Part shown: piece by piece, positions 1-64,000 of the stretch
How positions within the stretch are numbered: the first letter of the stretch is position 1
Layout of the letters: each line of letters opens with the position of its first letter
Virus record (IMG/VR): IMGVR_UViG_3300043029_000019
Strand: one strand, 5' to 3'
Origin: an uncultured virus (IMG/VR IMGVR_UViG_3300043029_000019)
Taxonomy: Duplodnaviria > Heunggongvirae > Uroviricota > Caudoviricetes
Length of the DNA stretch: 64,000 nt
Notes under the pieces: model-generated
The model's input: the letters and a program-made list of their open reading frames with translations, nothing else
Database searches by the model: none
What the model was told of the DNA's origin: nothing
Translations under genes and position numbers: made by a program

Positions 1-85
1 TCGCCCCTCCAATATCGCCGGTCATTGCCAGCATATTGGTGACAGCATCGTTAAGCTGGTCAAACGTATAACTTAAAGTACCCAT
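1..85 (-). CDS. 5' end of a second copy of the DGR-target-like fibre gene (partial)
   Basis: MGTLSYTFDQLNDAVTNMLAMTGDIGGA, identical to the start of ORF 43524..44789. Confidence 0.9.
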   Translation of the reverse strand, partial: MGTLSYTFDQLNDAVTNMLAMTGDIGGA

Positions 86-127
86 TATGCTTCCCTTTTT
101 GTGTAGACAGGTTCGCCGTTTCCGTCA
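1..127 (+). repeat. Direct repeat, left copy (runs off the window edge)
   Basis: Identical to 44705-44831; diverges at base 128 versus 44832. Confidence 0.97.
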
Positions 128-228
128 AAAACGGGTTCTTGTTTCCCTGTTGTGTTGTTGAGAGCGTAGAGCCTCGTTCTGCGGCGGTTGCCACTACCAC
201 CGATGCCTAAGCCAAGACCAAGTTTCAT
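85..228 (-). CDS. 47-aa putative head-spike fibre/adaptor peptide
   Basis: Hand-translated MKLGLGLGIGG...DGNGEPVYTKREA; AGGAGG RBS; TAATG coupling to next gene; homolog at 44789..44935. Confidence 0.75.
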   Translation of the reverse strand: MKLGLGLGIGGSGNRRRTRLYALNNTTGKQEPVFDGNGEPVYTKREA

Positions 229-644
229 TTCGCCCTCCTTTTATCCACCGTCCGCGCCGCCGAATAACCGACATAGCCGACACCAAACAGCGTATAGAGC
301 GTGTCAGGGATAGCTTGCAGCCACGCTTTAAACCCTTCCGCGACACCTACCGCTATCGCCGGATAAAACGCGTGCAAAACGCCCATTGGGATACCGGCAA
401 GAATGCAGACATAAATAACGTACATAAATGACGGGCGGGCGCGGGAAGTCCACGGGTCTTTGCTGTTGGCCTCCGCGAGAATAGCGGACATGCGCGTTTC
501 CAGTTCTTTCAACTCGCCGTTTTGCTGCATCTTTACAAGTTCCGCCTTGGCCTTCATTTTTTCCACAGGGTCAGGTATAAACTTGTCGATCAGCTTACCG
601 CCGATATCTAAAACGCCATCGATAATCGGTATCATTGGTATCAT
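225..644 (-). CDS. Holin (3-TM, GTA-holin-like)
   Basis: GKLIDKFIPDP...AEANSKDPWTSRARPSFMY...GYVGYSAARTVDK pattern; GGAGG before ATG at 644. Confidence 0.8.
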   Translation of the reverse strand: MIPMIPIIDGVLDIGGKLIDKFIPDPVEKMKAKAELVKMQQNGELKELETRMSAILAEANSKDPWTSRARPSFMYVIYVCILAGIPMGVLHAFYPAIAVGVAEGFKAWLQAIPDTLYTLFGVGYVGYSAARTVDKRRAK

Positions 645-1156
645 TTGTCCGCTGTCCTCCGTAGTGTCGCCGATGGGTGCAGATAGACCGCGCCTTCCTC
701 GTCCGGGAATTCGGCCCACTGGCACCGCCCACTGTCGCTGTCAATGTTGTAAGGCTTGCTGCCGATATAAAACCCTGCGCCGTTGGAGCCCTTGAAACTG
801 ATAAACAGCCCCGGCAGCGGAACGAGACAGCGAAACACGTTGGCGTCCGGGTTGCTCCAGTCGTGCGCCCAAGGCTTTCCGGTCCAGACATACCGCCCAA
901 ACGACAAAGCCACGGTTAATCCCCAGGGGTAGGCAAACAGCCGCTCTTTGCCGCGTTTCTCGTCGTCGTCCGGCCACGGCTCAAACCGGAGCGCAACAAT
1001 CCACGCCCTGTGCATGGGGTTGAGTTTTGCAGCCATCTTGACGGTCCACTGCCACGCAAGCAGGGGATAGGAGACGCAAGCGGCAAGAACACGCATGCAC
1101 CACGTTTTAGTGTCTGCGTACCAACCGGCGAATAAGTTGTGTAATTTCGTCAGCAT
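641..1156 (-). CDS. Hypothetical phage protein, Trp-rich
   Basis: 171-aa ORF coupled (ATGA) to the holin. Confidence 0.6.
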   Translation of the reverse strand: MLTKLHNLFAGWYADTKTWCMRVLAACVSYPLLAWQWTVKMAAKLNPMHRAWIVALRFEPWPDDDEKRGKERLFAYPWGLTVALSFGRYVWTGKPWAHDWSNPDANVFRCLVPLPGLFISFKGSNGAGFYIGSKPYNIDSDSGRCQWAEFPDEEGAVYLHPSATLRRTADK

Positions 1157-1309
1157 ATTTTTACCTTTTCGTTGATTGCTAATCTACGGACCCGCTCTTG
1201 GTGCGCGTAACCTTTTGTTATGCCTAGGAAAGTTTGCTTGACTGTTGTTTGATACATTGTTGGCAGTGCGGCGTGTAGGCTTTGCCGCAACGCTTGCAAT
1301 CAGCCCAAG

Positions 1310-2263
1310 TCAATACATGGGTATCCATTCCGACCGTATCCTTTCTAGCCCGTTATCATTTGGGAACGCTTCGATAATCCAAAAGCCCACATGAGCCGCC
1401 AGCTTTTTACCGCGCATGAACTTGGTTTGTGAGCACCCCGTCCCGACCTCAAACGCCTGCACATTCCGGCAATCGAGTTGCACTGATTTGTGGGCGTGGC
1501 CGCTGAGTAAAATATGCGGTTTCTCGCCGCCAGATAGCCCCTCAATAAACTTTTGCAGCCGGTACGATAAAGCGTATGAAGCCCCGTCTCTGCCGTGCCA
1601 CAGCATGATTTTAAGGCCGTTAACGGTAATGGTCGCTTCGTCTTGTCCAAGGTGCGTGAAGTGCGGCACCATCTTTTCGATTTGCTTGCCGCTGATAAGG
1701 CCGATGTTGCCCTTCTCTTGGTACCAAGCGTCATGATTGCCGTCGATGGCCTTGACAGGGCATGGCGCTTGGTTGAGATAGGAGCAAGCGAGATCCACTT
1801 GTGCATCGAACCCAACAGCGTCAAGCTCGTAAATATGCCCCGGTCTGCCGCTCATGCCTTCCAGAATATCGCCAGCGTGAAGGATGCAAGACACGTTTTC
1901 CGATGCCGCCATGTCGCACAGCCTCCACCAGAAGTCAGGAGAGCTTTTGTTATGGCCCCAATGGGTGTCACCGCAGGCAATGAACTTGACGCTTTCGGTT
2001 CCCCACTCGTAATGCTTCGGCTGGCTCTTTTCCGGCTTCTTGAGGCTGCGAAGGATGACTTCGATTTCCGCATCCCGCAGATTGCTGACCTTTTCCAGCA
2101 AAGCTCCGCGCTTTACGTCGCCATTCCCGGCAAGCTCCCGGCGCTTTCGACGCAAAAAAAGGCGGGCTTTTTTCTCGCCCACCTTCGCTGCCTTCTTCAA
2201 TCTGTCGCGGCCTATAGTCGGGTCAGCACGGAAGGCCGCTTCCATGCGCTGTGTGTCTGTCAA
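1310..2263 (-). CDS. Calcineurin-like metallophosphoesterase
   Basis: Motifs GDTHWG, HAGDILEG, GNHD, LWHG, SGHAH. Confidence 0.9.
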   Translation of the reverse strand: MTDTQRMEAAFRADPTIGRDRLKKAAKVGEKKARLFLRRKRRELAGNGDVKRGALLEKVSNLRDAEIEVILRSLKKPEKSQPKHYEWGTESVKFIACGDTHWGHNKSSPDFWWRLCDMAASENVSCILHAGDILEGMSGRPGHIYELDAVGFDAQVDLACSYLNQAPCPVKAIDGNHDAWYQEKGNIGLISGKQIEKMVPHFTHLGQDEATITVNGLKIMLWHGRDGASYALSYRLQKFIEGLSGGEKPHILLSGHAHKSVQLDCRNVQAFEVGTGCSQTKFMRGKKLAAHVGFWIIEAFPNDNGLERIRSEWIPMY

Positions 2264-2429
2264 TTTCCCTCCGTGGGTGCGATTGCACCCTTATAGGGTA
2301 CGCGGTCTTTGAACTCTTCCTTCTTCGCCCTATTCCACTGAGCTACGGGGCGGTAAAAGCCGCAGACTCTGGACGCTAAGAATAGACCTCAGTTTTTGCA
2401 TCGCATTTTTTGTGGTCTACCATTGGCAT
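2260..2429 (-). pseudogene. Stand-alone NrdD C-terminal glycyl-radical-motif mini-gene, frameshifted by an 8-nt insertion
   Basis: MPMVDHKKCDAKTEVY + TCTTAGCG (2374-2381) + SRVCGFYRPVAQWNRAKKEEFKDR; AGGAGG RBS. Confidence 0.75.
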
Positions 2430-3057
2430 CGCCTCCTTTCAAATACCGCTCATATTTCTTGTAGCGGTCAAAGAGTTGTCGTTCACATTTCCCAAAAACC
2501 TTTTCTAGCTGCATGTATGTTGATTTTGTTCTGTTCTTGTATTCGTAAACTTCACGGCATTTCTCTAAATAATTGGTGTTTCTTGTTGCTTTCGCCTTGT
2601 CTAGAGTTTTGGCCCATTTTTTTGAATGGCTTCTTGACAATCCTTTGTTCCATGGGCCTGGGTGTCTACCCTTATCAGCCATGTCCTGCATGTTGTCTGA
2701 ATGAGTACCGAGAAATAAATGGTCTGGGTTAACACAATTTCTTACATCGCATTTGTGACAAACAAACATGCCATCTGATATCTCACCTTTAAACGCAATA
2801 TAAGAAAGTCGATGTGCGGAAATTCTTTTGTCTTTATGCGTGGTTGAACCATATCCATTTGGAGCGATTGCGCCTTGCCACAGCCAGCAACCATTTTCAT
2901 CAATAGTTATTTTGCTTTTTAGGCGCTCTTGTGTTTTCCCATAAATTATGGAAACCTTTTTAGGGTCGCCATATTTCTTAAATCTGTATAAATGTTTTGG
3001 ACAATACCCGTGGGCGTGCGCTTTCCTATCGCATCCGTCAACTTTGCAAATACTCAT
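2389..3057 (-). CDS. HNH homing endonuclease
   Basis: CWLWQG...GYG...AHRLSY...VCHKCDVRNCVNPDHLFLGTHSDNMQD; AT-rich relative to neighbours. Confidence 0.92.
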   Translation of the reverse strand: MSICKVDGCDRKAHAHGYCPKHLYRFKKYGDPKKVSIIYGKTQERLKSKITIDENGCWLWQGAIAPNGYGSTTHKDKRISAHRLSYIAFKGEISDGMFVCHKCDVRNCVNPDHLFLGTHSDNMQDMADKGRHPGPWNKGLSRSHSKKWAKTLDKAKATRNTNYLEKCREVYEYKNRTKSTYMQLEKVFGKCERQLFDRYKKYERYLKGGDANGRPQKMRCKN

Positions 3058-3085
3058 TGCGTACCCTTCGCGCCCGATATTTAAA

Positions 3086-3135
3086 AGCGGCGGGATGGTC
3101 GGGTTGCCATCTTTTCGGGGATCAGCCTAGCCGCT
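3086..3135 (-). promoter_or_regulatory. Structured RNA leader upstream of the HNH gene
   Basis: Outer stem AGCGGC/GCCGCT and inner stem GATGG/CCATC around TAGGCTGATCCCCGAAAA. Confidence 0.45.
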
Positions 3136-3142
3136 CCAAATG

Positions 3143-3164
3143 AAAAAGGCCGCTATCTGCGGCC
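3143..3164 (-). terminator. Rho-independent terminator
   Basis: GGCCGC-AGATA-GCGGCC followed by TTTTT. Confidence 0.65.
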
Positions 3165-3218
3165 CTATATGCTATTTATTCGGCTATATACCTCCGTTTT
3201 TGCATCACACTTTTCCAT
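3165..3218 (-). pseudogene. Original 5' fragment of the NrdD-like mini-gene, cut off by the HNH cassette
   Basis: MEKCDAKTEVYSR then INSI-stop; start overlaps the endolysin stop (TGATG). Confidence 0.7.
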
Positions 3219-3598
3219 CAGTACAGCCACGCCACTTGCTGGTCCTTGCCTTCGTCATAATCAACGTGGACAAAATCACGACCGACGCCAATGCGCGTAA
3301 AGCCTGCCGCGATAAGTGCCGCCAGAACCAGAAACCTGTGCCTGCTGCCGATGGTGGAAATGTCCGCAGCAAGGCCCTTAATATGTGATGATGTTGGCTT
3401 GGAACCGACTGCCGCATTGTGGCTTGGGCAGCGGTATCCGCTGGTGATTTTAAAGCGCACCCCGGCCATTTCTCGCGCCTCATCCAGTTTGTGCAGGAAA
3501 ACGCGGTCTACTTTCTCAACTCCGCAGCATCTGCACGAAAACTCGCCTGGTACGAAATGCTCAATCTCGTCCCACAGCCCTTTTTCAAACTTCGGCAT
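3218..3598 (-). CDS. Endolysin, peptidase M15 family
   Basis: EFSCRCCG, ITSGYRCPSHN, SSHIKGLAADI, FVHVD. Confidence 0.9.
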   Translation of the reverse strand: MPKFEKGLWDEIEHFVPGEFSCRCCGVEKVDRVFLHKLDEAREMAGVRFKITSGYRCPSHNAAVGSKPTSSHIKGLAADISTIGSRHRFLVLAALIAAGFTRIGVGRDFVHVDYDEGKDQQVAWLY

Positions 3599-3601
3599 GC
3601 G

Positions 3602-3829
3602 TTACCCTCCGATCTTGGACTTGAAACTCGCACCGACGATGAACAGAGCCAAAGCACCAAGCAGCACAAGAGCTATAAACCCGCGACGGATTGCGCTTGT
3701 TGACTCGCGGTAAATCTTGAGCAGAGTTCGGATGTCGTGGCGGTCATCTTCGGTAAATGTGCAGTCGTGGTTGATTTGTACCGCATCGGCAATAGCTTTA
3801 ATGTCTTCGTCGGTAAGAGTCCGTTTCAT
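3602..3829 (-). CDS. Small single-TM lysis-region protein
   Basis: 75 aa, C-terminal hydrophobic helix; homolog at 46110..46340. Confidence 0.7.
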   Translation of the reverse strand: MKRTLTDEDIKAIADAVQINHDCTFTEDDRHDIRTLLKIYRESTSAIRRGFIALVLLGALALFIVGASFKSKIGG

Positions 3830-3850
3830 TGGCCCACTAAAAAGCCCCGA

Positions 3851-3879
3851 TTGACACCGGGGCAGTTGTTGGTTAAATT
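3851..3879 (+). promoter_or_regulatory. Sigma70-type promoter, antisense to late genes
   Basis: TTGACA-N17-TAAATT. Confidence 0.5.
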
Positions 3880-3885
3880 TCGAAT

Positions 3886-3963
3886 ATGAACACGAGATAT
3901 GCGATATATTTTTATCTTTGCAGGATTTACGTTTTAACGTTCCTGTTTTTGGTGCTTTTATAG
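3886..3963 (+). CDS. Putative leaderless 25-aa hydrophobic peptide
   Basis: MNTRYAIYFYLCRIYVLTFLFLVLL; ATG lies 7 nt after the -10 box. Confidence 0.35.
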   Translation: MNTRYAIYFYLCRIYVLTFLFLVLL

Positions 3964-5067
3964 CTTGACCATTACATTCATGAATGCTGTCGGCTGCATG
4001 TTATTATGCGCCTGGTCTCCACCTGTGGCCTCTATGATGTCGTCATTCAATGCCTGCGAATTGTTGAGAGACGCATCCAAAAAGCTCCCGCTATTGTCAT
4101 CGAAGCCACCTTGGTCTTTAAGTGCATGCCCGTGGCTTGGCATCTCGTCAATAGTCAACTGGTGTGTTTCTTCCCCAACGATATCACCTAGCGACCTAGT
4201 AGTTAGCCCCGAACCAGACCCGACAATGGCTATTGCTCGCCCAACGATGGTCCCAACCTGGATAGGTTTATGCGCTGACCAGTCTGCGGATGCAGATGCC
4301 CCGCGTCCTCCAGCAACAGGGGCAACAGCGTCAGGTAGGTTGTTCCACAGCAGCGCATATAATAGTTCGCAGTCTGCGTTTGCTCTATTCGACGCGCCAG
4401 ACGAAGCATCCCCGATAGTCCCGTCATCTGCCATAATCCAGCCAGAATCCGGCGTTGTCTTAATCGTCAGCTTAGCATCGCCTGTCGTCCAATATTGACC
4501 AACTGGAAGTTTTTCAACAGTTACGGCTCTGTCAGCTATCTTTGGCGCTGTAACAGAGCCATTCTCAAGAATTGTGTGTTGTGGAGTCTCGTTTATAAGA
4601 GCACTGCCGTCTTCGTTCCAAGAGAGAACCTTCCCGGCTTCAGGTACCGGTATGGTTGTGTCAGCACCTGAAGTATCATAATCTGGCAGCTGGAAAGCGA
4701 CATCAAGACGCCGCTTGATTTGCTGCACCTGCATAACAATGCGGTCAAGCTCTTGTTCCAGCGTGTCCGGCCTGAACCCGTCGCCCTGGATTAAGTCAAG
4801 CCGTTGCGTGTAATCAACGTTCCGCACGACAATCAATTTCCCGTCGCTGTATGTTGCAACCGTAGTAAGCTCACCGCCACTTTCACTGCCCGCTCCCGTT
4901 AGGGTATAATCGGTTGTGAGCGTCAGAGGATATGAAATGTCACCGGCTGCATCTTCACGATAGACCGTCAAATCTGAGTCTTGGAGGAAATAAAAAGGGA
5001 CGGTATAAACCGTCCCCCCTGTGCAAACGAAAATTTGCTTGCTTGTCTCGTTGGATAGTGCCATCAC
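3958..5067 (-). CDS. Tail fibre / tail adaptor protein
   Basis: T7-gp17-like N-terminus (VPFYFLQDSDL...DYTLTGAG...LDRIVMQVQQ); collar-like C-terminus GEETHQLTIDEMPSHGH...AHNNMQP. Confidence 0.85.
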   Translation of the reverse strand: MMALSNETSKQIFVCTGGTVYTVPFYFLQDSDLTVYREDAAGDISYPLTLTTDYTLTGAGSESGGELTTVATYSDGKLIVVRNVDYTQRLDLIQGDGFRPDTLEQELDRIVMQVQQIKRRLDVAFQLPDYDTSGADTTIPVPEAGKVLSWNEDGSALINETPQHTILENGSVTAPKIADRAVTVEKLPVGQYWTTGDAKLTIKTTPDSGWIMADDGTIGDASSGASNRANADCELLYALLWNNLPDAVAPVAGGRGASASADWSAHKPIQVGTIVGRAIAIVGSGSGLTTRSLGDIVGEETHQLTIDEMPSHGHALKDQGGFDDNSGSFLDASLNNSQALNDDIIEATGGDQAHNNMQPTAFMNVMVKL

Positions 5068-8000
5068 TCACCCTTTCTTTTTGGCAAGAATATGTTTGCC
5101 GCCGTCCCGTTGCCTTCTTCTATCTGGTCATAACCTTTTTTCATGCGTCGGTATACTTGGGAGACGGGGACACCAGAAGCAAAGCTTGCGGCCTCCGCAA
5201 GCCCAAACATAACCTTTCTTGCATCGTCAGCGGTCGGGTCTGTAAGCAGATTGGCCGTGCTCCTCCCCGTTCGGCCAACAATGTTGACAAGCTCAAGTGC
5301 CGGGGTACTAACAATATCACCGTACCCGCGCCCCATGGCGTACTCAACCAAGTCGCGTACAATGGGAAGGCCCTGGACACTGCTTCCAATAACTTCTTTT
5401 GCAATCTCTTCAGGTTCTGGAGGTTCTCCAGTCCGCAACATGGCTAAAAAGATGATGGGTACAAGGGGTTGCGCCACCCCCGTTAAAAAGTTATGGAACA
5501 AAAACTCATGCAGAGACATTTTACCGGCGCGCCATGCACCCCAAGTAGCTCTTTGCAGATTACCAAAATTGCCAGCGAAGCCAAAAAATGGAGTAAACAG
5601 CCTTCCGATAGCCGACAACCCCTCGGTAGAGCGTTGCAGGTGCGACAAGTCCAGCGCATTGCCTGACGGCTGGATTTCTTTGATCTTCGTATCGGCATAA
5701 TCAACGGCTTGCTCCACGTCGCCGTCAAACTTGTCAAGCCCATCCCGATACGACCCAAGCCATGTTGGGAGGAAGGACACGGAGTCAGCCGCGACAATCC
5801 CAGCATAGCCAACAGCCATAATATCTCCACGGCTCATGCCGAAGAATTTCTTTTCCGGCTTGAACTTCATCATCTGACGCCGAAAATCGTTATCATATGC
5901 CATATACCGTGACCGCATATATGGCGACAATTTCATGATATTGTCAAAAGCTTCTTTCGGTCCTTTGATAAATTGTCCGTACCCGCGCAGCATGGTCGGG
6001 AGTCCTACCCTGGCCTGCGCCTGGAAAAACCCGCCAAAGTTTTTCATGGCGGTAACAATATTCCATCCCATATAAAATGCGGAACTGCGCTTCATAGCCC
6101 ATTGAATGGTTTTTTCCCAGCGTGTCCCGACCATGCCGTCAGGTCTTATCATGTGCTTCAGGCTTGGCCTAACCATCTTGTAAAGCTCCGGCCCTAATAC
6201 GCGGATGGCTTCGGCCTGGTAAGTCTTGTTCTGCGTTACGCGGTCAACGTCTCGCACGGTAGGAGCAAGGTGGATATATCTCAGCGTGTCGCTCAGATGC
6301 TCGCTAAGCACAGACATGGACAATTTTATCGGAAGCTTAGAACCTGTGGCGGTGCGTTGCTTAGTAAACCCGGACTTTGCCGATGGGGTCTGTAAAACCG
6401 CTTCCTGCCGGGATGATAGGTCGCTCATTTCGTCCCACATTCCAGCCAAAAGCGATAGGCTCCCATCGTACCGGATTGGGAAGTACCCGCCGCGAAGCTC
6501 CACCGCCACTCCGTCTTTTGTTTGCACGGTGATTGGCTTAGCGTCAACCTTCTTGAGCCGGAAGTGGTTAAGCTTTAAGTGTACCTTGTCAACCTGCGGG
6601 TAAAGGTCGTTGATGCTGTCCCAAATGCCCTGTACGGCAGCCCAGTCCTTTTCTGAAAGAATGCTGGTTAGTTCCGCGAACTGCTCAACGGTCATTGGCG
6701 TACCGTCCACCGTGAAGCCTGCGGAAAGCCGTTGCAGGTTGTCGGCGTTGCCCATGTTAAGGGCGACCATAATAATGTGCTCGAAAGTCCAATGCCTGTT
6801 GTCCGGCTTGAAGCAGTCCGGCACCGGAACGGTCGTGTCAACCTCCTTTCCGTGTTCCTTCCATGACGTAATCAGTTGTTCGAGGTGCGGGGTTATCTTG
6901 CCGCCCATCTCTTCGGTAGCCGCGTAGAAATTATCCAGCCCCTTGGCGAGGGGGGTCCAAAGTTTGCGCTCGTTGACACCGGCCTTGCCCTTCTTACTGA
7001 TATTGGCCCACCCGTCCATCTGCCGGAACAGCCACAGGGGGATGCGCAGACCGGCAAAATACGACTCTTTCACGTCCTGCAACTTGCGCCGCAGGCTGTC
7101 GTGCTTCGCCAGCTTCTTGCCCTTCATCTTGGCTGCTTCCTGTACGGCTTCGGCTGCAAGGTCGGCAATGGCTGTTTTCTCGTCTGAGAGTAGAGCTTTT
7201 TTGACTTCGCGACCACGCCCGACGAGGAATTTCAACAGGTCGTCCAGTTCCTGGATTTCGCCCCATGTCATTTCCGATGTGGCGCGAGTGTCGTTGTGCA
7301 GCCAATCGGAGAATACCGGAACACCCAGGGCGGTTATGTCGTCAAGATTGCCTGTTATACCGCTTAAAAACTCGCCAAGCTGTGGCGTGCCTTCGTCAAC
7401 ATTGAGCCTACGTGACACCATCTGGTTGCGGAGTAAAAGCTGGTTGATCTGCTGCCGGTATTCGTAAGCAACATCGGCCTTTACCGCACGTTTCCACCGT
7501 GCTTGCGTCTTGCGATAGGCTTCGTTCGCCCGATAGTGGGCAGCGATAAGAGATTCGTTAAGCCGCGCCTTTTCATTCAAGTCGAACGCCTTGGTCCAAT
7601 CCTGCGCCTTGACGGCCTTAATGACCTGCTGACGCAACCGACGCGAAGCCACCAACAACTTATTGACCTTGATGGCATCGCCTACCTTCTGCCCGCCTGT
7701 GGTCTGGTCTGCCCATACGCGCAAGGCTTTACGGGTCAACGCTGCCCGTCCTTGTGCTTCTTTGCGCGCCAACCATTTGCTTTCAAGCTCCATCTGCTTA
7801 CGGGCTTTTGCGGTCCTTATCGCTTCTTCCGTGGTCAGTTCCGCGTCGTGCTCGATGTCTAATTGAGCGACGCGCTGTTCTATCCACTGCGTTTTCGTCT
7901 TAGACTTGGATAACTCCTTGACGAATTCCCGCGCTGACTCGTAACCGGCTTCGATAGCTGCGTGCTCGATGTCGAGGCCGTCTTTTTTAAACAGCCCCTT

Positions 8001-11000
8001 TACATTCGGAAGCTTCACATCGCCGAACAGCCGCTTAACGCTGGACCTATCAATGCCGCCGCGTTCCACAAGCATGGTCATGGCCTTATAGACCGGCACT
8101 TCTTCAACTTCCGCCTTCGCCTGTTTGCGCCATTCCTTCAGTCGCTCGTCGAGTTTTGCGGTGCGCTGCTTGTCCTTCTTTTCTGCCGCTTCGGATTCGG
8201 ACCCGTCAACGGTTTTTTTGTACTCCGCGACCTCTTCCGGCGTCGCTCCGGCTTCCTTTAAAAACGCTTCATCAAAAACGGCGATTTGCGCGGCCATTTC
8301 TCGCGCCTGCTTGATTTCCTCGTCGGTGGCCACGAGCCTATCGAATACGCGCCTAATATCGTCGTTGATCTCCACCTGCAAGGCATCGGCGGTCTTGTAG
8401 ATGTTTACCAGCCAGCGTTTGAACTGCCGGAAAGCGCCTATAAGACCTGTGGCCGGGGCTTCCCCTTCGCGTAAGTAAGCCTCAAAACCACGGGCGAATT
8501 GCTCGTGCTGTTCCGTGGTCAGCTCACCGTCAACGCCGAGCCATTCCTTAATGGCTTTCCACTCTTCGACCTGCACGCCGTAGGTTTCGGCTACGTGCTG
8601 CAAGTCGCTTAAAAAGAAATGACCAAGTTCATGCAGAAAGGTGGACAGGTTTGCGCTCTCGAAAAGCGTGATAAGCGTTTTCCCGTCGCCGGTAAGTATT
8701 GCACCACGGGGGGCGGTGTCGGTGCGGAAGAACGTACCTTGTCCTCCACCCTGATAAAGATGGTCTTCTCCAACCTTCTCGGCGACGGAGTTATCAAAAA
8801 GCATAGCCCCGTTGCTGGTCTTTATCCCAACTATCTCGTTCGGCTCTATGACGTTTTCATAAATCCATTCATCAAATTGGCCGCGATTCCAGTCCCACAT
8901 ATCGGCACTGTCAACAATATCGGCAGGGTCCAGTGCCGCGACAAAATCATCAACGCTTAACTCTTCGACGGAAGCCGGGAGCCTGCCTTTCTCTTCATCC
9001 GCAAGATAAGCATCGCGTGCGAGTTCTTGGAACTCCGCAACCGGCATCAGCCTACTTATGGGTACGCGCCACGCAGTATCGCCAAAATGCGAGATAGCGT
9101 CCTGGTCATCGGCCCACTGCGACCATTCATCTTCGTTCAGGGTTTCGCCCTTGAATCGGTAGACATATTCTTTTTTGCTTTGCTGAAACTGCACCTGCCC
9201 CAACTGGTGAAGCTCGGCAAACTCGTCAAAATTCTGCCGCTGAATGGTGATGCCGAATCGTTTTAGATGTTCCGCCGCTTCAATTCCGGTCAGCTTCGCC
9301 AAGACGTTGGCGCGGGCGATGATCGGCATAATGCTGTACGAGGCGTTGTCACCCTTCACCCCTGCGTCTTCTAGCTGGGCCTTAAGGTCGGCTTCAATTT
9401 GATCTACCATGTCAGGAGAAATTAGACGCCGTTGCTCTTCATCGTACAGCTCTTTAATCCGGACGTTCGCGGCACTTTCGGCTTGCACATCGGCCTCGGC
9501 TGCGTTAACCGTGGTTTCCTCTGCGCTGATACTCAGATCGTTCTGGAATAACGTCATGGCTTGGTCGGTACCGACGCCCGCAGCAACCTTCCCGAAGTCC
9601 ATTTCTACTGCGCCACCGGTTTGTAACGCCGTGATAAGCTCGGTTCGGCTTACACCATACTGCTCCGCCCATGTCGTTACTTCCTGCTGAGTCATGCCCT
9701 GTTCATCGACCAGCGTTTCAATGATGCGGTCTGATTGAAGATATATCTTCTCCACGCCGTTTTTCCGCCCAACGCGGCTCATGAATTCGGCAAACGCTTC
9801 TGGCGACCGCTCCTTCAACCGCGACGCCTCGGCGGATGAGGCAACATCAACCATCTTGTTTTTCCGAACCTCCGCTTCCGTCTTGGCTTTGTGAGCGGCT
9901 TGGATGTCTCCGGCAAGGGTAACGCCACCTCCAGCCATGCCGAGCACCGCCATGCCTTTCCCGACCTTTGCGGCCACCTGTTGCAACTGCTCCATAGTCG
10001 CGGGGTCTTTGATCGTCTGCACAATGCCCTGGTCCTGCAACACCCCGCTGACGACAATGTTAGTCAATTCCTGCGCCATTTCGGTCGTAACTTCGCCGGT
10101 CCACGCCATTGCGTAGTTTTTGGCGAAATCGAAAAACGCTTTGCGAATTGTCGGGTTGGAAAGCACCAAGCCCTTAACGCCGTTCGACATAACTTTTCGC
10201 AACCCAGGAATGACTTTCGCCAGAGCCGAAAAGCCGACCGTTTCTAGGGTGGCGTTGGCGACACCGACAAGCTCGGCGGCTACGGCGGCTGTTTTGTCGT
10301 CTATCTGGTTGCCTTCGCCGTCCTGCAAGGTGCGAAACTCGCGGAACGCCTGCCCCGCTTCCACGTCGTGCGCATGCTCGAAATACCCAACGCGGAGACC
10401 TATCCCAGCACCAGCCAAGGCCCCGGCAGGGGCGGTAATCGGTGCGGCAATCTCTCCGGTAGGTGTTGCGGCCACAGCTCCGGCACCGGCACCTGTTATA
10501 GCACCGGTCAAGCCGCGTTCCATAACTTTAGGCGACTTCATCGACTCGAACATTTGGCCGACAAGCTCAGACGCTGCCGGGATGAATGATGACAGGCCCG
10601 TATCTGTGGTCTCATAATTGCTGGCCGCGTCGAGCTTGGCGAGGTATTCAAGCTGATCGGGAGGTAAGTCTTTGCCCTGCAATATGAGCCGCCGCCGTTG
10701 TTCCCACAGCACCCCGCCCCGGTCCATTGCTTGTCCGGAAATGAATTCGCGGTATGTGTCGGTGCCCTTGACGAAACCAGGAACGAGAGACGAAGAAAGC
10801 CCCTCAATGTTCTTCACGGCCTCCGCGTTTACAGCTTCCTGCTGCTGCTTTTTCAAAGCGGATGTCTTTTCCTCAATGGTGGCGAGGTTCTCAAGATCGT
10901 CCTGTGCCAGCGACATGAACCATGCATCTCTCGTCTGCCCTACAAGCACGGGGGCGCGATCCCGCAACTTGTCGAAATCAGGCATATTTGCCGCCCTGCG

Positions 11001-11195
11001 AGCAACGTCAAGGTTGTCCTTGACAGCTTTTTGAGACACCCCTAGCTTAGATGATAAATTGTAAAGCTCTGCCGCCTCATCGGGGCTACGGTCGGCCTGC
11101 TTATACGCCTGTTGCGGGGTTGGCGGCTTTTCGACCGTTTCCCAATTTTCGTGCTTCTTCTCGGACCATGTGCCGTCTGCGCGCAAAATTTCCAT
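5064..11195 (-). CDS. Large internal virion (ejection) polyvalent protein, 2043 aa
   Basis: Position after tail tube genes; zincin-like STFLHELGHFF...HEQFARGFEAYLREG. Confidence 0.8.
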   Translation of the reverse strand: MEILRADGTWSEKKHENWETVEKPPTPQQAYKQADRSPDEAAELYNLSSKLGVSQKAVKDNLDVARRAANMPDFDKLRDRAPVLVGQTRDAWFMSLAQDDLENLATIEEKTSALKKQQQEAVNAEAVKNIEGLSSSLVPGFVKGTDTYREFISGQAMDRGGVLWEQRRRLILQGKDLPPDQLEYLAKLDAASNYETTDTGLSSFIPAASELVGQMFESMKSPKVMERGLTGAITGAGAGAVAATPTGEIAAPITAPAGALAGAGIGLRVGYFEHAHDVEAGQAFREFRTLQDGEGNQIDDKTAAVAAELVGVANATLETVGFSALAKVIPGLRKVMSNGVKGLVLSNPTIRKAFFDFAKNYAMAWTGEVTTEMAQELTNIVVSGVLQDQGIVQTIKDPATMEQLQQVAAKVGKGMAVLGMAGGGVTLAGDIQAAHKAKTEAEVRKNKMVDVASSAEASRLKERSPEAFAEFMSRVGRKNGVEKIYLQSDRIIETLVDEQGMTQQEVTTWAEQYGVSRTELITALQTGGAVEMDFGKVAAGVGTDQAMTLFQNDLSISAEETTVNAAEADVQAESAANVRIKELYDEEQRRLISPDMVDQIEADLKAQLEDAGVKGDNASYSIMPIIARANVLAKLTGIEAAEHLKRFGITIQRQNFDEFAELHQLGQVQFQQSKKEYVYRFKGETLNEDEWSQWADDQDAISHFGDTAWRVPISRLMPVAEFQELARDAYLADEEKGRLPASVEELSVDDFVAALDPADIVDSADMWDWNRGQFDEWIYENVIEPNEIVGIKTSNGAMLFDNSVAEKVGEDHLYQGGGQGTFFRTDTAPRGAILTGDGKTLITLFESANLSTFLHELGHFFLSDLQHVAETYGVQVEEWKAIKEWLGVDGELTTEQHEQFARGFEAYLREGEAPATGLIGAFRQFKRWLVNIYKTADALQVEINDDIRRVFDRLVATDEEIKQAREMAAQIAVFDEAFLKEAGATPEEVAEYKKTVDGSESEAAEKKDKQRTAKLDERLKEWRKQAKAEVEEVPVYKAMTMLVERGGIDRSSVKRLFGDVKLPNVKGLFKKDGLDIEHAAIEAGYESAREFVKELSKSKTKTQWIEQRVAQLDIEHDAELTTEEAIRTAKARKQMELESKWLARKEAQGRAALTRKALRVWADQTTGGQKVGDAIKVNKLLVASRRLRQQVIKAVKAQDWTKAFDLNEKARLNESLIAAHYRANEAYRKTQARWKRAVKADVAYEYRQQINQLLLRNQMVSRRLNVDEGTPQLGEFLSGITGNLDDITALGVPVFSDWLHNDTRATSEMTWGEIQELDDLLKFLVGRGREVKKALLSDEKTAIADLAAEAVQEAAKMKGKKLAKHDSLRRKLQDVKESYFAGLRIPLWLFRQMDGWANISKKGKAGVNERKLWTPLAKGLDNFYAATEEMGGKITPHLEQLITSWKEHGKEVDTTVPVPDCFKPDNRHWTFEHIIMVALNMGNADNLQRLSAGFTVDGTPMTVEQFAELTSILSEKDWAAVQGIWDSINDLYPQVDKVHLKLNHFRLKKVDAKPITVQTKDGVAVELRGGYFPIRYDGSLSLLAGMWDEMSDLSSRQEAVLQTPSAKSGFTKQRTATGSKLPIKLSMSVLSEHLSDTLRYIHLAPTVRDVDRVTQNKTYQAEAIRVLGPELYKMVRPSLKHMIRPDGMVGTRWEKTIQWAMKRSSAFYMGWNIVTAMKNFGGFFQAQARVGLPTMLRGYGQFIKGPKEAFDNIMKLSPYMRSRYMAYDNDFRRQMMKFKPEKKFFGMSRGDIMAVGYAGIVAADSVSFLPTWLGSYRDGLDKFDGDVEQAVDYADTKIKEIQPSGNALDLSHLQRSTEGLSAIGRLFTPFFGFAGNFGNLQRATWGAWRAGKMSLHEFLFHNFLTGVAQPLVPIIFLAMLRTGEPPEPEEIAKEVIGSSVQGLPIVRDLVEYAMGRGYGDIVSTPALELVNIVGRTGRSTANLLTDPTADDARKVMFGLAEAASFASGVPVSQVYRRMKKGYDQIEEGNGTAANIFLPKRKGE

Positions 11196-11202
11196 TTTTT
11201 TA

Positions 11203-11230
11203 TTGCCTGCCGCCGTGATGGTGGTATATT
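11203..11230 (+). promoter_or_regulatory. Promoter of the IS-interrupted moron gene
   Basis: TTGCCT-N16-TATATT with extended -10 TG. Confidence 0.45.
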
Positions 11231-11275
11231 TTAAAAACAGTTATTAACAAACAGCTATAAAGGAGGTTTTATGAG

Positions 11276-11440
11276 ATGGGCCTGTCTGATTTTGACCTCC
11301 TCCCCTCCCTAAAGGAAGGGGATTCCCGGCATCGCTGTCGGGAGTTTTCTGCTTCAATGAGAGTTGCCAATGTCTCAAACAGACACCGGGCTTACACTCT
11401 CTCCACAGACTGTTGCGGCAAGCCCTGCCGCCAATATGTT
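11276..11440 (-). ncRNA. Predicted omegaRNA of TnpB; guide AATCAGACAGGCCCAT (ends approximate)
   Basis: Overlaps tnpB 3' end and right end; the guide is the flank after GTCAA, by the known IS605 TnpB rule. Confidence 0.7.
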
Positions 11441-12639
11441 CCTGGCCGCGTTTATATCGCGGTCATGGTTGGTTTCGCACTCCGGACACGTCCACTGTCT
11501 TTTGGAAAGAGGCATGGAGGTTTCTACGTGGCCGCAGTTCGAGCAGCGCTTGCTCGATGGATACCATCTGTCGATACCTATCAGATCGCGCCCATACCAC
11601 AGGGCTTTGTACTCAAGCTGTCTTAGAAATTCCGACCAGCTTGCGTCTGAAATGGATTTGGACAGATGGCGGTTTTTCTGCATGTTCTTCACCGACAGTG
11701 TTTCAACCGCGATAGCTTGGTTCTCGCGTATCAGCCTGGTTGAAAGTTTATGCAGAAAATCCCTGCGCGTGTCTGCGATCTTTGCATGTAAACGCGCTAC
11801 GTTCTTACGTGCCTTGGCGCGGTTGTTTGAACCTTTTTGTTTCTTGCTCAGGCGGCGCTGCAAAACACCCAGGCGCTTTTCGTATTTGCGCAGGGTCCTG
11901 GGTGCTGCGACCTTTTCACCGTTCGACAGCACCGCAAAATGGCTCAAACCAAGGTCAATACCGACCTTGTTATCTGCAGCAGGTTTTGCTGCTACGCAGT
12001 CATCGCACAGAAGCGATACAAAGTACCTGCCTGCAGGGTCTTTAGAAACAGTGCAGGTTGTCACCTTGGCCGCTTTGGGGATGGTACGTGACCAGCGGAT
12101 GTTTAGCGGTTCCTTCATCTTTGCCAGAAAAAGCGCCTTCCCGTCCCAGCGGAACGCGCTGGCAGCGTAGGTTGCGGACTGCCTACCATGCTTGGACTTG
12201 AAGGATGGATACTGCGCTCTTTTAGCAAAGAAGTTGTTAAATGCTGTGTGCAGATGCCGCAACGCCTGTTGGATCGGAACAGATGAAACGTCACCGAGCC
12301 ATGCGTACTGCGGATCTTTCTTGAGTGCAGTGAGTAAAGAGGATGTTTCGTGATATCCGATACGCTCCTGGCGCTTAAACCATGCGTCAGTGCGCACGCG
12401 CAGCATGTAGTTATATACAAAGCGAGCACACCCGAACGTCTGTGCAAGAACCTTCTCTTGCTCAGGCGTTGGGTAGAATCGAAACTTATATGCTCGCTTG
12501 ATATCCATGGTTTACATAGTATGATATTTATGCGTAAAATACAAGTGGTTGCTTGCGCAAACCCGAAAAACCATGACTGCATTCGCAGTCAGCGCCTTAT
12601 ATCCCGGCCCTGAAGGACCGGGTTTTACGGCGCGTGTCG
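11292..12639 (-). mobile_element. IS200/IS605-family element, tnpB only (IS1341-type), TAM TTTAT
   Basis: Left-end hairpin CCCGGTCCTTCAGGGCCGGG after TTTAT; right-end hairpin ending GTCAA; no target duplication; no tnpA. Confidence 0.92.
11375..12508 (-). CDS. tnpB: RNA-guided endonuclease TnpB
   Basis: KRAYKFRFYP, GIDLG (RuvC-I), AVETL (RuvC-II), CSNC/CPEC zinc finger, HDRDINAARNI (RuvC-III). Confidence 0.97.
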   Translation of the reverse strand: MDIKRAYKFRFYPTPEQEKVLAQTFGCARFVYNYMLRVRTDAWFKRQERIGYHETSSLLTALKKDPQYAWLGDVSSVPIQQALRHLHTAFNNFFAKRAQYPSFKSKHGRQSATYAASAFRWDGKALFLAKMKEPLNIRWSRTIPKAAKVTTCTVSKDPAGRYFVSLLCDDCVAAKPAADNKVGIDLGLSHFAVLSNGEKVAAPRTLRKYEKRLGVLQRRLSKKQKGSNNRAKARKNVARLHAKIADTRRDFLHKLSTRLIRENQAIAVETLSVKNMQKNRHLSKSISDASWSEFLRQLEYKALWYGRDLIGIDRWYPSSKRCSNCGHVETSMPLSKRQWTCPECETNHDRDINAARNILAAGLAATVCGESVSPVSV

Positions 12640-12848
12640 ATAAACGCCGTGCTATTTGTTTTCCCAATTAGCCTTATCATCCACGGGAAAGATATAGATT
12701 TGGCCTTCGCGGTAGCTGCTCTCATCATTGGCAACACCATGGCACTGACGGAGTTTGACCCTGTGGTGCCACTTAAGTGCGTGCGGCTTTACTTCCATCG
12801 TAAAAAACTTGAAGAGGAGGCTAGAATTGCCGAACTCAAAAAAACATC

Positions 12849-14570
12849 CTAACGGGCTTTCTCGCGCATCTTCTGCCCATCAACGGTCATATAGTAATGG
12901 TACCCACCGCGCCGCCCAAGATAAAAGGCGCTCTGGTCTTCGTCCCAAATGGCATCCGGCCATTCCCCGGCTTTACGGATTTTACTTACTTCGCGTTGGA
13001 TGTATGTTTGGCGCTGTTCACGCTTATACCTAGCCTTGTCTGCTTCTGGCGTTGTCTTGATAACCGCCTGCTCGCCTGCCGTGTAGTCTTCTAAGTCAAG
13101 CGTCCCAAAATCCCACGTTGCTTTTTCTACGTCTGGCTGTGCGAGCTCAGTGCCCATTTTCACGATTTCGTTATATGACGGGTTGCGCTTGTGGACGCTA
13201 CGGAATTCTAAAACGTCCTGATACAAGACCTTCATAAACCGCGCCTTGTCCTGGTCGTCTTTGAATATATCGCGAAGATCTCCCTTCAGTGTTTCCACCG
13301 CCTTACCTAGGCTCGGAACATCGCGCACGATCTCCACTTCGGCCATAAGGCTTTTAGCGTCGGATGGGTCAAGTTGCCCATCGTTCGCCGCTCGCATTAA
13401 ATCAAGCTCTTGCCATTCGCCAGCCAATACTTTCTCGTAAGCAGAAAACCAGAGGTTAAGCCGGTCGACCTTATCTGCGCCTTTACCGCTGGCTGAACGT
13501 TTAAGCCAGCTTTTCACCTGAAGCTTTTGGTTCGGATCGAGCCCCACGTCTCTATCAATAGCTGCAATAGATATATTTTCACCGGCGTTGAAGATGCGGT
13601 TGTAATACTGTTCCAGCCGTTCGAACTGTTTTTCATTGTCGATTTTATCCTGCACTGCGTGTTTGTGCGTCAGGTTTGAAACAACCGCGCCCCTTACCTC
13701 GTCGTCTTTAATGTCTTGGGCCAGCTCAAGTTGCAATGCTGGCGTTTCGGCCATAGATTCAATGCGGTCGGTTTCCTTGTCGGCCTCAAACGGAACACGC
13801 TCCTTTTCGGCCAATTCCGTAAGCGCCACAAGGTCAGAGGGGGCAAGAATTTTCTTCACCTTGTCGTCCGCTAAAAGCTCCATGGCTCGGGTTGGATCCT
13901 CGTGCAACAAGGTGTTTAGTGCCGTCTTGGTGATTTCCGCTGCTGCGGACCGCTTGCCGCTTTTTACCGCTCGGGCGTCCCCGGTCGGTCCGACGATGAA
14001 CTCTATCTGCTCATCCATATTTGCAATAGCAGTGTTGATTTCTTCTATCCCACCGCCTGCCTGCAAGTCGGAAGCAAGTTGTTTTTCTGCAACATCCTGC
14101 GTGTCTTGCAGGGTCTGTCTGCGCCATTCCTGAATTTGCGTAGATTCCCAAGCCGCGAAGTTGCGCCGGTATGAGTTCTCTACATATCCAAGGTGCTCAA
14201 TGGCCTTGTCGCGGTATCTCTTATTGACACCGTGCTTTGATAACAGCTCGTCTTTCCACTTGCGCGAGTTGTCGTTATAGTTCTGATAGACCCCTTTAAA
14301 TCCGGTCTGCTCGTTCGCAAGTGCGGCCTGTCCTTGACGTTCCTGTTTAGTCTTTTCCCACTCTTCAAGGGATCTCTGCTGGAACTCGTTTTTTGCCGCG
14401 AGGATGGCCGTGCGCTGTTCGCGTTCTTCCTTCTGCTGCGCGAACTGCATCAACGTGTTGCCGAAGCTTTCCACGGTTCCGGCGACGGCTTCCCCTGCGT
14501 CGTTCCGCTTGTATGCGCCCACCGAAGAAGGAAGGGCGACGCTGCTTTCATAGGTTGGTATTCTAGGCAC
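12849..14570 (-). CDS. Internal virion protein
   Basis: MPRIPTY N-terminus, helical composition, synteny. Confidence 0.75.
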   Translation of the reverse strand: MPRIPTYESSVALPSSVGAYKRNDAGEAVAGTVESFGNTLMQFAQQKEEREQRTAILAAKNEFQQRSLEEWEKTKQERQGQAALANEQTGFKGVYQNYNDNSRKWKDELLSKHGVNKRYRDKAIEHLGYVENSYRRNFAAWESTQIQEWRRQTLQDTQDVAEKQLASDLQAGGGIEEINTAIANMDEQIEFIVGPTGDARAVKSGKRSAAAEITKTALNTLLHEDPTRAMELLADDKVKKILAPSDLVALTELAEKERVPFEADKETDRIESMAETPALQLELAQDIKDDEVRGAVVSNLTHKHAVQDKIDNEKQFERLEQYYNRIFNAGENISIAAIDRDVGLDPNQKLQVKSWLKRSASGKGADKVDRLNLWFSAYEKVLAGEWQELDLMRAANDGQLDPSDAKSLMAEVEIVRDVPSLGKAVETLKGDLRDIFKDDQDKARFMKVLYQDVLEFRSVHKRNPSYNEIVKMGTELAQPDVEKATWDFGTLDLEDYTAGEQAVIKTTPEADKARYKREQRQTYIQREVSKIRKAGEWPDAIWDEDQSAFYLGRRGGYHYYMTVDGQKMREKAR

Positions 14571-14572
14571 GA

Positions 14573-15010
14573 TTACGCCTCCTGCTGATAGGCATTATAG
14601 GACAGCACAGAAGACCCGACCTCCCCGACCGTTGAAACAACCGCTCCGGTAGCCTTGCTGCTGTAGTTCCGCGCCGCTACCTTGGCCTTGTTCGCCTGCG
14701 CCTCGCCTCCAACCATAATGGCCGTCATGTCTTCTGCCGATTCCTGCAAAGTCGAAGCAAACACGTCCTGCACACTGCCAGACATAAGAGAAACGCCAGC
14801 CTTAGCGTATCCTACACGCTGCTTGCCCATCAGCTTTTGCGTGCGCTCAAATTGCCGTCTTGCCTCAACCGCCGCTTTCTTGCGCTGGTACTCGGCTTCG
14901 TTCTCGGCTACTTTTTCGTTGAATTTGGCCGTTTGATAAGAGGTGTAGCCGCCGTAAGCCGCAGCCGCCACGGTTACAGCCAATGCCGTCGCCGCAAGTC
15001 CCATTACCAA
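14573..15010 (-). CDS. Small internal virion protein
   Basis: Ala/Gly-rich, GKQRVGYAKAGV...GS motif, synteny. Confidence 0.75.
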   Translation of the reverse strand: MVMGLAATALAVTVAAAAYGGYTSYQTAKFNEKVAENEAEYQRKKAAVEARRQFERTQKLMGKQRVGYAKAGVSLMSGSVQDVFASTLQESAEDMTAIMVGGEAQANKAKVAARNYSSKATGAVVSTVGEVGSSVLSYNAYQQEA

Positions 15011-15471
15011 ACCTTCCCCAGCATGTAGGCATCAACCTTGTCGACCTCATGCTGTTTCATAATACCCTCAACCTCAAACCCAAGTTTTTGCAACCACTTG
15101 GCACCGTGCGGGTGGTCGGCTCTCACATGGGCCTCAAGCCTGTGCAGCCCTATAGCCTCTTGCGCGGATTCAAGCCCTCGCACACACGCCTTCCAAAACT
15201 CTTTCGGCATGCACTCAACAGCCGTTCCTGTCCATGCGCTGCACTGCGCCACCCCGGGCCACTTCTGCAAAAACACCCATATGGCGACCACTTCGTCCTC
15301 GCACATAAAGCTGTTGATAATGGCGCATTTCTCAAGCTTGCCAAACAGTCTGTGCATGCTCCCGAAGCCGCCATGCAGCCTGACAACCATAGCATCATGC
15401 TCACGCAACTTTGGCAAAAGCTGTTCCAGGTGTTCCATTTCGAACGGCACCACTTTAATCATCGTTGCCAA
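15004..15471 (-). CDS. GNAT-like virion assembly protein (T7 gp13 position)
   Basis: LHRLEAHV...KWLQKLGFEVEG. Confidence 0.7.
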   Translation of the reverse strand: MATMIKVVPFEMEHLEQLLPKLREHDAMVVRLHGGFGSMHRLFGKLEKCAIINSFMCEDEVVAIWVFLQKWPGVAQCSAWTGTAVECMPKEFWKACVRGLESAQEAIGLHRLEAHVRADHPHGAKWLQKLGFEVEGIMKQHEVDKVDAYMLGKVW

Positions 15472-17582
15472 ACCTCATAGTTGACCACCAAGGCGTTTAT
15501 CGTGACGGGCAACGGCATATCACGCCGCAAATAAACGCGCTTGTCACTGCTATAAGCCCCCTCAATAAAGATGGACTTTTCGCCACTAAACGGTTCGGGT
15601 GCTTCTCCGAACGTTATATTTTCGTTGAAAATGATTTCGTCAAGGTTGTTGTAGTCAGGGCCAGCCTTAAGGCCGTAAGAGTCTGACAGCCTAACGGCTA
15701 CATATGGAAGAGATTTTACGCGTCCAATGCTTGCGCCATCGTTCAACGGTTCTTCAATGGGCAGAGTTTCCAAGTCAGACACATAATGCAGCCCAACAGC
15801 CACCTTGCTGGCGGCATAGTCAAGCTCTATCTGCCCGCTAGATACCGTTTTGTTTGATACGATGATGCCATCGGCCAACACGTCAACGTCTTCGCCTTCC
15901 AAATGGTCAAGACCCGTAATGGTTGTCGTGGCAACGCCATCATATAGCACGCCGCAATCGACAAGGTACGCATCGGCAAGATCGTCAGAGTTGAACTCAT
16001 CGGCCATGTATTCGACATACTTCACAGTGCTGCCGTCAATGGTGCGCTCAACGATGAAATACGGGATATCCCTATCTCCTCCGTTGACACAGGTAACGCT
16101 CTTCACGCTCCCTCCGGTCGTGTGCCGGTGCCACCCGACAACCTTGTCGTCCCGCTTGTAGGTCAATGCCATCAGGGTTCCGTCAGAACGCACGCACCAC
16201 ACGATGGAGCTTGACCGCTGGATATCAATATCAACAATGGTATTGCTGCGAAGCAAGTGCTCTGCAAGAAGCGTCAGGTCCGGAGAACGGTAAGAGTCGT
16301 CGTCGTACAAATATGCGAATTCATGCAGGGCTTTACCGTCTCGCGCCACGAACAACACGGCATTGCCAACCTGTAAAGCCTGGATGTTCGCCCCGCCAAC
16401 CGTGGTGTGCCGCCTCGCAAGGATCGCAGACGGCGTAATAGGCTCGTCCTGCCCCCCGCCGTTCATGAGCCATTCGCCGCCCGTGGTGCCGACGGCAAGC
16501 CCACCGCGAGCCGTGGTGAGCCACTTGATTTGGTTGACCTCGTTGGAGAGCGTTTTAAACGAGCACGCGTCCGAGTCCGTCACTTCGGCCTGCACCCTGA
16601 AGCTTGACAGGGCATCGGTTTCTGACAAATCGATATCGCTGTCGTTCGCCACAACAAGACGCGCTTCGTGCAGCGCGCCAACGGCTGGATATCCGGTCGT
16701 GTCGCTGTATTTACCGAGTTTCCATTGGGTGGTTGCCGAGGTCGGGAAACTACCAACCACAACCGTCACAGTGCAGTTCGTTGAGTCGGCAACATCGGTT
16801 ATCTCGCCCCACTTCCATGCAGCCGAGTTGTAAATACGAACCAGCCGCCCGACATCGGTTGACAAAAACCCCTGCCCGTCATTAATGCCGTCTGCGGCGC
16901 TAGCCGTTACCGTAACGCTGCCAGTCCCCGCGGATGCGACTAAGGTTGTCGTGGTGCTGTTTAATGGTAAATACGGACCGTCAAGAAAGACCTCGTTGAC
17001 AAACAACCATTCGGCCTCTCCGTACCGCTCCAACCTTTTGGTTGGATAGTCGGGGTGAAAGAACCACATAACGTCTGCGCTTTGCGTAATATGCAGATCG
17101 AACAGTTCGTCTTCCTGGTACGGGGTTGGGATTTCAAACACATCGCCGCTAAGCGGATACCACCAATCGGTTTCCGTTGAAGGGTTGTAGTTCAGGTTCG
17201 CGTCAGACAGCGAGTAATAATTAACGCCGCTATAAGATACCAAGGCTCCATGAGCATACGTGGTACCGCTATCCCATGCGTCCAAAGTCCCAACGGTCAA
17301 CAGTGATCCGTCACGGCCAAGCCTGATATATTCCGGTCCAATTTCCAGAACATAGGAAATATCAGCAGAATACTCGAACGGCAAAAGCCGCTGTACTTTC
17401 GTAGCATCCTTTACGGGCCACCCGTAAAACGTTCCCGGTCTTGTCGTTGCCCCGCCGTGCGGATGAAGGATGAAGTTTTCAAGACGGGCGAGAGAGTTCT
17501 TGTATTGCGGAAGGTCCACGCGCCCGAATAGTCGTTCGGAGATTTCCCCGCCTGTGAAGGATGTTTGCCAACGCCAGATCAT
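15459..17582 (-). CDS. Tail tubular protein B (nozzle)
   Basis: QTSFTGGEIS...GRVDL...HGGATTRPG, TQSADV, GWHRHTT. Confidence 0.9.
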   Translation of the reverse strand: MIWRWQTSFTGGEISERLFGRVDLPQYKNSLARLENFILHPHGGATTRPGTFYGWPVKDATKVQRLLPFEYSADISYVLEIGPEYIRLGRDGSLLTVGTLDAWDSGTTYAHGALVSYSGVNYYSLSDANLNYNPSTETDWWYPLSGDVFEIPTPYQEDELFDLHITQSADVMWFFHPDYPTKRLERYGEAEWLFVNEVFLDGPYLPLNSTTTTLVASAGTGSVTVTASAADGINDGQGFLSTDVGRLVRIYNSAAWKWGEITDVADSTNCTVTVVVGSFPTSATTQWKLGKYSDTTGYPAVGALHEARLVVANDSDIDLSETDALSSFRVQAEVTDSDACSFKTLSNEVNQIKWLTTARGGLAVGTTGGEWLMNGGGQDEPITPSAILARRHTTVGGANIQALQVGNAVLFVARDGKALHEFAYLYDDDSYRSPDLTLLAEHLLRSNTIVDIDIQRSSSIVWCVRSDGTLMALTYKRDDKVVGWHRHTTGGSVKSVTCVNGGDRDIPYFIVERTIDGSTVKYVEYMADEFNSDDLADAYLVDCGVLYDGVATTTITGLDHLEGEDVDVLADGIIVSNKTVSSGQIELDYAASKVAVGLHYVSDLETLPIEEPLNDGASIGRVKSLPYVAVRLSDSYGLKAGPDYNNLDEIIFNENITFGEAPEPFSGEKSIFIEGAYSSDKRVYLRRDMPLPVTINALVVNYEVWQR

Positions 17583-18190
17583 GTTCTCTCGCTAACGTAG
17601 GAGGTTGATTGGTACGGTTCTGTTCGGTCGGTTTGCGCGTTCAGGGTCTTCATCCGCGCCATGCGGGCATCGTACACGCCTCTAAGAGCGTCAGCCATTT
17701 TGTAGCTTTTGGCGACGATCATAGCGAGGTCAACAGACATCCTTGCGGCGAAGGCCTGCACAAACGATGGTGAAAACTTCGATGGGTCCTCGACACTGGC
17801 AATATAGAGGATTTTTACCTCTTCCTCGTCTGTCAAAAGCTTTTCGCCCTCAACCTCCCACGTTTTCCCAAATGTCGCCACCTGCACACTCTGCGCTGTC
17901 GATTGGTCGAGCATGGCATATTCGTCGTCCTGCATTTCGAGCACTCGCAGGCAATCGGACGGCAAAGCGTAGGCATACAGGTAGCCGTATCCCGGGGTTT
18001 CATCAAGCCGCGCCAAAATCGCCCTGCGCTTGCAGAACGTCCAAGCGTGCGCCTCCTGAATCTCGTCTCGCAACAGGCTATATATGGCCTTACACGCTCT
18101 TCCTTCTGCGCTGGCATCATCCATGGTTGCAATTCTGCCGCCGCCCATCATGCCTAATGCTAGATTGCAAATTTGTACGTCACTGGCCAT
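17579..18190 (-). CDS. Tail tubular protein A (adaptor)
   Basis: ICNLAL...HAWTF...YALPSDCLRV. Confidence 0.88.
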   Translation of the reverse strand: MASDVQICNLALGMMGGGRIATMDDASAEGRACKAIYSLLRDEIQEAHAWTFCKRRAILARLDETPGYGYLYAYALPSDCLRVLEMQDDEYAMLDQSTAQSVQVATFGKTWEVEGEKLLTDEEEVKILYIASVEDPSKFSPSFVQAFAARMSVDLAMIVAKSYKMADALRGVYDARMARMKTLNAQTDRTEPYQSTSYVSERT

Positions 18191-18199
18191 GTATCACCG

Positions 18200-18223
18200 A
18201 AAAGGGGAGGCCGAAGCCTCCCC
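18200..18223 (-). terminator. Terminator after the capsid genes
   Basis: GGGGAGGC-TTCG-GCCTCCCC followed by TTTT. Confidence 0.7.
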
Positions 18224-18231
18224 ATTGTGGG

Positions 18232-18414
18232 TTAACGGATGCCGTCACCAAGGTCTGTCAGGGTTTCCGGCTGTTTGTCTGGCTTATTTTCCTTCTTCTT
18301 GGTTTTGGCGGGTTCGCAACATGCGGGGCACTTCTTGCCGAGGATGTCGAACTCTTCTCCCGGCCTGCGACGCGCCCCGCCGATAAAGCACATTACCTTA
18401 GCTCTTACGCGCAT
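18232..18414 (-). CDS. Small virion-region protein
   Basis: 60 aa, RRRPGEEF motif, position after the capsid cement gene. Confidence 0.6.
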   Translation of the reverse strand: MRVRAKVMCFIGGARRRPGEEFDILGKKCPACCEPAKTKKKENKPDKQPETLTDLGDGIR

Positions 18415-18424
18415 ATGTCACCCC

Positions 18425-18874
18425 TTACAGAGCGTCAGGATAGGCGACGTTGTACGGCACGTCACTGGTCAGGAAAGCATTGACCTTGCCAGCTGTAACG
18501 GCTTCAACCGCAGTGGTCTGCAAAACGCCGAGATACCGCTCGTAAGTGCCTTGAGGAAGTTTCACGGCGCATACCTGATACCCTTCGACCAAAGTGGCCT
18601 GCGCAATGGCTGAGGTGCTGAAATGGTACGTTGCGCTGCCGTCTGCGGCAATAGCGGCCTGGGCGTCGGAACACAGATGGAACTGCACGGTAACGCCATC
18701 GCCAGCGGAATCGACATCGGTGTCAACCTCGATGACAAGATACAGGTCTTCCCCAACGCCGGGGTTGCCAGGGACAGCGGTCATGTCAATGACATCGCCG
18801 ATCAGATACGAGCCAGCCGCCCCCGTATTGAGGGCGGTGGCATCGCAAAATTCGTTGCGTTCGTCGAGAATCAT
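18425..18874 (-). CDS. Capsid cement protein (Bbp16-like)
   Basis: MILDERNEF...DVIDM...ERYLGV...TAGKVNAFL, directly after the major capsid gene. Confidence 0.85.
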   Translation of the reverse strand: MILDERNEFCDATALNTGAAGSYLIGDVIDMTAVPGNPGVGEDLYLVIEVDTDVDSAGDGVTVQFHLCSDAQAAIAADGSATYHFSTSAIAQATLVEGYQVCAVKLPQGTYERYLGVLQTTAVEAVTAGKVNAFLTSDVPYNVAYPDAL

Positions 18875-18889
18875 ATTTGCTCCTTTATC

Positions 18890-19888
18890 TTAAATGCCGG
18901 ATTCGGTGTTCAGAATGGCGTCACAGCGTCGTACCGGGATGCCGTCGAACATGGTGACATGCTTGCCTGCTACCTGCTCCATGGTCAGCGTAGACGATGC
19001 CACTTTGTTCATGATCTGACGCCGCAGGAAACTTTTGACGGTGCGATTACAGTAGAAGGCAGGACGGCCCATGGACAGCGAGGGGATAATTTCCACAGCC
19101 TGGGTCATCAGGTCGATGAGGTCGGGGCCGGAAGAGGCGTTTTTAACCAGGTCTTCCTGGTCAATGTTGATACGGCACACATACCGCCAGTCCCGCACAG
19201 TCAAGCCGCAGTCCCAACGGTAATGGCTGCGGTAGGCTTCCATGCGCCCCCCGCTGCCGTCAACGTCCTCGATGGTAACCTGCCCCTTGTCCTCATGTTG
19301 CAGACCTGCCTTGGAGCCTTTGGGATAAATGCCGTGTATGGTGTTCGGGCCCCAAACGACAAGCCAGATAGAAGTGTTATCGGAGCCGTCAGGGGTGGCG
19401 GCAGAGGTCAGGATGTTGTCGCCGTTTTGTGCGCTCTGATCGTTGAACCGCGGGGAGAAGCCCGTAAAGGCTTCGGGTTCGGTGGACTCATTGCCGTAAA
19501 AGAGGGTGGAAGAAAACTCGTTATTCATCCCCTCGATGTGGGCGCGGTCCTCAGACAGCCGGAATGATGCGGTGTTCCCGTTCAGATCGGCAAGAGCCTT
19601 GTCAACTTCGGCATAAGCTTCGAGCATACCGCAGGTGTCGGTAATCTGCGCGGTGGTCGATTTTGTCGGCTGCACGCCACCGTACAGCTTACGCCAGGTC
19701 GGAGTCGGAAGACCGGTGCGGATGGTGGTCCGATGGCCGGTTGGGAGGTTGCCTTCAAGCCAGACCATATCCTGCAAAATTTCGTTGGTCTGGTTCAACA
19801 TTTCGGCAATAGTGTCAATTTTGCCGTTGGGGTCCAGCCGCTTGGTTATGTCAAGCAGCGTCGGGTGAGTAGTTGCAAGTGTGCTCAT
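18890..19888 (-). CDS. Major capsid protein (BPP-1-like)
   Basis: PTLLDITKRLDP...EGNLPTGHRTTIRTGLP...FRLSED...FDGIPVRRCDAI. Confidence 0.93.
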   Translation of the reverse strand: MSTLATTHPTLLDITKRLDPNGKIDTIAEMLNQTNEILQDMVWLEGNLPTGHRTTIRTGLPTPTWRKLYGGVQPTKSTTAQITDTCGMLEAYAEVDKALADLNGNTASFRLSEDRAHIEGMNNEFSSTLFYGNESTEPEAFTGFSPRFNDQSAQNGDNILTSAATPDGSDNTSIWLVVWGPNTIHGIYPKGSKAGLQHEDKGQVTIEDVDGSGGRMEAYRSHYRWDCGLTVRDWRYVCRINIDQEDLVKNASSGPDLIDLMTQAVEIIPSLSMGRPAFYCNRTVKSFLRRQIMNKVASSTLTMEQVAGKHVTMFDGIPVRRCDAILNTESGI

Positions 19889-19962
19889 GTTTTACCTTTC
19901 TCTCTGCCATCACGACAGTGAATATATGTGCGGCCCTGTCTCTCGACGGTCCATGTTCGTTA

Positions 19963-20589
19963 TCAGTTCATGTCCGGATACAAAATGTGTTCTGGGGTCT
20001 TCTCGCCCCCGCCGACGCCTCCCTGCGGACTGTCCTCAGAGAGCTTCTCGCCGATTTTTGACAATAGCTTGACCAAAACGGGAGAATTCCCCATGCCAGA
20101 CTCATCAAGCCACTTACCAACTTCCTCATCCGCAAAAGTTTTCAACGTCTGGTTGGCAAGCCGCAGGGCCTCATCGTACTTCTCTTTGCCCATCTCCGAC
20201 GCCATCTGCTTGAGCCCTTCTTGCATCTGTGCATCGGCTTGTTCCCGCAATTTCTCCGGCAGGTTGCCCATCCGCTCCACGTCGAACTTAACGAGCGCAT
20301 TCACCTGTTCTTGGGTCAATCCGGCCTCTTTCGCAACTGGCGCGAAGGCTTCAAAAGTGGTGCTATCAATTTCCACACCTTCGGGGGCCGTGTATTCCTC
20401 CGGGGCTTGCGGGCCTTTCAAGGCGTCCTGCAATGCCTCAAACGAGTCGTAGCCCTTCATCGACTCGCGGTATTCTTCCGGCAATGCGTCTGCCCAATGA
20501 CTTTGGTTTTCGCCTCCCTGCTCTTGGCTAACCTCTGTCGCTTCCGTTCCCTGGTCGGTTCCGGTGTCAAGTGCTGATTCTTCGCTCAT
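19963..20589 (-). CDS. Capsid scaffolding protein
   Basis: Acidic; APEEY...GLTQEQ...GMGNSP...IGEKLSED...LYP. Confidence 0.8.
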   Translation of the reverse strand: MSEESALDTGTDQGTEATEVSQEQGGENQSHWADALPEEYRESMKGYDSFEALQDALKGPQAPEEYTAPEGVEIDSTTFEAFAPVAKEAGLTQEQVNALVKFDVERMGNLPEKLREQADAQMQEGLKQMASEMGKEKYDEALRLANQTLKTFADEEVGKWLDESGMGNSPVLVKLLSKIGEKLSEDSPQGGVGGGEKTPEHILYPDMN

Positions 20590-20858
20590 TAGTCCTCCAT
20601 GGATATCTGTGTCAATTCAAGGCCGCGTTGCTCCAACTCAAGCAAGCCTTGATAGCTTCGTTTGTCCAGTGCGTTGAGGATCTTCAACCCGATAGCGCGC
20701 ATCCCCTCATTGTAAAACGTCTGGCTGTTGCCGGTCATGCTCGGCTCAAATACGCCGCACTCACGAAGCAGGTCTTCAAGTACTCTTTGCCCGTGCGGTG
20801 TGGCAAGAAATGTGCGTCGGTAATCCTCACGCATCCTGCGGATGGCGTCCTTATCCAT
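20589..20858 (-). CDS. Bbp19-like head protein
   Basis: TPHGQRVLEDL...TFYNEGMRAIGL. Confidence 0.75.
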   Translation of the reverse strand: MDKDAIRRMREDYRRTFLATPHGQRVLEDLLRECGVFEPSMTGNSQTFYNEGMRAIGLKILNALDKRSYQGLLELEQRGLELTQISMED

Positions 20859-21097
20859 CAGTAAAGTGCCACAATATCAGTCGCGGTTGTGCCTGTTGAC
20901 CACACTCGCGTTACTTCCATGCTGATATACCCATCGGTTGCAGGCCAAACAAAGGTGTCGCCCAAGATCGTGGTAATCTTTACCGTCCCGTAACCTCCTA
21001 CCCATAGCGATCTTGCAGGCCTAGGAAGGTCGGTGTCGTCGGCAGGTGTTACGAGGAAGCCGCCTGCCCCTGCGGATATCGAGCCATTCGGTTGCAT
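20858..21097 (-). CDS. Head-spike base protein (RcGTA Rcc01079-like)
   Basis: VTPADDTDL...RSLWVGGYG...RVWSTGTTATDIVALY. Confidence 0.75.
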   Translation of the reverse strand: MQPNGSISAGAGGFLVTPADDTDLPRPARSLWVGGYGTVKITTILGDTFVWPATDGYISMEVTRVWSTGTTATDIVALY

Positions 21098-21106
21098 GTC
21101 TTCTCC

Positions 21107-22771
21107 TTATACTGCTGGCAATTTGTCCAACAGACCGTTTAATGCCGTGTCTTCTCCGGTAGGGGTTTGCCCTAAATCCTTCGCCGCTTTTGCCGCCTGT
21201 GACGCCTGCTCCATCATCATTTGTTGAGCCTGCGCTTGCTTGCGTTGCTGCCGCATCTCTGCCGCTTCGTCGTCGCTCCGTAGCATCTTCGGGTCAGCCC
21301 CAGCAAGGTCGGCGTATTCTTCCAGCATGGCATCAAAATTAACGCGGTCGAGAACTTCCGGATTGAAATTCGCAAGGTTCCCGGCAAACATGGCCGTCCT
21401 CTCTATCGCTTGCGTTCCGACTGCTTTCTGCGCCTGGGCGAGCAAAGACGTGTATTCAACCTTGATTTCCTGCCCCTGTATCTCCCTCGGAGGCTCCGGC
21501 AGGCGGCCGTTACGCATTAAAATATCGAACACGCGGTCTACCAGAGGTGAAAGGAACTCGCTGTTCTGCCGCTCTAGGACAGGCCCGAGAATGGCGAGCT
21601 TTTCTTCATGCCTTCGCGCCACCTCCGTGGCTGTCATGTTTTTGTCTTCGAGGATCATCAGGAACAGATCGTTGAAAAATCCCTGCCTTATCCTGTTTTC
21701 TACCTCGCGTATTTCGGAAGCGACCGCGCCAATGTCCGGCGTAATCTGCACGGTCGACCGTATAATTTCGTTTTCCTTGGCGTTGACATAGTTCTGCGCA
21801 TTTGGGAGCAGCGACAGCCTGCCTTTAAAGCTCGATGGTATGTTCATCGGTGGGTTGACAACCTTGTCAATCGACGCGAGCTTGTCACGCTCCAACTTCT
21901 GCAGCATCTTTATATCGCCCAACATCTCCATGCCGGGGCAATTAGAGCCGTAAGCGTCTTCTCCCACCACCTCCCAACGCGGGAACATGGCAGGCTGGGT
22001 ATTGAACCCGCTCTCTTTTAGAAACGAGTCCTCCGGAGCCCCGTCCTCCCAATAGACCGAGGCCCAAGGCATGTTGTCAGACCCGGCTTTGTTGGGGTCG
22101 TAGTCCTTGCGCGGAAAGACGGCGTTAATTACTCGCACCTGCGCGTCTGGATTCTTTTCTGCAAGGTTGCGCGTATGCGGAGAGCAGTTGTTAAGCCCGA
22201 ACTGTTCCGCTACCGTCCTTGCGGTCATCCAGTACCACCTGAAGCCCGTGTCAACACTCCCTGCATGGTCTGTGGCCAGCGTGTAGCTGCCGACCGTCCA
22301 AGGTACACAGCGGATCATCTTCTTAGGATCTTCGTAGACGGCAAAAGGTCCGGTGCCGAACACTACCTGCTCTAAAAACGGCGTATGCACGGCACTGTAG
22401 AAGTTTGACCGCGTAAACACTCCGTACATCACCTGTTGCACATCGTGCAGCCACCGCCTAGCGGGCTCCCAATCGTTCATATCCTCGTCCCACAGGCTCA
22501 GCTTCAGCCACGGGAGTGAGTGCGGTACCAGCCCCCCTTTGAGACCAGACACGGCAATGGAAACAGCGCGGGAAGCCGATCCGTTAATGATTTTGCTGTG
22601 CTTGTACTTGTCGCCCTTGCCAGCCTGCGTATTCCGGTCAACAAATCGCCCATGTCGTGGGAGAATAAAATCAGCTAGGTCTTTCCAATGCGAGTGCCAG
22701 TCCGCGTCGTCGCTGTCCCTCTTGAGTTTGTACCGCCGCTTGAGCCGGCGTATGCCTTCGGATGTAATCAT
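21107..22771 (-). CDS. Portal / head-tail connector
   Basis: MTATEVARRHEEKLAILGPVLER; size and synteny. Confidence 0.93.
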   Translation of the reverse strand: MITSEGIRRLKRRYKLKRDSDDADWHSHWKDLADFILPRHGRFVDRNTQAGKGDKYKHSKIINGSASRAVSIAVSGLKGGLVPHSLPWLKLSLWDEDMNDWEPARRWLHDVQQVMYGVFTRSNFYSAVHTPFLEQVVFGTGPFAVYEDPKKMIRCVPWTVGSYTLATDHAGSVDTGFRWYWMTARTVAEQFGLNNCSPHTRNLAEKNPDAQVRVINAVFPRKDYDPNKAGSDNMPWASVYWEDGAPEDSFLKESGFNTQPAMFPRWEVVGEDAYGSNCPGMEMLGDIKMLQKLERDKLASIDKVVNPPMNIPSSFKGRLSLLPNAQNYVNAKENEIIRSTVQITPDIGAVASEIREVENRIRQGFFNDLFLMILEDKNMTATEVARRHEEKLAILGPVLERQNSEFLSPLVDRVFDILMRNGRLPEPPREIQGQEIKVEYTSLLAQAQKAVGTQAIERTAMFAGNLANFNPEVLDRVNFDAMLEEYADLAGADPKMLRSDDEAAEMRQQRKQAQAQQMMMEQASQAAKAAKDLGQTPTGEDTALNGLLDKLPAV

Positions 22772-23220
22772 CCAACCTCCAACGCCTGAGAATTGCGCTT
22801 GCGCCGCCGGTAGTTCATCTCCGTCGCCAGGCGGCTGCGTGCATTTCCTGTCTGTTGCCTATACACAGCGGCAGCTGTCTCCCTATCGCCAGTCTGGGGG
22901 ACATGCGTTTTCAGACCGCTCAGGGCAGTTTTTTTCTGCTGCCCTTTGTTGTCGCGAAACGGCTTCAGCGTACCGTCGGACAGGTCTACAAACAATTTTT
23001 TAGACCCCCACAACGGGAACGGCGTCTTCTCTGCTGGTTCCCGATCCACCGGTTGGGCTGCGGTTTCATTGCGCTTCTTGCCGTACAGCTGCGTGCTACT
23101 CATCCCTAGCGCCGCTGTTTTTGCCTCATACGCTTGCGACAACGCCAGAGCTTTGCGCTTAGCTTTTTTTTCCTCGACTTCGGGGTCGGATTGTTCTGGA
23201 GTGTCCGGCGAACCGCCCAT
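22768..23220 (-). CDS. Hypothetical protein between terminase and portal
   Basis: AGGAGG RBS, MGGSP start, coupled to portal. Confidence 0.6.
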   Translation of the reverse strand: MGGSPDTPEQSDPEVEEKKAKRKALALSQAYEAKTAALGMSSTQLYGKKRNETAAQPVDREPAEKTPFPLWGSKKLFVDLSDGTLKPFRDNKGQQKKTALSGLKTHVPQTGDRETAAAVYRQQTGNARSRLATEMNYRRRKRNSQALEVG

Positions 23221-23228
23221 GTTGCCTC

Positions 23229-24779
23229 CTATAGATTTGCAAACGGGTCGTAGCTCTCCTGACCCTTGTTTAACTCGTCGTAAAACCCGCCGATCGCGTC
23301 GGGGTCCGGAAAATCCGCACCTAGATCCGGGTCAACTATCCGAGCAATATTGTCCAGCATGTCATCATGGATGCAGACCGGGAAACATATGTATTCCTCG
23401 TCGACGAAGAGCTTTACATAGTCAGCCATCTTCCCATCGTGCAACATAAACGGCAGATGGTGCGGCATCCAAAACCGACCGTTTTCAAATATCGGGATCA
23501 GCTTGCGGATGCGGTCGAACTTAGGCATCGGGCCGCCAAGCGGCGTTATGTCGAAGTGGTAGGTCTCTTGATGCTGCTTATCCTCAATATGCTCAATGTC
23601 AGAGTCCTTACCGTATTTCTCATATCCGACAGCCAGCGGACGATACTTTTTATGGAACTCAAACAACTTCTTAGTGCGCTCCGTCAAATTAAGACGATCT
23701 CGAATGCCGTCAATGAGGTAATAGTTCCGATCAGGGCCAAGCCCTATGACCACCATTGAGGTGTAGTCGGAGCCTTTCTTTTTTTCTCCTGCTGGGTCTA
23801 CCAAAATGTAGCGGTTAAATAGGTCGCTCTCAATGGACGGATAGAACCGCAACCAATCCAGTTGAAACCCTTGTGCTTCGTCGGCTGTTGGATTTTGCAG
23901 CATCTGACACCCGAAAACATACGGCCCCATGTCCCGCCGCTTCCCAGCAAGAGACTCGGCAGACAAAAAAACCGGCTTGCCGTCTGGCTTGCCGGTATCT
24001 GTTGCCGGATAGATGCGTGGTGTTACCGCCTCGCGCTCCATCATGGATCTGTATGTGTCGTTAAAGTGGTACCGCGTACCTATATGCCGCCGCCTGCCTC
24101 CGTGCGCCCCAAGGTTTAGCGACACCGCCCACCGCTCTGTGACCTTAGCGATCATTTCGGGAGTTGTTACAGACTCCAGGGTGACAACATCGTCATAGAC
24201 TAGTAAATTAAAATGCTTCGACGTCGGCTGCCCGTCCACAAGCCCCCACGCCTCTACTGTGGCCTCTTTTGGATTGCCTTTACGTTTGACGATAATGCCG
24301 CTATCTAGAGACCATTTTGGGGCCTCGCGACGTGGGTTGTCCCACAACACATCAGGGTAGACCTCCTTGAGCAGGGTGTTATGCTCAAACTCCTGCATGA
24401 TCTGCGCTAAAAACGCTTTAGCGATAGGACGTGTGCAGGAAAATATCCCGGCGGTAACCTCCTGGCTCCAGTGAAACGAGTCCGCGCTGTGTGAGTCGAG
24501 AACGTCTTGTATCGTCCGCCCGAACGTTATCAGCGTCGATTTATAATGCTCTCGCGCCCACAGATCTAAATAGCCGTCCGGTCTCTGCTGCACCTCACTG
24601 CACCGGTCAAACAACCAGTCACGATCGATGTCCCGACGATGAAGCAACCTTGTCAGCAGGAAAAACAAATCACGCCGCCCGAGCTCATTCATCGTCTTGA
24701 CGATGCAGCCGTCCTTTTCCGCATCATGAAGGATGTCAGCATAAAATTCATTCGCTTGTTTTCTGCTCGTAAATTTCAT
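23229..24779 (-). CDS. terL: Terminase large subunit
   Basis: AREHYKST Walker A variant, LVYDD, GTRYH, VDPA, HDDMLD nuclease motifs. Confidence 0.92.
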   Translation of the reverse strand: MKFTSRKQANEFYADILHDAEKDGCIVKTMNELGRRDLFFLLTRLLHRRDIDRDWLFDRCSEVQQRPDGYLDLWAREHYKSTLITFGRTIQDVLDSHSADSFHWSQEVTAGIFSCTRPIAKAFLAQIMQEFEHNTLLKEVYPDVLWDNPRREAPKWSLDSGIIVKRKGNPKEATVEAWGLVDGQPTSKHFNLLVYDDVVTLESVTTPEMIAKVTERWAVSLNLGAHGGRRRHIGTRYHFNDTYRSMMEREAVTPRIYPATDTGKPDGKPVFLSAESLAGKRRDMGPYVFGCQMLQNPTADEAQGFQLDWLRFYPSIESDLFNRYILVDPAGEKKKGSDYTSMVVIGLGPDRNYYLIDGIRDRLNLTERTKKLFEFHKKYRPLAVGYEKYGKDSDIEHIEDKQHQETYHFDITPLGGPMPKFDRIRKLIPIFENGRFWMPHHLPFMLHDGKMADYVKLFVDEEYICFPVCIHDDMLDNIARIVDPDLGADFPDPDAIGGFYDELNKGQESYDPFANL

Positions 24780-25173
24780 GCATTTTCTCCGCCACAGCGG
24801 GGGATACCGAGTGATTAACATCTACAGCCCCGGCCACCTCGTGTTTCTCGGTATACAGCCCCGATGCTTTACCTCTGTTGACCTCTGCCGCGATGGCCGC
24901 TTGCCATTTCTGATCAGATTCGGCCAGGTCACGCAGGCGCTTTAAATCGTTTAGATGCTGCTCAAGGGTGACTTGCGCCTTCTCGGCAGCGGGGGCCTGC
25001 AGCTCTTTGACCCTTGAGGCGATCTTGGGGTTATCCATTAACTCCTTGGCCGTGCGATTGATACTCGCCGCTGACATTTTCCCAGCACTGTACGCCTGCC
25101 GGTAGGCCTCACTGGCGTTACCTGTCTCTATATAGACAAGACAAAATTTTTCCTGTTTCGGCGTCAGTGCCAT
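24748..25173 (-). CDS. terS: Terminase small subunit
   Basis: LTPKQEKFC...GNASEAYRQAY. Confidence 0.9.
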   Translation of the reverse strand: MALTPKQEKFCLVYIETGNASEAYRQAYSAGKMSAASINRTAKELMDNPKIASRVKELQAPAAEKAQVTLEQHLNDLKRLRDLAESDQKWQAAIAAEVNRGKASGLYTEKHEVAGAVDVNHSVSPAVAEKMHEIYEQKTSE

Positions 25174-25343
25174 AACTCAATTCTTTCTTGCCTTCCGCGC
25201 CATCTTGTTCCCGCACTCGCCGCCGCGACACATGCACCGCCGCCCCTTATCCATAAACCGTCCCGCTGTGCAGTAGGCGCGGCAGTAAGCGGGATCAATG
25301 TCGGATTGATTCAAAATATTTTTCACTTTTTTTATTTTTCTTG

Positions 25344-25372
25344 TTGACATGCCGAACGGTGCGCGGTATAGT
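25344..25372 (+). promoter_or_regulatory. Strong sigma70 promoter of the moron
   Basis: TTGACA-N17-TATAGT with an A/T-rich upstream tract. Confidence 0.8.
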
Positions 25373-25413
25373 TTAATCACAGTGAGGGACAAACTAACTA
25401 ACAGGAGGACAAC

Positions 25414-25722
25414 ATGACTATCAGGGAAATCATCACTAACAAAATCGCCGCTTCGAAACTCACGGACAGCGAGATCGCAGAAATGGCCTATGGTATCAAC
25501 TATTTCTACCCGTTGGACTGCGGCATGAGCCGCGAGGACGCAATATGGTGGCGAGACAACCAGCAGGAATTTGTTGATCGTCTGGACGCCATCAAAAACC
25601 AAACCGCCAGCCGAGGCGAAATGGTTACGTGTTCCTGCGGTCACACCATCCCTAAAAATTTGGTTATGTCCACCAGCCTCGGGACCTCGTGCCAGGACTG
25701 CTACGACAAAATGAGCGTATAA
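25414..25722 (+). CDS. Moron gene 1, C-terminal zinc finger
   Basis: AGGAGG RBS; CSCGH...CQDC. Confidence 0.8.
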   Translation: MTIREIITNKIAASKLTDSEIAEMAYGINYFYPLDCGMSREDAIWWRDNQQEFVDRLDAIKNQTASRGEMVTCSCGHTIPKNLVMSTSLGTSCQDCYDKMSV

Positions 25723-25747
25723 TTACACACCAACAGAGGAGGAAAGC

Positions 25748-25960
25748 ATGAATATCGAGTTTGTCGAAAAAGAACAAATCTGGCAAGAAGAGCAAACCCG
25801 CTATTGGTTTTCTGTCGACGGCGAAGAGTTCTGCATCGCCGACACAAACGGAGAAACTCAATTGCTCGACAGCGCCGGGTGCCCCATTGAGGACTGCAAT
25901 GACCACAATAGGGTTAAAGCCGCCCTGATTCCCGAATACAAAAAAAGGACCATGGATTAA
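25748..25960 (+). CDS. Moron gene 2, small acidic protein
   Basis: GGAGG RBS; 70 aa. Confidence 0.75.
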   Translation: MNIEFVEKEQIWQEEQTRYWFSVDGEEFCIADTNGETQLLDSAGCPIEDCNDHNRVKAALIPEYKKRTMD

Positions 25961-26133
25961 TGACAAATTACGAATTTAAACAGGCCCAACTCCGGTTGGG
26001 CCTCACCAACCAGCAATTAGCCGACACTCTCAAGGTCTCCCTCCGTGCCGTCGAAATGTGGCGGCAGGGGGCTAGGCCAATTCCTGGCCCGGTAGAAGTT
26101 GCGATTAATCTAATGCTTAATCAGCCCCGCTAG
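25960..26133 (+). CDS. Moron gene 3, XRE-type HTH protein (57 aa)
   Basis: Hand-translated MTNYEFKQAQLRLGLTNQQLADTLKVSLRAVEMWRQGARPIPGPV; TAATG coupling. Confidence 0.85.
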   Translation: MTNYEFKQAQLRLGLTNQQLADTLKVSLRAVEMWRQGARPIPGPVEVAINLMLNQPR

Positions 26134-26146
26134 TTCGGGGCTTTTT
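26123..26146 (+). terminator. Moron terminator
   Basis: AGCCCCG-CTAGTT-CGGGGCT followed by TTTT. Confidence 0.75.
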
Positions 26147-26364
26147 CATGCCGCGTCATCTACACGCCACCGCCCTTTTTGCGTTGTGCGCACTGTTGGC
26201 ACGCCTCAAAATCCAGCGGCTTGTCGCTCCATCGGCAGGTTTTGCAGTCCCGAGTTATCCCCATAGGACACACGCCATAATAACGCCGGAGGTTAGCCCA
26301 AACCCGCAGGCGGCAGATAAGGCCGCGACATGGGCCAAGGTGACGGCTATTTCGTAAACTATTT

Positions 26365-26709
26365 TCATTCGCCCAGCCTCTCGATTTCAAAGTCAATGTA
26401 TCGCCGCGCCTTTTTCAGATCCTCGATAGCGGCACCTTTTTTCCCAGCCCTTAGCACATACTTGACCACGTTGCCGAGGCAAAAATTTAACTCCCGCGTG
26501 ATTTGAATAGCCTCGACCGGCTCCCCGCATTTGCACCTGACTCCGGTATCCGTGTAGTGTGCTGGGTGGTTAACCATGTCGGCCAACTCGCCTTGCTTGT
26601 CGTGCGCCACTGTTGGCTGTCTTGATACGCAACCCTCATTACTGCACTGCAAAAAATTCCCGCTCCTCTCCAGTTCACTGCCGCAATAGCCACAACAAAC
26701 AGCACCCAT
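26365..26709 (-). CDS. DUF3310-like phage protein with N-terminal Cys cluster
   Basis: VNHPAHY...FCLGNVVKYVLRAGKKG...EDLKKARRY. Confidence 0.85.
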   Translation of the reverse strand: MGAVCCGYCGSELERSGNFLQCSNEGCVSRQPTVAHDKQGELADMVNHPAHYTDTGVRCKCGEPVEAIQITRELNFCLGNVVKYVLRAGKKGAAIEDLKKARRYIDFEIERLGE

Positions 26710-26863
26710 CACTCCACCTCCCCGTAAATATCCCCGCCTCTGCACTCGCTCTGCGGCAACTCGCCACTCGCGATGAGGCACGCCTGCGGACATTTATGCC
26801 GGTCTTGGCATCCCCGGCAGCATGCGCCGTCTTTTCCCCTTATTTCGCAGCGGCAGCGTGTTT

Positions 26864-27070
26864 TCATTTAATCCTCAAAATGTGACAGGCCTTGTTCGTG
26901 CATCTTCTGCGCTCTCCCTCCACCGTGGCGTTGTCCGTCCCGCACTCGCATACCCACTGGATAATTAGCAGGTAGCCGATAGGCACCTCGCCACCGCATT
27001 GTGCAGCTAGGTCGATGTAGTATTGCCGCCATTGTTCCGGTGTGGGCCATACGTCCATGCGCTGCTCCAT
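26864..27070 (-). CDS. Small zinc-ribbon protein
   Basis: 68 aa; WVCECG...CTNKAC. Confidence 0.5.
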   Translation of the reverse strand: MEQRMDVWPTPEQWRQYYIDLAAQCGGEVPIGYLLIIQWVCECGTDNATVEGERRRCTNKACHILRIK

Positions 27071-27292
27071 AAAAAGTGCCGCTGCTACTTTGGAGAGTAA
27101 CAGCGGCTACAGGAGGAGGAGGGCCAGTGCTTACGCGCCACTGGCAGACGCCGCACGGCTAACACGGGTTGTCGCCGTTATATGCCCGTAGGCAGGATGT
27201 AACTGTCCAGAAAAGCAAAAGCCGCGCTTTCGCACGGCCCCGCCTGTCAAATCGACCAGCTAGTGGTCAATGTGCGCAACCCCCATGTCGCG

Positions 27293-27538
27293 CTAAAAAT
27301 TGTCTTCCCGTCTCAGTGTGTCAGCCATTGCGTGATACGGTGCGAGGTCGTCAAAGTCGTCGGTGTCGAAATCGCTCCACTCGCACTTGGCGTCGTCCCA
27401 ACTTGACGCAGGGCCGAGACACAGCCGTGCTAATTGTCGTTTCAATAAGAGGCAGCGGTCCCTATCCTCTCGGTTGTTGCTCCAGGCAATGCGCTGGATC
27501 TCCGATTTGAGGATGGTGGTACGCTGCTCTTTGCCCAT
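27293..27538 (-). CDS. Hypothetical protein, first gene of the late transcript
   Basis: GGAGG RBS; 81 aa. Confidence 0.6.
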   Translation of the reverse strand: MGKEQRTTILKSEIQRIAWSNNREDRDRCLLLKRQLARLCLGPASSWDDAKCEWSDFDTDDFDDLAPYHAMADTLRREDNF

Positions 27539-27548
27539 GCGTCCTCCA

Positions 27549-27795
27549 TTGACTACTCCCCACGCCTGAAGGCGGGGGATTCCTAATTCGCTGAGGATTG
27601 CGTTCCGTACTGGCTACGTCTTAAATCCTCTCCAAAGGCTTAAAATTCCGCATGCCCTGCGGTATTTAGTTCTTTTGTCAACGATCTTGGTTTTCGATCA
27701 TTGGTAATATTATACTACATTTCACTGAGATGACAAGAGAAAAACCGCATCCTTATATCCACACGGATAAATCCGGTGGTCTTACGGATGCATCG
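27549..27795 (-). mobile_element. Non-coding IS605-family mini-element (left end, promoter, omegaRNA scaffold, right end), TAM TTTAT
   Basis: Left end CGATGCATCCGTAAGACC...GATATAAGG resembles the 12639 end; right end GGAATCCCCCGCCTTCAGGCGTGGGGAGTAGTCAA; internal TTGTCA-N16-TATAAT. Confidence 0.85.
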
Positions 27796-27797
27796 AT

Positions 27798-27825
27798 AAA
27801 AAAGGCCCCCAGGCTCGGGGGCCTT
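27798..27825 (-). terminator. tR'-like late terminator
   Basis: AAGGCCCCC-GAGCCT-GGGGGCCTT followed by a T tract, about 30 nt after the late promoter. Confidence 0.75.
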
Positions 27826-27857
27826 GCTTTTTGGGAACTTTGCGATCCTACTTTTCA

Positions 27858-27887
27858 AGTATAGCGAATAGGGGTAGCGAATGTCAA
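27858..27887 (-). promoter_or_regulatory. pR'-like late promoter
   Basis: TTGACA-N18-TATACT; direct repeat ATTCGCTA x2 across the spacer. Confidence 0.7.
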
Positions 27888-27927
27888 TAAAAAATTTACA
27901 CTACCCCATTTTTAGCATACTGTTTTT

Positions 27928-28476
27928 TTAAAAATTGGCAACTTTTCTTTTTGGCCAGATCCCGCGCTTCTTCGCTCGCTTCCAAAACGACCGGCAATAA
28001 CTCCCAGCTGCGAGGCTGAGACTCTTTGACCATTGCCACTCATTGTATTTCGGTTTCAACCCGTATTCTCTCAACGCCTTGCAAACTTCGGGGTACTGGT
28101 CAAGCATGTACGGGGTGCAATATTGCGCAACGACAATCAGCGCCCCTCGCTCTGTGCCCGGCAGACACGACATAAGGTCAATCGCGTATTCCAGCCGGTA
28201 ATCGGTCTTTCTCTCGCTCTGCACCATGTAACACGGCCCTTTTTCTACACCGCCGTTGGCAACATGGCTTTCAACTTCGCTGAACTTTCTCGTTATACCG
28301 CCTAGTGTTGGGTGCTGCGCCAGGTCGATAAGTTGGAATGCGTCCTGAAATGCTCGCTCCCGTTCGTCCATGTGCTCCCCTTTAGCTAAGGTAACGTAAT
28401 CCACAAAGCCTCGCCTCCTGGCGTCGGGAATGTCGCGCCAGTGCACCACTTCCAGCCTCCCTCCGTTTTTATCCAA
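27928..28476 (-). CDS. Putative late-gene regulator (Q position)
   Basis: Last early gene before a promoter-terminator pair; no family motif recognised. Confidence 0.5.
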   Translation of the reverse strand: MDKNGGRLEVVHWRDIPDARRRGFVDYVTLAKGEHMDERERAFQDAFQLIDLAQHPTLGGITRKFSEVESHVANGGVEKGPCYMVQSERKTDYRLEYAIDLMSCLPGTERGALIVVAQYCTPYMLDQYPEVCKALREYGLKPKYNEWQWSKSLSLAAGSYCRSFWKRAKKRGIWPKRKVANF

Positions 28477-28552
28477 TGCCCTCCGTTAATTGCGTGCGCT
28501 TTTGTACCGATAGGGTAATCGCGCCACGGCCTGTCCACCCGTTCCATGCTCA

Positions 28553-28750
28553 TCATCCCTCCTTGAGGTAGTCAGTTAATCTCTCGCCCCTGCCCCACAT
28601 CTCCCGCAGCACCGCCAAGTCCTCGGCCATCCATGACGTTCTCGACGTTGCCTGCCCGTTGTGTATCAGCCATGTGGATTGAGGTATTTTCGCGCCGTTG
28701 CAGCGAGGGCAGTAGCAATCTACGAGGTAGTCTTGTTTAGGCCCGGCCAT
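28553..28750 (-). CDS. Hypothetical protein (CPRC)
   Basis: Start trimmed to MAGPKQ; overlaps the upstream gene. Confidence 0.5.
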   Translation of the reverse strand: MAGPKQDYLVDCYCPRCNGAKIPQSTWLIHNGQATSRTSWMAEDLAVLREMWGRGERLTDYLKEG

Positions 28751-29075
28751 TCCTAGCCTCCTTACCGTCATGCTCGATGCACAGCAGGAGTTTATCCAGG
28801 CTGTCCACATCAAGACGGTCCTCGCCTAAAATAGCGGCCATCGGAGATGATCCCATACCGCACTCCCAGCAATACCAATCTAGCCATCCGTTATTGTCAT
28901 CAACCAGGGCAGCGACGCTATTTGTGTAACGCTCGAACATCCCCCAAACTGGCTTAAACAAGGGTGCCTCTGGCCCCGCCCCTGTGAGTTGGCAAAAAGC
29001 ATCATAGTTTTTTTGCAACGCCCTGTACGCTGCCTCCCATCGTTTTAGTTGTACTATTTTTTGTTCAGTTGTCAT
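28737..29075 (-). CDS. Hypothetical phage protein
   Basis: 112 aa, coupled to dnaB; WLDWYCWEC. Confidence 0.7.
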   Translation of the reverse strand: MTTEQKIVQLKRWEAAYRALQKNYDAFCQLTGAGPEAPLFKPVWGMFERYTNSVAALVDDNNGWLDWYCWECGMGSSPMAAILGEDRLDVDSLDKLLLCIEHDGKEARNGRA

Positions 29076-30355
29076 CTCGCCTCCCTGAATGTCGTATGTT
29101 CCCCGATATATTCACAATTCACAGTCCCAACCGGGCCACCTCTGTGCTTGCCGATAATAATCTGCGCCTTGCGTCTGTGGTTTTTCTCGCACTCTGCAAC
29201 GCCCTTGCAATCACAATAAATGGCCTCCCGATAGCAAAACATAATCACGTCGGCGTCCTGCTCTAATGCCCCCGACTCTCTCAGATCAGCCATTTTCGGG
29301 CGTTTGTCGTCGCGGTTTTCCAAACCCCTGTTAAGCTGGCAAAGGGCGATGACAGGCGCTTCGATTTCCTTGCTCAACAGCTTTAATTGACGGCTTGCGT
29401 CCGTAACAATGTCATACCGCGTCCCGGTCCCGTCGATCAGTTGCAGGTAGTCTACGATAACGGCCCCTATCCCATGCTTGCGTTTTATCTGCTTGGCGCG
29501 TGAGCGGATTTCTGAGGCCGTCAATACCGGCGTATCGTCTATCCACAGTTGACTTTTGTGCAATCTGTCTGCCGCATCGTTGAGCTTTGAAAAGTCGGCA
29601 CCTTCAAGCATCCCAAACCGCATTTTCCCGTTGTCAATTTTACCCTCGGAGGATAAGGCGCGTTCGCCTAATTCCGCTTCGTCCATTTCCATGCTAAACA
29701 GGAGTGTAGGCTTTCCGCTTTTTCCTACATGCCGCGCTATGTCCATCGCCAGCGCCGTTTTCCCCATCCCTGGACGCCCGGCAACAATGTAAAACTTGCT
29801 AGGCTGGATTCCACCAAGCATTCGGTCAAGCGGTGTTAAGCCCGTCGGCGCTCCTGGTATTTGCCCCTTATGTTCCCTTCGCGCCTCAAGCACATTCAGA
29901 GCTTTTAAAAGGGCCTCGCTTATTTTTTTCGGGCCCCCTTCGGATTTTCCGCGAATGCCGTCTATCGTCGCTTCGATCTTTTCCAGAATTTCGGCAACTG
30001 GCATCTTATCCGCGTTTTGCTGTATAGCTTCGGCAATACCGCGAATCTTTCGACGCTGGCTTTTCTCCCGAACCTGCTTGACGTAATAGCCGACATTGAC
30101 GGCGGTCGGGGAAAACTCCATAAGCTCGTTTAGATACGTGACACCGCCGACCTCTTGTAGTTTTTTTATACGCACAAGTTCGTTTGTAAGGGCGACAAGC
30201 TCCGGCTTAATCCCTTGGCAATGGAGGTCAAGCATAACGCGGTAAATCTCGCGGTGTGCTCCGGTAAAATCGTCGGCGGCTAGATTGATACGGTCAAGAG
30301 CTTCGTCGGGATCAAGGCAGATCGCGCCGAGTATGGCTTTTTCGTTATCCAGCAT
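29072..30355 (-). CDS. dnaB: Replicative DNA helicase
   Basis: AGRPGMGKT, IVDYLQL, QLNR...DLRESGALEQDAD, KHRGG. Confidence 0.96.
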   Translation of the reverse strand: MLDNEKAILGAICLDPDEALDRINLAADDFTGAHREIYRVMLDLHCQGIKPELVALTNELVRIKKLQEVGGVTYLNELMEFSPTAVNVGYYVKQVREKSQRRKIRGIAEAIQQNADKMPVAEILEKIEATIDGIRGKSEGGPKKISEALLKALNVLEARREHKGQIPGAPTGLTPLDRMLGGIQPSKFYIVAGRPGMGKTALAMDIARHVGKSGKPTLLFSMEMDEAELGERALSSEGKIDNGKMRFGMLEGADFSKLNDAADRLHKSQLWIDDTPVLTASEIRSRAKQIKRKHGIGAVIVDYLQLIDGTGTRYDIVTDASRQLKLLSKEIEAPVIALCQLNRGLENRDDKRPKMADLRESGALEQDADVIMFCYREAIYCDCKGVAECEKNHRRKAQIIIGKHRGGPVGTVNCEYIGEHTTFREAR

Positions 30356-31226
30356 TGGCCGCGCCCTCCCTCGCAAGCCGTTCAAGCTCTAAGACGTGTG
30401 GCGGTTTCCATCCGTCTAGTTGGCTTTTAGGTGTCTCATACAGCCCACCTTCCGGTTGTTTTTTCTTACCCTTGCCTTCGAGAACGGCCAACACATATTT
30501 CAGGTTGGCCCCCGCATTCCCTGCTTCGGAGAATGCGTATTCGATTCTGTCTTGCGGATACTTGTTCTTAATCTCCACAAGCGTTTTTGCTTCGTAGGAG
30601 TTTGGCTGCTTTCCCTTGAGCGCAAAAAAGAGGGCGTTGACGTTTGTATTCTGCCCGGTATGCGGTATGATTTTCTGTTGTGGTTGATTTGTTTCCTCTA
30701 CTTTCCTTTCCTTTCCTTTCCTTTGTGGTTCCGCCGCCCCCTTTTTTGCTGTTTCGGATTCCGTTGACACACTTTCGGATTCCTTAAGGCCACTTCCGGA
30801 TTCCTTAAGTTTTTCTATTGTTATTGTCGCTCTTGATGACGCGGGTAATTTTGGGTTTATCAATAAATATTCTTCTTGGAAAACAATCTCGCTGCGCTTC
30901 AAGCACGCTTCAAGATACCGTTTTTGAATCCCGTGCGATGTCAACACGACATGGGCGTCAAATATGTCTTTATCAAAAATTCCCTTATTCATAGAAAAGG
31001 AAACCATTTCCTCTGTTTCGGATTCCGAAAGCCCATTTTCGGAAGAAAAAAGCAATTGCTCATCTTCTCCCCATTTTGCGAAATACCCTTCTGCATAAAT
31101 CGCCTGCCATATTGACAATAAAAACCCTATACCTTTTAGCCCATATTTTGCTTTAAGGATTTTTACAGATTGATCCCACGAGACATCTACCGGAAAGTAA
31201 TCCAACCCTATTTTTCTTCGTGCCAA
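30345..31226 (-). CDS. Phage replication initiator (DUF4373-like N-terminus)
   Basis: GLDYFPVDV...KYGLKG...LTSHGIQKRY; internal iterons; TTG start after GGAGG. Confidence 0.8.
   Translation of the reverse strand: MARRKIGLDYFPVDVSWDQSVKILKAKYGLKGIGFLLSIWQAIYAEGYFAKWGEDEQLLFSSENGLSESETEEMVSFSMNKGIFDKDIFDAHVVLTSHGIQKRYLEACLKRSEIVFQEEYLLINPKLPASSRATITIEKLKESGSGLKESESVSTESETAKKGAAEPQRKGKERKVEETNQPQQKIIPHTGQNTNVNALFFALKGKQPNSYEAKTLVEIKNKYPQDRIEYAFSEAGNAGANLKYVLAVLEGKGKKKQPEGGLYETPKSQLDGWKPPHVLELERLAREGAANAG
30752..30809. repeat. Iteron-like repeats, probable replication origin
   Basis: TT(T/C)CGGATTCC at 30752, 30773 and 30794 (21-bp period); another copy near 31016. Confidence 0.7.
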
Positions 31227-31242
31227 ATTTCCCTCCAGAACG

Positions 31243-31402
31243 TAAAAAAGCCCACCGCAATGGCCATTGTCACGACTGTCGAGGAAGTGGCAACGGTTTA
31301 AACCATCACGGCGGGCTACTATGATGCTCGGAAAACAAACCCCCGGCACTCTTAACCTGCTATGTAGGTGACAATTAAAAACCGCTGCTACACTTCCTCG
31401 AC
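31243..31402 (-). promoter_or_regulatory. Attenuator-like leader of the replication gene
   Basis: Long hairpin 31249-31317 plus T tract; its 12-nt loop segment (31278-31289) is complementary to 31391-31402. Confidence 0.55.
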
Positions 31403-31420
31403 GCTTCCAATTTACTCCTT

Positions 31421-31768
31421 TTACCCCGCTTTATCAAGATGCTGCTTACGCTTGCCGTCTCCAGCCCACACCTGGAATTCTTTGCACTCGCGGCATGTAG
31501 ACATGCAGAACGCAAACAGTTTAGCGTGGCATCTATGACACGGCGGAAGGTCGTCGTGCCACTTGTAAACCCTCGCCATATTGCGGTGGATAATCCTGTC
31601 TTCCTCGGCCCATAACCCTTTGATGATCGCCGCCTTTTGTTCGGAGCAGGAAAACCCTTCGTGGCGCATAAGGTCGGCCATCTCTCCGGGGCCTGCGGGG
31701 TCTATCGCGCCGCTTAACACTCGTTTTATCATGCGGTAGTGGTGCTTGCGCTGGTTGTCCGATGCCAT
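31421..31768 (-). CDS. Hypothetical protein with C-terminal Cys cluster
   Basis: AGGAGG RBS before MASDNQ. Confidence 0.65.
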   Translation of the reverse strand: MASDNQRKHHYRMIKRVLSGAIDPAGPGEMADLMRHEGFSCSEQKAAIIKGLWAEEDRIIHRNMARVYKWHDDLPPCHRCHAKLFAFCMSTCRECKEFQVWAGDGKRKQHLDKAG

Positions 31769-31778
31769 GTGCCCCTCC

Positions 31779-34025
31779 TTATGCAATAAATGACATTTGC
31801 TCTGCGGTGTCGGCGTCGGCTTCTTTGAGATTCTTGACTGCCTGCCGCCAGTAACTTTCTTTAAGCTCGGCTCCGACAAACCTCCTACCCATTTTCAAGG
31901 ACTGATAGCCCTCAGATCCGATGCCGGTAAACGGGGAGAAAACCAAGTCGCCCGGGTTGGTCCACAATTGCAGTGCCCTCTCGATCACGTCCAGTTGCAG
32001 CGGGCATATATGCCGTTCGTCCTTGTCTTCTCTGGCGCTGCGTCTCTGCAGAGTGTTCGACGGGTTAATATCCATCCAGACCGGCGAGGCATACCGCTGC
32101 CACACGTCTATACTCAGGTTTTTGGTTTGCTGAAATGTCGATTGATCCCCGGCAAAGTGGGTCAATTCTCCCGTAACAGGCTCTGGATTTTCCCCTGGCT
32201 TCCTCATTACGACTAAATAATCCGGGACGCCTTGGCGACTCATGCAACTATCTTTTTTAAGTTGTTTGTGGAGTAATCCAAGTGCCTTTGTGCGTTGCAT
32301 GGCCGTTACCGGGTCCTTCCAAATAACCACTTCGCTGTGATAAATCCACCCGGCGTCCTGAAATGTTTTAATCAGCTGGCCGCGAAAATCCTTTATGCCG
32401 ATCACCCCGTCACGCGCCTTGGACGTCGGCAGATTCATACAGTGAAAGGCGCACAGTCTGCCGGGCTTGGTGATACGTAACAGTTCCGGCACTAGAAAAC
32501 AGAAGTGGTCGGCAAACTCTTGGTCATTCTTGCAATTCCCCATGTCCCTGTCGCTTGCCGAGTAGGTGTAGAGCGAGGAAAACGGCGGCGAAAAGATGGA
32601 AAAATCAATACTGTCGTCGTTAATCTCGCGGGCCACGTCCACGCAGTCCCCAAGAAATACTTTCCAGTTTTCTGACTCAGCCACGTCGCGGACATAATCG
32701 ACCTTTTGACGGACGGTGCCGTGGATATCATTGCCGTTCAAATCGGCCATGTGTTTAACCATTTCCGAAGCCATCAACTCCGTGTCAGCCTCTTTGCGTT
32801 CAATGTTTTTCACAACCGCCCCTTCCGTTTCTGCGGTCACGACATGGACTGTGACCTTGTTTTTCTGCCCGAACCGCCAGCACCTTCTAACAGCTTGATA
32901 AAACTGCTCATAAGAGTCCGACAAGCCTAGGAATATCATGGTGTTACAGTGCTGCCAGTTCATACCGAACCCGGCGATACTTGGTTTGCTGACCAAAACC
33001 CGGAACCTGCCGTCAGGAAAGCCAAGTAAAGACTGCTCCTTATGTTCCGGTTTGTCGGCCCCTTTAACCTCCACAGCACCGTCAATCAGGCTTTTTGCTG
33101 CGGCTGATTCGTCATTAAGGTTGCACCACACCAAGCAGGGCCCGTCCGTTTCGTTGGCGATTTGTGCGGCGAGTTTGGCGCGGTCGTCAATCGTCGCTTT
33201 GCGTTCCTGCTGCCGTTCTTGCAACGTCAAGGCTTCGACCGGGAACAGAAAGCCATCCGGAGCCTCATCCTTTTTGACGACGTGGTGCACAATTTCCATG
33301 TCCGGCAGCACAAACCCGCCATCGTCATAGCCCAGATCGGACGGCTTTCGGACCATCACCGCCCAGGAAGAAACCCATCGCCAGAAGTCGTCTGAAGCAT
33401 GGCCCTTGAGTCGCCATTTTTGCGTTTCCCCACCGTCATGGACAAAAAACATGGAGAGCATTTCAGTGCGGCTCATAGCCCCTAAGAACTCCGCATGGTT
33501 GCCTAATTCCATGTGGTCATTCGGTGCAGGGGTCGCTGTGCAAGCCAGACGGAAACTCGTGTTCCTGAACGACTCGATAATTTGGTTGCGGACTTTCCCC
33601 GTATAACTTTTAAGAATTGACGATTCATCCAGCACCACCCCGACAAACTCGCTCGGATCGAACTTGCTCAACATTTCATAGTTGGTTATAGTGACCCCCT
33701 GCCCAACCTGTTCTTGACTGCGGCAGTAACGCACCTCCACGCCAAACTTCTCACCTTCCCGGGCGGTTTGGCTGGATACGGCCAGAGGGGCCAGTATTAG
33801 TACATTGCCCCCCGTTTCTTGATGGATGACGCGGGACCATTCAAGCTGCATGGCGGTCTTGCCCATGCCGCAATCGGCAAACAAGGCTGCTCGGCCTCGT
33901 TTCAGGGCCCAACTCACAATGTCCTGCTGGAAGTCGAAAAGCATATCATTTAGCGGTGGCAGGCTAGATAGACCTGTTGGCCGATCAACAACGGACTTTT
34001 TGTGTAGGAAATTTTGATAGTTCAC
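31779..34025 (-). CDS. SF2 helicase fused to N4/N6 DNA methyltransferase
   Basis: ADCGMGKT, LDESS, TATP, QAVRRCWRFGQ, then SPPF and FSPFTGIGS; GTG start. Confidence 0.9.
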   Translation of the reverse strand: MNYQNFLHKKSVVDRPTGLSSLPPLNDMLFDFQQDIVSWALKRGRAALFADCGMGKTAMQLEWSRVIHQETGGNVLILAPLAVSSQTAREGEKFGVEVRYCRSQEQVGQGVTITNYEMLSKFDPSEFVGVVLDESSILKSYTGKVRNQIIESFRNTSFRLACTATPAPNDHMELGNHAEFLGAMSRTEMLSMFFVHDGGETQKWRLKGHASDDFWRWVSSWAVMVRKPSDLGYDDGGFVLPDMEIVHHVVKKDEAPDGFLFPVEALTLQERQQERKATIDDRAKLAAQIANETDGPCLVWCNLNDESAAAKSLIDGAVEVKGADKPEHKEQSLLGFPDGRFRVLVSKPSIAGFGMNWQHCNTMIFLGLSDSYEQFYQAVRRCWRFGQKNKVTVHVVTAETEGAVVKNIERKEADTELMASEMVKHMADLNGNDIHGTVRQKVDYVRDVAESENWKVFLGDCVDVAREINDDSIDFSIFSPPFSSLYTYSASDRDMGNCKNDQEFADHFCFLVPELLRITKPGRLCAFHCMNLPTSKARDGVIGIKDFRGQLIKTFQDAGWIYHSEVVIWKDPVTAMQRTKALGLLHKQLKKDSCMSRQGVPDYLVVMRKPGENPEPVTGELTHFAGDQSTFQQTKNLSIDVWQRYASPVWMDINPSNTLQRRSAREDKDERHICPLQLDVIERALQLWTNPGDLVFSPFTGIGSEGYQSLKMGRRFVGAELKESYWRQAVKNLKEADADTAEQMSFIA

Positions 34026-34041
34026 TTCTCCACCTCCTATC

Positions 34042-34503
34042 TCAAAACGGGATAGAGTCGGAATCATCAAACGGCGGCTCCTGATACCCACCGCCTGTTC
34101 CGCTTCCGTATTCGCTGCGTGAGGCACTTTCTTGTCGCTGCCCTTGCCATTGGTTGCGCTGGCCGTTGTCGTCGCTTGCGCGGCCTAGCATCTGCATTTG
34201 GTCGGCTACTATCTCGGTGGTGTAGCGCTTGTTACCGTCACGGTCTTCATAGCTGCGAGTTTGGATTTTGCCCTCGATATACACTTGGCGGCCCTTGCTC
34301 AGATACTTGCCGCAGATTTCTGCGATTTGCCGCCACGCGACGATGTTGTGCCACTCGGTTTTCTCCTGGCTGTTGCCGTCACGGTCTTTGTAGCGCTCCG
34401 TGGTAGCAAGCGAGAAATTGCAAACCGCTGTCCCTGATGCGGTGTAGCGAAGTTCGGGGTCTTTGCCTAAATTGCCAACGAGGATACATTTGTTTACCGC
34501 CAT
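34042..34503 (-). CDS. ssb: Single-stranded DNA-binding protein
   Basis: [18 protein letters not shown]...TEWH...DSIPF. Confidence 0.97.
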
Positions 34504-34538
34504 GTTATGTCTCCAAAGTTAAAGTAAATTGTTAGATG

Positions 34539-34946
34539 TTATGCAGCTTCGATAATGATTTCAGTTCGCGGCCTGTCACCGTAAATCTTCCGCGCTTCCA
34601 ACTCGAACACCTGGGAATCATCGCGCCAAGCCACCCCGTTAAGACAGTCCTTGGCAAACTTCACAAGATTGTCCAAGTCCGGCTTTTTCGTATGCTGTTG
34701 CGGGGCAGAAGGTTTCAGTTTTGCCGCATTCTTGCCCGTTCCAAAGTGGCCTTTAGGTCGCGGCATGGCAAATAGCATTTTCACTTTCAGCGGCCCTTGA
34801 AAAAGGTCTTTAACTTGCCCCTTTGCGAGCAACAACCATTTGCCTTCCTCGGTTTCCTGATCGTTGTATGTCTGCACAAATTGACCTCTCCGTGCAAAAC
34901 GAGGCCTTTTCTTCGCTATAGGTGCGCCTTCAATAACAATGTTCAT
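34539..34946 (-). CDS. rusA: Holliday junction resolvase
   Basis: KPDLDNLVKFAKDCLNGVAWRDDSQV. Confidence 0.92.
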   Translation of the reverse strand: MNIVIEGAPIAKKRPRFARRGQFVQTYNDQETEEGKWLLLAKGQVKDLFQGPLKVKMLFAMPRPKGHFGTGKNAAKLKPSAPQQHTKKPDLDNLVKFAKDCLNGVAWRDDSQVFELEARKIYGDRPRTEIIIEAA

Positions 34947-35119
34947 GCCGCCTCCTTAAACACTTCCTTGACTCGCTGCCACATGCGCTTGTATTTTCCA
35001 AGGCGCGTTTGTAGCTCCCCGATAATTTGCCGACACCGCGCAAGCTCAGCGTCTTTCGCGTCGATCATCATGCGCTGCTCGGATACCGCTATTTCCAGGG
35101 CCGTGCATCTGTCACACAT
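34943..35119 (-). CDS. 58-aa coiled-coil protein
   Basis: Hand-translated MCDRCTALEIAV...FKEAA; AAGGAG RBS; ATGA overlap with rusA. Confidence 0.65.
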   Translation of the reverse strand: MCDRCTALEIAVSEQRMMIDAKDAELARCRQIIGELQTRLGKYKRMWQRVKEVFKEAA

Positions 35120-35155
35120 ATGCGCTCCTTTAATTAATTTTCCATGTTTGACGGT

Positions 35156-35203
35156 CTAATATCTGGATACGTGGAAAATTTTCCACCTATCACTCTGTTG
35201 TAT
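35156..35203 (+). other. Array entry site (degenerate attC or attI equivalent)
   Basis: CTAAT...GATACGTGGAAAATTTTCCACCTATC-ACTCT-G|TTGTAT. Confidence 0.55.
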
Positions 35204-35206
35204 TGC

Positions 35207-35428
35207 TTAGTCGATCTCGGTGATAGTTATTTCCACTCTCCGGCCATGCACTGATTCTGTCGTGTATCCGCAGGCGTTTATTAGTTCGCCAATGGTCATC
35301 ACATCAAAATCGCTACTTACAAAGCATGTCCTTACGCCGCTACTTGTTTGAAGAGGGTTAAAGTGTCCTTCAATCTCTGATTGGAGCTTCTCTTGGCAGT
35401 CAGAAATATAAACGGTTTCTTCCACCAT
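35207..35428 (-). CDS. Cassette 1 ORF, 73 aa hypothetical
   Basis: AAGGAGG RBS; fills the cassette. Confidence 0.8.
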   Translation of the reverse strand: MVEETVYISDCQEKLQSEIEGHFNPLQTSSGVRTCFVSSDFDVMTIGELINACGYTTESVHGRRVEITITEID

Positions 35429-35452
35429 TTCCTCCTTTTATGACCCAGCGCA

Positions 35453-35541
35453 ATACAACCAGCACCTAAAGCGGATGGAATACGCTGGCTGCTAAATTCT
35501 CAAACGGTCACCCGCCACCGCTTAGGCTTATTCCGTTAGAG
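35453..35541 (+). repeat. attC site 1
   Basis: ATACAAC..CTAAAGCGG...CCGCTTAG..GTTAGAG. Confidence 0.85.
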
Positions 35542-35835
35542 CCCTAGCTTCCGGATGTTTTGGAGCACTATCCGTAGGGTCGATTTTACCGGCTTGTCCT
35601 TAAATGTGGTGATAGGCCACCCGCGCTTATCCTTCTTCCACCAGGGCAGCATTTGGCGTTTGGTGCGCTCCAGTTCTTTTTGCACTGTCAGGCGCGGGGC
35701 CGTCACAGCCTCCTTCAACTCCATAGCTTGCCGATGAGTTACGTTAATTTTGTAAAATGATAGCCAAGCATCTACAGCGGTTTGCTCTGGCCATGTGCTG
35801 CCGCAACATTGCTGTGTATCCATATTTTCCTCCAT
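35536..35835 (-). CDS. Cassette 2 ORF, hypothetical
   Basis: Stop codon is the TTA of the R' box; probable start MDTQQ at 35823 after GGAGG. Confidence 0.75.
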   Translation of the reverse strand: MEENMDTQQCCGSTWPEQTAVDAWLSFYKINVTHRQAMELKEAVTAPRLTVQKELERTKRQMLPWWKKDKRGWPITTFKDKPVKSTLRIVLQNIRKLGL

Positions 35836-35836
35836 G

Positions 35837-35908
35837 CTCTAACAAACGCATCGACCCTCGCCTTCTGCTGGACTCGCTACGCTCGCCGGTCATGCTTGAT
35901 CGTTATGT
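35837..35908 (+). repeat. attC site 2
   Basis: CTCTAAC..ATCGACC...GGTCAT..GTTATGT. Confidence 0.8.
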
Positions 35909-35909
35909 G

Positions 35910-36083
35910 TCATACCTTTCGGACATACTCGCCACTCGGAAGTTGTATATAACCGCCAACAGGCGCTTTCTCGTAGGCTTCGCACGTCCTGCATATGTTT
36001 GCAGGCTGCGAATAATGGATGTTTGGGTTACTGTCATCCTCGCAAAACTCGCGACCGCACTTTTTACAAACACATTTACGCAT
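35910..36083 (-). CDS. Cassette 3 ORF, 57-aa zinc finger
   Basis: MRKCVCKKCG...CRTC; AGGTGG RBS. Confidence 0.7.
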   Translation of the reverse strand: MRKCVCKKCGREFCEDDSNPNIHYSQPANICRTCEAYEKAPVGGYIQLPSGEYVRKV

Positions 36084-36105
36084 ATATTTGCCACCTAAAT
36101 TCTGC

Positions 36106-36208
36106 ACATAACCAGCCAGTCCAGCGGACGGAAGACCAGCGGCGGTTCTCGTTTAGGTCATCGCTGCGCCGTTATCGGCACACCGTCCGCTGACCATGTT
36201 CGTTATCT
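36106..36208 (+). repeat. attC site 3
   Basis: ACATAAC..TCCAGCGGACGG...CCGTCCGCTGA..GTTATCT. Confidence 0.9.
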
Positions 36209-36433
36209 TTACTCAGTATCCCATGGCCTATCATCCTTACTCTGGCAGATATAGAAATCAAAGTCGCAGTCTGTTCCTTCAGGAGGAACCAGTTTGTACC
36301 CTGGCGTACATTGTGAAAAATCGTTACCGCATGGCACGAGGTCAGTAATATCACACCCGCATTCAGCCCCATTTTGCAGCCCATCAAAGTCATTCTCGTC
36401 AAGATAGTTTTTTACTATTCTCAGGCAATCCAT
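36209..36433 (-). CDS. Cassette 4 ORF, 74-aa Cys-rich acidic protein
   Basis: FDGL...ECGCDITDLVPC...CTPGY; AGGAG RBS. Confidence 0.8.
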   Translation of the reverse strand: MDCLRIVKNYLDENDFDGLQNGAECGCDITDLVPCGNDFSQCTPGYKLVPPEGTDCDFDFYICQSKDDRPWDTE

Positions 36434-36455
36434 TTTGCGCTCCTATGAAGTTAAA

Positions 36456-36513
36456 AGATAACAAGTCCATAAACACGGACTCGTTTCACTCGCCGGTTAT
36501 GTCGGCGTTGGCT
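36456..36513 (+). repeat. attC site 4 (short type)
   Basis: AGATAAC..ATAAACACGGAC...CCGGTTAT..GTTGGCT. Confidence 0.85.
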
Positions 36514-36518
36514 GGCTA

Positions 36519-36716
36519 TCAAGTACGCCTTATCAGGTCATCTAATCGGTCAAGTTCTTCGCCGGTTCTGCGCGGCTTCATTGGCACTGTCGGGCCATAG
36601 TTTCTACGTTCAACAGCTCCGCAGTTTACGCATGTACCAAGGGGTGGCAGTTTTCCTCCCCAAAACTCAGGCACTTCTACAGCGCCGCCGCATTCGCTAC
36701 AGGTTCCTTTAATCAT
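36519..36716 (-). CDS. Cassette 5 ORF, 65-aa zinc ribbon
   Basis: CSECGG...CVNCG; GGAG RBS. Confidence 0.8.
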   Translation of the reverse strand: MIKGTCSECGGAVEVPEFWGGKLPPLGTCVNCGAVERRNYGPTVPMKPRRTGEELDRLDDLIRRT

Positions 36717-36739
36717 TTAGCTCTCCGATCCACCGCGCC

Positions 36740-36841
36740 TGCCAACCAGCCACCGCAGCGGAAGGAAGACACGGTTCAGGTTTGCGTTAAAATTCGTGGT
36801 TCGCGGTCGGCCTCGCGCCTCCGCTGGCCTCATCGTTGTTT
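36740..36841 (+). repeat. attC site 5
   Basis: TGCCAAC..CCGCAGCGGA...TCCGCTGG..GTTGTTT. Confidence 0.8.
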
Positions 36842-36843
36842 TG

Positions 36844-36969
36844 CTATTCGTTCTCGCAACTTTCGCAGACACACTCAGGGCAGAGAACAGCCCCGCATTT
36901 TTCACATTCATGAGCATCTTCTTCCGAGAAATCGCAGCCACAATTTTCACACAATGTCGTTATGTCCAT
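36844..36969 (-). CDS. Cassette 6 ORF, 41-aa Cys-rich protein
   Basis: Hand-translated MDITTLCENCGCDFSEEDAHECEKCGAVLCPECVCESCENE; GGAG RBS. Confidence 0.75.
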   Translation of the reverse strand: MDITTLCENCGCDFSEEDAHECEKCGAVLCPECVCESCENE

Positions 36970-36994
36970 TTTCGTCTCCGTAGGATGCAGCGCA

Positions 36995-37052
36995 AAACAA
37001 CCAGTCAATCAACACGGACTCGTAAACTCGCCGGTTATCGGCATCGTTATAT
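36995..37052 (+). repeat. attC site 6 (short type, near copy of site 4)
   Basis: AAACAAC..ATCAACACGGAC...CCGGTTAT..GTTATAT. Confidence 0.85.
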
Positions 37053-37409
37053 CCCCAGTAGCTCGCCAACTTTTCTCCAGTCCACATATGGCCTCTCGTG
37101 TTCACCAGGATCGCGCAGTAGTGGAATACCAAGTGCAGCATCGTCTATATACATCTGACCATAGGCTTTAGGCGAGTTTGTCCATTCTTTTTGTGTCGGA
37201 TTCTCGTTTACCCCATAAAGAGGTATGCCGTTTTCCTTAAACCAACTAACAGCGTCTGCAAGGTGGTCTCCATCCCGCATCGTAAATAAGATAATCTTGT
37301 TCCCCAGAACTGAGAGTTTTTTCAAATAAGGCGCAGCTCCAATATCCGCCCCCACATTTGGGTATTCATGTTTCACACACGTTCCGTCAAAATCTACACA
37401 TATTTCCAT
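37047..37409 (-). CDS. Cassette 7 ORF, small HAD-superfamily phosphatase
   Basis: ICVDFDGT, ILFTMR, SPK...YIDD. Confidence 0.88.
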   Translation of the reverse strand: MEICVDFDGTCVKHEYPNVGADIGAAPYLKKLSVLGNKIILFTMRDGDHLADAVSWFKENGIPLYGVNENPTQKEWTNSPKAYGQMYIDDAALGIPLLRDPGEHERPYVDWRKVGELLGI

Positions 37410-37431
37410 GTTTAAGTGTCCTTTAATTTTG

Positions 37432-37497
37432 ATATAACAAAACGTTAGAGTCGGATTGCGCAAACTGCCGCGCAACCGGTTACCCTTGTCGCTATAT
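37432..37497 (+). repeat. attC site 7 (chimeric/degenerate)
   Basis: ATATAAC start; right half shares CCGGTTACCCTTGTCG with site 8; R' reads GCTATAT. Confidence 0.6.
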
Positions 37498-37503
37498 TTT
37501 GCT

Positions 37504-37644
37504 TCAACGCCATGCTCTAGGAGAAAGCCCCAGCAATAAGAACCATCCGAATCCACCAGCAAAAAAAGTCCAGTGTAGGGCAGCGTAGATGCAGAAAAGT
37601 ATCAGCAAAACGTCAAATCCTGTCGCATATTCCCTCATGTTCAT
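37504..37644 (-). CDS. Cassette 8 ORF, 46-aa hydrophobic protein
   Basis: Hand-translated MNMREYATGFDVLLILFCIYAALHWTFF...; AAGGAG RBS. Confidence 0.55.
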   Translation of the reverse strand: MNMREYATGFDVLLILFCIYAALHWTFFAGGFGWFLLLGLSPRAWR

Positions 37645-37660
37645 ATCTCCTTAAAAAATC

Positions 37661-37726
37661 GGCTAACCAGCGGGTCAACGCGGACCGCCGAAACTGCCCG
37701 GCGTCCGGTTACCCTTGTCGTTGTCA
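37661..37726 (+). repeat. attC site 8
   Basis: GGCTAAC..GTCAACGCGGAC...GTCCGGTTAC..GTTGTCA. Confidence 0.85.
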
Positions 37727-38026
37727 ACTACACCGCCATATCCTGACCATACGTGCATGATTTGACGGCCTGTTGCTCTTCCGCATCCCTGCGTATACCC
37801 AACTCTTGTTTTTAAAAACAGCTCCGAAAGAGTTGCTATGAGCAGGCTGTACGCCAAGCAGGTCTAGCACCTCCCGCACTTCGTCCATCGTTACGGTGCC
37901 GTTTTTCTTGGCCAGGAGTTCGGCTATAGACCGTGCCGTGCCGACAAAATCACCTTCTTTGATTTCAATGGCGTCGAGGCCGTGCTGCTTGAGCTTCTCG
38001 CCTTTAAAGAGTCCCATCTGGTTCAT
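37724..38026 (-). CDS. Hypothetical phage early protein
   Basis: AAGGAGG RBS; SNRPSNHAR..RIW. Confidence 0.75.
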   Translation of the reverse strand: MNQMGLFKGEKLKQHGLDAIEIKEGDFVGTARSIAELLAKKNGTVTMDEVREVLDLLGVQPAHSNSFGAVFKNKSWVYAGMRKSNRPSNHARMVRIWRCS

Positions 38027-38035
38027 GATTCCTCC

Positions 38036-38233
38036 TTACTTGATAATCCCTCGCTCACGTTGCCGCAGGCGACGAGCCTTTTCCTTCGCACCTTGCGCCG
38101 GTCTGGTGGGATATTTGTAATTTCGCCCTGCAAGCCCTTTTGTTCTGTTGCTAAGTCCTGCGTAAACATCTTCCACTGTAGGGAATCCAAGGCTTTTAAA
38201 AACGCTTTGATAGTTCAGTTGATAGTTGTTCAC
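38036..38233 (-). CDS. Small basic protein
   Basis: QGAKEKARRLRQ; coupled start. Confidence 0.6.
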   Translation of the reverse strand: MNNYQLNYQSVFKSLGFPTVEDVYAGLSNRTKGLAGRNYKYPTRPAQGAKEKARRLRQRERGIIK

Positions 38234-38490
38234 ATTGCCTCCCTGAGTAATTCATTGGTTCGCTGCAAAAGCTCTTCTTCGCTTCCGTACTCCCTGCAAA
38301 ATGCTTTCTTCCCAAGCGTGTGTATGCCGTCCGCGCCTTGATGATGCCTATAGCAAAGCGGAATCGTCTTGCTGTGCTTTCGCGTCTCGCCGTACCTGCG
38401 GACATGATGCACGTTGCAAGGGGTTGCTCCGCATACAGCGCAAGGAAGAGAGGCCACGGCGTTAAGCCTGCGTTTATCTGCTACGGTCAT
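38230..38490 (-). CDS. Ref/DUF968-like HNH-type nuclease
   Basis: LPCAVCG...HH...TIPLCYRHHQG..GIH. Confidence 0.8.
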   Translation of the reverse strand: MTVADKRRLNAVASLPCAVCGATPCNVHHVRRYGETRKHSKTIPLCYRHHQGADGIHTLGKKAFCREYGSEEELLQRTNELLREAM

Positions 38491-38870
38491 ACCGCCACCC
38501 TCTCTTTCCACTCCACTCCATGCTCTGCGCCAAAACAGTAGATAAGCTCGATTAGCTCCGAAAACTCCGCCTTGCTCATTTTGGAAGTGTGCGCCCCTAT
38601 CACCACAAAGCCCCCGTCGATCCCAGGAACGGCACGTTGCTTTTTCAGCCCTGCGGTAAGCACGTCCTTCCACTCTTCCTTCGTGAGTTTCTGCCCGTAC
38701 CATTCGACTTGCGTTGACAATTCGGTGAGCAAGGGCCACAGCAAAGCGTTCTGATCGAGTGAGCGTGTCGGCGGCTTAATCTCAACCACCATCCCTTCCG
38801 GTGCGTTCTGTACTGCTGCCATGGCGCGTTGACGGGCGGTTTCGTGAGCGAGGGTAAAGCGTTGTTTCAC
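38487..38870 (-). CDS. ninB: NinB (Orf) recombination mediator
   Basis: TRSLDQNALLW...EEWKD...TSKMSKAEFSELIELI. Confidence 0.9.
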   Translation of the reverse strand: MKQRFTLAHETARQRAMAAVQNAPEGMVVEIKPPTRSLDQNALLWPLLTELSTQVEWYGQKLTKEEWKDVLTAGLKKQRAVPGIDGGFVVIGAHTSKMSKAEFSELIELIYCFGAEHGVEWKERVAV

Positions 38871-39036
38871 CGTTCCACCTCCATGCATCCCTCTATCCGC
38901 AACTCGGGCCACGCCTGTTCCGCTTGCTGCTTTGCGTGAGTCGCAGACATGGCAAAGACCCGCAGTTTTATCCCTTCGCTCATTTCAACTGCATAAAGTT
39001 CCATGTCTTCACAATTGTTTGTTGTGAGTACGTCAA

Positions 39037-39264
39037 TCATTCCACACCCCCATATGGCATCACGCCTGCCGGTGTCTCTGCCTCGTCGCGCTCCGGCCCT
39101 TCGTTGTTAAGAATCGGCGCGAAGCAGCAGTTGGATATGTACTCAGGGTGCCGCACCTGCGTTCTAACCATCCTGCCACTCGGACCTTCCAGCATTTCCG
39201 TTCCTTCATCTGCCAGAATTTCGCAGTGCTCTTTGCAGTTGCTGCATATTCCAAAGCGTTTCAT
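39037..39264 (-). CDS. Small Cys-containing early protein
   Basis: AGGAGG RBS; CSNCKEHC...SNCC. Confidence 0.7.
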   Translation of the reverse strand: MKRFGICSNCKEHCEILADEGTEMLEGPSGRMVRTQVRHPEYISNCCFAPILNNEGPERDEAETPAGVMPYGGVE

Positions 39265-39354
39265 GGCTACCTCCTTTAATTCCCCGCCCCCGACTGCCGA
39301 GGGCGGGGTGCCGCAGACCGAAACAGTTTCCTGCAGAACAGAAAAAATCTGCGG

Positions 39355-40296
39355 CTAGTAAACGATCTTCACGTTATCAATCAGCCCTTTGGCTACGAGC
39401 GTGACAATCTGCTTTGCCTGTTCCTTGCCGATGCCGTTAGCCACGAAAGCCGCCAACACTGCGTTGTTGATTTTCTTCTTGTGCTCAATGTCGGCTTGCC
39501 GCGCTTCCTCTTCGGCTTTGCGCTTGGCTTCGGCTTCCAACCGTTCCCGCTCAATGCGCTCGGCCTCTTCCTTGGCTTTGCGTTCCGCTTCCTTAACGGC
39601 CATTTCCCGCTCCACCTTGGCGCGTTCTTCGGCGGCGACACGATCACGATCTGCCTTCTCTGCCGCTTCCCTGGCTTCGCGTTCCTTGCGTTCCGCTTCA
39701 AGGATTTTGGCTTGCGCTTCTTCCTCAGCTTTCTTACGGGCCGCTCCTTCGGCTTCGCGCCTCAACTGAGCTTCGCGCTCGATGCGTTCCCGTTCCAGCC
39801 GTTCAGCCTCTTCTTTCTGCCGCCGTTCTTCTTCCTGACGGGCAAGTTCAGCTTCCTTCGCTTCGATTTCCTTTTGCCGCAGGTAAAGCGCGTGTTCGGC
39901 AAGGGCCGCTTCGTGGGCCTCTTCAATTTCCTTGGCGAGTTTTTCAGCGGCTTCCCGTGCGGCCTCTGCTTCTTCCCACTCGGTCAACGGCTGGCGTACT
40001 TCATCGCGAAGAGCGTCAAGGTGATCTCTGGCTTTCTTGCGCTCAGAATCAACCTTTTTGACTTTCGCCTTCATGTCTGCAACAAGTTCTTTCCCCAACT
40101 TGTCAAGTACCACCTTGGATTGACTGACCTTGTACGCCATGGATGCAATCTGTTTGCGCCCCTTGGCATGCTCGACGGTAGGCGTAAAGCCTTTTGCCTT
40201 CGCTTCGATTTCGGCAAGCAGCGGGTCAAGGCTGTTGCCGGTAAATACGTCCATGACGTTTAGTTGTTCGACTACGACCAGTTCAGTGTTTTCCAT
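39355..40296 (-). CDS. Coiled-coil phage early protein
   Basis: KGRKQIASMAYKV...EVRQPLTEWE then E/R/A/K-rich coil. Confidence 0.85.
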   Translation of the reverse strand: MENTELVVVEQLNVMDVFTGNSLDPLLAEIEAKAKGFTPTVEHAKGRKQIASMAYKVSQSKVVLDKLGKELVADMKAKVKKVDSERKKARDHLDALRDEVRQPLTEWEEAEAAREAAEKLAKEIEEAHEAALAEHALYLRQKEIEAKEAELARQEEERRQKEEAERLERERIEREAQLRREAEGAARKKAEEEAQAKILEAERKEREAREAAEKADRDRVAAEERAKVEREMAVKEAERKAKEEAERIERERLEAEAKRKAEEEARQADIEHKKKINNAVLAAFVANGIGKEQAKQIVTLVAKGLIDNVKIVY

Positions 40297-40355
40297 CCTC
40301 TTTCCTCCTTATTCGTTAACGACCTCGCCGCCGAGTTCCACGCGACGGGCCGCTG

Positions 40356-41024
40356 TTATGCTGCGTGTCTCTTGGCTTCCAACGCATTAACCGCCTTGCT
40401 GTAATTCTGAGAAGGGATGTCGGCCAGAGTTTTTACGTCAAGCCACTCGCAAAACCTCTCTTTGTCGGCTCCTGTTTCGGCTATCAGGGCTTCTATGTCG
40501 GCAAGCTGGTTGCGGGTAATAAACCCGTTTGGCCTCGACCCTTTCGGCAGCGCCCATGCTGGAAGTTGCGGCGGATCCCACTTCATTGCGTCAAGGTTTT
40601 TCTTCTGATCGCGCCCTGCGTAATTCTTGCCACCCGCGTGGATATTCGCCCACCCGCTTTCAAGGTTGTACAGATATCGCCCTACGCCCCATTGCACAGC
40701 CGCCCGTTTCATCGCACCGGATATCCCGCCCTTGGTGGACTCAATTTGGCTTTCCTGCGCCCCGTCCCACTTGGTGATCCACTCGTTATCGATCCGCAGG
40801 GACAGGCCACACAGAAATGCGCTGTCGATGTGGCAAAATTCGTTCTTCCAGTTCTCCGGCCCCATGACTTCATCAAGCCGCTGCATAATGGCGCGGTTGG
40901 TGACGTAGGCTAAGACCTTCGCCCACTGTCTGTTGTTCTTTTGCCCGCGTTCCGCAATGCGCCATTCGATGTCTTCCGCAGGGAAAGGAGCCGCTAGAGC
41001 TTCCCAAATCTCCTTTTTATTCAT
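40356..41024 (-). CDS. Rad52/Sak-like single-strand annealing recombinase
   Basis: LAAPFP..DIEWR...AYVTNRAIMQRLDEV...AMKRAAVQWGVGRYLY. Confidence 0.9.
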   Translation of the reverse strand: MNKKEIWEALAAPFPAEDIEWRIAERGQKNNRQWAKVLAYVTNRAIMQRLDEVMGPENWKNEFCHIDSAFLCGLSLRIDNEWITKWDGAQESQIESTKGGISGAMKRAAVQWGVGRYLYNLESGWANIHAGGKNYAGRDQKKNLDAMKWDPPQLPAWALPKGSRPNGFITRNQLADIEALIAETGADKERFCEWLDVKTLADIPSQNYSKAVNALEAKRHAA

Positions 41025-41340
41025 TTCCTCTCTCCCATCCCCAGAGCGCACCGGCTGCCGGTTCCTCCCGGCACGCACGGCACGTCAGGTTTAACCCATG
41101 CTCCGATTGATAGCCCTGACCGCAGGTAGGACATACGCTGGTGTATTCGCGATAAACCGGCTCCGGCAGTTCTGGTTCAAACGGTTCGCAGACCTCGTGA
41201 GGGCAAACGCGGCAGTCCCCGTCGCACTCTTCGGATTCCGGGGCCTCGCAGTTGCGCTTACGCTCTGCCGCCATTCTCTGTGCGTATGAGATTTTGGCTA
41301 TGTGGATTTCTCTCCAAAATTGTTTTTCTACCGCGTTCAT
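41017..41340 (-). CDS. Cys-rich hypothetical protein
   Basis: GGAGG RBS; several CxxC pairs. Confidence 0.65.
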   Translation of the reverse strand: MNAVEKQFWREIHIAKISYAQRMAAERKRNCEAPESEECDGDCRVCPHEVCEPFEPELPEPVYREYTSVCPTCGQGYQSEHGLNLTCRACREEPAAGALWGWERGNE

Positions 41341-41349
41341 GGTTGCCTC

Positions 41350-41613
41350 CTATTTGCTGACTGCTTTCTCAAGACTCTCAACCCGCAACTTGAGACGGCT
41401 TAGTTCTTGTGCGCGTTCTTCCGGCAACCTTTCTTCAAGTTCCGCGATAGCATACTCAAAGGACTTATGCCCGACTGAATAAACCCCGTCTGCCGAGACT
41501 GAATACATGCTTGTGATGCTACCGTCAGACCGCGTGAAGAAAGATTCTTCCGCCCCGCAGTTTTTCGTCAGGCTCAACTCCATAACCTTTTCTATGGCTT
41601 GTCTGGTTTCCAT
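41350..41613 (-). CDS. Hypothetical protein
   Basis: GGAGG RBS before METRQ. Confidence 0.6.
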   Translation of the reverse strand: METRQAIEKVMELSLTKNCGAEESFFTRSDGSITSMYSVSADGVYSVGHKSFEYAIAELEERLPEERAQELSRLKLRVESLEKAVSK

Positions 41614-42074
41614 TGTCTCCTCCGATTCTCGCTGCCTCGTCCGGAAAGTAGCTGGCAAGGCAGCGGTCACATATTCCGTGGGTTTCTCCCTCCTGATTGT
41701 CGTCAGTAAACCCCATTACCGTTTTGCACCATGCACATCGGCGCGTCATCGGCGCGACTCCATCTGCTGTGCGTGTTGCGCCTCCATCTGAGCAATCCTG
41801 TCTTCTTTTTCCATGCATTCGTACAGGCTCCATATGCCTACTGCGTACAAAAAGATGATGCCGAGTATTGCTGGCCATGTTTTCATGCTTTCCTCCGCAT
41901 TAGTCGTTTTGCTTCGTCAATTCTCCCGGCGTCAAACAGCCGCTTTATTTCATGTACCCTGTCACCTGGGTGGAAAACTGCCGCTGATATCCGGTCAACT
42001 TTTGCCTTGAGTTCCGCAACGGTTTTTTCAAGCTGTGCCAAATCCATTGCTAAAATCCTTCTCGGTGATATCGT

Positions 42075-42236
42075 TTAACTAGCAAGCCGCCTCTTTTCTG
42101 CGGCGATAGCTCGTTTTAACAGTCTGTCGGTAAGGTCGCACAACCTCGTGTTGTGCCCCTTGCGCTGATGCTCCAATTGCAACTCTTTAAGATCGAGCCA
42201 CGAGTCGGAGCTAACATTGATAGGCTTCCGTTTCAT
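42075..42236 (-). CDS. Small regulator in the cro position (ribbon-helix-helix-like)
   Basis: AAGGAG RBS; MKRKPINVS then two helices; divergent from the repressor. Confidence 0.6.
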   Translation of the reverse strand: MKRKPINVSSDSWLDLKELQLEHQRKGHNTRLCDLTDRLLKRAIAAEKRRLAS

Positions 42237-42372
42237 GATGTTGCTCCTTTGTTGTTGGTAAATAATTTCCCCGTGTCCGCCACTTAGCCCAAACAGTTTA
42301 CGAGCGTGCAATAGGCGGGGATAGCGAGGTATTCGATTTTAAAAGAGCGAAATTTGTTCCCTGTTGAGTTCC

Positions 42373-42400
42373 AGTATAGTTAAAATATTTACCGAGTCAA
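42373..42400 (-). promoter_or_regulatory. Early lytic promoter, followed by boxA-like CGCTCTTTTAAA (42338-42349)
   Basis: TTGACT-N16-TATACT. Confidence 0.65.
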
Positions 42401-42482
42401 CAGAAAAATAGAGAAAATTTTTAGCTGTTTGCTCCTGCGAGAAAAATGTCAATGATTACAAAATGTTGCGACATTAAAAAAA

Positions 42483-42511
42483 TTGACATTAATCATTCGA
42501 CAAGGTAAAAA
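42483..42511 (+). promoter_or_regulatory. Repressor promoter giving a probable leaderless mRNA
   Basis: TTGACA-N17-TAAAAA, ATG 7 nt downstream, no SD. Confidence 0.55.
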
Positions 42512-42517
42512 ATAACT

Positions 42518-42901
42518 ATGGAAAAAATCATTGGGAAAAGAATACTTGAGGTGAGGAAGAGAATTTCCGACCTCAATCAATCGGATTTAGGCGCTCTCTT
42601 TGGCGTGAAAAACGTCGCCGTCTCACAATGGGAGAACGGCGAAACGATGCCAAGCGTTGAGGTGTTAGAAAAGGTCGCCGACATGGCTGGCGAGTCGCTG
42701 GACTGGCTTTTCGGGAGAGAGGACAAAACCATTTCAAACGAAGAGCGCAGGCTTTTGAGGTTTTTCCGAGGAACAAGCGAAGAAGGACAAGAAATAGTGC
42801 TGGAGACCGTAGAGGAAGGTGTTAAAGGGGTCGTCTGCCATCTAAGACAAAAAAGCAAGCCGCCCTCACGCAATGGTCAGAGCGGCTCCGTGAGATATTA
42901 G
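42518..42901 (+). CDS. XRE-family repressor (cI-like, no S24 peptidase domain)
   Basis: IGKRI...LNQSDLG..FGV...AVSQWENG..P...SLDWL. Confidence 0.9.
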   Translation: MEKIIGKRILEVRKRISDLNQSDLGALFGVKNVAVSQWENGETMPSVEVLEKVADMAGESLDWLFGREDKTISNEERRLLRFFRGTSEEGQEIVLETVEEGVKGVVCHLRQKSKPPSRNGQSGSVRY

Positions 42902-42992
42902 GTTGGCGGAGTCAGAGTCCTAGCGTCAAACTCATTTCCGTTGTTGTCACGGATAGTTACAACTCTTTTGCTTAACTGGTATGGTTAACCGG

Positions 42993-43298
42993 CTAAGAAA
43001 GCAAGTTGTCTACCATGGCATAGACGGCCTCTCGGAATGCCTGATAATCCAGCCATTCCTGCGAGGTACGATCGAGTGCGAGTTTTCCGAGTTGAGATGA
43101 ATAATCGTGACGCTCCGTGATCAGGGCGTCAATCAATGTCCCTCTGTTTATATCCGGCACATTGACATAATCGTATTCATATCCCTGCACAGTTTCGCCA
43201 TCGACAACCTTCTCCGTTTGCTCAATGTTGTAGCGGAACTGATAGCCGCCGTTGTGCGGCACGATTGCGTCAGGTTGCTGTGTACTGCTGCCTTTCAT
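42993..43298 (-). CDS. 101-aa hypothetical protein downstream of the DGR remnant
   Basis: GAGGAG RBS before MKGSSTQQ. Confidence 0.75.
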   Translation of the reverse strand: MKGSSTQQPDAIVPHNGGYQFRYNIEQTEKVVDGETVQGYEYDYVNVPDINRGTLIDALITERHDYSSQLGKLALDRTSQEWLDYQAFREAVYAMVDNLLS

Positions 43299-43329
43299 AA
43301 TTAACTCCTCTGGGGGTATTTTTTGATGC

Positions 43330-43353
43330 CAGAAAGACGCGGAGACCTGCTGC
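43330..43353 (-). repeat. Truncated DGR template-repeat-like remnant
   Basis: 21/24 match to 43641-43664; two of the three mismatches are A in this copy. Confidence 0.65.
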
Positions 43354-43354
43354 G

Positions 43355-43503
43355 TTGACATCCTCCCCGCCGTGAACGACGGGGTTTTACGGAACAAAGG
43401 ATAAAAAAATACATCCAAAAACAGGAACGACCACAAACCTAAACCGCGCTATCCATCCCCACCCAAACTTTGAGGTTCTGGATGGGGAATTCCGCGCATT
43501 TCG
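43355..43503 (-). mobile_element. IS605-family end remnants (fused RE/LE hairpin 43355-43400 and a second left end 43444-43503)
   Basis: TTGAC..CCCCGCCGTGAACGACGGGGTTTTAC..|ATAAA, and CGAAATGCGCGGAATTCCCCATCC...GGGTGGGGATGGATAGCGCG after TTTAA. Confidence 0.65.
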
Positions 43504-43523
43504 TTAAAATTTGTGCGGACGCA

Positions 43524-44789
43524 TTACGCTTTCTTAAAGCAGAGCCGCCCGCCGATACCCGCATTCGCACCCGAAGCCGCGTTAGCCGCACCCCAAGAGA
43601 ACGGACCCGCACTCGCGCCGCTAGCCGCGCTACCGCCCACCCGAAAGACGCGGAGACCCGCCGCTTGGTAGAAATAGTCCGTCATTTTGGTGCTCGAACT
43701 GCCAGTTACATCGGCAGGGAGGACAAGCCCAAGCCCGCTATGAGGTACACCAGCATACCCATTGGTGTCGGGAAGCGTAATACCATCGCCCAAAGCGTCT
43801 ACGAGGGGTGTCCATCCCATCACAGAACTATAATCGAATGGCGGCTGCAGTTTGTAATAGACATCAAGATCACTGATAAGAGAAACCACACGATCCCAGA
43901 TGTTGCCGTAGGTGTTCTCGATCCCCAGCACCTGGGCATAGTCGGTAAGATAGCCGTCCGTGCCACCGGCTTGCACAGCACTGTGATAACCGCCTGCTGC
44001 ATCACCAAGTCCACAACGCCCGATATAGCTATCGTTGAGCCAATCACCACCAGATAAGGTAGTACGCCCGTTGCCGACCATGCTCTGGAAATTCCATCCT
44101 GCAAACCCCACAAGCATCAAGAGGCGTTCCCAATGCCGCAGCATAAAGTCGGCTTGCTGCCAGCCAGATCCCCGAGCTTCAGCTAGCGTGTCCGTTGCCT
44201 CCGTGGTCAGGCTGGCATGCCCCCAATCGCCTGTGCGGGTTGTGACGGGCCACACCGGGCTTGTCCCGTCTGCCGGGTCTTTAGCAATGGAGCAGAGCTT
44301 GCTGTTATAAACGCTACCCTCGTAAGCCCCGAGATAGACTGCGCTGAGGTCGGTAAACACCGGGTGTAAGGCAAACCCGTCGAGCGGCAGGTGACTGAGC
44401 AGGATGTAATACCAATCACCCCAGATGCCGGTTTTGACGTAGGCCGGTAGATACTCCATCATGATCTGACCATTACCGCCGGTAAGATCAACGTCTGTAC
44501 CATCCTCATGTTTGGTAAAGTCCGCCCAACTAATGCCTTTATAGACCGTTCCGTCATCGGCAAGGACAACGCGCCTTAGCTGCTGAAAGATCGGCGATAT
44601 GTAGGTGCCCGGGAAGCTACCCACGGCAAGGCCCTGCGCTGAACCGAGGCGTTGCCAAGTATCGGTGGTGATGTTGTAGGCGGCCCCGACATAGTTTGAT
44701 TGGGTCGCCCCTCCAATATCGCCGGTCATTGCCAGCATATTGGTGACAGCATCGTTAAGCTGGTCAAACGTATAACTTAAAGTACCCAT
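43524..44789 (-). CDS. Mtd-like receptor-binding protein with C-type-lectin C-terminus (DGR target type)
   Basis: YLGAYEG, GIENTYGNIW and terminal RVFRVGGSA.SGA.AG.F.W.A.NA.S.A.A.IGGRLCF. Confidence 0.85.
   Translation of the reverse strand: MGTLSYTFDQLNDAVTNMLAMTGDIGGATQSNYVGAAYNITTDTWQRLGSAQGLAVGSFPGTYISPIFQQLRRVVLADDGTVYKGISWADFTKHEDGTDVDLTGGNGQIMMEYLPAYVKTGIWGDWYYILLSHLPLDGFALHPVFTDLSAVYLGAYEGSVYNSKLCSIAKDPADGTSPVWPVTTRTGDWGHASLTTEATDTLAEARGSGWQQADFMLRHWERLLMLVGFAGWNFQSMVGNGRTTLSGGDWLNDSYIGRCGLGDAAGGYHSAVQAGGTDGYLTDYAQVLGIENTYGNIWDRVVSLISDLDVYYKLQPPFDYSSVMGWTPLVDALGDGITLPDTNGYAGVPHSGLGLVLPADVTGSSSTKMTDYFYQAAGLRVFRVGGSAASGASAGPFSWGAANAASGANAGIGGRLCFKKA
43536..43664 (-). repeat. Variable-repeat-like segment
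   Basis: Alternating A-free fixed codons (GCG, GGT, TCG) and NNY codons; GC-only tract GGCGGGCGGC at the 3' end. Confidence 0.65.
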
Positions 44790-44831
44790 TATGCTTCCCT
44801 TTTTGTGTAGACAGGTTCGCCGTTTCCGTCA
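44705..44831 (+). repeat. Direct repeat, right copy
   Basis: Identical to 1-127. Confidence 0.97.
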
Positions 44832-44935
44832 TATACCGGCTCTTGTTTTCCGGAGCCGTTGAGGGCGTAAAGGCGCACAGTGGCAGATTTATTGTTCCCA
44901 GTATTTGTGTATCCAACGTTAAACCCGAAATCCAT
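44789..44935 (-). CDS. 48-aa adaptor peptide, homolog of 85..228
   Basis: MDFGFNVG...RLYALNGSGKQEPVYDGNGEPVYTKREA. Confidence 0.75.
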   Translation of the reverse strand: MDFGFNVGYTNTGNNKSATVRLYALNGSGKQEPVYDGNGEPVYTKREA

Positions 44936-44937
44936 AA

Positions 44938-45528
44938 TCAGGAACCTTTCTGCGGTGTCAGCATCAGATCCTTATCCTTACTTCCCCTGGAACTACCGAA
45001 CTCGAACTGGTGGGCTGACTGCAGCCCTGATCCAAACTGGCCCGCCAAATACCCAAGCGGTCCGTTCATCACGCCCATAGCTGCCGATCCTTCGCCGGTA
45101 AGTGCCGTAATGCTGACGTACACCATGGCCGCGAGACAGCAAAGCAATCCAGCCACATCACCGATAATCATCAGATTGGCCCTCATATTACTGCTTCCGG
45201 AGGCCCGGATTTTTTCGTCACGTTCCCTGGCGTCCTGAATATCGGCGGTGTCGATTTTGCGGTGCTCGATGCCGGCATTGACCAACAGGCGTTTTTCTTC
45301 CAGAGCCAGTTCAGCCAGTTTGCCCTTATGCTTGATCTCGGCGGTCTTGAGCTTGACGAACGCCTCCGGGTTTTTGGCCAATTCAGCCTGGACGGCCTCC
45401 GGGCTTTCTTCGCATCCAAGCACGTTTGCTACCAGTTTTCCCGCCGCTGTTCCGACGGGACCACCAAGCAATCCCCCGATAACGGGTGCGGCCTTGCCTA
45501 TGACGCTGCCTATATCCTTCCAGGTCAT
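44938..45528 (-). CDS. Holin-like membrane protein
   Basis: MTWKDIG...APVIGGLLGGP...DIQDARER, two TM segments, FEFGSSRGSKDK. Confidence 0.75.
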   Translation of the reverse strand: MTWKDIGSVIGKAAPVIGGLLGGPVGTAAGKLVANVLGCEESPEAVQAELAKNPEAFVKLKTAEIKHKGKLAELALEEKRLLVNAGIEHRKIDTADIQDARERDEKIRASGSSNMRANLMIIGDVAGLLCCLAAMVYVSITALTGEGSAAMGVMNGPLGYLAGQFGSGLQSAHQFEFGSSRGSKDKDLMLTPQKGS

Positions 45529-46106
45529 GCCTTCCCTCCCCGTTCACGCTGCCATTTGATAGCACCGTCAGCGATCGCCCGCGCCAGAAGAGCCTGGTTC
45601 TCCTTAGTGCCAAGCCAAACAGCCTCTTCGGCATGAGTGATAAACCCCATTTCAACTAAGATCGCCGGGCCGAAAGTCCTGCGGCACATCCAGAGATTCT
45701 TTTCCCTGTCCTTGTCCCAAACCTGTTCCCCGTCAGTTATGTCATACCGGAGTCTGCGCATGGGAAAAGCGTTCTGGATAGCATTGATAACGTGATATGC
45801 AGCGCGGTCACTGGCCGTCTCGCCGATAGAAGTCCACACTTCAAAACCATGGGCACCAACATTTACGGCAGCGTTACAATGCAGGGATATGGTCAAATCC
45901 GGGGACAGGTGATGTTCGAGATTGGTGCGGCCGCGCAGTGAGACAAACTTATCTTCCCGTCGCGTCATCCATGTCTTGCCGCCCTGCTCTTTCAAGCAGG
46001 CAGCCAAGAGCGCAGCAACGGAAAGATTGATATCGCACTCGCGAAGACCTTGGGCCACAGCACCGGGATCCTGCCCGCCATGACCGGGATCGATAAGAAC
46101 ATTCAT
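45525..46106 (-). CDS. Endolysin, N-acetylmuramoyl-L-alanine amidase (Amidase_3)
   Basis: IDPGHGGQDPGA..E, ISLHCNA, PAILVEMGFI. Confidence 0.95.
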   Translation of the reverse strand: MNVLIDPGHGGQDPGAVAQGLRECDINLSVAALLAACLKEQGGKTWMTRREDKFVSLRGRTNLEHHLSPDLTISLHCNAAVNVGAHGFEVWTSIGETASDRAAYHVINAIQNAFPMRRLRYDITDGEQVWDKDREKNLWMCRRTFGPAILVEMGFITHAEEAVWLGTKENQALLARAIADGAIKWQRERGGKA

Positions 46107-46109
46107 GGT

Positions 46110-46340
46110 TTATCCTCCACCCTGTAATTTGGCTTTGAGTCCAGTCCACAATGCGCCTAGCAAGGCGGTGGCTAAAACCGTAAGCACGGCGTATCCGATC
46201 ACATTGGCAACGCGATCAAACTTTTTGAGCCATCGACGGACCAGCATGACTTCTTCTTCCGTAAACTGGCAGCCATGGCTTTTACTGGCCACGGCTTCGG
46301 CTATCGCCTGTACATCGGCTTCCGTAAGGGTTCGCTCCAT
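46110..46340 (-). CDS. Small single-TM lysis-region protein
   Basis: MERTLTEADVQAIAEAV, homologous to 3602..3829. Confidence 0.75.
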   Translation of the reverse strand: MERTLTEADVQAIAEAVASKSHGCQFTEEEVMLVRRWLKKFDRVANVIGYAVLTVLATALLGALWTGLKAKLQGGG

Positions 46341-46349
46341 CAGGTATCC

Positions 46350-46664
46350 TTATGCGCCGATCAACCCGCCGACTCTAAGGCTTCCTGCCCCGCCATCGCC
46401 ATAGACCGAGATCCCACCACCCCCGGGAACAAACTCGTAAAGCATTTCCCCAGGTTCAAGATAGATGCTTTTATTCGCGGGTCCGGCCTCACCACCAACC
46501 ACCCGGTAAAAACATGGCCCTGTCGTGCGCAGGCGCACATGCTTGCCGGCAAAACTTTTATCGACTACGGTTGCTTCGTTGGCCGAGAATGGAATAACCG
46601 TTTCCTGATAAGTGGTAGCGATCTGTGGCTTATCGCCCGGCCTCATGGGGGTAAGGACTGACAT
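46350..46664 (-). CDS. Small beta-rich virion protein (possible spike base)
   Basis: AAGGAG RBS; VRL.T...CFY...IYLEPGE..Y. Confidence 0.6.
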   Translation of the reverse strand: MSVLTPMRPGDKPQIATTYQETVIPFSANEATVVDKSFAGKHVRLRTTGPCFYRVVGGEAGPANKSIYLEPGEMLYEFVPGGGGISVYGDGGAGSLRVGGLIGA

Positions 46665-46816
46665 GCCTGCGCTCCTTTCGCACAAATAAAAAGCCCGGCG
46701 AGAATCTTTCGATTCGGGCCGGGCTGATGGGGCACCATAATAGGGTCCGTCAGAATCCGATTGAACATTTTTGTTTAGTCATAGTGGCATGAAGCGGTCC
46801 ACAGGTCAAGACCTGT

Positions 46817-46978
46817 TTATCCTGGCTGCAACAGGCTTAATGCCGCCACGAACACGACGCAACCAACCGGCACCATCCACAACAGGTGCAGGGGGGTGCG
46901 GCGACTGCTCCAACTCAGGTAGCAGGCAAAGAATAGCACGGCGAACAAGACCGCGTATTCAATGACGCTCAAGATCAT
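46817..46978 (-). CDS. 53-aa two-TM membrane protein
   Basis: Hand-translated MILSVIEYAVLFAVLFFACYLSW...VVFVAALSLLQPG, directly after the giant gene. Confidence 0.45.
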   Translation of the reverse strand: MILSVIEYAVLFAVLFFACYLSWSSRRTPLHLLWMVPVGCVVFVAALSLLQPG

Positions 46979-46986
46979 CTTCCAGG

Positions 46987-49900
46987 TCATCGGGTTACCG
47001 TCTGGTTATACTTGCGGTTAAACGCCATAGTCAGGCGCTGGATTTCTCGCTCGATACGTTCAATTCTATCCTTATACCGCTCCTTGTCCACGTTTTCCAG
47101 CTTTTCTTTACCTTGACGCAGCTTTGTAAGCCGCCGCCGCAGATGATCGGCGGTCCGTTTCAGGGCGATCTCGGGGTGTTCCTGCCGGTAGCGCATGGCA
47201 TCCCCTTTGCGGCCAGTCTCCATCATTTCTTTGAACAGACCATAATGCGCCGTCACCTTGTCCATGTGATTGTGCAAGTTCTGTCGGTCGTAGTAATCAC
47301 TCTTTTCCTGATAGACCTGGCGGGCAAACGGAACGCGCCTGATGGACAACTCTTCCCCTCTGGCCATAGCGGCCATGGCGTTGATGCTGTCGGCATAGAA
47401 CCGACCGGCACCTCCGGTTGCGAAATCCCAAAAGTGGTCCAACACTTCCGGCGATATGTCGACCACCCCAGGTTCAACACTGCTGCCACCCGTCAGTTCG
47501 TTAAGTTGTTTGGATATTGCCATGCTCAACGGCCGGACGCTCGACCAATACATCTCACTCTTCGGTTTCGGCGGGCCGAAAGACGGTTGATCCGGCATGA
47601 TCGGGGTACCCATGAAATTCTCGTTAGTTGCCACCTGCACGAACGGATCCATGATGGTCGGTGAGATCAGTTGCAACAGCGAATCATCACCACCCAGCGG
47701 GTTAAAGGCGTTCATGCCGGCATGGAACAGGCTCACCGCACCTTGGGCCGGGCTCTTGCCATGCTTGCCGCCACTGGTCAGGTAGGCGCGAACGTCGCTC
47801 ATGGTGTAACCCAAGGCTACGAACATATTGTACCCGTAGGGTAGTTTGACCTTGAAGGCGTCCCCCGATTCGTCACCGCGCATAAGCAACAAATTGGTGT
47901 GCTTGGTGTAATCGCTCACCTTGTCCCAGCGGTTTTCATCGTCGTCATCGTCGCCAGCCTGCAGCCGGTTTATTTCAGCCAGAGCAAAGGCGGTCAGAGT
48001 AATGCCTGCGCATATCTTCCTGGTGCGCTTGCTCTTGGCCAGGCTGGTGATAATCCGCGCCGATCCTTGAACGCCCGCATTGAAAAACAGATATAAAGCG
48101 TTGGCGGCCGGTCCGAGTTCCCCTTTGCGGTTGAAGTTGACGGTCAGGTTCTTGGCTAGGCTGGCGGCCTTGGCTTCACTCATGCCGTTCTCGATGGCGG
48201 TCTTAAAGGCCGACAGGCGCACCGCATTTTCCACCATGGTATTGTAATCGCCGATAAACTTGCCGACCTTCTGGACATATTTCCAGACCGTACCGAGCTT
48301 GCCGTCCTGCTCCCGTACCAGCTTCTGAATCTGTCTCTGCGTTTGATCGATGTTCTGCAGGTCCAGGTATCCCACCTGTCCGCCCGCTGCCTTGAACCGG
48401 GCGTACCACTTGGCCATGTCAGAATCGTTCGATCCGCGCAGGGCGTTACGAATCCCGCGCATAGATGCAGGAATGCCCTTTGCCACCTTGGCTGCGATCT
48501 TGGCACTTTCCTCCCCGGACAGGTTGATCATGGCCGTCTGAAAATCGCGCTCGAAGTTGGTGATGATGAATTCGGGATTCAGCGAGGTATTGACCATAGC
48601 CAGCACTCTATTCAACCAAGCCAAAGCGCGAATAGATTTGCCCTGGTCGGCTGCTCCAAGGTTTTTCATCACGCGGGCCAGATCCCTGTTTTCGATCTGA
48701 ATATAATGCACCTGGCCGTCGCGGGTTATCGGCAACACATTGTCAGCACGGATCCACTCAAAGTCGTCCACTTCGGCCACCTGCCGCGGCGGGGTAGCTT
48801 CCATCTCTGTACGAATCTCGGCGATCTCCTGTTGCAGCCTTTCGATTTCCGCGCCGTCCTCGGCCTTTTCAAGAGCGGCCTGCCTGCGCTGCAGCTTCCC
48901 CTTTAAGGCGGTAAAGGCCGGATTCTTGGCCAGCACCTGACGGGTCGGCAGATTGTCCCTGGTGCGTACCGTCCATAGCGACGGATCGGGGTTTTCTTCC
49001 ACCATCTGCAAGAAAGCCTTACCGACCTTCGCCCGTTCGGCCCGCACGATGGTATCGGCCACCTGGGCGGCCAGATGCGCCAGAATGTTCTCGGCTTCGC
49101 TGCGGCGTCCAAGCGCGGCCCTGGTGCCGGACTTGGTGACCGCAAACCCGCGTCCGATGCTGCGGCCGTGGCCTTCGTCCAATCCATCCGGCGCACCTTT
49201 GAGCGGCACATAGAAGTTGAACTGTTCCCAAGCGTCCAGCCGTTCCTGCTCTTCCAATCCTTCCTCGCGAATAATACGGCGCTGCATTTCGGCCATGCTC
49301 CAGACCTTTTGCGCCAAATTGTGCAGCACCCGCAATTTACCAGCCTTGCGGAACCCGTCGATAATCTTGGAAGCCTCGGCATCGGTCATGCCGGATCCAC
49401 CTTCCTCGAATTCCGGATTGATCTTCTGAATGTAGGCATTGCGCTCCGGGACATGCCTGGCGTACAGATACTGTTCCAGTTCATCAAGAGAAACCGGCGC
49501 TGCTTTGATTTCTTCCATCAGCGGTTCGATCTGTTCGGCCTCGAACTTGTCCAGACGATCCTTGGCAATGCCGTGATACAGTTCCTCGGTCAGATACGGA
49601 TTGTTGTCCTCGCGTTCTTGCCAGTCGCGTTTCTTCAACGCCTGCTGGGTGCGCTTGAGCGGCAGGAACTTGTCCTGGAACTTCATGCGCAGATAATCGA
49701 GGCGGGTGCCTATGGCCTCTTTGCCACGATCGATCCGGCTGGCTCGTGGAGTCTGTGCGGTTGCCGCGGCGGCGCGGGAGAACTTTATGGATTGTTCAGG
49801 TTTTTCGGACAACTCGCGTCTGCGGTTTTGGTATGCATCCTTTGCGGCTTCGATAAGTTCGGTATCGGATATGTCGTCTCGGACACCCTGCTGACCGTAG

Positions 49901-52900
49901 GAATCCACAACGTCACGCATGTTGGCGATCACACCTTCCTCCGTGACAAATCCGTTTGAAATAGGCTTCCCGGCTCGAAGGTCCAATAAAGATTTGTAAG
50001 CCCCTGCCAGTTGTTCTTCTATGCCGGCTTCATTGTCGACTGCATCTTGTTCAAAATCATAATCGTATTGAGATGCATAGTTGTCGAGCCATTCCCTTTC
50101 TTCGGCAAGCCGGGCGTCCAAATCTTCGGCCAATCCATAGTCACCAGATTCATAAGCAGCATCCGTTTTCTTTTCGAGCTCGGATACCTTGGCATACAGG
50201 GCCTCAATGGCAGACTTGGAATAGGAGATACGAACCTCAGAGCCACCTTGTTCCACGCCCTTCTCCACATATTTCCGGGCTTTGGCCACCAACGCCACAA
50301 TATCGGCATCGGAGTATTTCATGTTGAAGCCCATCGAGCGCAACCAATCGCGGATCACGACAACGGCCCGTTTTAAAAAGCCGTTGGTTTCTCCACGCCC
50401 AGCGATCTCGGCAAGCCACTCTTCGGCGGCCCCGCGTCGTCCACCTCTGGTGCGCAAGTCGTAGCCCCAGCGGGCGGCAATCGGCACCAAGTCTTTACGA
50501 CGTACATTGCCAATCTGATCAAGAATGCTGTTGAAATCCTTGCCCAGCATGCCGCGCAGGCCGTAATGACCGACCACTTCATGCAACAGCACATGAGTGG
50601 CGCGGGCGGTACTCGGCAGGGCGTCGGCAATCAGGAAGATGGTTCCGGTCTTGGGATCAAACACCCCATCGATTCCGGCCCCTTCATGCGGGTCATTGGA
50701 AAAGATATAGTTTTTCAGATGGTCCGGCAGGTCCTTTACGCTCTGCACCGCCTCGATGCGCGGGGCGTTCTTCCAGTTCTGCAGGATCGGGCCAATAGTC
50801 TGCAAGACCTGCTGTTTGGTGAGGCGTGCTTGCTGTTGCGGGGTTTTGCGGGAATAGACAGGATCGCTATCCGTTTCCGATGCCGCATCGGCCTCTGCCG
50901 AAAGCTCCTGTTCAACCTCTTCAAGGCGACGCTGCTTTTCTTCCAGTTCCTGCTCTTTCGGGAAAGGTTCATCCACCAGGCTTTCCAGTTTCGGAATCAT
51001 CTCCCGCGCCTTATCGGCCTTTTCCTTAAGTTGCTGCACGATTGTAGGGAATTCCCTAATCCTGCGAGAGATTCCGGCAGACAGGCCGCGCACTGCCTCG
51101 GCCAGGTTCTTGCCGCCCCTTCCAAGTGCTCCTGAATAACCGGTATTTACCAGCCAGGTTTTCCCGTCTTTGGCCTCAGCGAAAATCTCAACGATCTGTT
51201 CGCTACCGCCTATTCGGCCGCCTACAACTACCTGGGCCGACAGGTCAACCTCAAGCTCACCGAGCCGGACAGACCCGACTTGCGTTTCGTCCATTTCCGC
51301 CTGCGGATCCGCTTGATCAAGATTTGCCTCGATGGCGGCTTTGACCTTCTGCGTAATCGCTTTGTCCATAGCGGAACGACTGATGTAGGTATCGCCTTCA
51401 AACTTCGCCTCGAAGGCCATGCCATCGCCCAAAACTTTCTGCACGGCATCGTGCGCCTTGGTCCTCGCTGTGTACTTTTTGCCATCGACGTTGATGCTGA
51501 ACTTCTCGCCGTTTTCTGCCGCAGCATCGGCAAGCCGGGTAATGTGCCCTTTGGCCTCGGCGGCTTGAGCATACCCAAAGTTTACGGATTCACCGTCGTA
51601 GGTAATCGAGACTTTTCTGCTGTTGGCTTTTTCTTCGATCCCGGCCTGAGTCCCGGCGTGCTGGGCAAAAACCTCAACCGCATTCTCGTTTTCCAGCGCC
51701 CTCTGGTGATCGTCCAGTTCATCCCGCAGGCCATAGATGCGGCGACGGTGGGCGTTCTTCTGCCGGTTCAGCTTGTCGATCTCGGAGGTCAACTGTACCC
51801 GCTCAAGCTGCAGTGGTTCTCCGGAGGCAATCGCGGCGATTTCGGCCATACCGACGCTATCGGAGTCGTCAAACTCGATATTGAAATCCCCGGTGTAGTG
51901 ACGCAGGCCGTTGATCATCTTGAGCTTGGTCGCGTTCAGGGACCAGAGTTTGGCATCCACAGTGCGGTTGGTGGTGTAGGCCAGGATTTCAACTTCGAAT
52001 TTGTCGGCATACTTCTCAAACAGACTGTTGCCTTGGCGAATGATACGCCCTTCGCGCTGCTCAATATCCGACGGTTTCCACGTCACGTCCACATGATGCA
52101 GAGCAACTAAACGCTCCTGCACGTTGGTCCCGGCCCCCATGCGCGGGGTGGACCCGAACAGCACCCGGACCTTACCGGCGTTTACTTCCTCGAACAGTAG
52201 CTTTTTCTGATCGTCGGTGGTGGCCTCCTGCACATAGCGAATTTCATTTTCCGGAATGCCGCTTTCGATCAGGCGTTTTTTGATCTCGTCGTAAGCGTTC
52301 CATCCTCCCTGCTGGGCAGCTTTCAACGAGGCCATTTCGTTTTGATCGTATTTCTCAAGCTGGTCACTGAGTTTCATGGCCTTGGCTTCGTCGCCAGCCT
52401 CTTCGGCCTGCTCCAACTGCCGCACCAAGCTATCGTACTTGGCAATTTTGGCCGCGTCACCCTTGGCTTTGGGCACACTGCGATCCAGGAAGACAAGCTG
52501 TGTCCCCTTGTCCTTCTGCCAGGCGTCGTAGACCCGCTTGACTTCCACGGCCACCTGCTCCAGTTTGCCGCCTTCGCCGTTGTCCTGGATATAGGGATCG
52601 ACCGCCCGGGCATCGAGAGATACCTTGCGGGCGCGGTCCATCAGTCGTAGCCGTTCGGCGTTGCGCTGGTCCACGTCCTCTATGTCCGGAAGATGGTCGA
52701 ACCCGGATACGATATCTTCGATGATGCGTTCCTGCACCTCCGACGGCTCGACGTTGACCGACCGACGTCCACCACTCTTGACCTTGGGAATAGGGAATTC
52801 GGCCCCGTCGTTGTCCTCTTTGTACCACTTCTTGATATCATCGTTGGAAACAGCGTCGGCGAAAGAATAGTACAGGTCCATCAAAGAGCGCATATTGGAC

Positions 52901-55900
52901 CAGTCGCGGCCAATGCGGTTGACCTCCTTAAGCCCCCGACCGCTTTCCTTCGGCTCGAACGCTGTGCTCACGCTGGCAAACTGACTGCGCCAAGCGTCAA
53001 AATGTTCCAGCCCCATTTCCTCCAGAGCGTCAGCGGCCAGATAACGCATGATACCATACAGTTCCACGGCGCTGTTGGATACCGGGGTGCCGGTCATGAA
53101 CGCCACGCTGCCATTTTTGGACTCACGCAGTACCCGCACCTTCGACCACAGATCATACGCCTTGGCCGAACCGGCTTTCGGATTCATGCCGCGCACGTTG
53201 AGACGGGAATGGTAGAAGAGGTTTTTGAACTCGTGGGATTCGTCCACGGTCAGATCGTCAACCCCCATCTGCTCAAAGGTCAACAGGTTATCGCGCTTGG
53301 ACGCCCGTTCTTTGACCTTCTCCAGCCGCGCCTCGATGTTGTCGCGCAGCCGTTCGGCCTCCTTAACCGTCAATGGCTTGCGGCGACCGCTGTAACCTTC
53401 AGCCTCAGCTTCGGCTTCGGCCTCTTCCACGGCCTGAATCGCCATGCTCAATTCTTCCTGTAGATAGCGTTCTTCGGTGGCTGGAGATATGCCTATAAAC
53501 TGGAAAGAACTATGCGGTACGATGACCAAATCCCAATCGCCAGTAGCGATACGGGCGAACAAACGCTTACGTTTGTTCTTACTCAAATCCTTCACTCCGG
53601 CCGCCAACACCCTGGCCCCGGGATACAGGGTGTAAACATCCTTGGCCACCTGTTCGAGGATGTGGTTCGGAACCACCATCATTGGTTTTTTCGACAGGCC
53701 CATACGCTTGCGCTCGATGGCGCGGGCAATCGCGGTAAAGGTCTTGCCGCTGCCAACGGTGTGATCGTACAGCACAAAACGGTCGACAATACCGCGCCAG
53801 ATGCCATTGACCTGATGCCGGCGCAGTTTGATGATATGGTCGGGCACCTTGCCAGGGAATCGTAGGTGCGAACCGTCGCGCTGCTTGGTCACTCGCACGT
53901 TGAACATGCGGTTGAACAGGTCCACCAACTCGCGGCGCCGTTCGGAATCACGAAACACCCAATCGGTGAACTCTTCCTTGATCGTTTCAGCCATGTCGTT
54001 GGCCGCTTGGGTCGCTTCGGTGTCAACAAAGGTACGAGTGCTACCGTGACCGTCGCTGACGGTGCGCGTCACCTTGATAGCCTGGCTATTTAGAACATTG
54101 CTCAACAGGTCGACCACGTTCCGGCCCGGCGTGTTCCAACTTGCTGCACCGGACGTTGCGGCATTGCCCGTTACTGAAAAGGTATTGGTCAGGCGTGAGA
54201 ATAGCACCTTGGCCGGGGCTCCAGTCAGGTGTTCGACAAACGCAGCATACGTCTTTTCCGGAACCCAAGTCGCCCCAAGCGACACCGTTACTTTGTCAGC
54301 GGTCCATGGTTCGGGCTGCACCTTTTCGAGGGCGGCAATGTTCTTGTCCATCTCGGCCTGCTTGGCCGCTTCAAGCTTGCGTACCACGTTGCCGCCGAGA
54401 TATTCGTCCGCAGTTTCCCAGCGACCCGTCTCCGGGTCCTTGAAGATGACCGGGCTTTCCATACCGGTGTGCAATTCGTCAACCGCCCGCTGTTCGGTCT
54501 GTCCGGTCAAATCGGCGATCCGCTTCAAGTCGACCCCGCCCGTCTCAGACAACACCACGGCCAGGGCATCGGTGGCGCTGTCAGCACTGGTCGGTACTTC
54601 GTAGGGATAAACGATGCGTTTATCGAGAATATCGGCCGTTTTGACGATGGCTCCACGAGGCTTCAACCCCAAAGTTTTGGCGCGAGCCTTGGTGATCGGC
54701 GCTTTGTACTTGGCTTCGAGCGAACGGAGCAAAGCTCCATTCGGCAAGGCGTCCACGATGCGTAGCATCTTGCTCGAATTCATGTAATCGTGCTCTTTGA
54801 CAAACGCCTGATACTGTCGTTTGAGCTTCTTGCGGTTGGCCTCGATCTGTTTTCCTGCGGTGTTCTGCGTGTTCTCCAGGTTGATCTGTTCGATCAATGT
54901 ATCGAGGATTTGCACGGCCCCCTTAAGCCGCGCATAGCCCAGCTTGCCAAGTTTCTTGGTGCCGGGAATATCGGCCTCATTGTCATATACCCGCTCTTCC
55001 TTCTGATTGAGCTTGGTCGGTTTGCCGTTCGAACCGAGAACCTTGACCGGCTTGCCCTTTTTGTCGAGCTTGTCGACAACCTCGTACCACTTGCCATCTT
55101 CGTTCTGCTGCAAGCTGTTATGCCAAGGGGAGTCTTCGGTCAGGACCCGTTCGGCAAACAGTTCACCGCCGCCTGGGGCTTCTTTCTCATAAACTTGGAT
55201 CAGTTCGCCGTTGACGTTGAACATGACATTGCCGATCTCGCCGCCGCGCAACGCAACCTCAATAGAGGTCTGCAAATCCTTGAATGCTTGGCGGGTTCGG
55301 TCCTGCGGGGTTTCTGCCGCAAGGATGTTCTTGGGCAGGCTTTGAATACGAGTGTCAAGTTCCTCGGACAAGGACGTCCCAGGCTCCAGATGCACGTTTA
55401 CATCGTTGTGCATGTTCTGGCTGCCCGATCTATCCAAGGTGCCGATGATGTTCTGAGGATGTTTTTTGAAATACTCGTTGACGGTGATCGGATCGCCACC
55501 CAGCGGATCGGCAACTTCGTCGGTTCCCACCCACTGCACATCGTTACGGCTTTCAGGATCCGCGATTTTCTGCAAGACAATGATGTCGGTGACAACTTCG
55601 GTGCCAGCATTGGCCTTGAAAGCGGTATCGGGCAAACGGAAGGCGGCGACAAGATCGGCCTGGTCCGCAATTCTGGCGCGGGCCTCCTTACTCTTGGCGT
55701 CGAGGAAATAGCGCGACACGACGAACGCCTGCACACCGCCAGGCTTAAGCGACTCAAGACCGGCCAGCATGAACTGGTTGTGCATGGAGAACCGGTTGAA
55801 GTCGGGCGTGTATTTGAACCGCAAGCTGTTTTGGCTGAATGGCGGGTTGCCGATAACGAAATCGAAATAATCAGGGGGCAGCGGGATTTTTTCAAACCCG

Positions 55901-58900
55901 CTGTGAACGACGTTCGATTGCGGATAGAGAGCGGCCGCGATACCGGCTGTCAGCGGATCGTATTCGACACCAGTAAAGTGGGTACGCCCGGACAGTCCTT
56001 CCGGGATCAGGCCAAGGAAATTACCCGTCCCCATGGCCGGTTCCAGCACGTTTCCACCGTTAAAACCAAGGCGTTGTGCAATTTTCCATAGGCCGTCCAC
56101 CACGTCCTTGCTGGTGTAATGGGCGAACTGCGTGGAGTTACGCGCTACCTCCAATTCTTTTTCAGTCAGCAGTCCTTCAAGTTCTTCGACCTTGCTTTCC
56201 CAGCCTTTGGCCATGGACCCGTCGGGCCGACGGAAGGCATTGGCCAGCCCACCCCAGCCGACATAGCGGGCCAAGACTTGCTGTTCCTCTGCGGTGGCAA
56301 AGCGTCTTTCTTTCTGGAGGGTTTTGAGAATGCGGATTGCAGCCATGTTGTCGGCATACTTCGCCGTTTCGCCGCGTCCAAGCTCAAAATCGCCGGGGAT
56401 GCGGTAATTGGTGGCAGGCGTTCCCTGGGGTTCTAAATCTCGTCGGCCTCGATCTTCTCGAGCAGATCGTCCTCCGGTTTGATCAGAATGTACTCGGGGA
56501 GAACCACCTCTTCGGCTTCGTGGCGTTGATACCCGGCTGCCATCAGTTGATTGATCTGCTTGTGCGCTCTCTCGGCTGCTTTCAGCGTCAGCGGCAGAAG
56601 CTGTTTCGATTTCATCAGTGCCTTGTGTTGTTTCGGGCACCACTCGTGGAGATGGATTATCGCCCTTTCCTGCAGTTCCTTCACGGTCGTCCCGTACAGA
56701 CTCCCCGCTTTCTGCTGCGCCTGTTTCCTCGATTCGATCATCGATATTATCCTTTCCGGCATGTACCTCGTCTGAGGATAGCATATCACCGTTTTTCACT
56801 TCATCAAGGAAGTGCATCAGGTAGGGTTTCACCTTAGCGCTGAAATTCTGCACAATGAAGCGCATGAAATCCTTGACGCCTTTGCCTGCTGCGCGGAACT
56901 CTTCCAGGGCTTTCTGAAAATGCGGCTTGGCTTTCGCGTAGGTATCCCGGTCCAAACCAGAAGGAAAGCTCGAGAGCGAATCGGCCCCACCGAACAGATC
57001 CACCAGCCCCTGCATGGCCTCACCCACACCCTTGACACCGTGCTTGGCCGCTTCGCCTGCAATCTTCTTCGCAGTCTGATTGTCCTGGACCTTCTGCTGT
57101 GCCTTCTGGGGGGTGGCCTTCTTCGTGGTGGTGCGTTTCTTCGCCGGCTTTTTGGGTGCGGCAGGCTCTTCCTCCTGCTCATTGGCCACCTCGTCAAACA
57201 TGGTCGAAAGATCGTCCATATCCATGTCGGCCAGTTCAGAATCAAGAGCGGAAGTAGGCGCACTTCCCCCGTCAAACATATCTGTCTGCTTGGCATCGTC
57301 CTGCGCCTTGGCCATTTCATCTTCCATGGCGAGGGTAGACACATTTGTGCCTTCGGGTTTGGTCTTCTTGCCGAATGCCGGGGGAGAGGCAAAGAGTTTA
57401 CCGTCTTCGCCTACTTGTCTGGCGGGGATTCCTTGGGAATTTTTTTCTTCGGCATTACGGGCATTGCGCTCAATGTCGGCGGCGTCGATTTCGGCGGCCA
57501 AACGCTCGGTTTCTTCTTTGGTTGGCTCTGCAAACGGATCTTCTTCTATCAACTCTTCCGTTTGGGCTGCAGGCGCTTCCAACAAATCCTTGAGCGTTTC
57601 ACGCACCTCGGCCTCGCGGGTTTTGGGGAACACCCATCCACGATGCTTGAGGTTCCACCAGCCTTTGAGCCCGTTTTTGTTCAGACGGTTTTTGTGGGGT
57701 TTGGTATCGCCCTTGACGAGGAAGGCTTTGTCCGACAGGGGCGCGATATGGAGGGGAGCTAATCCAGAAGCGGCAGAGTCGCCAGATCCCGCTTGTACTT
57801 CCGCACCACTTCCTTCTGATCCTGGCTCGGAAGACTCTTGAACGCTTCGCTTCCCTGCATCTGTGCCAGTCCCGTCTTGCTGATCTCCGGCACCGCCAGT
57901 GCCGGTTTGCCCTGCAGCGTCGTCAGGTGCGGAGTTTTGTCCCTTTTGACTACTAGATTCATCAACGTCCTCCTGTTTCTGAACAGTATCGCCGTCCTCA
58001 AGCTCTGTCAAGGAACGGAATTTCATTTTATCCTTGGCGATACCTTCAGGCACACCAAGCCACAACCGGTCCAGATACCCGGCATCATCGGCATTCTGCA
58101 AATAGACGGTATCCGGCAGATCGGCAGGATCCAGTTCAGCAATCTCAACATCCCCGCCCTTGGCTCCTTTATGCTCCGCAATGCGCTGAACGTCGTCCAT
58201 TTCCGTGGTGAACCACAAAGCACGGACATCGGCCCCATTTTGGGCCTTGTGCGGATTATTCGGGTTGGCCTCCAAGTTATCGGCGTGACGGTCCTTGTCG
58301 ACCGTGAACATGGCACGGTACAACTTCTTCCCCTTGCCAATGGCATCCAAGGCATGCTGCTTGCCGGCGCGATAGATGGTGCGCTTGTCGGTATTCGGTG
58401 AAACCTGCTCGTTGGTCAGGTGCTGGACGGACGGCAGATCAGGTGCATTTTCTTGATTGGCAAAGCCCGCCACAGGCCCTTCCTGAGACGAGCTCGTAAC
58501 GGTTTCTACACTTGGCAGATCCGCGGCTCCCTCTTCCCGTTCTTCAATCGCTTCCTCGGCTGGGCGCACTTCCACCGTGCCATCTTCTCCGGCCACGGTT
58601 TTCGCGGCGTCCAGCACCTCCTGGCTGCCGTCGGTCACCACATCCTGGATCACCGTGCCGTCCTTGTCGCGGGAGGTTACGACGGTCTGCGAATCGGTCG
58701 GCTTGCTATCGATGCCGTATCCCAATGCGCTGCCGAGTTTACCGGAACGAGCCAGGTTCAATGTTCCATCCTGCGAAAAGATCAGTGTACCTTCGGGGAT
58801 CTGCGCCGTCTTGAAACCGTCCGGAACCTCGGGCATGGATTCCCCGGGCGTAACCAGTACGGCCGGTTTCCGTCCATCGACCAGTGCCCGCATCTGAGCT

Positions 58901-60621
58901 TCCATGCTGGCCGGCGCTTCCGGTGTGGTGGTCGGTGTCAGAGAAACAATCTGTTCATTCAAGGTATACAGCCGCGCCAAGGCCCGCGCTCCGGCCGATT
59001 TCTTCGGGGTGCCGTCCTTTTTCAGCAGATTGCCAGCGATCTTGTCGCGCAGTTCGGTCAAGGCGTCGAGGCGTTCAGGAGCATTCATGCGGTCCTGCGC
59101 CTTTTGAATTTCGCTGTCGGGCATGCCGTCCAATGCTCTGTTGATCAGGTCGTTTTTTTGCTCGGGCATCATGGCGGCACCTTCGGGCGATACCTGGGCA
59201 GCGGGTGCTTGTATGCCGTGAGGGTTGACCAGCATGCGGCCGGGGTCGGTAACGGGACCGCCTTCGGCATAAATGGTCTGTGCCGGGTCGGCCGGTTGGA
59301 CCGGCTCGGCGTAAACAGGTTCAGCCTGCGGCAACACCATCAGTCCGCGCTCTGCGATCACAGCCATGTTCGAGGCGCGGTTCGGATTCGGTTGCGGGGG
59401 AGTATTGATACTCTGTTGGGAGGCTGTCACCTGATCATCGGTCATCCCAGGCACGTTCAGGCCCTGATTGATGATGCTGCTCTTTTGCTCAGGAGTGAAA
59501 GCGGTTCCATCCGGTGTTACTTCGACAGCCGGTTGCGGTAGCATGCGCGATTCGTCAAAAATAGGCTGTTGTCCTGCTGCTTCTTCGGCAACCTCCGGTT
59601 CGGTTTGTTCTGCCTTGCTTTCCGGCGCCATGGCATTGGTTGCTGCACCAAGAACAAAACTGGTCGGAATTACATCGATGTTCTTGAGGCTTTCCACAAC
59701 ATCGGAAACGACCTCTTGCATGGGCTTGTCTTTGGCCAATGCCGCGGCTGCCGCCTGTGCCGGTTCTTCGAGGTATTCGGTCACAGCTTCGCCGGCACCA
59801 CCTACAGCCCGCCGAGCCATGGCTTTGAAAATCCCACGACCGGCCAGCTTTTCAATTCCTCGTTTTCCGAGTACGGCCTCCGCACCGAAAGAGTTAAGGA
59901 CGCCGGATACCACCCCGTAAGCCGTGGACGCCTTCCTTGCTGATTCTTCCGGTACCCCTTCGTCTACCAGTTCGCGGTAAAGCGAAGAACCCTCTTGACT
60001 GCCACCTGTTGCCCCTGCCGCCACCGGTCCACCAACGGCATAGGCAACCACAGTAGGAATCAAGGATGAAGCAGTATCGATCCCGGTTTCCGTCCACCAT
60101 CTCGGATCCTTCAACAGGTCCAGGTTGCCCCACAGCTTACGCTGCAGATCTTTGGGTTTTTCGGCATCGATAGCACTGCGCTGTTTATCCCAATGCCTGG
60201 CAGAGTCGCCGGTTATGTCGGCCAACTTGTCAAAAGTCTTTTCAATGGCCGTTGGTTCCCAGGAGGCTATGGACTTTTTAACTTCTTCGATATGTCGTTT
60301 CCCTTCTGGAGTCTGGGAATACCCGGGACGAAGACGGTCAATGTTTTGGATATATTCGTTTAAGTCTTCTCTGGGATCTGTTGTCCCGAAGGAACGCAGG
60401 AAGGCTTCCGCGGTGGATGCGGCAGACGAAGCAAACGACGGGAGAACCTTTCGCGCTCCGCGCTTGGCCGCCGACCAAATAGAGTTGTTATCCTCGGTTT
60501 CTGCGGTTGCCTGTTCTTTTGCAACCATGTCAAAAATGTCTCCACTATCCTGCGATCCGGCAGAAGGTGCGGGGGCTGAAGTTGTGTCTTCAATGTCGAT
60601 CAGATCAAAGATATCGGGCAT
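46987..60621 (-). CDS. Giant DarB-like polyvalent virion protein (adenine methyltransferase, SF2 helicase, zincin-like and LPD38-like parts), 4544 aa
   Basis: VLEPAMGTG and GNPPF; HTVGSGKT, VDESH, EQREGRIIRQGN; LLHEVVGH; VNFNRKG...YLFFNAGVQG. Confidence 0.92.
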   Translation of the reverse strand: MPDIFDLIDIEDTTSAPAPSAGSQDSGDIFDMVAKEQATAETEDNNSIWSAAKRGARKVLPSFASSAASTAEAFLRSFGTTDPREDLNEYIQNIDRLRPGYSQTPEGKRHIEEVKKSIASWEPTAIEKTFDKLADITGDSARHWDKQRSAIDAEKPKDLQRKLWGNLDLLKDPRWWTETGIDTASSLIPTVVAYAVGGPVAAGATGGSQEGSSLYRELVDEGVPEESARKASTAYGVVSGVLNSFGAEAVLGKRGIEKLAGRGIFKAMARRAVGGAGEAVTEYLEEPAQAAAAALAKDKPMQEVVSDVVESLKNIDVIPTSFVLGAATNAMAPESKAEQTEPEVAEEAAGQQPIFDESRMLPQPAVEVTPDGTAFTPEQKSSIINQGLNVPGMTDDQVTASQQSINTPPQPNPNRASNMAVIAERGLMVLPQAEPVYAEPVQPADPAQTIYAEGGPVTDPGRMLVNPHGIQAPAAQVSPEGAAMMPEQKNDLINRALDGMPDSEIQKAQDRMNAPERLDALTELRDKIAGNLLKKDGTPKKSAGARALARLYTLNEQIVSLTPTTTPEAPASMEAQMRALVDGRKPAVLVTPGESMPEVPDGFKTAQIPEGTLIFSQDGTLNLARSGKLGSALGYGIDSKPTDSQTVVTSRDKDGTVIQDVVTDGSQEVLDAAKTVAGEDGTVEVRPAEEAIEEREEGAADLPSVETVTSSSQEGPVAGFANQENAPDLPSVQHLTNEQVSPNTDKRTIYRAGKQHALDAIGKGKKLYRAMFTVDKDRHADNLEANPNNPHKAQNGADVRALWFTTEMDDVQRIAEHKGAKGGDVEIAELDPADLPDTVYLQNADDAGYLDRLWLGVPEGIAKDKMKFRSLTELEDGDTVQKQEDVDESSSQKGQNSAPDDAAGQTGTGGAGDQQDGTGTDAGKRSVQESSEPGSEGSGAEVQAGSGDSAASGLAPLHIAPLSDKAFLVKGDTKPHKNRLNKNGLKGWWNLKHRGWVFPKTREAEVRETLKDLLEAPAAQTEELIEEDPFAEPTKEETERLAAEIDAADIERNARNAEEKNSQGIPARQVGEDGKLFASPPAFGKKTKPEGTNVSTLAMEDEMAKAQDDAKQTDMFDGGSAPTSALDSELADMDMDDLSTMFDEVANEQEEEPAAPKKPAKKRTTTKKATPQKAQQKVQDNQTAKKIAGEAAKHGVKGVGEAMQGLVDLFGGADSLSSFPSGLDRDTYAKAKPHFQKALEEFRAAGKGVKDFMRFIVQNFSAKVKPYLMHFLDEVKNGDMLSSDEVHAGKDNIDDRIEETGAAESGESVRDDREGTAGKGDNPSPRVVPETTQGTDEIETASAADAESSRESAQADQSTDGSRVSTPRSRRGGSPRVHSDQTGGRSAREDRGRRDLEPQGTPATNYRIPGDFELGRGETAKYADNMAAIRILKTLQKERRFATAEEQQVLARYVGWGGLANAFRRPDGSMAKGWESKVEELEGLLTEKELEVARNSTQFAHYTSKDVVDGLWKIAQRLGFNGGNVLEPAMGTGNFLGLIPEGLSGRTHFTGVEYDPLTAGIAAALYPQSNVVHSGFEKIPLPPDYFDFVIGNPPFSQNSLRFKYTPDFNRFSMHNQFMLAGLESLKPGGVQAFVVSRYFLDAKSKEARARIADQADLVAAFRLPDTAFKANAGTEVVTDIIVLQKIADPESRNDVQWVGTDEVADPLGGDPITVNEYFKKHPQNIIGTLDRSGSQNMHNDVNVHLEPGTSLSEELDTRIQSLPKNILAAETPQDRTRQAFKDLQTSIEVALRGGEIGNVMFNVNGELIQVYEKEAPGGGELFAERVLTEDSPWHNSLQQNEDGKWYEVVDKLDKKGKPVKVLGSNGKPTKLNQKEERVYDNEADIPGTKKLGKLGYARLKGAVQILDTLIEQINLENTQNTAGKQIEANRKKLKRQYQAFVKEHDYMNSSKMLRIVDALPNGALLRSLEAKYKAPITKARAKTLGLKPRGAIVKTADILDKRIVYPYEVPTSADSATDALAVVLSETGGVDLKRIADLTGQTEQRAVDELHTGMESPVIFKDPETGRWETADEYLGGNVVRKLEAAKQAEMDKNIAALEKVQPEPWTADKVTVSLGATWVPEKTYAAFVEHLTGAPAKVLFSRLTNTFSVTGNAATSGAASWNTPGRNVVDLLSNVLNSQAIKVTRTVSDGHGSTRTFVDTEATQAANDMAETIKEEFTDWVFRDSERRRELVDLFNRMFNVRVTKQRDGSHLRFPGKVPDHIIKLRRHQVNGIWRGIVDRFVLYDHTVGSGKTFTAIARAIERKRMGLSKKPMMVVPNHILEQVAKDVYTLYPGARVLAAGVKDLSKNKRKRLFARIATGDWDLVIVPHSSFQFIGISPATEERYLQEELSMAIQAVEEAEAEAEAEGYSGRRKPLTVKEAERLRDNIEARLEKVKERASKRDNLLTFEQMGVDDLTVDESHEFKNLFYHSRLNVRGMNPKAGSAKAYDLWSKVRVLRESKNGSVAFMTGTPVSNSAVELYGIMRYLAADALEEMGLEHFDAWRSQFASVSTAFEPKESGRGLKEVNRIGRDWSNMRSLMDLYYSFADAVSNDDIKKWYKEDNDGAEFPIPKVKSGGRRSVNVEPSEVQERIIEDIVSGFDHLPDIEDVDQRNAERLRLMDRARKVSLDARAVDPYIQDNGEGGKLEQVAVEVKRVYDAWQKDKGTQLVFLDRSVPKAKGDAAKIAKYDSLVRQLEQAEEAGDEAKAMKLSDQLEKYDQNEMASLKAAQQGGWNAYDEIKKRLIESGIPENEIRYVQEATTDDQKKLLFEEVNAGKVRVLFGSTPRMGAGTNVQERLVALHHVDVTWKPSDIEQREGRIIRQGNSLFEKYADKFEVEILAYTTNRTVDAKLWSLNATKLKMINGLRHYTGDFNIEFDDSDSVGMAEIAAIASGEPLQLERVQLTSEIDKLNRQKNAHRRRIYGLRDELDDHQRALENENAVEVFAQHAGTQAGIEEKANSRKVSITYDGESVNFGYAQAAEAKGHITRLADAAAENGEKFSINVDGKKYTARTKAHDAVQKVLGDGMAFEAKFEGDTYISRSAMDKAITQKVKAAIEANLDQADPQAEMDETQVGSVRLGELEVDLSAQVVVGGRIGGSEQIVEIFAEAKDGKTWLVNTGYSGALGRGGKNLAEAVRGLSAGISRRIREFPTIVQQLKEKADKAREMIPKLESLVDEPFPKEQELEEKQRRLEEVEQELSAEADAASETDSDPVYSRKTPQQQARLTKQQVLQTIGPILQNWKNAPRIEAVQSVKDLPDHLKNYIFSNDPHEGAGIDGVFDPKTGTIFLIADALPSTARATHVLLHEVVGHYGLRGMLGKDFNSILDQIGNVRRKDLVPIAARWGYDLRTRGGRRGAAEEWLAEIAGRGETNGFLKRAVVVIRDWLRSMGFNMKYSDADIVALVAKARKYVEKGVEQGGSEVRISYSKSAIEALYAKVSELEKKTDAAYESGDYGLAEDLDARLAEEREWLDNYASQYDYDFEQDAVDNEAGIEEQLAGAYKSLLDLRAGKPISNGFVTEEGVIANMRDVVDSYGQQGVRDDISDTELIEAAKDAYQNRRRELSEKPEQSIKFSRAAAATAQTPRASRIDRGKEAIGTRLDYLRMKFQDKFLPLKRTQQALKKRDWQEREDNNPYLTEELYHGIAKDRLDKFEAEQIEPLMEEIKAAPVSLDELEQYLYARHVPERNAYIQKINPEFEEGGSGMTDAEASKIIDGFRKAGKLRVLHNLAQKVWSMAEMQRRIIREEGLEEQERLDAWEQFNFYVPLKGAPDGLDEGHGRSIGRGFAVTKSGTRAALGRRSEAENILAHLAAQVADTIVRAERAKVGKAFLQMVEENPDPSLWTVRTRDNLPTRQVLAKNPAFTALKGKLQRRQAALEKAEDGAEIERLQQEIAEIRTEMEATPPRQVAEVDDFEWIRADNVLPITRDGQVHYIQIENRDLARVMKNLGAADQGKSIRALAWLNRVLAMVNTSLNPEFIITNFERDFQTAMINLSGEESAKIAAKVAKGIPASMRGIRNALRGSNDSDMAKWYARFKAAGGQVGYLDLQNIDQTQRQIQKLVREQDGKLGTVWKYVQKVGKFIGDYNTMVENAVRLSAFKTAIENGMSEAKAASLAKNLTVNFNRKGELGPAANALYLFFNAGVQGSARIITSLAKSKRTRKICAGITLTAFALAEINRLQAGDDDDDENRWDKVSDYTKHTNLLLMRGDESGDAFKVKLPYGYNMFVALGYTMSDVRAYLTSGGKHGKSPAQGAVSLFHAGMNAFNPLGGDDSLLQLISPTIMDPFVQVATNENFMGTPIMPDQPSFGPPKPKSEMYWSSVRPLSMAISKQLNELTGGSSVEPGVVDISPEVLDHFWDFATGGAGRFYADSINAMAAMARGEELSIRRVPFARQVYQEKSDYYDRQNLHNHMDKVTAHYGLFKEMMETGRKGDAMRYRQEHPEIALKRTADHLRRRLTKLRQGKEKLENVDKERYKDRIERIEREIQRLTMAFNRKYNQTVTR
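56433..56741 (-). CDS. Candidate overprinted gene (102 aa) nested in the giant gene
   Basis: AAGGA SD, upstream TTGATG-N16-TATGCT, globular sequence ending GYQRHEAEEVVLPEYILIKPE; host frame is low-complexity here. Confidence 0.6.
   Translation of the reverse strand: MIESRKQAQQKAGSLYGTTVKELQERAIIHLHEWCPKQHKALMKSKQLLPLTLKAAERAHKQINQLMAAGYQRHEAEEVVLPEYILIKPEDDLLEKIEADEI
57759..57962 (-). CDS. Candidate overprinted gene (67 aa) nested in the giant gene
   Basis: AGGAGG-N6-ATG; host frame here is a G/S/D/Q linker. Confidence 0.5.
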   Translation of the reverse strand: MNLVVKRDKTPHLTTLQGKPALAVPEISKTGLAQMQGSEAFKSLPSQDQKEVVRKYKRDLATLPLLD

Positions 60622-60639
60622 GGTTGAGCTGTCCTTCCA

Positions 60640-61995
60640 TCAGAAAGAGTATCCGCGCTGCTTGGCGAGTTGTCGGGCCTTGGCCTTATCGCCTTTGGCT
60701 TCCTTGAGGATCTCGCGGGCTATCTTTATATGCTCGGGGTTGGTCTGATCGAGCTTTTGGGGTTTTTGCCGTTTGGGCCGCTTCCCATTGTCTGCCTGCA
60801 CCCCGTCCGCTGCTGGATGGTTATTGCCACCCTTCGGCGATTCCGTATTGCCATTCTTGAGCATGTCGTAATATTCGATGGTCTTTTCTTCGATGGCCTG
60901 CTGTCGATTGCCGCCGAAGGCCGCGAAGTCCGTCGAATCAAAGTGCCTCAAAGTAGCCTGGTCGCCGGCCCACTTCTCGGCCCGTTTCCTGGCTTCCAGA
61001 TAGACAGGATCGTTCATATCCATGGCCGGTTGCTCCTGCGCCGTGAACACCGGCTGCACCGCCTGACCGTTCACCCATTCTTCGTAGGTTGGCGCTCCAT
61101 CGATCGTGCCGATCATATTCCCCATAGGATCAGCCTTGCCGTAGGTGGCAATGTACGTTTGGCGCAGATCGTCCAGGGTGGCTGTGCGCCCGGTCTTGAG
61201 CTGGATCAGATCCGACTTGCCGCTGCCGCCATTTTTCGCCTTGGTGGCTTCGAGTCCACGCTTGAGGTCGTATTCCTTGCCCATCTTTTTCAGTTCAAAT
61301 GCGCGATCCCGCTTCTCCTTATCCAGGGCAAGCCGGTTCTTGCGCTCTTCGGCGGCCACGGCTCGTTTGTTTTCGAGATAACCTTTCGGGTCAAGCTGGG
61401 CGAACTTGGTTTTAAGCAGGTTTTGAAGGTACTGCTTGCGGCTGCCCATTTCGCCGAAGAAGTCTCGAAACGGCACAACCATGACGTCTTTGTCGGTATG
61501 ATCACGGTTGGGAAGCGTAGCCGGGGCAACATAGCTTTTCCCTTCGGCGGTTGTCGCTTTAAGGTGGGGGATGAAACCGGTACCATCTGGCGTGATAGAG
61601 GCTCCCACCATTTCTTTGGTCGCCCCATCCGGACCACCGACATTCACCATATCACCAAATACGCGACTGGTTGCGGCGAAGAACTCAGGCGTATCGTAGG
61701 TGCCATTTTCAATACTCTGCTCCATGAGAACAAGATCCTGGTACATCTGCTTGGTTTCTTCTTCTTCCTCATACCGTTTCATCAGCATTTCATGCTGCTT
61801 TTGCTGCCAGGCAAACCGCTTTTCGGACCGTTCGTCCTGTTTTATCTGACGATCTCGATTGAACTCTCGGTCCTCAGCCCGCTCTTTGTCGAGACGCTTT
61901 TGACGCTTTATATTCTCAGCGTTCGCGACCAAGCCCTGACCGACAGACAGCCCGCGCAATAAACTGTTGGAAAATGCCCCTGGATCGAAACCCAT
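60640..61995 (-). CDS. Internal virion (ejection) protein
   Basis: Start trimmed to MGFDPG after GAGGGG; coiled coil; precedes the giant gene. Confidence 0.7.
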   Translation of the reverse strand: MGFDPGAFSNSLLRGLSVGQGLVANAENIKRQKRLDKERAEDREFNRDRQIKQDERSEKRFAWQQKQHEMLMKRYEEEEETKQMYQDLVLMEQSIENGTYDTPEFFAATSRVFGDMVNVGGPDGATKEMVGASITPDGTGFIPHLKATTAEGKSYVAPATLPNRDHTDKDVMVVPFRDFFGEMGSRKQYLQNLLKTKFAQLDPKGYLENKRAVAAEERKNRLALDKEKRDRAFELKKMGKEYDLKRGLEATKAKNGGSGKSDLIQLKTGRTATLDDLRQTYIATYGKADPMGNMIGTIDGAPTYEEWVNGQAVQPVFTAQEQPAMDMNDPVYLEARKRAEKWAGDQATLRHFDSTDFAAFGGNRQQAIEEKTIEYYDMLKNGNTESPKGGNNHPAADGVQADNGKRPKRQKPQKLDQTNPEHIKIAREILKEAKGDKAKARQLAKQRGYSF

Positions 61996-62009
61996 AGTTA
62001 CCCCCCTCT

Positions 62010-62549
62010 TTAAATCATCATGGCGGCAAGTCCAAGACCGGCACCGATCATGGTTGCGTTCGATGAAGCGACCGATGCTGCATTCGCGGAATTGGCCGAA
62101 TTGCGGTTTGCTTGCATCTGCGCTACCTGCCCCCATCCAGATTGGGCGCTACCTGCCACCCCTTGGCCGAGGGCAAACAAGCCGTTCTGGACGGCATCAC
62201 GCCTTGCGTCCGCGGCGATTCGCGTATCATTGGCGGTCTGTGTAATGTCCAGCGATTTGGTAATCGAACGCTCTTTATCCATGGCGGCCTTCTCTTCCGG
62301 AGACACGTTCACTCCGTAACGCTCAATTGATCTTGCGGTGCTTCCCTCTGCCGCTTCATACGAATCGCTCACCGCGCTCTTTGCTGTGTCCACGTTATTC
62401 TGGACCATATCCGGATCGTTTATGTAAGAAACCAACGAATCGACCTGAGGCGCGAACTTCTCCTTCCACAGGTCCCACTGTTCGCGTGAAATTTTGGCTT
62501 GGGCGTCAGAGGCCGTTGTGTCCTGTTTTACGCTGCCGCCCATACTCAT
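62010..62549 (-). CDS. Small ejection/pilot-type protein
   Basis: MSMGGS start, A/S/Q-rich, hydrophobic GAGLGLAAMM tail. Confidence 0.7.
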   Translation of the reverse strand: MSMGGSVKQDTTASDAQAKISREQWDLWKEKFAPQVDSLVSYINDPDMVQNNVDTAKSAVSDSYEAAEGSTARSIERYGVNVSPEEKAAMDKERSITKSLDITQTANDTRIAADARRDAVQNGLFALGQGVAGSAQSGWGQVAQMQANRNSANSANAASVASSNATMIGAGLGLAAMMI

Positions 62550-63133
62550 ACCGCACCTGCCTTGTCGGAAGGATCGAACCAGCCTTTTTTCTGCCCGTAA
62601 GCGCCAATGCCCATGCCAGCAACCGTTCCGGCAGCATTGCCCCATGCCTGACTTGCCGCCTGTTCTGCCTGAACGTCTGCGATCTTGGATTGATTCTGCA
62701 TGGTGCCGGCCATGGCTAGCCCCTGCTGAGCCCCAGAAGCAATTCCGCGACCTGAGGCGATTACGTCCTGCACACCAGTTACATATTCGGCTTCGTGAGC
62801 CTGCTGAGTCGTTGCTACCGAATTGCCCATCTGTGAAGCCTTGGACATGTCAAATTTACTCACTCCGGTTTTGAATTTGCCGCTGTTTGGATTTATCCCG
62901 GCCCGCAGACCAGCCCCAACAGCGTTGGACCGTTGCTCCTCAAAAGCGTCACTGACCGCCTCGGTTGCTTGGCGCGTTTCACCTGACAGACCACGCTTAT
63001 TGTCCATGGTTTTCTGGATCAGTGGGTCGATCTCACCAGCGAATTTTTGTTTGTAAAAGTTCCATTCCTCAGTGGCGATCTTGGCAAGCTCCTTTTCGCC
63101 CCAAGAGGCTTTTACTTTTTTTGAACTGCCCAC
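62546..63133 (-). CDS. Small ejection/pilot-type protein
   Basis: GINPNSGKF; similar architecture to the neighbouring gene. Confidence 0.7.
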   Translation of the reverse strand: MGSSKKVKASWGEKELAKIATEEWNFYKQKFAGEIDPLIQKTMDNKRGLSGETRQATEAVSDAFEEQRSNAVGAGLRAGINPNSGKFKTGVSKFDMSKASQMGNSVATTQQAHEAEYVTGVQDVIASGRGIASGAQQGLAMAGTMQNQSKIADVQAEQAASQAWGNAAGTVAGMGIGAYGQKKGWFDPSDKAGAV

Positions 63134-63134
63134 G

Positions 63135-63527
63135 CTAAACCTCCATCTGGTATACTTTGGTCACCAGCTTCCATCCGGTCTTTTTTGCCCGTCGCTCAAA
63201 CCCAGGTCGAGGGGATGCTGTTTCCAGCCGTACAGCACCAATCTTGCGAGCGATTTCTTTGATTTCAGGCAAATAGTATTCTTGCGCACTTTTGCCTTTC
63301 GCATAGGTGATCCAAATGAATAACTCCAGCTCGCCTGCCGGATTTGTCTGATGCTGCAACACGCAAAAATCATCACCATGCATGAACAGAGCAGCACGAC
63401 CTTCACGGCAGGCGTCGTAAACGTCCACCGGTCGCCAAGCAGTTCGGCATATACGATGAACATGCTCCAGGCCAGGTCGAATTCTGTCCCAGCATGTGCG
63501 TATGTCTGTCAGTTTGAGTTTTTCCAT
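63135..63527 (-). CDS. GNAT-like virion-region protein
   Basis: ELFIW...IARKIGA..L...SPRPGFER. Confidence 0.7.
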   Translation of the reverse strand: MEKLKLTDIRTCWDRIRPGLEHVHRICRTAWRPVDVYDACREGRAALFMHGDDFCVLQHQTNPAGELELFIWITYAKGKSAQEYYLPEIKEIARKIGAVRLETASPRPGFERRAKKTGWKLVTKVYQMEV

Positions 63528-63542
63528 AGCCTCGAAAACGCA

Positions 63543-63583
63543 AAAAGCCCGACCAAAACCGCAAAGGGTTAAGGATCGGGCTT
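63543..63583 (-). terminator. Terminator-like hairpin
   Basis: AAGCCCGA...TCGGGCTTTTT. Confidence 0.5.
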
Positions 63584-63653
63584 CAAGGTCACCGAGGGAG
63601 TGGCGGGACCGTCAATCACCGTGGGCACTAAATTTTCAGATACTTTCCCATGT

Positions 63654-64000
63654 TTAAGCGGAAATGTCCAGTTTACATTCGAGCACAAAGGCAATCCGGC
63701 ACCTGGCACTGGCGGTAAACTTGAGCTTCTTCCATCCGGCCCCGGAGAAACGGCTTGTCAGATCGATGTTAAGCTGATCGCCAGAATACCAGAGTGGTGT
63801 TCCATACCCTGCGCCATTATCGGTGTTGACCGTGATGCTTGGACTGTTGCTTTCTTCGTAGATGCCGAAATCTATGCCATGGGTATGATTGGGTATCGTA
63901 ACATCGTGCGTATGAGCGCTTGGAGATTCAGAAGTAGGATTCACGTAATTCGTACCTGACGCTACCGCACTAACTAAAGAACTGCCATAAAGATAAACCT
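63654..64000 (-). CDS. 3' end of a tail protein gene (partial)
   Basis: Frame is open to the window edge; HTHDVTIPNHTHGIDFGIYE fibre-like motif. Confidence 0.7.
   Translation of the reverse strand, partial: VYLYGSSLVSAVASGTNYVNPTSESPSAHTHDVTIPNHTHGIDFGIYEESNSPSITVNTDNGAGYGTPLWYSGDQLNIDLTSRFSGAGWKKLKFTASARCRIAFVLECKLDISA

Follow-up and report, generated by a model that had tools for sequence, protein, structure and literature searches.

A probable integron-type cassette array, without its own integrase and with reversed reading frames, in a phage early operon

Integrons are usually seen as bacterial devices and, lately, as stores of anti-phage defence genes. The consensus formulae for the ends of their attC sites are RYYYAAC (R'') and GTTRRRY (R'), and in a typical cassette, known exceptions aside, the ORF lies on the attC top strand with attC at its 3' end. 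Within the site, L'' and L' form an imperfect inverted repeat whose structure is kept more than its sequence, extrahelical bases in the R''-L'' arm (G on the bottom strand) indicate which strand recombines, and IntI acts on the folded single strand, with crossover at G|TT leaving hybrid R' boxes and cassette-specific end complementarity. Phage genomes, for their part, are mosaics in which the exchange of small genes is mostly ascribed to homologous or illegitimate recombination; lambdoid accessory regions (the nin region, morons) lie between recombination/replication genes and RusA and hold small, non-essential, variable early genes. Integron parts in phages were reported in 2023 (Qi et al., PMC9892861), in the only paper on the subject that our literature search found. 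The available part of that paper describes phage arrays without their own integrase (CALINs), such as that of Tetrasphaera phage TJE1, and notes methyltransferase cargo in phage cassettes. For sedentary chromosomal arrays of bacteria, the accessible text of a further study places the attC bottom strands on the template for leading-strand synthesis in 25 of 30 (PMC5371416).

We analyzed a 64-kb stretch of virus DNA (the window, whose coordinates are used throughout) that carries eight cassettes of 211-445 bp at 35197-37722; E2-E9, which are eight attC-type sites, delimit them together with a boundary hairpin, E1 (Table 1). We consider it very likely that this region is a genuine integron-type array lacking its own integrase (a CALIN), in which an IntI acting in trans inserts and shuffles cassettes that are expressed by phage transcription. 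The array belongs to a temperate-type podophage, in whose early recombination/replication operon it is flanked by NinB/Ref-like genes and RusA. Eight attC-like sites separating promoterless single-ORF units had been claimed in a preliminary description, and eight sites and eight one-ORF units were indeed recovered at 35146-37728. Measured from G|TT to G|TT, the units are 338, 367, 300, 305, 328, 211, 445, and 229 bp long; each contains one ORF with a Shine-Dalgarno (SD) sequence, all eight on the - strand, where no sigma-70-like site was found within the array. A CALIN is defined by at least two attC sites with no integrase nearby; the eight + strand sites fall within 2.3 kb, and the window holds no intI and attI beside the array of the kind that make up a complete integron. 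In its position and its content of small varying early genes, the array resembles the lambdoid nin region and morons; it differs in that its variation is cassette-wise at G|TT, not by homologous or illegitimate recombination.

Table 1. Features of the cassette array and its flanks (window coordinates)
Feature	Position	Strand	Description
Backbone genes, transcriptionally downstream	34539-35119	-	58-aa coiled-coil ORF (34943-35119) and RusA (34539-34946)
E1 boundary hairpin	35146-35204	+	R''-like GTCTAAT and R' GTTGTAT, each set off by a 5-nt spacer from 13-bp arms that have one mismatch
Cassette 1, 338 bp	35198-35535	+	ORF c1 35207-35428 on - strand (73 aa) and attC E2
attC E2	35453-35541	+	R'' ATACAAC, R' GTTAGAG; R1 38.5 bits
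Cassette 2, 367 bp	35536-35902	+	ORF c2 35536-35835 on - strand (99 aa) and attC E3
attC E3	35837-35908	+	CAT-C-GACC / GGTCATG; R1 60.8 bits
Cassette 3, 300 bp	35903-36202	+	ORF c3 35910-36107 on - strand (65 aa, CxxC zinc-ribbon-like) and attC E4
attC E4	36106-36208	+	103 nt, long variable loop; R1 43.5 bits
Cassette 4, 305 bp	36203-36507	+	ORF c4 36209-36433 on - strand (74 aa, acidic, Cys-rich) and attC E5
attC E5	36456-36513	+	CAT-A-AAC-A-CGG / CCGGTTATG; R1 54.9 bits
Cassette 5, 328 bp	36508-36835	+	ORF c5 36519-36716 on - strand (65 aa, zinc-ribbon-like) and attC E6
attC E6	36740-36841	+	102 nt; R1 39.7 bits
Cassette 6, 211 bp	36836-37046	+	ORF c6 36844-36972 on - strand (42 aa, four CxxC) and attC E7
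attC E7	36995-37052	+	R1 57.3 bits
Cassette 7, 445 bp	37047-37491	+	ORF c7 37047-37412 on - strand (121 aa, HAD-type phosphatase-like) and attC E8
attC E8	37432-37497	+	Degenerate R' GCTATAT; R1 43.4 bits
Cassette 8, 229 bp	37492-37720	+	ORF c8 37504-37644 on - strand (46 aa, hydrophobic) and attC E9
attC E9, array's last site	37661-37726	+	GGT-C-AAC-G-CGGAC / GTCCGGTTACC; R1 51.2 bits
Backbone genes, transcriptionally upstream	37724-38912	-	NinB (38487-38912), Ref/HNH-like nuclease (38230-38739), 65-aa ORF, 100-aa ORF

On the + strand, E2-E9 comprise RYYYAAC, a 5-nt spacer, L'' with 1-3 extra bases, a variable loop, L', a 5-8-nt spacer, and GTTRRRY; AAC is present in all eight sites and GTT in seven, the R' core of E8 being GCT. 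The TTA of R' supplies the TAA stop codon of c2. Motifs of 20-30 nt are common to E5, E7, E8, and E9. The boundary hairpin E1, with its GTT at 35197-35199 and a bottom-strand fold z-score of -3.5, was missed by the covariance model R1 and is dissimilar to the attI of IntI-encoding phages; the 79.6% homology with G004, a complete close relative, stops at its GTT, and joints in other samples begin at 35196-35199.

R1 was built from the eight window sites themselves plus four viral sites, read on the window + strand, and with it the + strand scores of the eight sites were 38.5-60.8 bits and their - strand scores no higher than 8.3 bits; the remainder of the 64 kb gave a single marginal match (14.6 bits, E 0.83). 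The sole match in plasmid R100 (50 kb), with 28.2 bits and E 2e-4, was the attC of the class 1 cassette aadA1 (R100/Tn21), found on the sense strand of aadA1. Read directly, this attC has a layout identical to that of the phage sites: RYYYAAC, a 5-nt spacer, L'' in which a bulged C follows 3 bp, L', a spacer of ~6 nt, and GTTRRRY. R1 also found one published site in phage TJE1 (23.9 bits). Across 63 aligned sites, in an alignment (A4) that was fitted to R1 and so leans to structure, 97.7% of cells are paired, compared with 24-38% with slid partners; compensatory changes occur in 7 of 11 pairs, and the covariation score is 0.404 versus 0.092 in shuffles, none of 500 of which reached it. The consensus of these sites is (G/A)(C/G)(A/C)T-AAC ... 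C-GTT-(A/G), and on the + strand it is invariably the 5' arm that holds the extra bases. The base that bulges is C, hence G on the bottom strand, in 48 of the 63; within the window, E3, E4, E7, and E9 have C as their first bulge, and E2 and E5 have A.

The start of a unit was also said to complement the R'' at its own far end in seven of eight cases, and this signature was found in the same proportion. Comparison of the 7 bases after each GTT with the reverse complement of the 7 before the next AAC gave 7, 5, 5, 6, 6, 7, 5, and 2 matches (43 of 56; the ends of cassette 8, with 2 of 7, are not complementary), against a mean of 23.1 (sd 4.4) in permutations, 12 of 200,000 of which reached 43 (p ~6e-5 for the window alone), and against only 21 of 56 for same-site comparison. 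The R' of site i complements the R'' of site i+1 at a mean of 5.5 of 7 positions (n = 20); the mean is 2.96 (n = 24) when both come from one site and 2.77 (n = 106) for other pairs. These observations support the conclusion that the behavior of the window sites is that of attC sites.

The attC top strand is the window + strand, and all eight ORFs lie on the - strand, antisense to the canonical cassette orientation, a relation that the preliminary description missed; in no window cassette does the ORF share the attC top strand and precede its attC. Since the ORFs are antisense, each attC is to be assigned to the adjacent ORF at lower coordinates, and it lies 5' of that ORF as transcribed. The window ORFs are co-directional with the phage operon, and the cassette ORFs of IntI-encoding phages are co-directional with intI. 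Strands were called from SD-bounded intervals and Pfam support, longest-ORF calling having been dropped as noisy in GC-rich loci. In the window, six of seven SD-bounded intervals are antisense and one is unclear; overall, the call is unclear in 19 of 45, and three viral intervals are sense. At IntI loci, all five Pfam-supported cassette ORFs, one of them under the Pfam cut-off, are co-oriented with intI.

This orientation sets the array apart from its closest counterparts. Like the window array, the TJE1 CALIN is, by the available part of the source, a phage-borne attC array of single-ORF cassettes without intI (PMC9892861); its single R1-found site, however, shares its strand with orf3, which it closely follows, in the canonical sense arrangement, whereas the window ORFs are antisense. 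With its eight cassettes, the window array is also longer, and cassettes nearly identical to its own occur in other phages and other samples. In R100, the ORF lies on the attC top strand with attC at its 3' end, and intI and the cassette gene diverge, whereas the window ORFs are on the bottom strand and the IntI phages have intI co-directional with the cassette ORFs. A Treponema denticola-type integron likewise has intI and cassette genes in the same direction, presumably by a flip of intI itself relative to attI and cassettes; in the phages, by contrast, intI keeps the canonical attC geometry, with its 5' end beside the array and the attC top strand opposite, and it is the cassette ORFs that are flipped. 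A literature search, with most subscription journals outside its scope, found no account of antisense cassettes or of an intI-terminase arrangement.

As previously claimed, intI is absent from the window: tblastn of the 64 kb with two phage IntIs and IntI1 gave one significant match, which stems from the cassette-derived N-terminal extension of the query and is an artefact, and otherwise matches with E >= 0.4. No integrase family was found among the 56 window ORFs scanned, and no intI was found in G004. Such genes are present in other phages. Two of five viral records, L006/G003 (398.2 bits) and L003/G002 (371.8 bits), exceeded the TIGR02249 cut-off of 265; both are phages unrelated to the window phage, and their IntI adjoins arrays of this type. 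The two proteins are 43-45% identical to IntI1 over the full length, and, together with the detection of the aadA1 attC by a phage-site model, this likens the phage system to class 1 integrons. The alignment spans the segment LPxALERKYP...W.W..VF, which we take to be the IntI-specific insertion. Among 80 IntI-bearing viral loci, 49 of 51 R1 matches are on the strand opposite to intI and upstream of it. The intI start codon and the crossover point are ~45 bp apart in the IntI phages. In L006 (G003), the window's cassette 6 lies directly at the attI of the IntI gene. The earlier suggestion that a host or helper integrase serves the array thereby gains a concrete helper candidate, an IntI-encoding phage sharing cassette 6.

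Gain, loss, and reordering of cassettes, also proposed earlier, can be seen among relatives: comparison of cassette content placed the borders of cassette 6 at G|TT and showed content that differs from that of G004. Three other viral loci (L001, L006, L007), of which two belong to one phage, carry cassette 6 with 99.5% identity over 216-217 bp. Homology stops at GTT on both sides, where the flanks are unrelated or 70-80% identical, and the borders fall inside 3-5 shared bases at GTT, outside longer shared L-box motifs. G004, whose structural proteins are 94-100% identical to those of the window, carries its array in the same genomic place and has one of the eight window cassette ORFs in common; from 37939 onward, the two share 97-100% amino acid identity. 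No match to the array was found by megablast among 50,697 phage records, nor did the nearest virus record (G001) match the array region.

Joints in contigs from four other runs add to this picture. Five of nine are exact cassette-length sums at GTT sites (338, 367, 1638, 1956, and back 1005), and four are not cassette sums; three of the five fitting joints have sides <30 bases at 92% likeness and were flagged as unreliable by the tool. In a contig from X15, 35533 is joined to 35901, skipping exactly the 367 bp of cassette 2 (shorter side 255 bases); in one from X9, the end of cassette 3 is joined to the start of cassette 1, back by 1005 = 338+367+300 (side 166); and one from X4 skips exactly the 338 bp of cassette 1 (short side 24). 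The joint evidence consists of assembled contigs throughout, with gaps in contig cover, depth differences, and loose ends left out. One loose contig end resembles phage attI.

Could the sites instead be non-integron hairpins (terminators, REP-like repeats, or targets of another recombinase) that resemble attC by chance? Rfam at permissive thresholds returned no relevant family for the region, and the folding energies of several sites are unremarkable: single-site z-scores are -1.2 to -4.1, with one site at +0.1, and the minimum-energy fold, which for the E9 bottom strand is the bulged hairpin, departs from the attC fold in several cases. Two terminator-like matches also overlap E5 and E9 on the - strand. 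However, such matches are no commoner than in shuffles (9 versus 5.9, sd 2.0), and a promoter or terminator role of the sites was set aside; the strand-specific cross-match to the aadA1 attC, the fixed geometry with IntI genes (the 49 of 51 matches), the covariation of paired positions, and the unit-specific end complementarity have already largely refuted this idea, to which we give next to no weight. Acquisition by a prophage of a piece of a host sedentary chromosomal integron, as in Vibrio anguillarum phages, would follow a route documented for temperate phages in the available part of PMC9892861. The array shares with sedentary integrons small cassettes of unknown function and attC sites related within the array, and sites with the same loop motif occur in bacteria: a motif scan of bacterial genomes gave at least 120 loci, mostly chance coding matches, with model-supported attC in 6 of 80 loci examined, from several proteobacterial and Desulfobacterota genomes. 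(The portal protein has relatives of at most 42% identity among known phages of Proteobacteria.) Yet all eight window ORFs are antisense and operon-directed, their bottom strand being the sense strand in the phage operon, whereas those in the two callable bacterial intervals (L098, L102) are sense. The array also lies between phage genes, in the same place in G004, with no bacterial flank in the 64 kb, and c7 belongs to a phage protein family (phrog_1238, E 6e-30, - strand). A host origin of this kind is highly improbable. The likeness of c7 to HAD-type phosphatases shows in its matches to PDB 2obb_A (E 6.5e-14) and NF046079 (77 bits, under the cut-off of 165). Homologs of c7 (50-62% identity) in seven viral contigs had no attC match nearby at E <= 1, and c7 is therefore an ordinary phage gene, carried on a cassette in the window.

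An unlikely but weightier alternative is a fossil array, assembled by past IntI insertion and now static, with relatives differing through homologous or illegitimate recombination between similar attC sequences. It would account for the absence of intI from both the window and G004, for the mutated R' of E8, and for the lack of end complementarity in cassette 8, and the motifs common to E5, E7, E8, and E9 could support homologous exchange. What it fits poorly is the 99.5% identity of cassette 6 in phages that otherwise have nothing in common with the window, the placing of borders within the few shared bases at GTT rather than in the longer L-box motifs, and the hybrid R' pattern intact in seven of eight units.

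For an array served by IntI in trans, we propose that each unit is a former circular cassette, composed of + strand TT, an ORF on the opposite strand, and then R''-L''-loop-L'-G, and that insertion would proceed by an IntI cut between G and TT of the R' box. The ORFs, being antisense to the attC top strand, would be read by the phage's own leftward transcription and translated from their own ribosome-binding sites, with the integron Pc promoter not involved. Cassettes would be gained, lost, and reordered by the IntI supplied, whose likeliest source may be a co-resident phage with IntI at the promoter-distal end of a like array or, alternatively, a host integron. Service in trans is probable; that IntI catalyzes recombination on the window sites, and which IntI acts, we infer from the sites, borders, and shared cassette described above.

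We also lean, by a little, towards a phage-native integron, in which IntI is the last gene of the accessory operon, attI is compact (~45 bp), all cassette ORFs are antisense, and IntI-encoding and client phages share a cassette pool. Here, intI may often lie directly upstream of the large terminase gene, with attI separating the last cassette from the start codon of intI. Antisense ORFs would then allow read-through expression and would place the recombinogenic bottom strands on the sense (non-template, probably lagging-template) strand. The shared pool may pass between unrelated phages during co-infection or lysogeny.

In the window phage, it is plain what is exchanged and where it ends: integron cassettes cut at G|TT, differing between near-identical phages and common to unrelated ones. 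The reversed ORFs offer a clean, testable departure from the canonical cassette and bear on cassette origin and on the control of recombination by strand exposure. Sister arrays encode methyltransferases, Lar-like proteins, nucleases, and zinc-ribbon proteins; because of the methyltransferase and Lar cassettes, we suggest that the cargo probably serves host takeover or anti-defence. A mirror-image phage integron with DNA methyltransferase and Lar-type restriction alleviation cargo would give the opposing side in the arms race the device too. Finally, a weak homolog of c4 (34% identity, E 3e-5) lies within the IntI-linked array of L089, on the intI strand.

The preliminary description had seen an array of attC-like sites separating promoterless single-ORF units with complementary ends, and each of these elements is recovered. 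The intergenic elements of the array, whose coordinates are collected with those of other features in the table, have an attC layout on the + strand: RYYYAAC, a 5-nt spacer, an arm with 1–3 extra bases, a variable loop of 7–60 nt, the complementary arm, a spacer of 5–8 nt and GTTRRRY. Eight sites (E2–E9) share this layout, with GCT replacing GTT in E8; the boundary element, E1, is a simpler hairpin ending in GTT. Between successive G|TT crossover points, the units span 338, 367, 300, 305, 328, 211, 445 and 229 bp, and all eight carry a single - strand ORF (c1–c8) with a Shine–Dalgarno (SD) sequence. No sigma-70-like site was found on the - strand inside the array. The 7 bases after GTT and the 7 before the next AAC are complementary at 7, 5, 5, 6, 6, 7, 5 and 2 positions, a sum of 43/56, versus a mean of 23.1 (sd 4.4) for permuted pairing of unit ends; a sum of at least 43 arose in 12 of 200,000 permutations. 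Complementarity between the R' and R'' boxes of the same site amounts to just 21/56 in the window. The same pattern is present in three further viral arrays, and pooling of the four gives mean values of 5.5/7 for own-cassette pairs (n=20), 2.96 for same-site pairs (n=24) and 2.77 for other pairs (n=106).

A covariance model, R1, was constructed from E2–E9 and four viral-contig sites, read as on the window + strand, with 11 hand-assigned pairs. R1 scores E2–E9 at 38.5–60.8 bits on the + strand and at no more than 8.3 bits on the - strand, and gave no convincing match elsewhere in the 64-kb window. In a reciprocal test on both strands of 50 kb of plasmid R100, its only match was the aadA1 attC (28.2 bits, E 2e-4), found on the sense strand of aadA1. 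This site, as read in R100, is TGTCTAAC-AATTC-GTT-C-AAGCCGAC...GCGGCTTAAC-TCAAGC-GTTAGAT, a layout equal to that of E9, GGCTAAC-CAGCG-GGT-C-AAC-G-CGGAC...GTCCGGTTACC-CTTGTC-GTTGTCA. Across 63 viral and bacterial sites, base pairing occurs in 97.7% of cells versus 24–38% with slid partners, in a model-fitted alignment that favours structure; in the same alignment, fitted to R1, 7 of the 11 pairs display compensatory changes, and the covariation score is 0.404 versus 0.092 in shuffles, with none of 500 shuffles attaining the observed value. The first bulged base is C, corresponding to G on the bottom strand, in 48 of the 63 sites. In the folding suggested earlier as a check, the free energies by themselves were unimpressive, and several minimum-energy folds differ from the attC fold.

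Cassette 6, comprising a 42-aa ORF with four CxxC motifs plus E7, is 99.5% identical over 216–217 bp in loci L001 and L007, both from the close relative G004, and in L006, from the IntI-encoding phage G003; in all of them homology ends at GTT on either side. The shared block includes E7 and excludes E6, and therefore the attC moving with the ORF is the higher-coordinate one, as expected if the top strand is +. G004 (a 44.5-kb record rated complete, with structural proteins 94–100% identical to those of the window) has the same left junction, with homology up to the GTT of E1, and the same right flank. The comparison of related phages called for in the preliminary description accordingly places the borders at GTT, with c6 the sole cassette ORF of eight common to the window and G004. 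Beyond cassette 6 in G003, the window had nothing in common with G003 or with G002, a second IntI-encoding phage. Contigs from four other sequencing runs, aligned to the array region, break at cassette borders and yield nine joints in assembled contigs rather than reads; five are exact cassette-length sums at GTT sites and four do not match such sums. Three of the fitting joints (338, 1638 and 1956) have sides of just 24–28 bases and are flagged unreliable. Separately, a contig from run X4 departs from the window within E8, and its continuation resembles the attI of IntI phages (GTTAAC...CCAACCGGCA), so its end may be an attC–attI junction. The search probe for further arrays, a loop motif common to E3, E5 and E7, retrieved nine viral contigs, two of which were chance coding matches.

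As the preliminary description had stated, no intI was found in the 64-kb window, and none was found in G004. Of the five viral records from which the loci come, two encode proteins that exceed the curated cut-off for integron integrases (398 and 372 bits versus 265), with 43–45% identity to IntI1 over the whole length. Both records are phages: G003 encodes terminase, portal, primase, clamp and a DGR reverse transcriptase, and G002 has direct terminal repeats, a tape measure protein and head genes. In G003, about 45 bp separate the intI start codon from the crossover point upstream of it, beyond which lies the window's cassette 6; attI is conserved among G003, L021 and L022 from the junction AAC exactly, and the cassettes beyond differ. 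The reverse transcriptase of G003 matches phrog_1423 (E 7e-102) and is of the diversity-generating retroelement type, so that one genome holds two different diversification devices. Besides IntI, G002 encodes two further integrases, one serine and one tyrosine, all three lying in about 5 kb.

A wider scan yielded 190 IMG/VR stretches encoding IntI relatives, and 80 of these were retained. All 54 IntI ORFs tested—a set including IntI1 itself and excluding three ORFs with internal stops—were above the cut-off. In the 80 loci, 49 of 51 R1 matches are upstream of intI and on the strand opposite to it, the canonical intI–attC geometry, and the attC top strand is therefore fixed independently. The next large co-oriented ORF downstream of intI (n=36, some loci being one phage sampled twice) is a large terminase in 16, a portal in 2 and a tail sheath in 1, the others being primases, a DnaB-like helicase, methylases, integrases, a ParB-like protein and ORFs without functional match. 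The position before the large terminase gene looks like a recurrent phage genome site for the integron. A bona fide, co-oriented intI directly upstream of TerL occurs in many of the IMG/VR contigs, namely L018 (G003) and loci among L020–L064. In-frame stops interrupt intI in L021 and L022 (93% identical to that of G003) and in L071; therefore, some phage integrons may be decaying towards CALINs, attC clusters without integrase.

In R100, the cassette ORF shares the top strand of attC and diverges from intI; in the window, the attC top strand is + and every cassette ORF is -. Strand calls based on SD-bounded ORFs assign six of seven window intervals as antisense and one as unclear. On the - strand, c7 matches phrog_1238 and a HAD-phosphatase family, and c3, c5 and c6 are zinc-ribbon-like. 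Viral intervals over all arrays comprise 21 antisense, 3 sense and 16 unclear, and the bacterial arrays L098, L100 and L102 comprise 0, 2 and 3, respectively. Pfam support was obtained for 5 of 22 candidate cassette ORFs in IntI loci, with either strand considered (Rv2179c-like exonuclease, Lar, N6_N4 methylase, Dam and, sub-threshold, DUF7336). All five run the same way as intI, as does a weak c4 homologue in L089; transcription starts at the array end remote from attI and proceeds towards attI and, in loci with an intI, into that gene. In the published CALIN of phage TJE1, the R1-detected site lies just after orf3 on the same strand, which is canonical, whereas the window ORFs are antisense. 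Given a + top strand, - ORFs and canonical intI–attC geometry, recombination keeps its canonical geometry, and it is the genes that are flipped. The window feature is therefore classified as a CALIN whose attC sites are genuine and whose ORF orientation differs from that of the canonical cassette.

The architecture, the borders, the differences between relatives and the sharing of a cassette with an IntI phage are observed; we propose that IntI supplied in trans would recombine the folded bottom strands of the E sites. Cassettes would integrate by attC × attC or at E1, the array would be reordered through excision and then re-insertion, and expression would rely on read-through from a phage early promoter. 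The most plausible supplier of IntI is a co-resident phage that encodes it, G003 being an example; the integrase may instead come from a host integron. E1 may, we infer, be an attG-like seeding site of the array: 10.1101/2022.09.11.507474 reports insertion of cassettes by IntI at non-att genomic sites, attG. More speculatively, flipped ORFs make the bottom strand the sense strand, which transcription would leave unpaired, and co-orientation of the genes with replication would make it also the lagging-strand template, a position reported in PMC5371416 to favour attC folding and recombination. Strand exposure as the reason for the flipped ORFs is speculation.

Phage-borne integron parts are already published: in 10,705 phage genomes, Qi et al. 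2023 (PMC9892861) counted 17 CALINs, 3 complete integrons and one In0, and of six attC sites that they tested, five were recombined by IntI1. The complete integrons are described there as captured host-integron pieces, class 1 integrons on P1 or part of a cryptic prophage. In the literature searched, which included few subscription journals and PMC9892861 without supplements, no description was found of antisense cassettes, of an intI ending a cassette operon beside a terminase gene, or of near-identical cassettes common to unrelated phages.

Coordinates of features in the window and compared records, and contig joints that fit cassette lengths
Feature	Position or offset	Strand	Remarks
Transposase-like ORF	11375-12508	-	within tail genes
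SNF2–methylase fusion ORF	31779-34127	-	782 aa
Intergenic elements	35146-37728	+	attC layout
GTT end of E1	35197
Cassette 6 block	36834-37049
X4 contig departure	37488		within E8
HTH repressor	42518	divergent
Block missing from G004	44938-63527		about 19 kb
DarB-like protein	46987-60621		4544 aa
Transposase-like ORF, G004	41547-42677	opposite
Reverse transcriptase, G003	L228:6548-7648
Integrases, G002	L225:14781-16403, 17014-18033, 19181-19840
intI, G003	L018:5839-7011		upstream of TerL
Joint	skip 338		cassette 1 omitted
Joint, run X15	skip 367		cassette 2 omitted; shorter side 255 bases
Joint	skip 1638		cassettes 1-5 omitted
Joint	skip 1956		cassettes 2-7 omitted
Joint, run X9	back 1005		cassette 3 end to cassette 1 start; shorter side 166 bases

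The window is phage DNA with nearly all genes on the - strand, encoding a T7-like tail, portal, capsid, terminase, a DarB-like giant protein and an amidase. Its early operon runs Erf, NinB, Ref/HNH-like nuclease, array, RusA, SSB, SNF2–methylase fusion, replication initiator and DnaB, such that the cassettes are flanked by Ref/NinB genes on one side and RusA on the other. The fusion, a single ORF joining an SNF2-type helicase to an N6/N4 DNA methyltransferase, is 80% identical in G004. The transposase-like ORF (phrog_506, E 7e-148) has a 92% identical copy in G004 at a different place and on the opposite strand, and therefore the element has moved within the lineage. G004 is otherwise collinear with the window but lacks the block that holds the DarB-like antirestriction/methylase-helicase protein and the amidase endolysin.

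Follow-up and report, generated by a model that had tools for sequence, protein, structure and literature searches.

An array of small ORFs separated by hairpins in the DNA of an uncultured virus of the Caudoviricetes raises the question of whether a phage can carry true integron cassettes in which the genes point backwards. Integrons are seen as bacterial devices that insert promoterless genes in one orientation for expression from the promoter Pc, and the fact that the integrase IntI is strand-selective is explained by this need. The preliminary description of the stretch of 64,000 nucleotides analysed here (the window) had placed the attC top strand on the plus strand and all eight ORFs on the minus strand. 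Our analysis leads us to read positions 35154-37726 as an integron array lacking an integrase (CALIN) and comprising eight gene cassettes with reversed ORFs, anchored on an attC-like hairpin of the phage backbone termed site 0; we assign this reading a probability of approximately 0.85.

Architecture and strand polarity of the attC sites

A phage of the podovirus type carries the array in its nin-like early region, where ninB and rusA enclose it (Table 1). As described before, the gene strands place all eight cassette ORFs in the same direction as every other early gene of the phage. No host genes flanking the array were found by Pfam and PHROGs scans of the window ORFs. IntI was detected in the 64-kb window neither by Pfam and PHROGs scans of the ORFs nor by a six-frame search with an IntI HMM at E values of up to 10; the combination of intI and attI adjoining an array, which defines a complete integron, was found instead in the related viral records L139 and L142. 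A CALIN is defined by at least two attC sites that share a strand and are separated by less than 4 kb, and the window holds eight matches of our covariance models (R1 and R2) on the plus strand within 2.3 kb.

Table 1. The cassette array and the adjoining phage backbone, in window positions. The strand of a cassette is that of its attC top strand.
Feature	Position	Strand	Description
RusA	34539-34946	-	Pfam RusA 2.5e-29; backbone, downstream of the array in transcription direction
58-aa ORF	34943-35119	-	Backbone gene, downstream of the array in transcription direction
Site 0	35154-35203	+	attC-like hairpin (inverted repeat) in conserved backbone: GTCTAAT, 5 nt, 13-bp stem, 5 nt, GTTGTAT
Cassette 1	35198-35535	+	ORF1 (35207-35428, -, 73 aa); attC a (35453-35541)
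Cassette 2	35536-35902	+	ORF2 (35536-35823, -, 95 aa; stop TAA within R' GTTAGAG); attC b (35837-35908)
Cassette 3	35903-36202	+	ORF3 (35910-36083, -, 57 aa, Cys-rich); attC c (36106-36208)
Cassette 4	36203-36507	+	ORF4 (36209-36433, -, 74 aa, Cys-rich); attC d (36456-36513)
Cassette 5	36508-36835	+	ORF5 (36519-36716, -, 65 aa, CxxC...CxxC); attC e (36740-36841)
Cassette 6	36836-37046	+	ORF6 (36844-36969, -, 41 aa, Cys-rich); attC f (36995-37052)
Cassette 7	37047-37491	+	ORF7 (37047-37409, -, 120 aa; stop TAA within R' GTTATAT); attC g (37432-37497, R' GCTATAT)
Cassette 8	37492-37720	+	ORF8 (37504-37644, -, 46 aa, hydrophobic); attC h (37661-37726)
ORF9	37724-38026	-	100 aa; stop TGA in R' of attC h
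RecA-dependent nuclease	38230-38739	-	Pfam RecA_dep_nuc 1.1e-9; backbone, upstream of the array
NinB	38487-38912	-	Pfam NinB 5.8e-47; backbone, upstream of the array

On the plus strand, eight spacers have the organization of attC sites, namely xxxxAAC, a spacer of 5 nt, L'' carrying an extra base, a central part that varies, L', a spacer of 5-8 nt and GTTxxxx. This architecture is complete in seven of them, the exception being site g, in which GTT is replaced by GCT and the L box is poor. R1, which was built from these eight plus-strand sites, and R2 recovered exactly these eight in the whole window, all on the plus strand (E ≤3.5e-9 for R1 and ≤4e-5 for R2), and had no match on its minus strand. 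Site 0 was scored by neither model. Rfam searches in gathering and E-value modes yielded no match to an attC-like family. A home-made scanner for AAC...GTT hairpins was dropped in favour of the covariance models, as it was unspecific, with 56 candidates in the window and four real sites missed.

The box R'' of a site is the exact complement of R' of the preceding site at six of the eight junctions (R'' of site b and R' of site a, for example) and agrees in 6/7 bases at one more, the g/h junction being mismatched with agreement in 3/7 bases. R' of site 0 is the exact complement of R'' of site a. Within one and the same site, only 4-6 of the seven bases of R'' and R' match. The complementarity of the boxes flanking each ORF is symmetric and hence no guide to the strand.

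Within the cassettes, the canonical arrangement with an ORF on the attC top strand and attC at its 3' end was observed in none of the eight cases; attC is found on the start side of each ORF. Every cassette ORF (8/8) is preceded by a Shine-Dalgarno (SD)-like motif 4-12 nt ahead of its start. This motif is placed between R'' and the ATG, just outside R''; its earlier description as just inside R'' holds only insofar as it lies within the cassette. The claim that each stop codon lies at or near R' agrees with our data, the stops of ORF2, ORF7 and ORF9 being located within R' and those of the other ORFs 1-7 nt from it.

As the sites are near-palindromic, a reader might object that the strands have been misassigned, with minus being the true attC top strand and each ORF travelling in canonical orientation with the attC following it. 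Read on the minus strand, the locus does mimic an ordinary array, in which a stop within a YTAAC box is followed by a hairpin, GTT, an SD and the next ORF. We nevertheless consider this explanation extremely improbable, given that extra-base position, spacer lengths, folding energies and GC skew concur in making plus the top strand. It is the AAC arm of the plus strand that bears the extra bases together with the 5-nt spacer, in keeping with the top-strand criterion given in the available part of Nivina 2016 (PMC5027507); in the fold of site h, the extra bases number three, and the 5' arm of the plus strand carries them all. When pairing of AAC with GTT is forced, the fold of the minus strand is the stabler one in 8/8 sites, and the GC skew of the plus strand is negative in 8/8. 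Since the same part of that study reports a stabler fold for the attC bottom strand and a negative GC skew for the top strand, the recombinogenic bottom strand is the minus strand, which makes the ORFs inverted. A fold pointing to the opposite strand had been named in the preliminary description as the result that would make the orientation canonical; with the minus strand stabler at every site, its strand assignment stands, and extra bases, covariance models, unit boundaries and contig joints all bear it out.

The comparison with bacterial integrons also speaks against misassigned strands. In the same orientation, R1 matches 6-8 coding-strand attC sites in a bacterial integron (L094/L171) that adjoins an IntI scoring 463 bits on TIGR02249, and 191 of 192 R2 matches in 40 bacterial intI loci lie on the strand expected from intI. 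The models thus match bacterial attC sites on the coding strand and those of the window on the non-coding strand. Furthermore, intI and attI of L139 and L142 are situated at the end predicted by the reading of plus as the top strand. Site f resembles, over approximately 40 nt, an attC-type site of Rhabdochromatium marinum as well as attC sites beside a delta-proteobacterial intI. R2 had no match at the R. marinum intI locus (L170) or in Virus Rctr41k (L291).

Unit boundaries and mobility of the cassettes

The limits of a mobile unit can be read from cassette 6, which the window shares with L137/L143 and L142 at 99.5% identity (one mismatch). The shared stretch runs from G|TTGTTT as far as G|TTA, and the sequences outside are unrelated. 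On its left, the cassette adjoins an attC, a different attC, or an attI next to intI, the last of these in L142, where it is the first cassette beside attI and intI. With misassigned strands, the limits of cassette 6 would be expected at the left boxes, from approximately 36746 to 37001, and not at the right boxes, where they were observed (36836 and 37046).

The phage is present at oil-field and aquatic sites. Whole-cassette deletions and one reordering, joined at G|TT, were found in metagenome contigs. Four of the eight listed contig joints correspond to whole cassettes, with 338 nt (cassette 1), 1638 nt (cassettes 1-5) and 1956 nt (cassettes 2-7) missing and one step back of 1005 nt. A joint in a contig of run X4 omits exactly the 338 nt of cassette 1, and in an X8 contig cassette 3 is directly followed by cassette 1, which is the step back. 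These joints, too, lie at the G|TT of the right boxes, in disagreement with canonical units on the minus strand. The other four joints (35199>37433, 36837>36467, 37627>37726 and 37930>37980) represent no whole-cassette event. At cassette 4, contig pieces from all four metagenome runs have their starts within 36200-36219 (36200-36202 in three cases) and their ends at 36509.

The left end of the array is defined by site 0, with its crossover point G|TT at 35197|35198, at which contig joints begin. The backbone homology of the window with L137 ends at CTG|TTG of site 0, and one common backbone site marks the array start in both the window and L137/L143, followed by different cassettes. The array region is absent from the record nearest to the window (G001). 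At the other end, the first 29 codons of ORF9 belong to the conserved backbone and the remainder is specific to the window; the right end of the variable region falls inside ORF9 at approximately 37935, where no attC is present. Taken together, the cassettes are real mobile units that hold an inverted ORF and are exchanged at G|TT.

In the lambda nin region and around the promoter-early stem-loops of T4, small accessory early genes separated by hairpins are shuffled between related phages. The hairpins of the window might accordingly be phage intergenic elements that resemble attC, for example terminators, sites of RNA processing or hot spots of recombination like those of T4, and their position between small early genes of a hyperplastic region, the missing Rfam family match and the lack of an encoded integrase in the window are compatible with this idea. 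We regard it as highly improbable in view of the attC sites that site f resembles, the location of cassette 6 beside attI and intI in L142, and the joints exactly at G|TT. Moreover, promoter-like and terminator-like sites were no more numerous than in shuffled sequences. The window therefore shares the gene blocks with hyperplastic early regions but differs from them in that its hairpins are attC sites and its exchange points the G|TT of integrons.

Viral relatives, cargo and known integrons

A first DNA pattern search of viral contigs gave no match, and a broader pattern in genomes mostly chance matches, those in L031, L083 and L094 being the only real ones among the matches listed. IMG/VR contains at least 582 stretches with IntI. 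IntI scored above the TIGR02249 cut-off in two of five viral records tested. R2, which was trained on the attC family of the window and may miss other families, found attC matches in only 47 of 79 viral intI loci; in these 79 loci, 111 of 113 matches are divergent from intI and upstream of it. In L139 and L142, no more than 22-46 nt separate the start of intI from the crossover. The cassette ORFs of the viral relatives are read toward intI, and of the long ORFs distal to viral arrays, 81 are on the intI strand and 24 on the other. Homologous cassettes of viruses were compared in eight pairs, and in seven of these the conserved frames are on the strand opposite to the attC top strand. Genes for terminase, portal or tail proteins flank intI in several viral loci. 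IMG/VR records may contain misbinned or host-flanked DNA.

The preliminary description had suggested scoring ORF orientation against attC. According to a crude orientation caller that left about one third of the viral intervals ambiguous, 63 de-duplicated viral cassette intervals comprised 30 reversed, 8 canonical, 22 ambiguous and 3 without an ORF call, whereas 147 de-duplicated bacterial intervals, drawn from one class plus one MAG, comprised 106 canonical, 4 reversed, 29 ambiguous and 8 without a call (Fisher p = 2e-21 before de-duplication). One methyltransferase family was found in both orientations. Not all phages have the reversed layout, since the related phage L001 carries one canonical cassette, co-directional with its own genes; among the RusA-anchored relatives L001-L009, attC was found in L001 only. 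In an IntI tree (FastTree, one-class bacterial sample), viral and bacterial sequences were not split into two clades, and we therefore do not claim a single phage IntI lineage; the labels change 8 times along the tree, compared with 35 times in shuffles. The sharing of cassette 6, the joints, the recurrence in viral contigs and the rarity in bacteria support the earlier proposal of a distinct, phage-adapted class of inverted cassettes.

Among the cargo, ORF7 is related to HAD-type phosphatases of the BT0820 family (NF046079, E 1.3e-21, under the cut-off of the family), with further matches to PDB 2obb (8.8e-14) and phrog_1238 (1e-29). It is the only ORF of the array with a phage family, and the description of the cargo as phage-derived is borne out for part of the cargo only. 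The cargo types named at the outset fared similarly: the HAD phosphatase relative was recovered, while the Cys-rich character of ORF3-6 and the hydrophobic one of ORF8 are read from translations alone. The relatives of ORF7 (L010-L016) have no attC. A homologue of ORF4 with 42% identity is located between attC sites and intI in L249. Cassettes of viral relatives carry methyltransferases, phrog_2045, a PAPS-reductase-like protein and a radical SAM protein.

Integron fragments of host origin are known from phages (Qi 2023, PMC9892861, available part), and the array could accordingly be passive cargo, part of a chromosomal integron of the host acquired by illegitimate recombination, as in the phages of Vibrio and Shewanella already published, with reversed ORFs that are by chance cassettes with their own promoters, such as toxin-antitoxin modules. 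Own-promoter cassettes of this kind are a minority in sedentary integrons and occur in either orientation (Richard 2024, PMC13108822, available part), and reversed cassettes do exist in bacterial arrays (4 of 110 called). Against this baseline of approximately 4%, however, all eight cassettes of the window are reversed, only an SD was seen for each gene, and no toxin-antitoxin family was found among the window ORFs by Pfam, PHROGs and further family searches. A passively acquired fragment also fits poorly with the lack of flanking host genes, with one backbone start site used by different cassettes in the window and L137/L143, and with the recurrence of reversed arrays beside phage-borne intI. 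Published phage integrons of host origin (L292, L293) are canonical under the same model. We thus judge passive cargo to be quite improbable and retain the reading of a phage-borne array of reversed cassettes.

The window resembles the CALIN and phage integrons in the available part of Qi 2023 (PMC9892861) in having attC arrays with small ORFs in a phage genome and no adjoining intI, and the methyltransferase cargo of its relatives is a further likeness. When we re-analysed the integrons of Shewanella phage M16-3 and Vibrio phage Va_90-11-286_p16, their CDS were on the attC top strand, in contrast to 8/8 on the bottom strand in the window. With canonical bacterial integrons, whether mobile or sedentary chromosomal, as far as they are described in the available parts of Cury 2016 (PMC4889954) and Nivina 2016 (PMC5027507), the window shares the attC architecture, the G|TT crossover and the complementarity of R'' to the preceding R', and its relatives share the IntI family and the divergence of intI from the attC top strand. 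The differences are the ORF on the opposite cassette strand, an array read toward intI and the short distance from intI to the crossover in L139 and L142. In the inverted integron-integrase group of Treponema and others, intI itself is flipped (Wu 2013, PMC3607928; Cury 2016, PMC4889954; available parts). That group and the viral relatives have intI and cassette genes on one strand in common, but the latter keep the usual orientation of intI to attC and have flipped ORFs upstream of intI; only L207, with two attC matches, fits the inverted group. Outside the supplementary tables of Qi 2023, our literature search returned neither an account of arrays with reversed ORFs nor one of an integron class specific to phages.

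Proposed working of the system and its meaning

A mobile unit consists, in this order, of TTRRRY, a gene on the opposite strand and attC, which places attC on the start side of the gene and makes the sense strand of the gene the attC bottom strand. We propose that an integron integrase would cut and join such units at the G|TT of R' by acting on the bottom strand in its folded form, and it would presumably act in trans, supplied by a co-resident phage of the L139/L142 kind or by a host integron. The cassette genes are presumably co-transcribed with the other early genes, each being translated from its own SD. The intI-bearing relatives have the usual platform with intI divergent from the attC top strand, on which flipped ORFs result in an array read toward intI, with intI as the last gene of the block. 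The reason for the flip may be that phage gene blocks run one way, so that intI and its cargo would both be in the sense direction only if the cargo is flipped.

With the ORF on the opposite strand, a Pc beside attI could not express it; poor expression from a host Pc, but expression in the phage, is predicted from this geometry. We consider the locus a new integron variant, apparently adapted to phages. We see even odds for the wider view that phages keep an integron system of their own, with their own IntI lineages and a backwards cassette pool (attC at the gene start, sense strand equal to the recombinogenic bottom strand), with arrays read toward intI in one-way early transcription and accessory or counter-defence cargo circulating among phages. 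Backwards cassettes could be minted from ordinary phage genes by IntI joining R' of an attC to the GTTA opposite a TAA stop followed by C, although any bearing of reversed cassettes on the origin of cassettes is speculation.

The all-reversed array and the set of viral integrons suggest that the recombination machinery of integrons is separable from their expression logic, and that phages thereby gain a site-specific shuffling of small early genes. Surveys that assume ORFs on the attC strand might misannotate or discard the reversed cassette pool. If cassettes are indeed minted from phage genes, cassette genesis would become directly observable. The phage arrays offer natural material for studying how attC is attached to genes, how intI is controlled as the last gene of a phage operon, and whether phage and bacterial cassette pools are exchanged, a question to which the methyltransferase family present in both orientations is pertinent.

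Strand of the attC sites and of the cassette genes

The window comprises the whole or a large part of a phage genome, in which nearly all genes backed by family scans of the ORFs lie on the minus strand. They comprise genes for structure and packaging (terminase, portal, GP7-type major capsid protein), a DnaB-type helicase, a replication initiator, SSB, RusA, NinB, a Rad52-type recombinase, a tail protein and an amidase. From the NinB side to RusA, eight short minus-strand ORFs are separated by spacers of 74–127 nt, and an SD-like motif is located 4–12 nt 5' of the start in each of them; the only plus-strand rival with an SD motif is a 37-aa TTG ORF in the ORF4 interval. The minus strand also carries two giant ORFs (4544 and 2043 aa) and, amid the phage structural genes, a TnpB/IS605 OrfB-type gene with HTH_OrfB_IS605, OrfB_IS605 and Cas12f1-like TNB domains (Pfam E 1e-21 to 2e-32).

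On the plus strand, each of these spacers is an attC site, made up of a box with AAC at its end, 5 unpaired nt, an L arm carrying 1–3 extra bases, a variable centre of approximately 20–60 nt, the complementary L arm, 5–8 unpaired nt and a box starting with GTT (GCT in site g). Nivina et al. 2016 (PMC5027507) describe three strand criteria, namely the arm that bears the extra bases, a stabler fold of the attC bottom strand and a negative GC skew of the top strand. In the window, the extra bases sit on the 5' arm of the plus strand, the minus strand is stabler in all eight sites under forced AAC/GTT pairing, and the plus-strand GC skew is negative in 8/8. By all three criteria, plus is the attC top strand, as the preliminary description had claimed; bottom-strand folding, named there as the check that might make the orientation canonical, leaves all eight ORFs inverted. 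A covariance model built from the eight sites (R1) matched these sites only across the 64 kb, every one on the plus strand.

The pattern scan of bacterial genomes yielded chance matches for the most part, from which R1 singled out three real loci. In an uncultured delta-proteobacterium MAG, six R1 matches and the intervening ORFs share one strand, and a divergent gene reaches 463 bits with TIGR02249, the integron-integrase model (cut-off 265). The single site of Rhabdochromatium marinum has a core nearly identical to that of window site f. A second covariance model (R2), biased to one attC family, was run on 40 array-side regions adjoining the IntI genes of 40 bacterial genomes, a baseline drawn from one class, and 191 of its 192 matches fell on the strand expected from intI. 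In bacteria, the model is therefore oriented with the coding, top strand; the same orientation is the non-coding strand in the window. The IntI tally of 148/401 genomes includes four unpublished genomes, which lie outside the analysed set.

Cassette limits and ends of the array

The R'' box to the right of an ORF is the exact complement of the preceding site's R' in six of eight junctions and agrees at 6/7 bases in a seventh (two of the eight were compared by eye), whereas only 4–6 of 7 bases match the R' of the same site. This complementarity is an integron hallmark, yet it is symmetric and leaves the strand undecided. The strand is decided by a segment containing ORF6 and attC f, which is 99.5% identical in three viral loci (L137, its sibling L143, and L142). 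When the window, L137 and L142 are aligned, identity opens at C-G|TTGTTT and closes at CATCG|TTA, with unrelated sequence beyond, and to the left of the shared cassette the window has attC e, L137 has another attC and L142 has an attI by the intI start codon. Given these shared limits at G|TT, the unit consists of TTGTTT, the reversed ORF6, attC f and G, which upholds the view that an inverted ORF resides in a real cassette. A minus top strand predicts limits near 36746 and 37001, neither of which was observed. Judged from the alignment, ORF6 moves together with its start-side attC, in accordance with the reading that takes plus as the top strand.

Parts of the window occur in 20 public metagenome runs that span 13 studies of oil-field, aquatic, subsurface and wastewater sites; two of the runs may be the source sample. 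Among eight joints listed from contigs of four runs of four studies, four correspond to exact cassette sums, and contig pieces from all four runs begin at 36200–36219 (three at 36200–36202) and end at 36509, which are the limits of cassette 4. The remaining four joints, 35199>37433 among them, match no whole cassette and may reflect cassettes with attC-like ends that are missing from the window. As the joints come from contigs, they show the existence of such molecules, not their frequency.

At the left end, homology with the L137 backbone stops at CTG|TTG, the R' of site 0. This site has the attC layout, but with AAT instead of AAC and without an extra base; in its L137 counterpart, the 5' arm does contain one extra T. 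Site 0 takes part in three of the whole-cassette joints, and the anchor of the array is therefore a resident attC-like site rather than an attI. At the right end, attC h finishes at 37726, within the stop codon of ORF9, and window-specific sequence continues to approximately 37935, inside this gene. Of ORF9, just the first 29 codons are shared with the 180-aa ORF that occupies this position in L137; the end of the variable region therefore falls within a gene and not at an attC.

Coordinates of features in the window and in comparison loci
Feature	Location	Strand	Detail
Giant ORF	5064-11195	-	2043 aa; LPD22 domain; matches phrog_9880
TnpB/IS605 OrfB-type gene	11375-12508	-	
RusA	34539-34946	-	one side of array
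Site 0	35154-35203	+	50-nt hairpin; R' GTTGTAT at 35197-35203
Shared cassette segment	36834-37049		
ORF9	37724-38026	-	first 29 codons backbone, remainder window-specific
NinB side	38230-38912	-	other side of array
HTH repressor-like gene	42518-42901	+	
Giant ORF	46987-60621	-	4544 aa
Joint	35196>35535		skips 338 nt, cassette 1
Joint	35196>36835		skips 1638 nt, cassettes 1-5
Joint	35533>37490		skips 1956 nt, cassettes 2-7
Joint	36201>35197		back 1005 nt, cassette 3 then cassette 1
L137, 180-aa ORF	5190-5732		
L207, viral intI locus	8855-11112		
L159, viral methyltransferase cassette	5986-6705		reversed
L267, bacterial array with methyltransferase	2804-5163		attC top strand
L001, viral cassette	8004-8333		ORF 8086-8280
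L142, RNase_T-type exonuclease gene	4032-4592	-	
L291, IntI-like gene	4680-5678		annotated xerD

Cassette orientation in viral and bacterial integrons

A search of IMG/VR with an alignment of six IntI sequences (A3) gave at least 582 confirmed stretches, 80 of which were retained. In 79 of these viral intI loci, R2 found 113 attC matches distributed over 47 loci, and 111 of them lay upstream of and divergent from intI. Both exceptions belong to L207, the only locus of the 79 with attCs downstream of intI on the same strand, which corresponds to the known atypical class with intI flipped and ORFs not (Wu 2013 PMC3607928; Cury 2016 PMC4889954).

Orientation was assigned by a crude caller, which picks the best ORF located wholly between two successive attCs, with length/gap plus an SD bonus as its score, and requires strand scores to differ by at least 0.25. 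After de-duplication, the 63 viral intervals comprised 30 reversed (ORF opposite the attC top strand), 8 canonical (ORF on it), 22 ambiguous and 3 scored as none, in contrast to 4, 106, 29 and 8 of 147 bacterial intervals. Before near-duplicates were removed, reversed and canonical intervals numbered 32 and 8 in the viral set versus 4 and 111 in the bacterial set (Fisher p = 2e-21; 2e-15 without the SD bonus). By majority, 16 viral loci were reversed and none canonical (6 ties, 25 without call), while 25 bacterial loci were canonical and none reversed (1 tie, 6 without call); the window pooled with L137, L139, L157 and L159 gave 25 reversed, 1 canonical and 3 ambiguous.

Two checks are independent of the caller. 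Family-backed genes between attCs lie on the reversed strand, namely methyltransferases (L159, L242), phrog_2045 (L242, L244, L248), a radical SAM protein (L175) and PAPS-reductase-like proteins (L223, L249), and conserved frames run opposite to the attC top strand in 7/8 homologous viral cassette pairs. Terminase, portal or tail genes flank intI in several viral loci, and long ORFs distal to the viral arrays number 81 on the intI strand and 24 on the other.

An N6/N4 DNA methyltransferase family occurs in both orientations, reversed in viral L159 and on the top strand in bacterial L267 (37% identity over 87 aa), which suggests that these cassettes formed independently. The viral contig L001, with a RusA 64% identical, carries one canonical cassette, whose ORF is co-directional with the phage genes and whose R''(2) is the complement of R'(1); both solutions therefore occur in phages.

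Qi et al. 2023 (PMC9892861) scanned 10,705 isolate phage genomes, reported integron components in 21 and demonstrated recombination of phage attCs by IntI1. R2 gave 11 matches in Shewanella phage M16-3 and 13 in Vibrio phage Va_90-11-286_p16, two of their cases, in which the GenBank CDS are canonical. In sedentary integrons, a minority of cassettes has own promoters and either orientation (Richard 2024 PMC13108822). In full-text searches of the literature, we found neither an account of arrays with every ORF inverted relative to attC nor a description of a phage-specific integron layout.

Integrases and a possible route of exchange

Neither family scans nor an IntI HMM run against all six frames (E up to 10) detected an IntI in the 64-kb window. 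Two of five viral records with this attC family encode an IntI above the TIGR02249 cut-off: L139 (43 kb, terminal repeats, 100% complete by CheckV; 372 bits) and L142 (88% complete; 398 bits). Both have the usual geometry, with intI and the attC top strand in divergent orientation; crossover and intI start are separated by only 22 nt in L139 and 46 nt in L142, and the cassette ORFs run toward intI. An exonuclease gene follows the sole cassette of L142, its TAA stop lying inside the attC R' box (GTTAAAC), with no attC farther on. IntI matches in L155/L173 and L158/L159 are broken, with no open frame across the match, and these integrases may be decaying while the neighbouring attC arrays persist. 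The IntI-like protein of L291 (KX853513.1, Virus Rctr41k) shares 43% identity with the L142 IntI across 94% of its length; all 19 CDS of the stretch are co-directional with its gene, and R2 found no attC there. A single viral clade was not recovered in the IntI tree.

We infer that an integron integrase provided in trans would fold the minus (bottom) strand of the attC sites and exchange units at AA|C (G|TT on the plus strand), thereby adding, removing and reordering cassettes at site 0 and between attCs. The cassette genes would be co-transcribed within the leftward early transcription unit. In a genome read one way, the usual intI/attI/attC geometry leaves either intI or its cargo antisense; with the cargo flipped, both are sense and intI is the last gene of the block. 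The flip may thus have been selected because it suits a genome with one-way gene reading.
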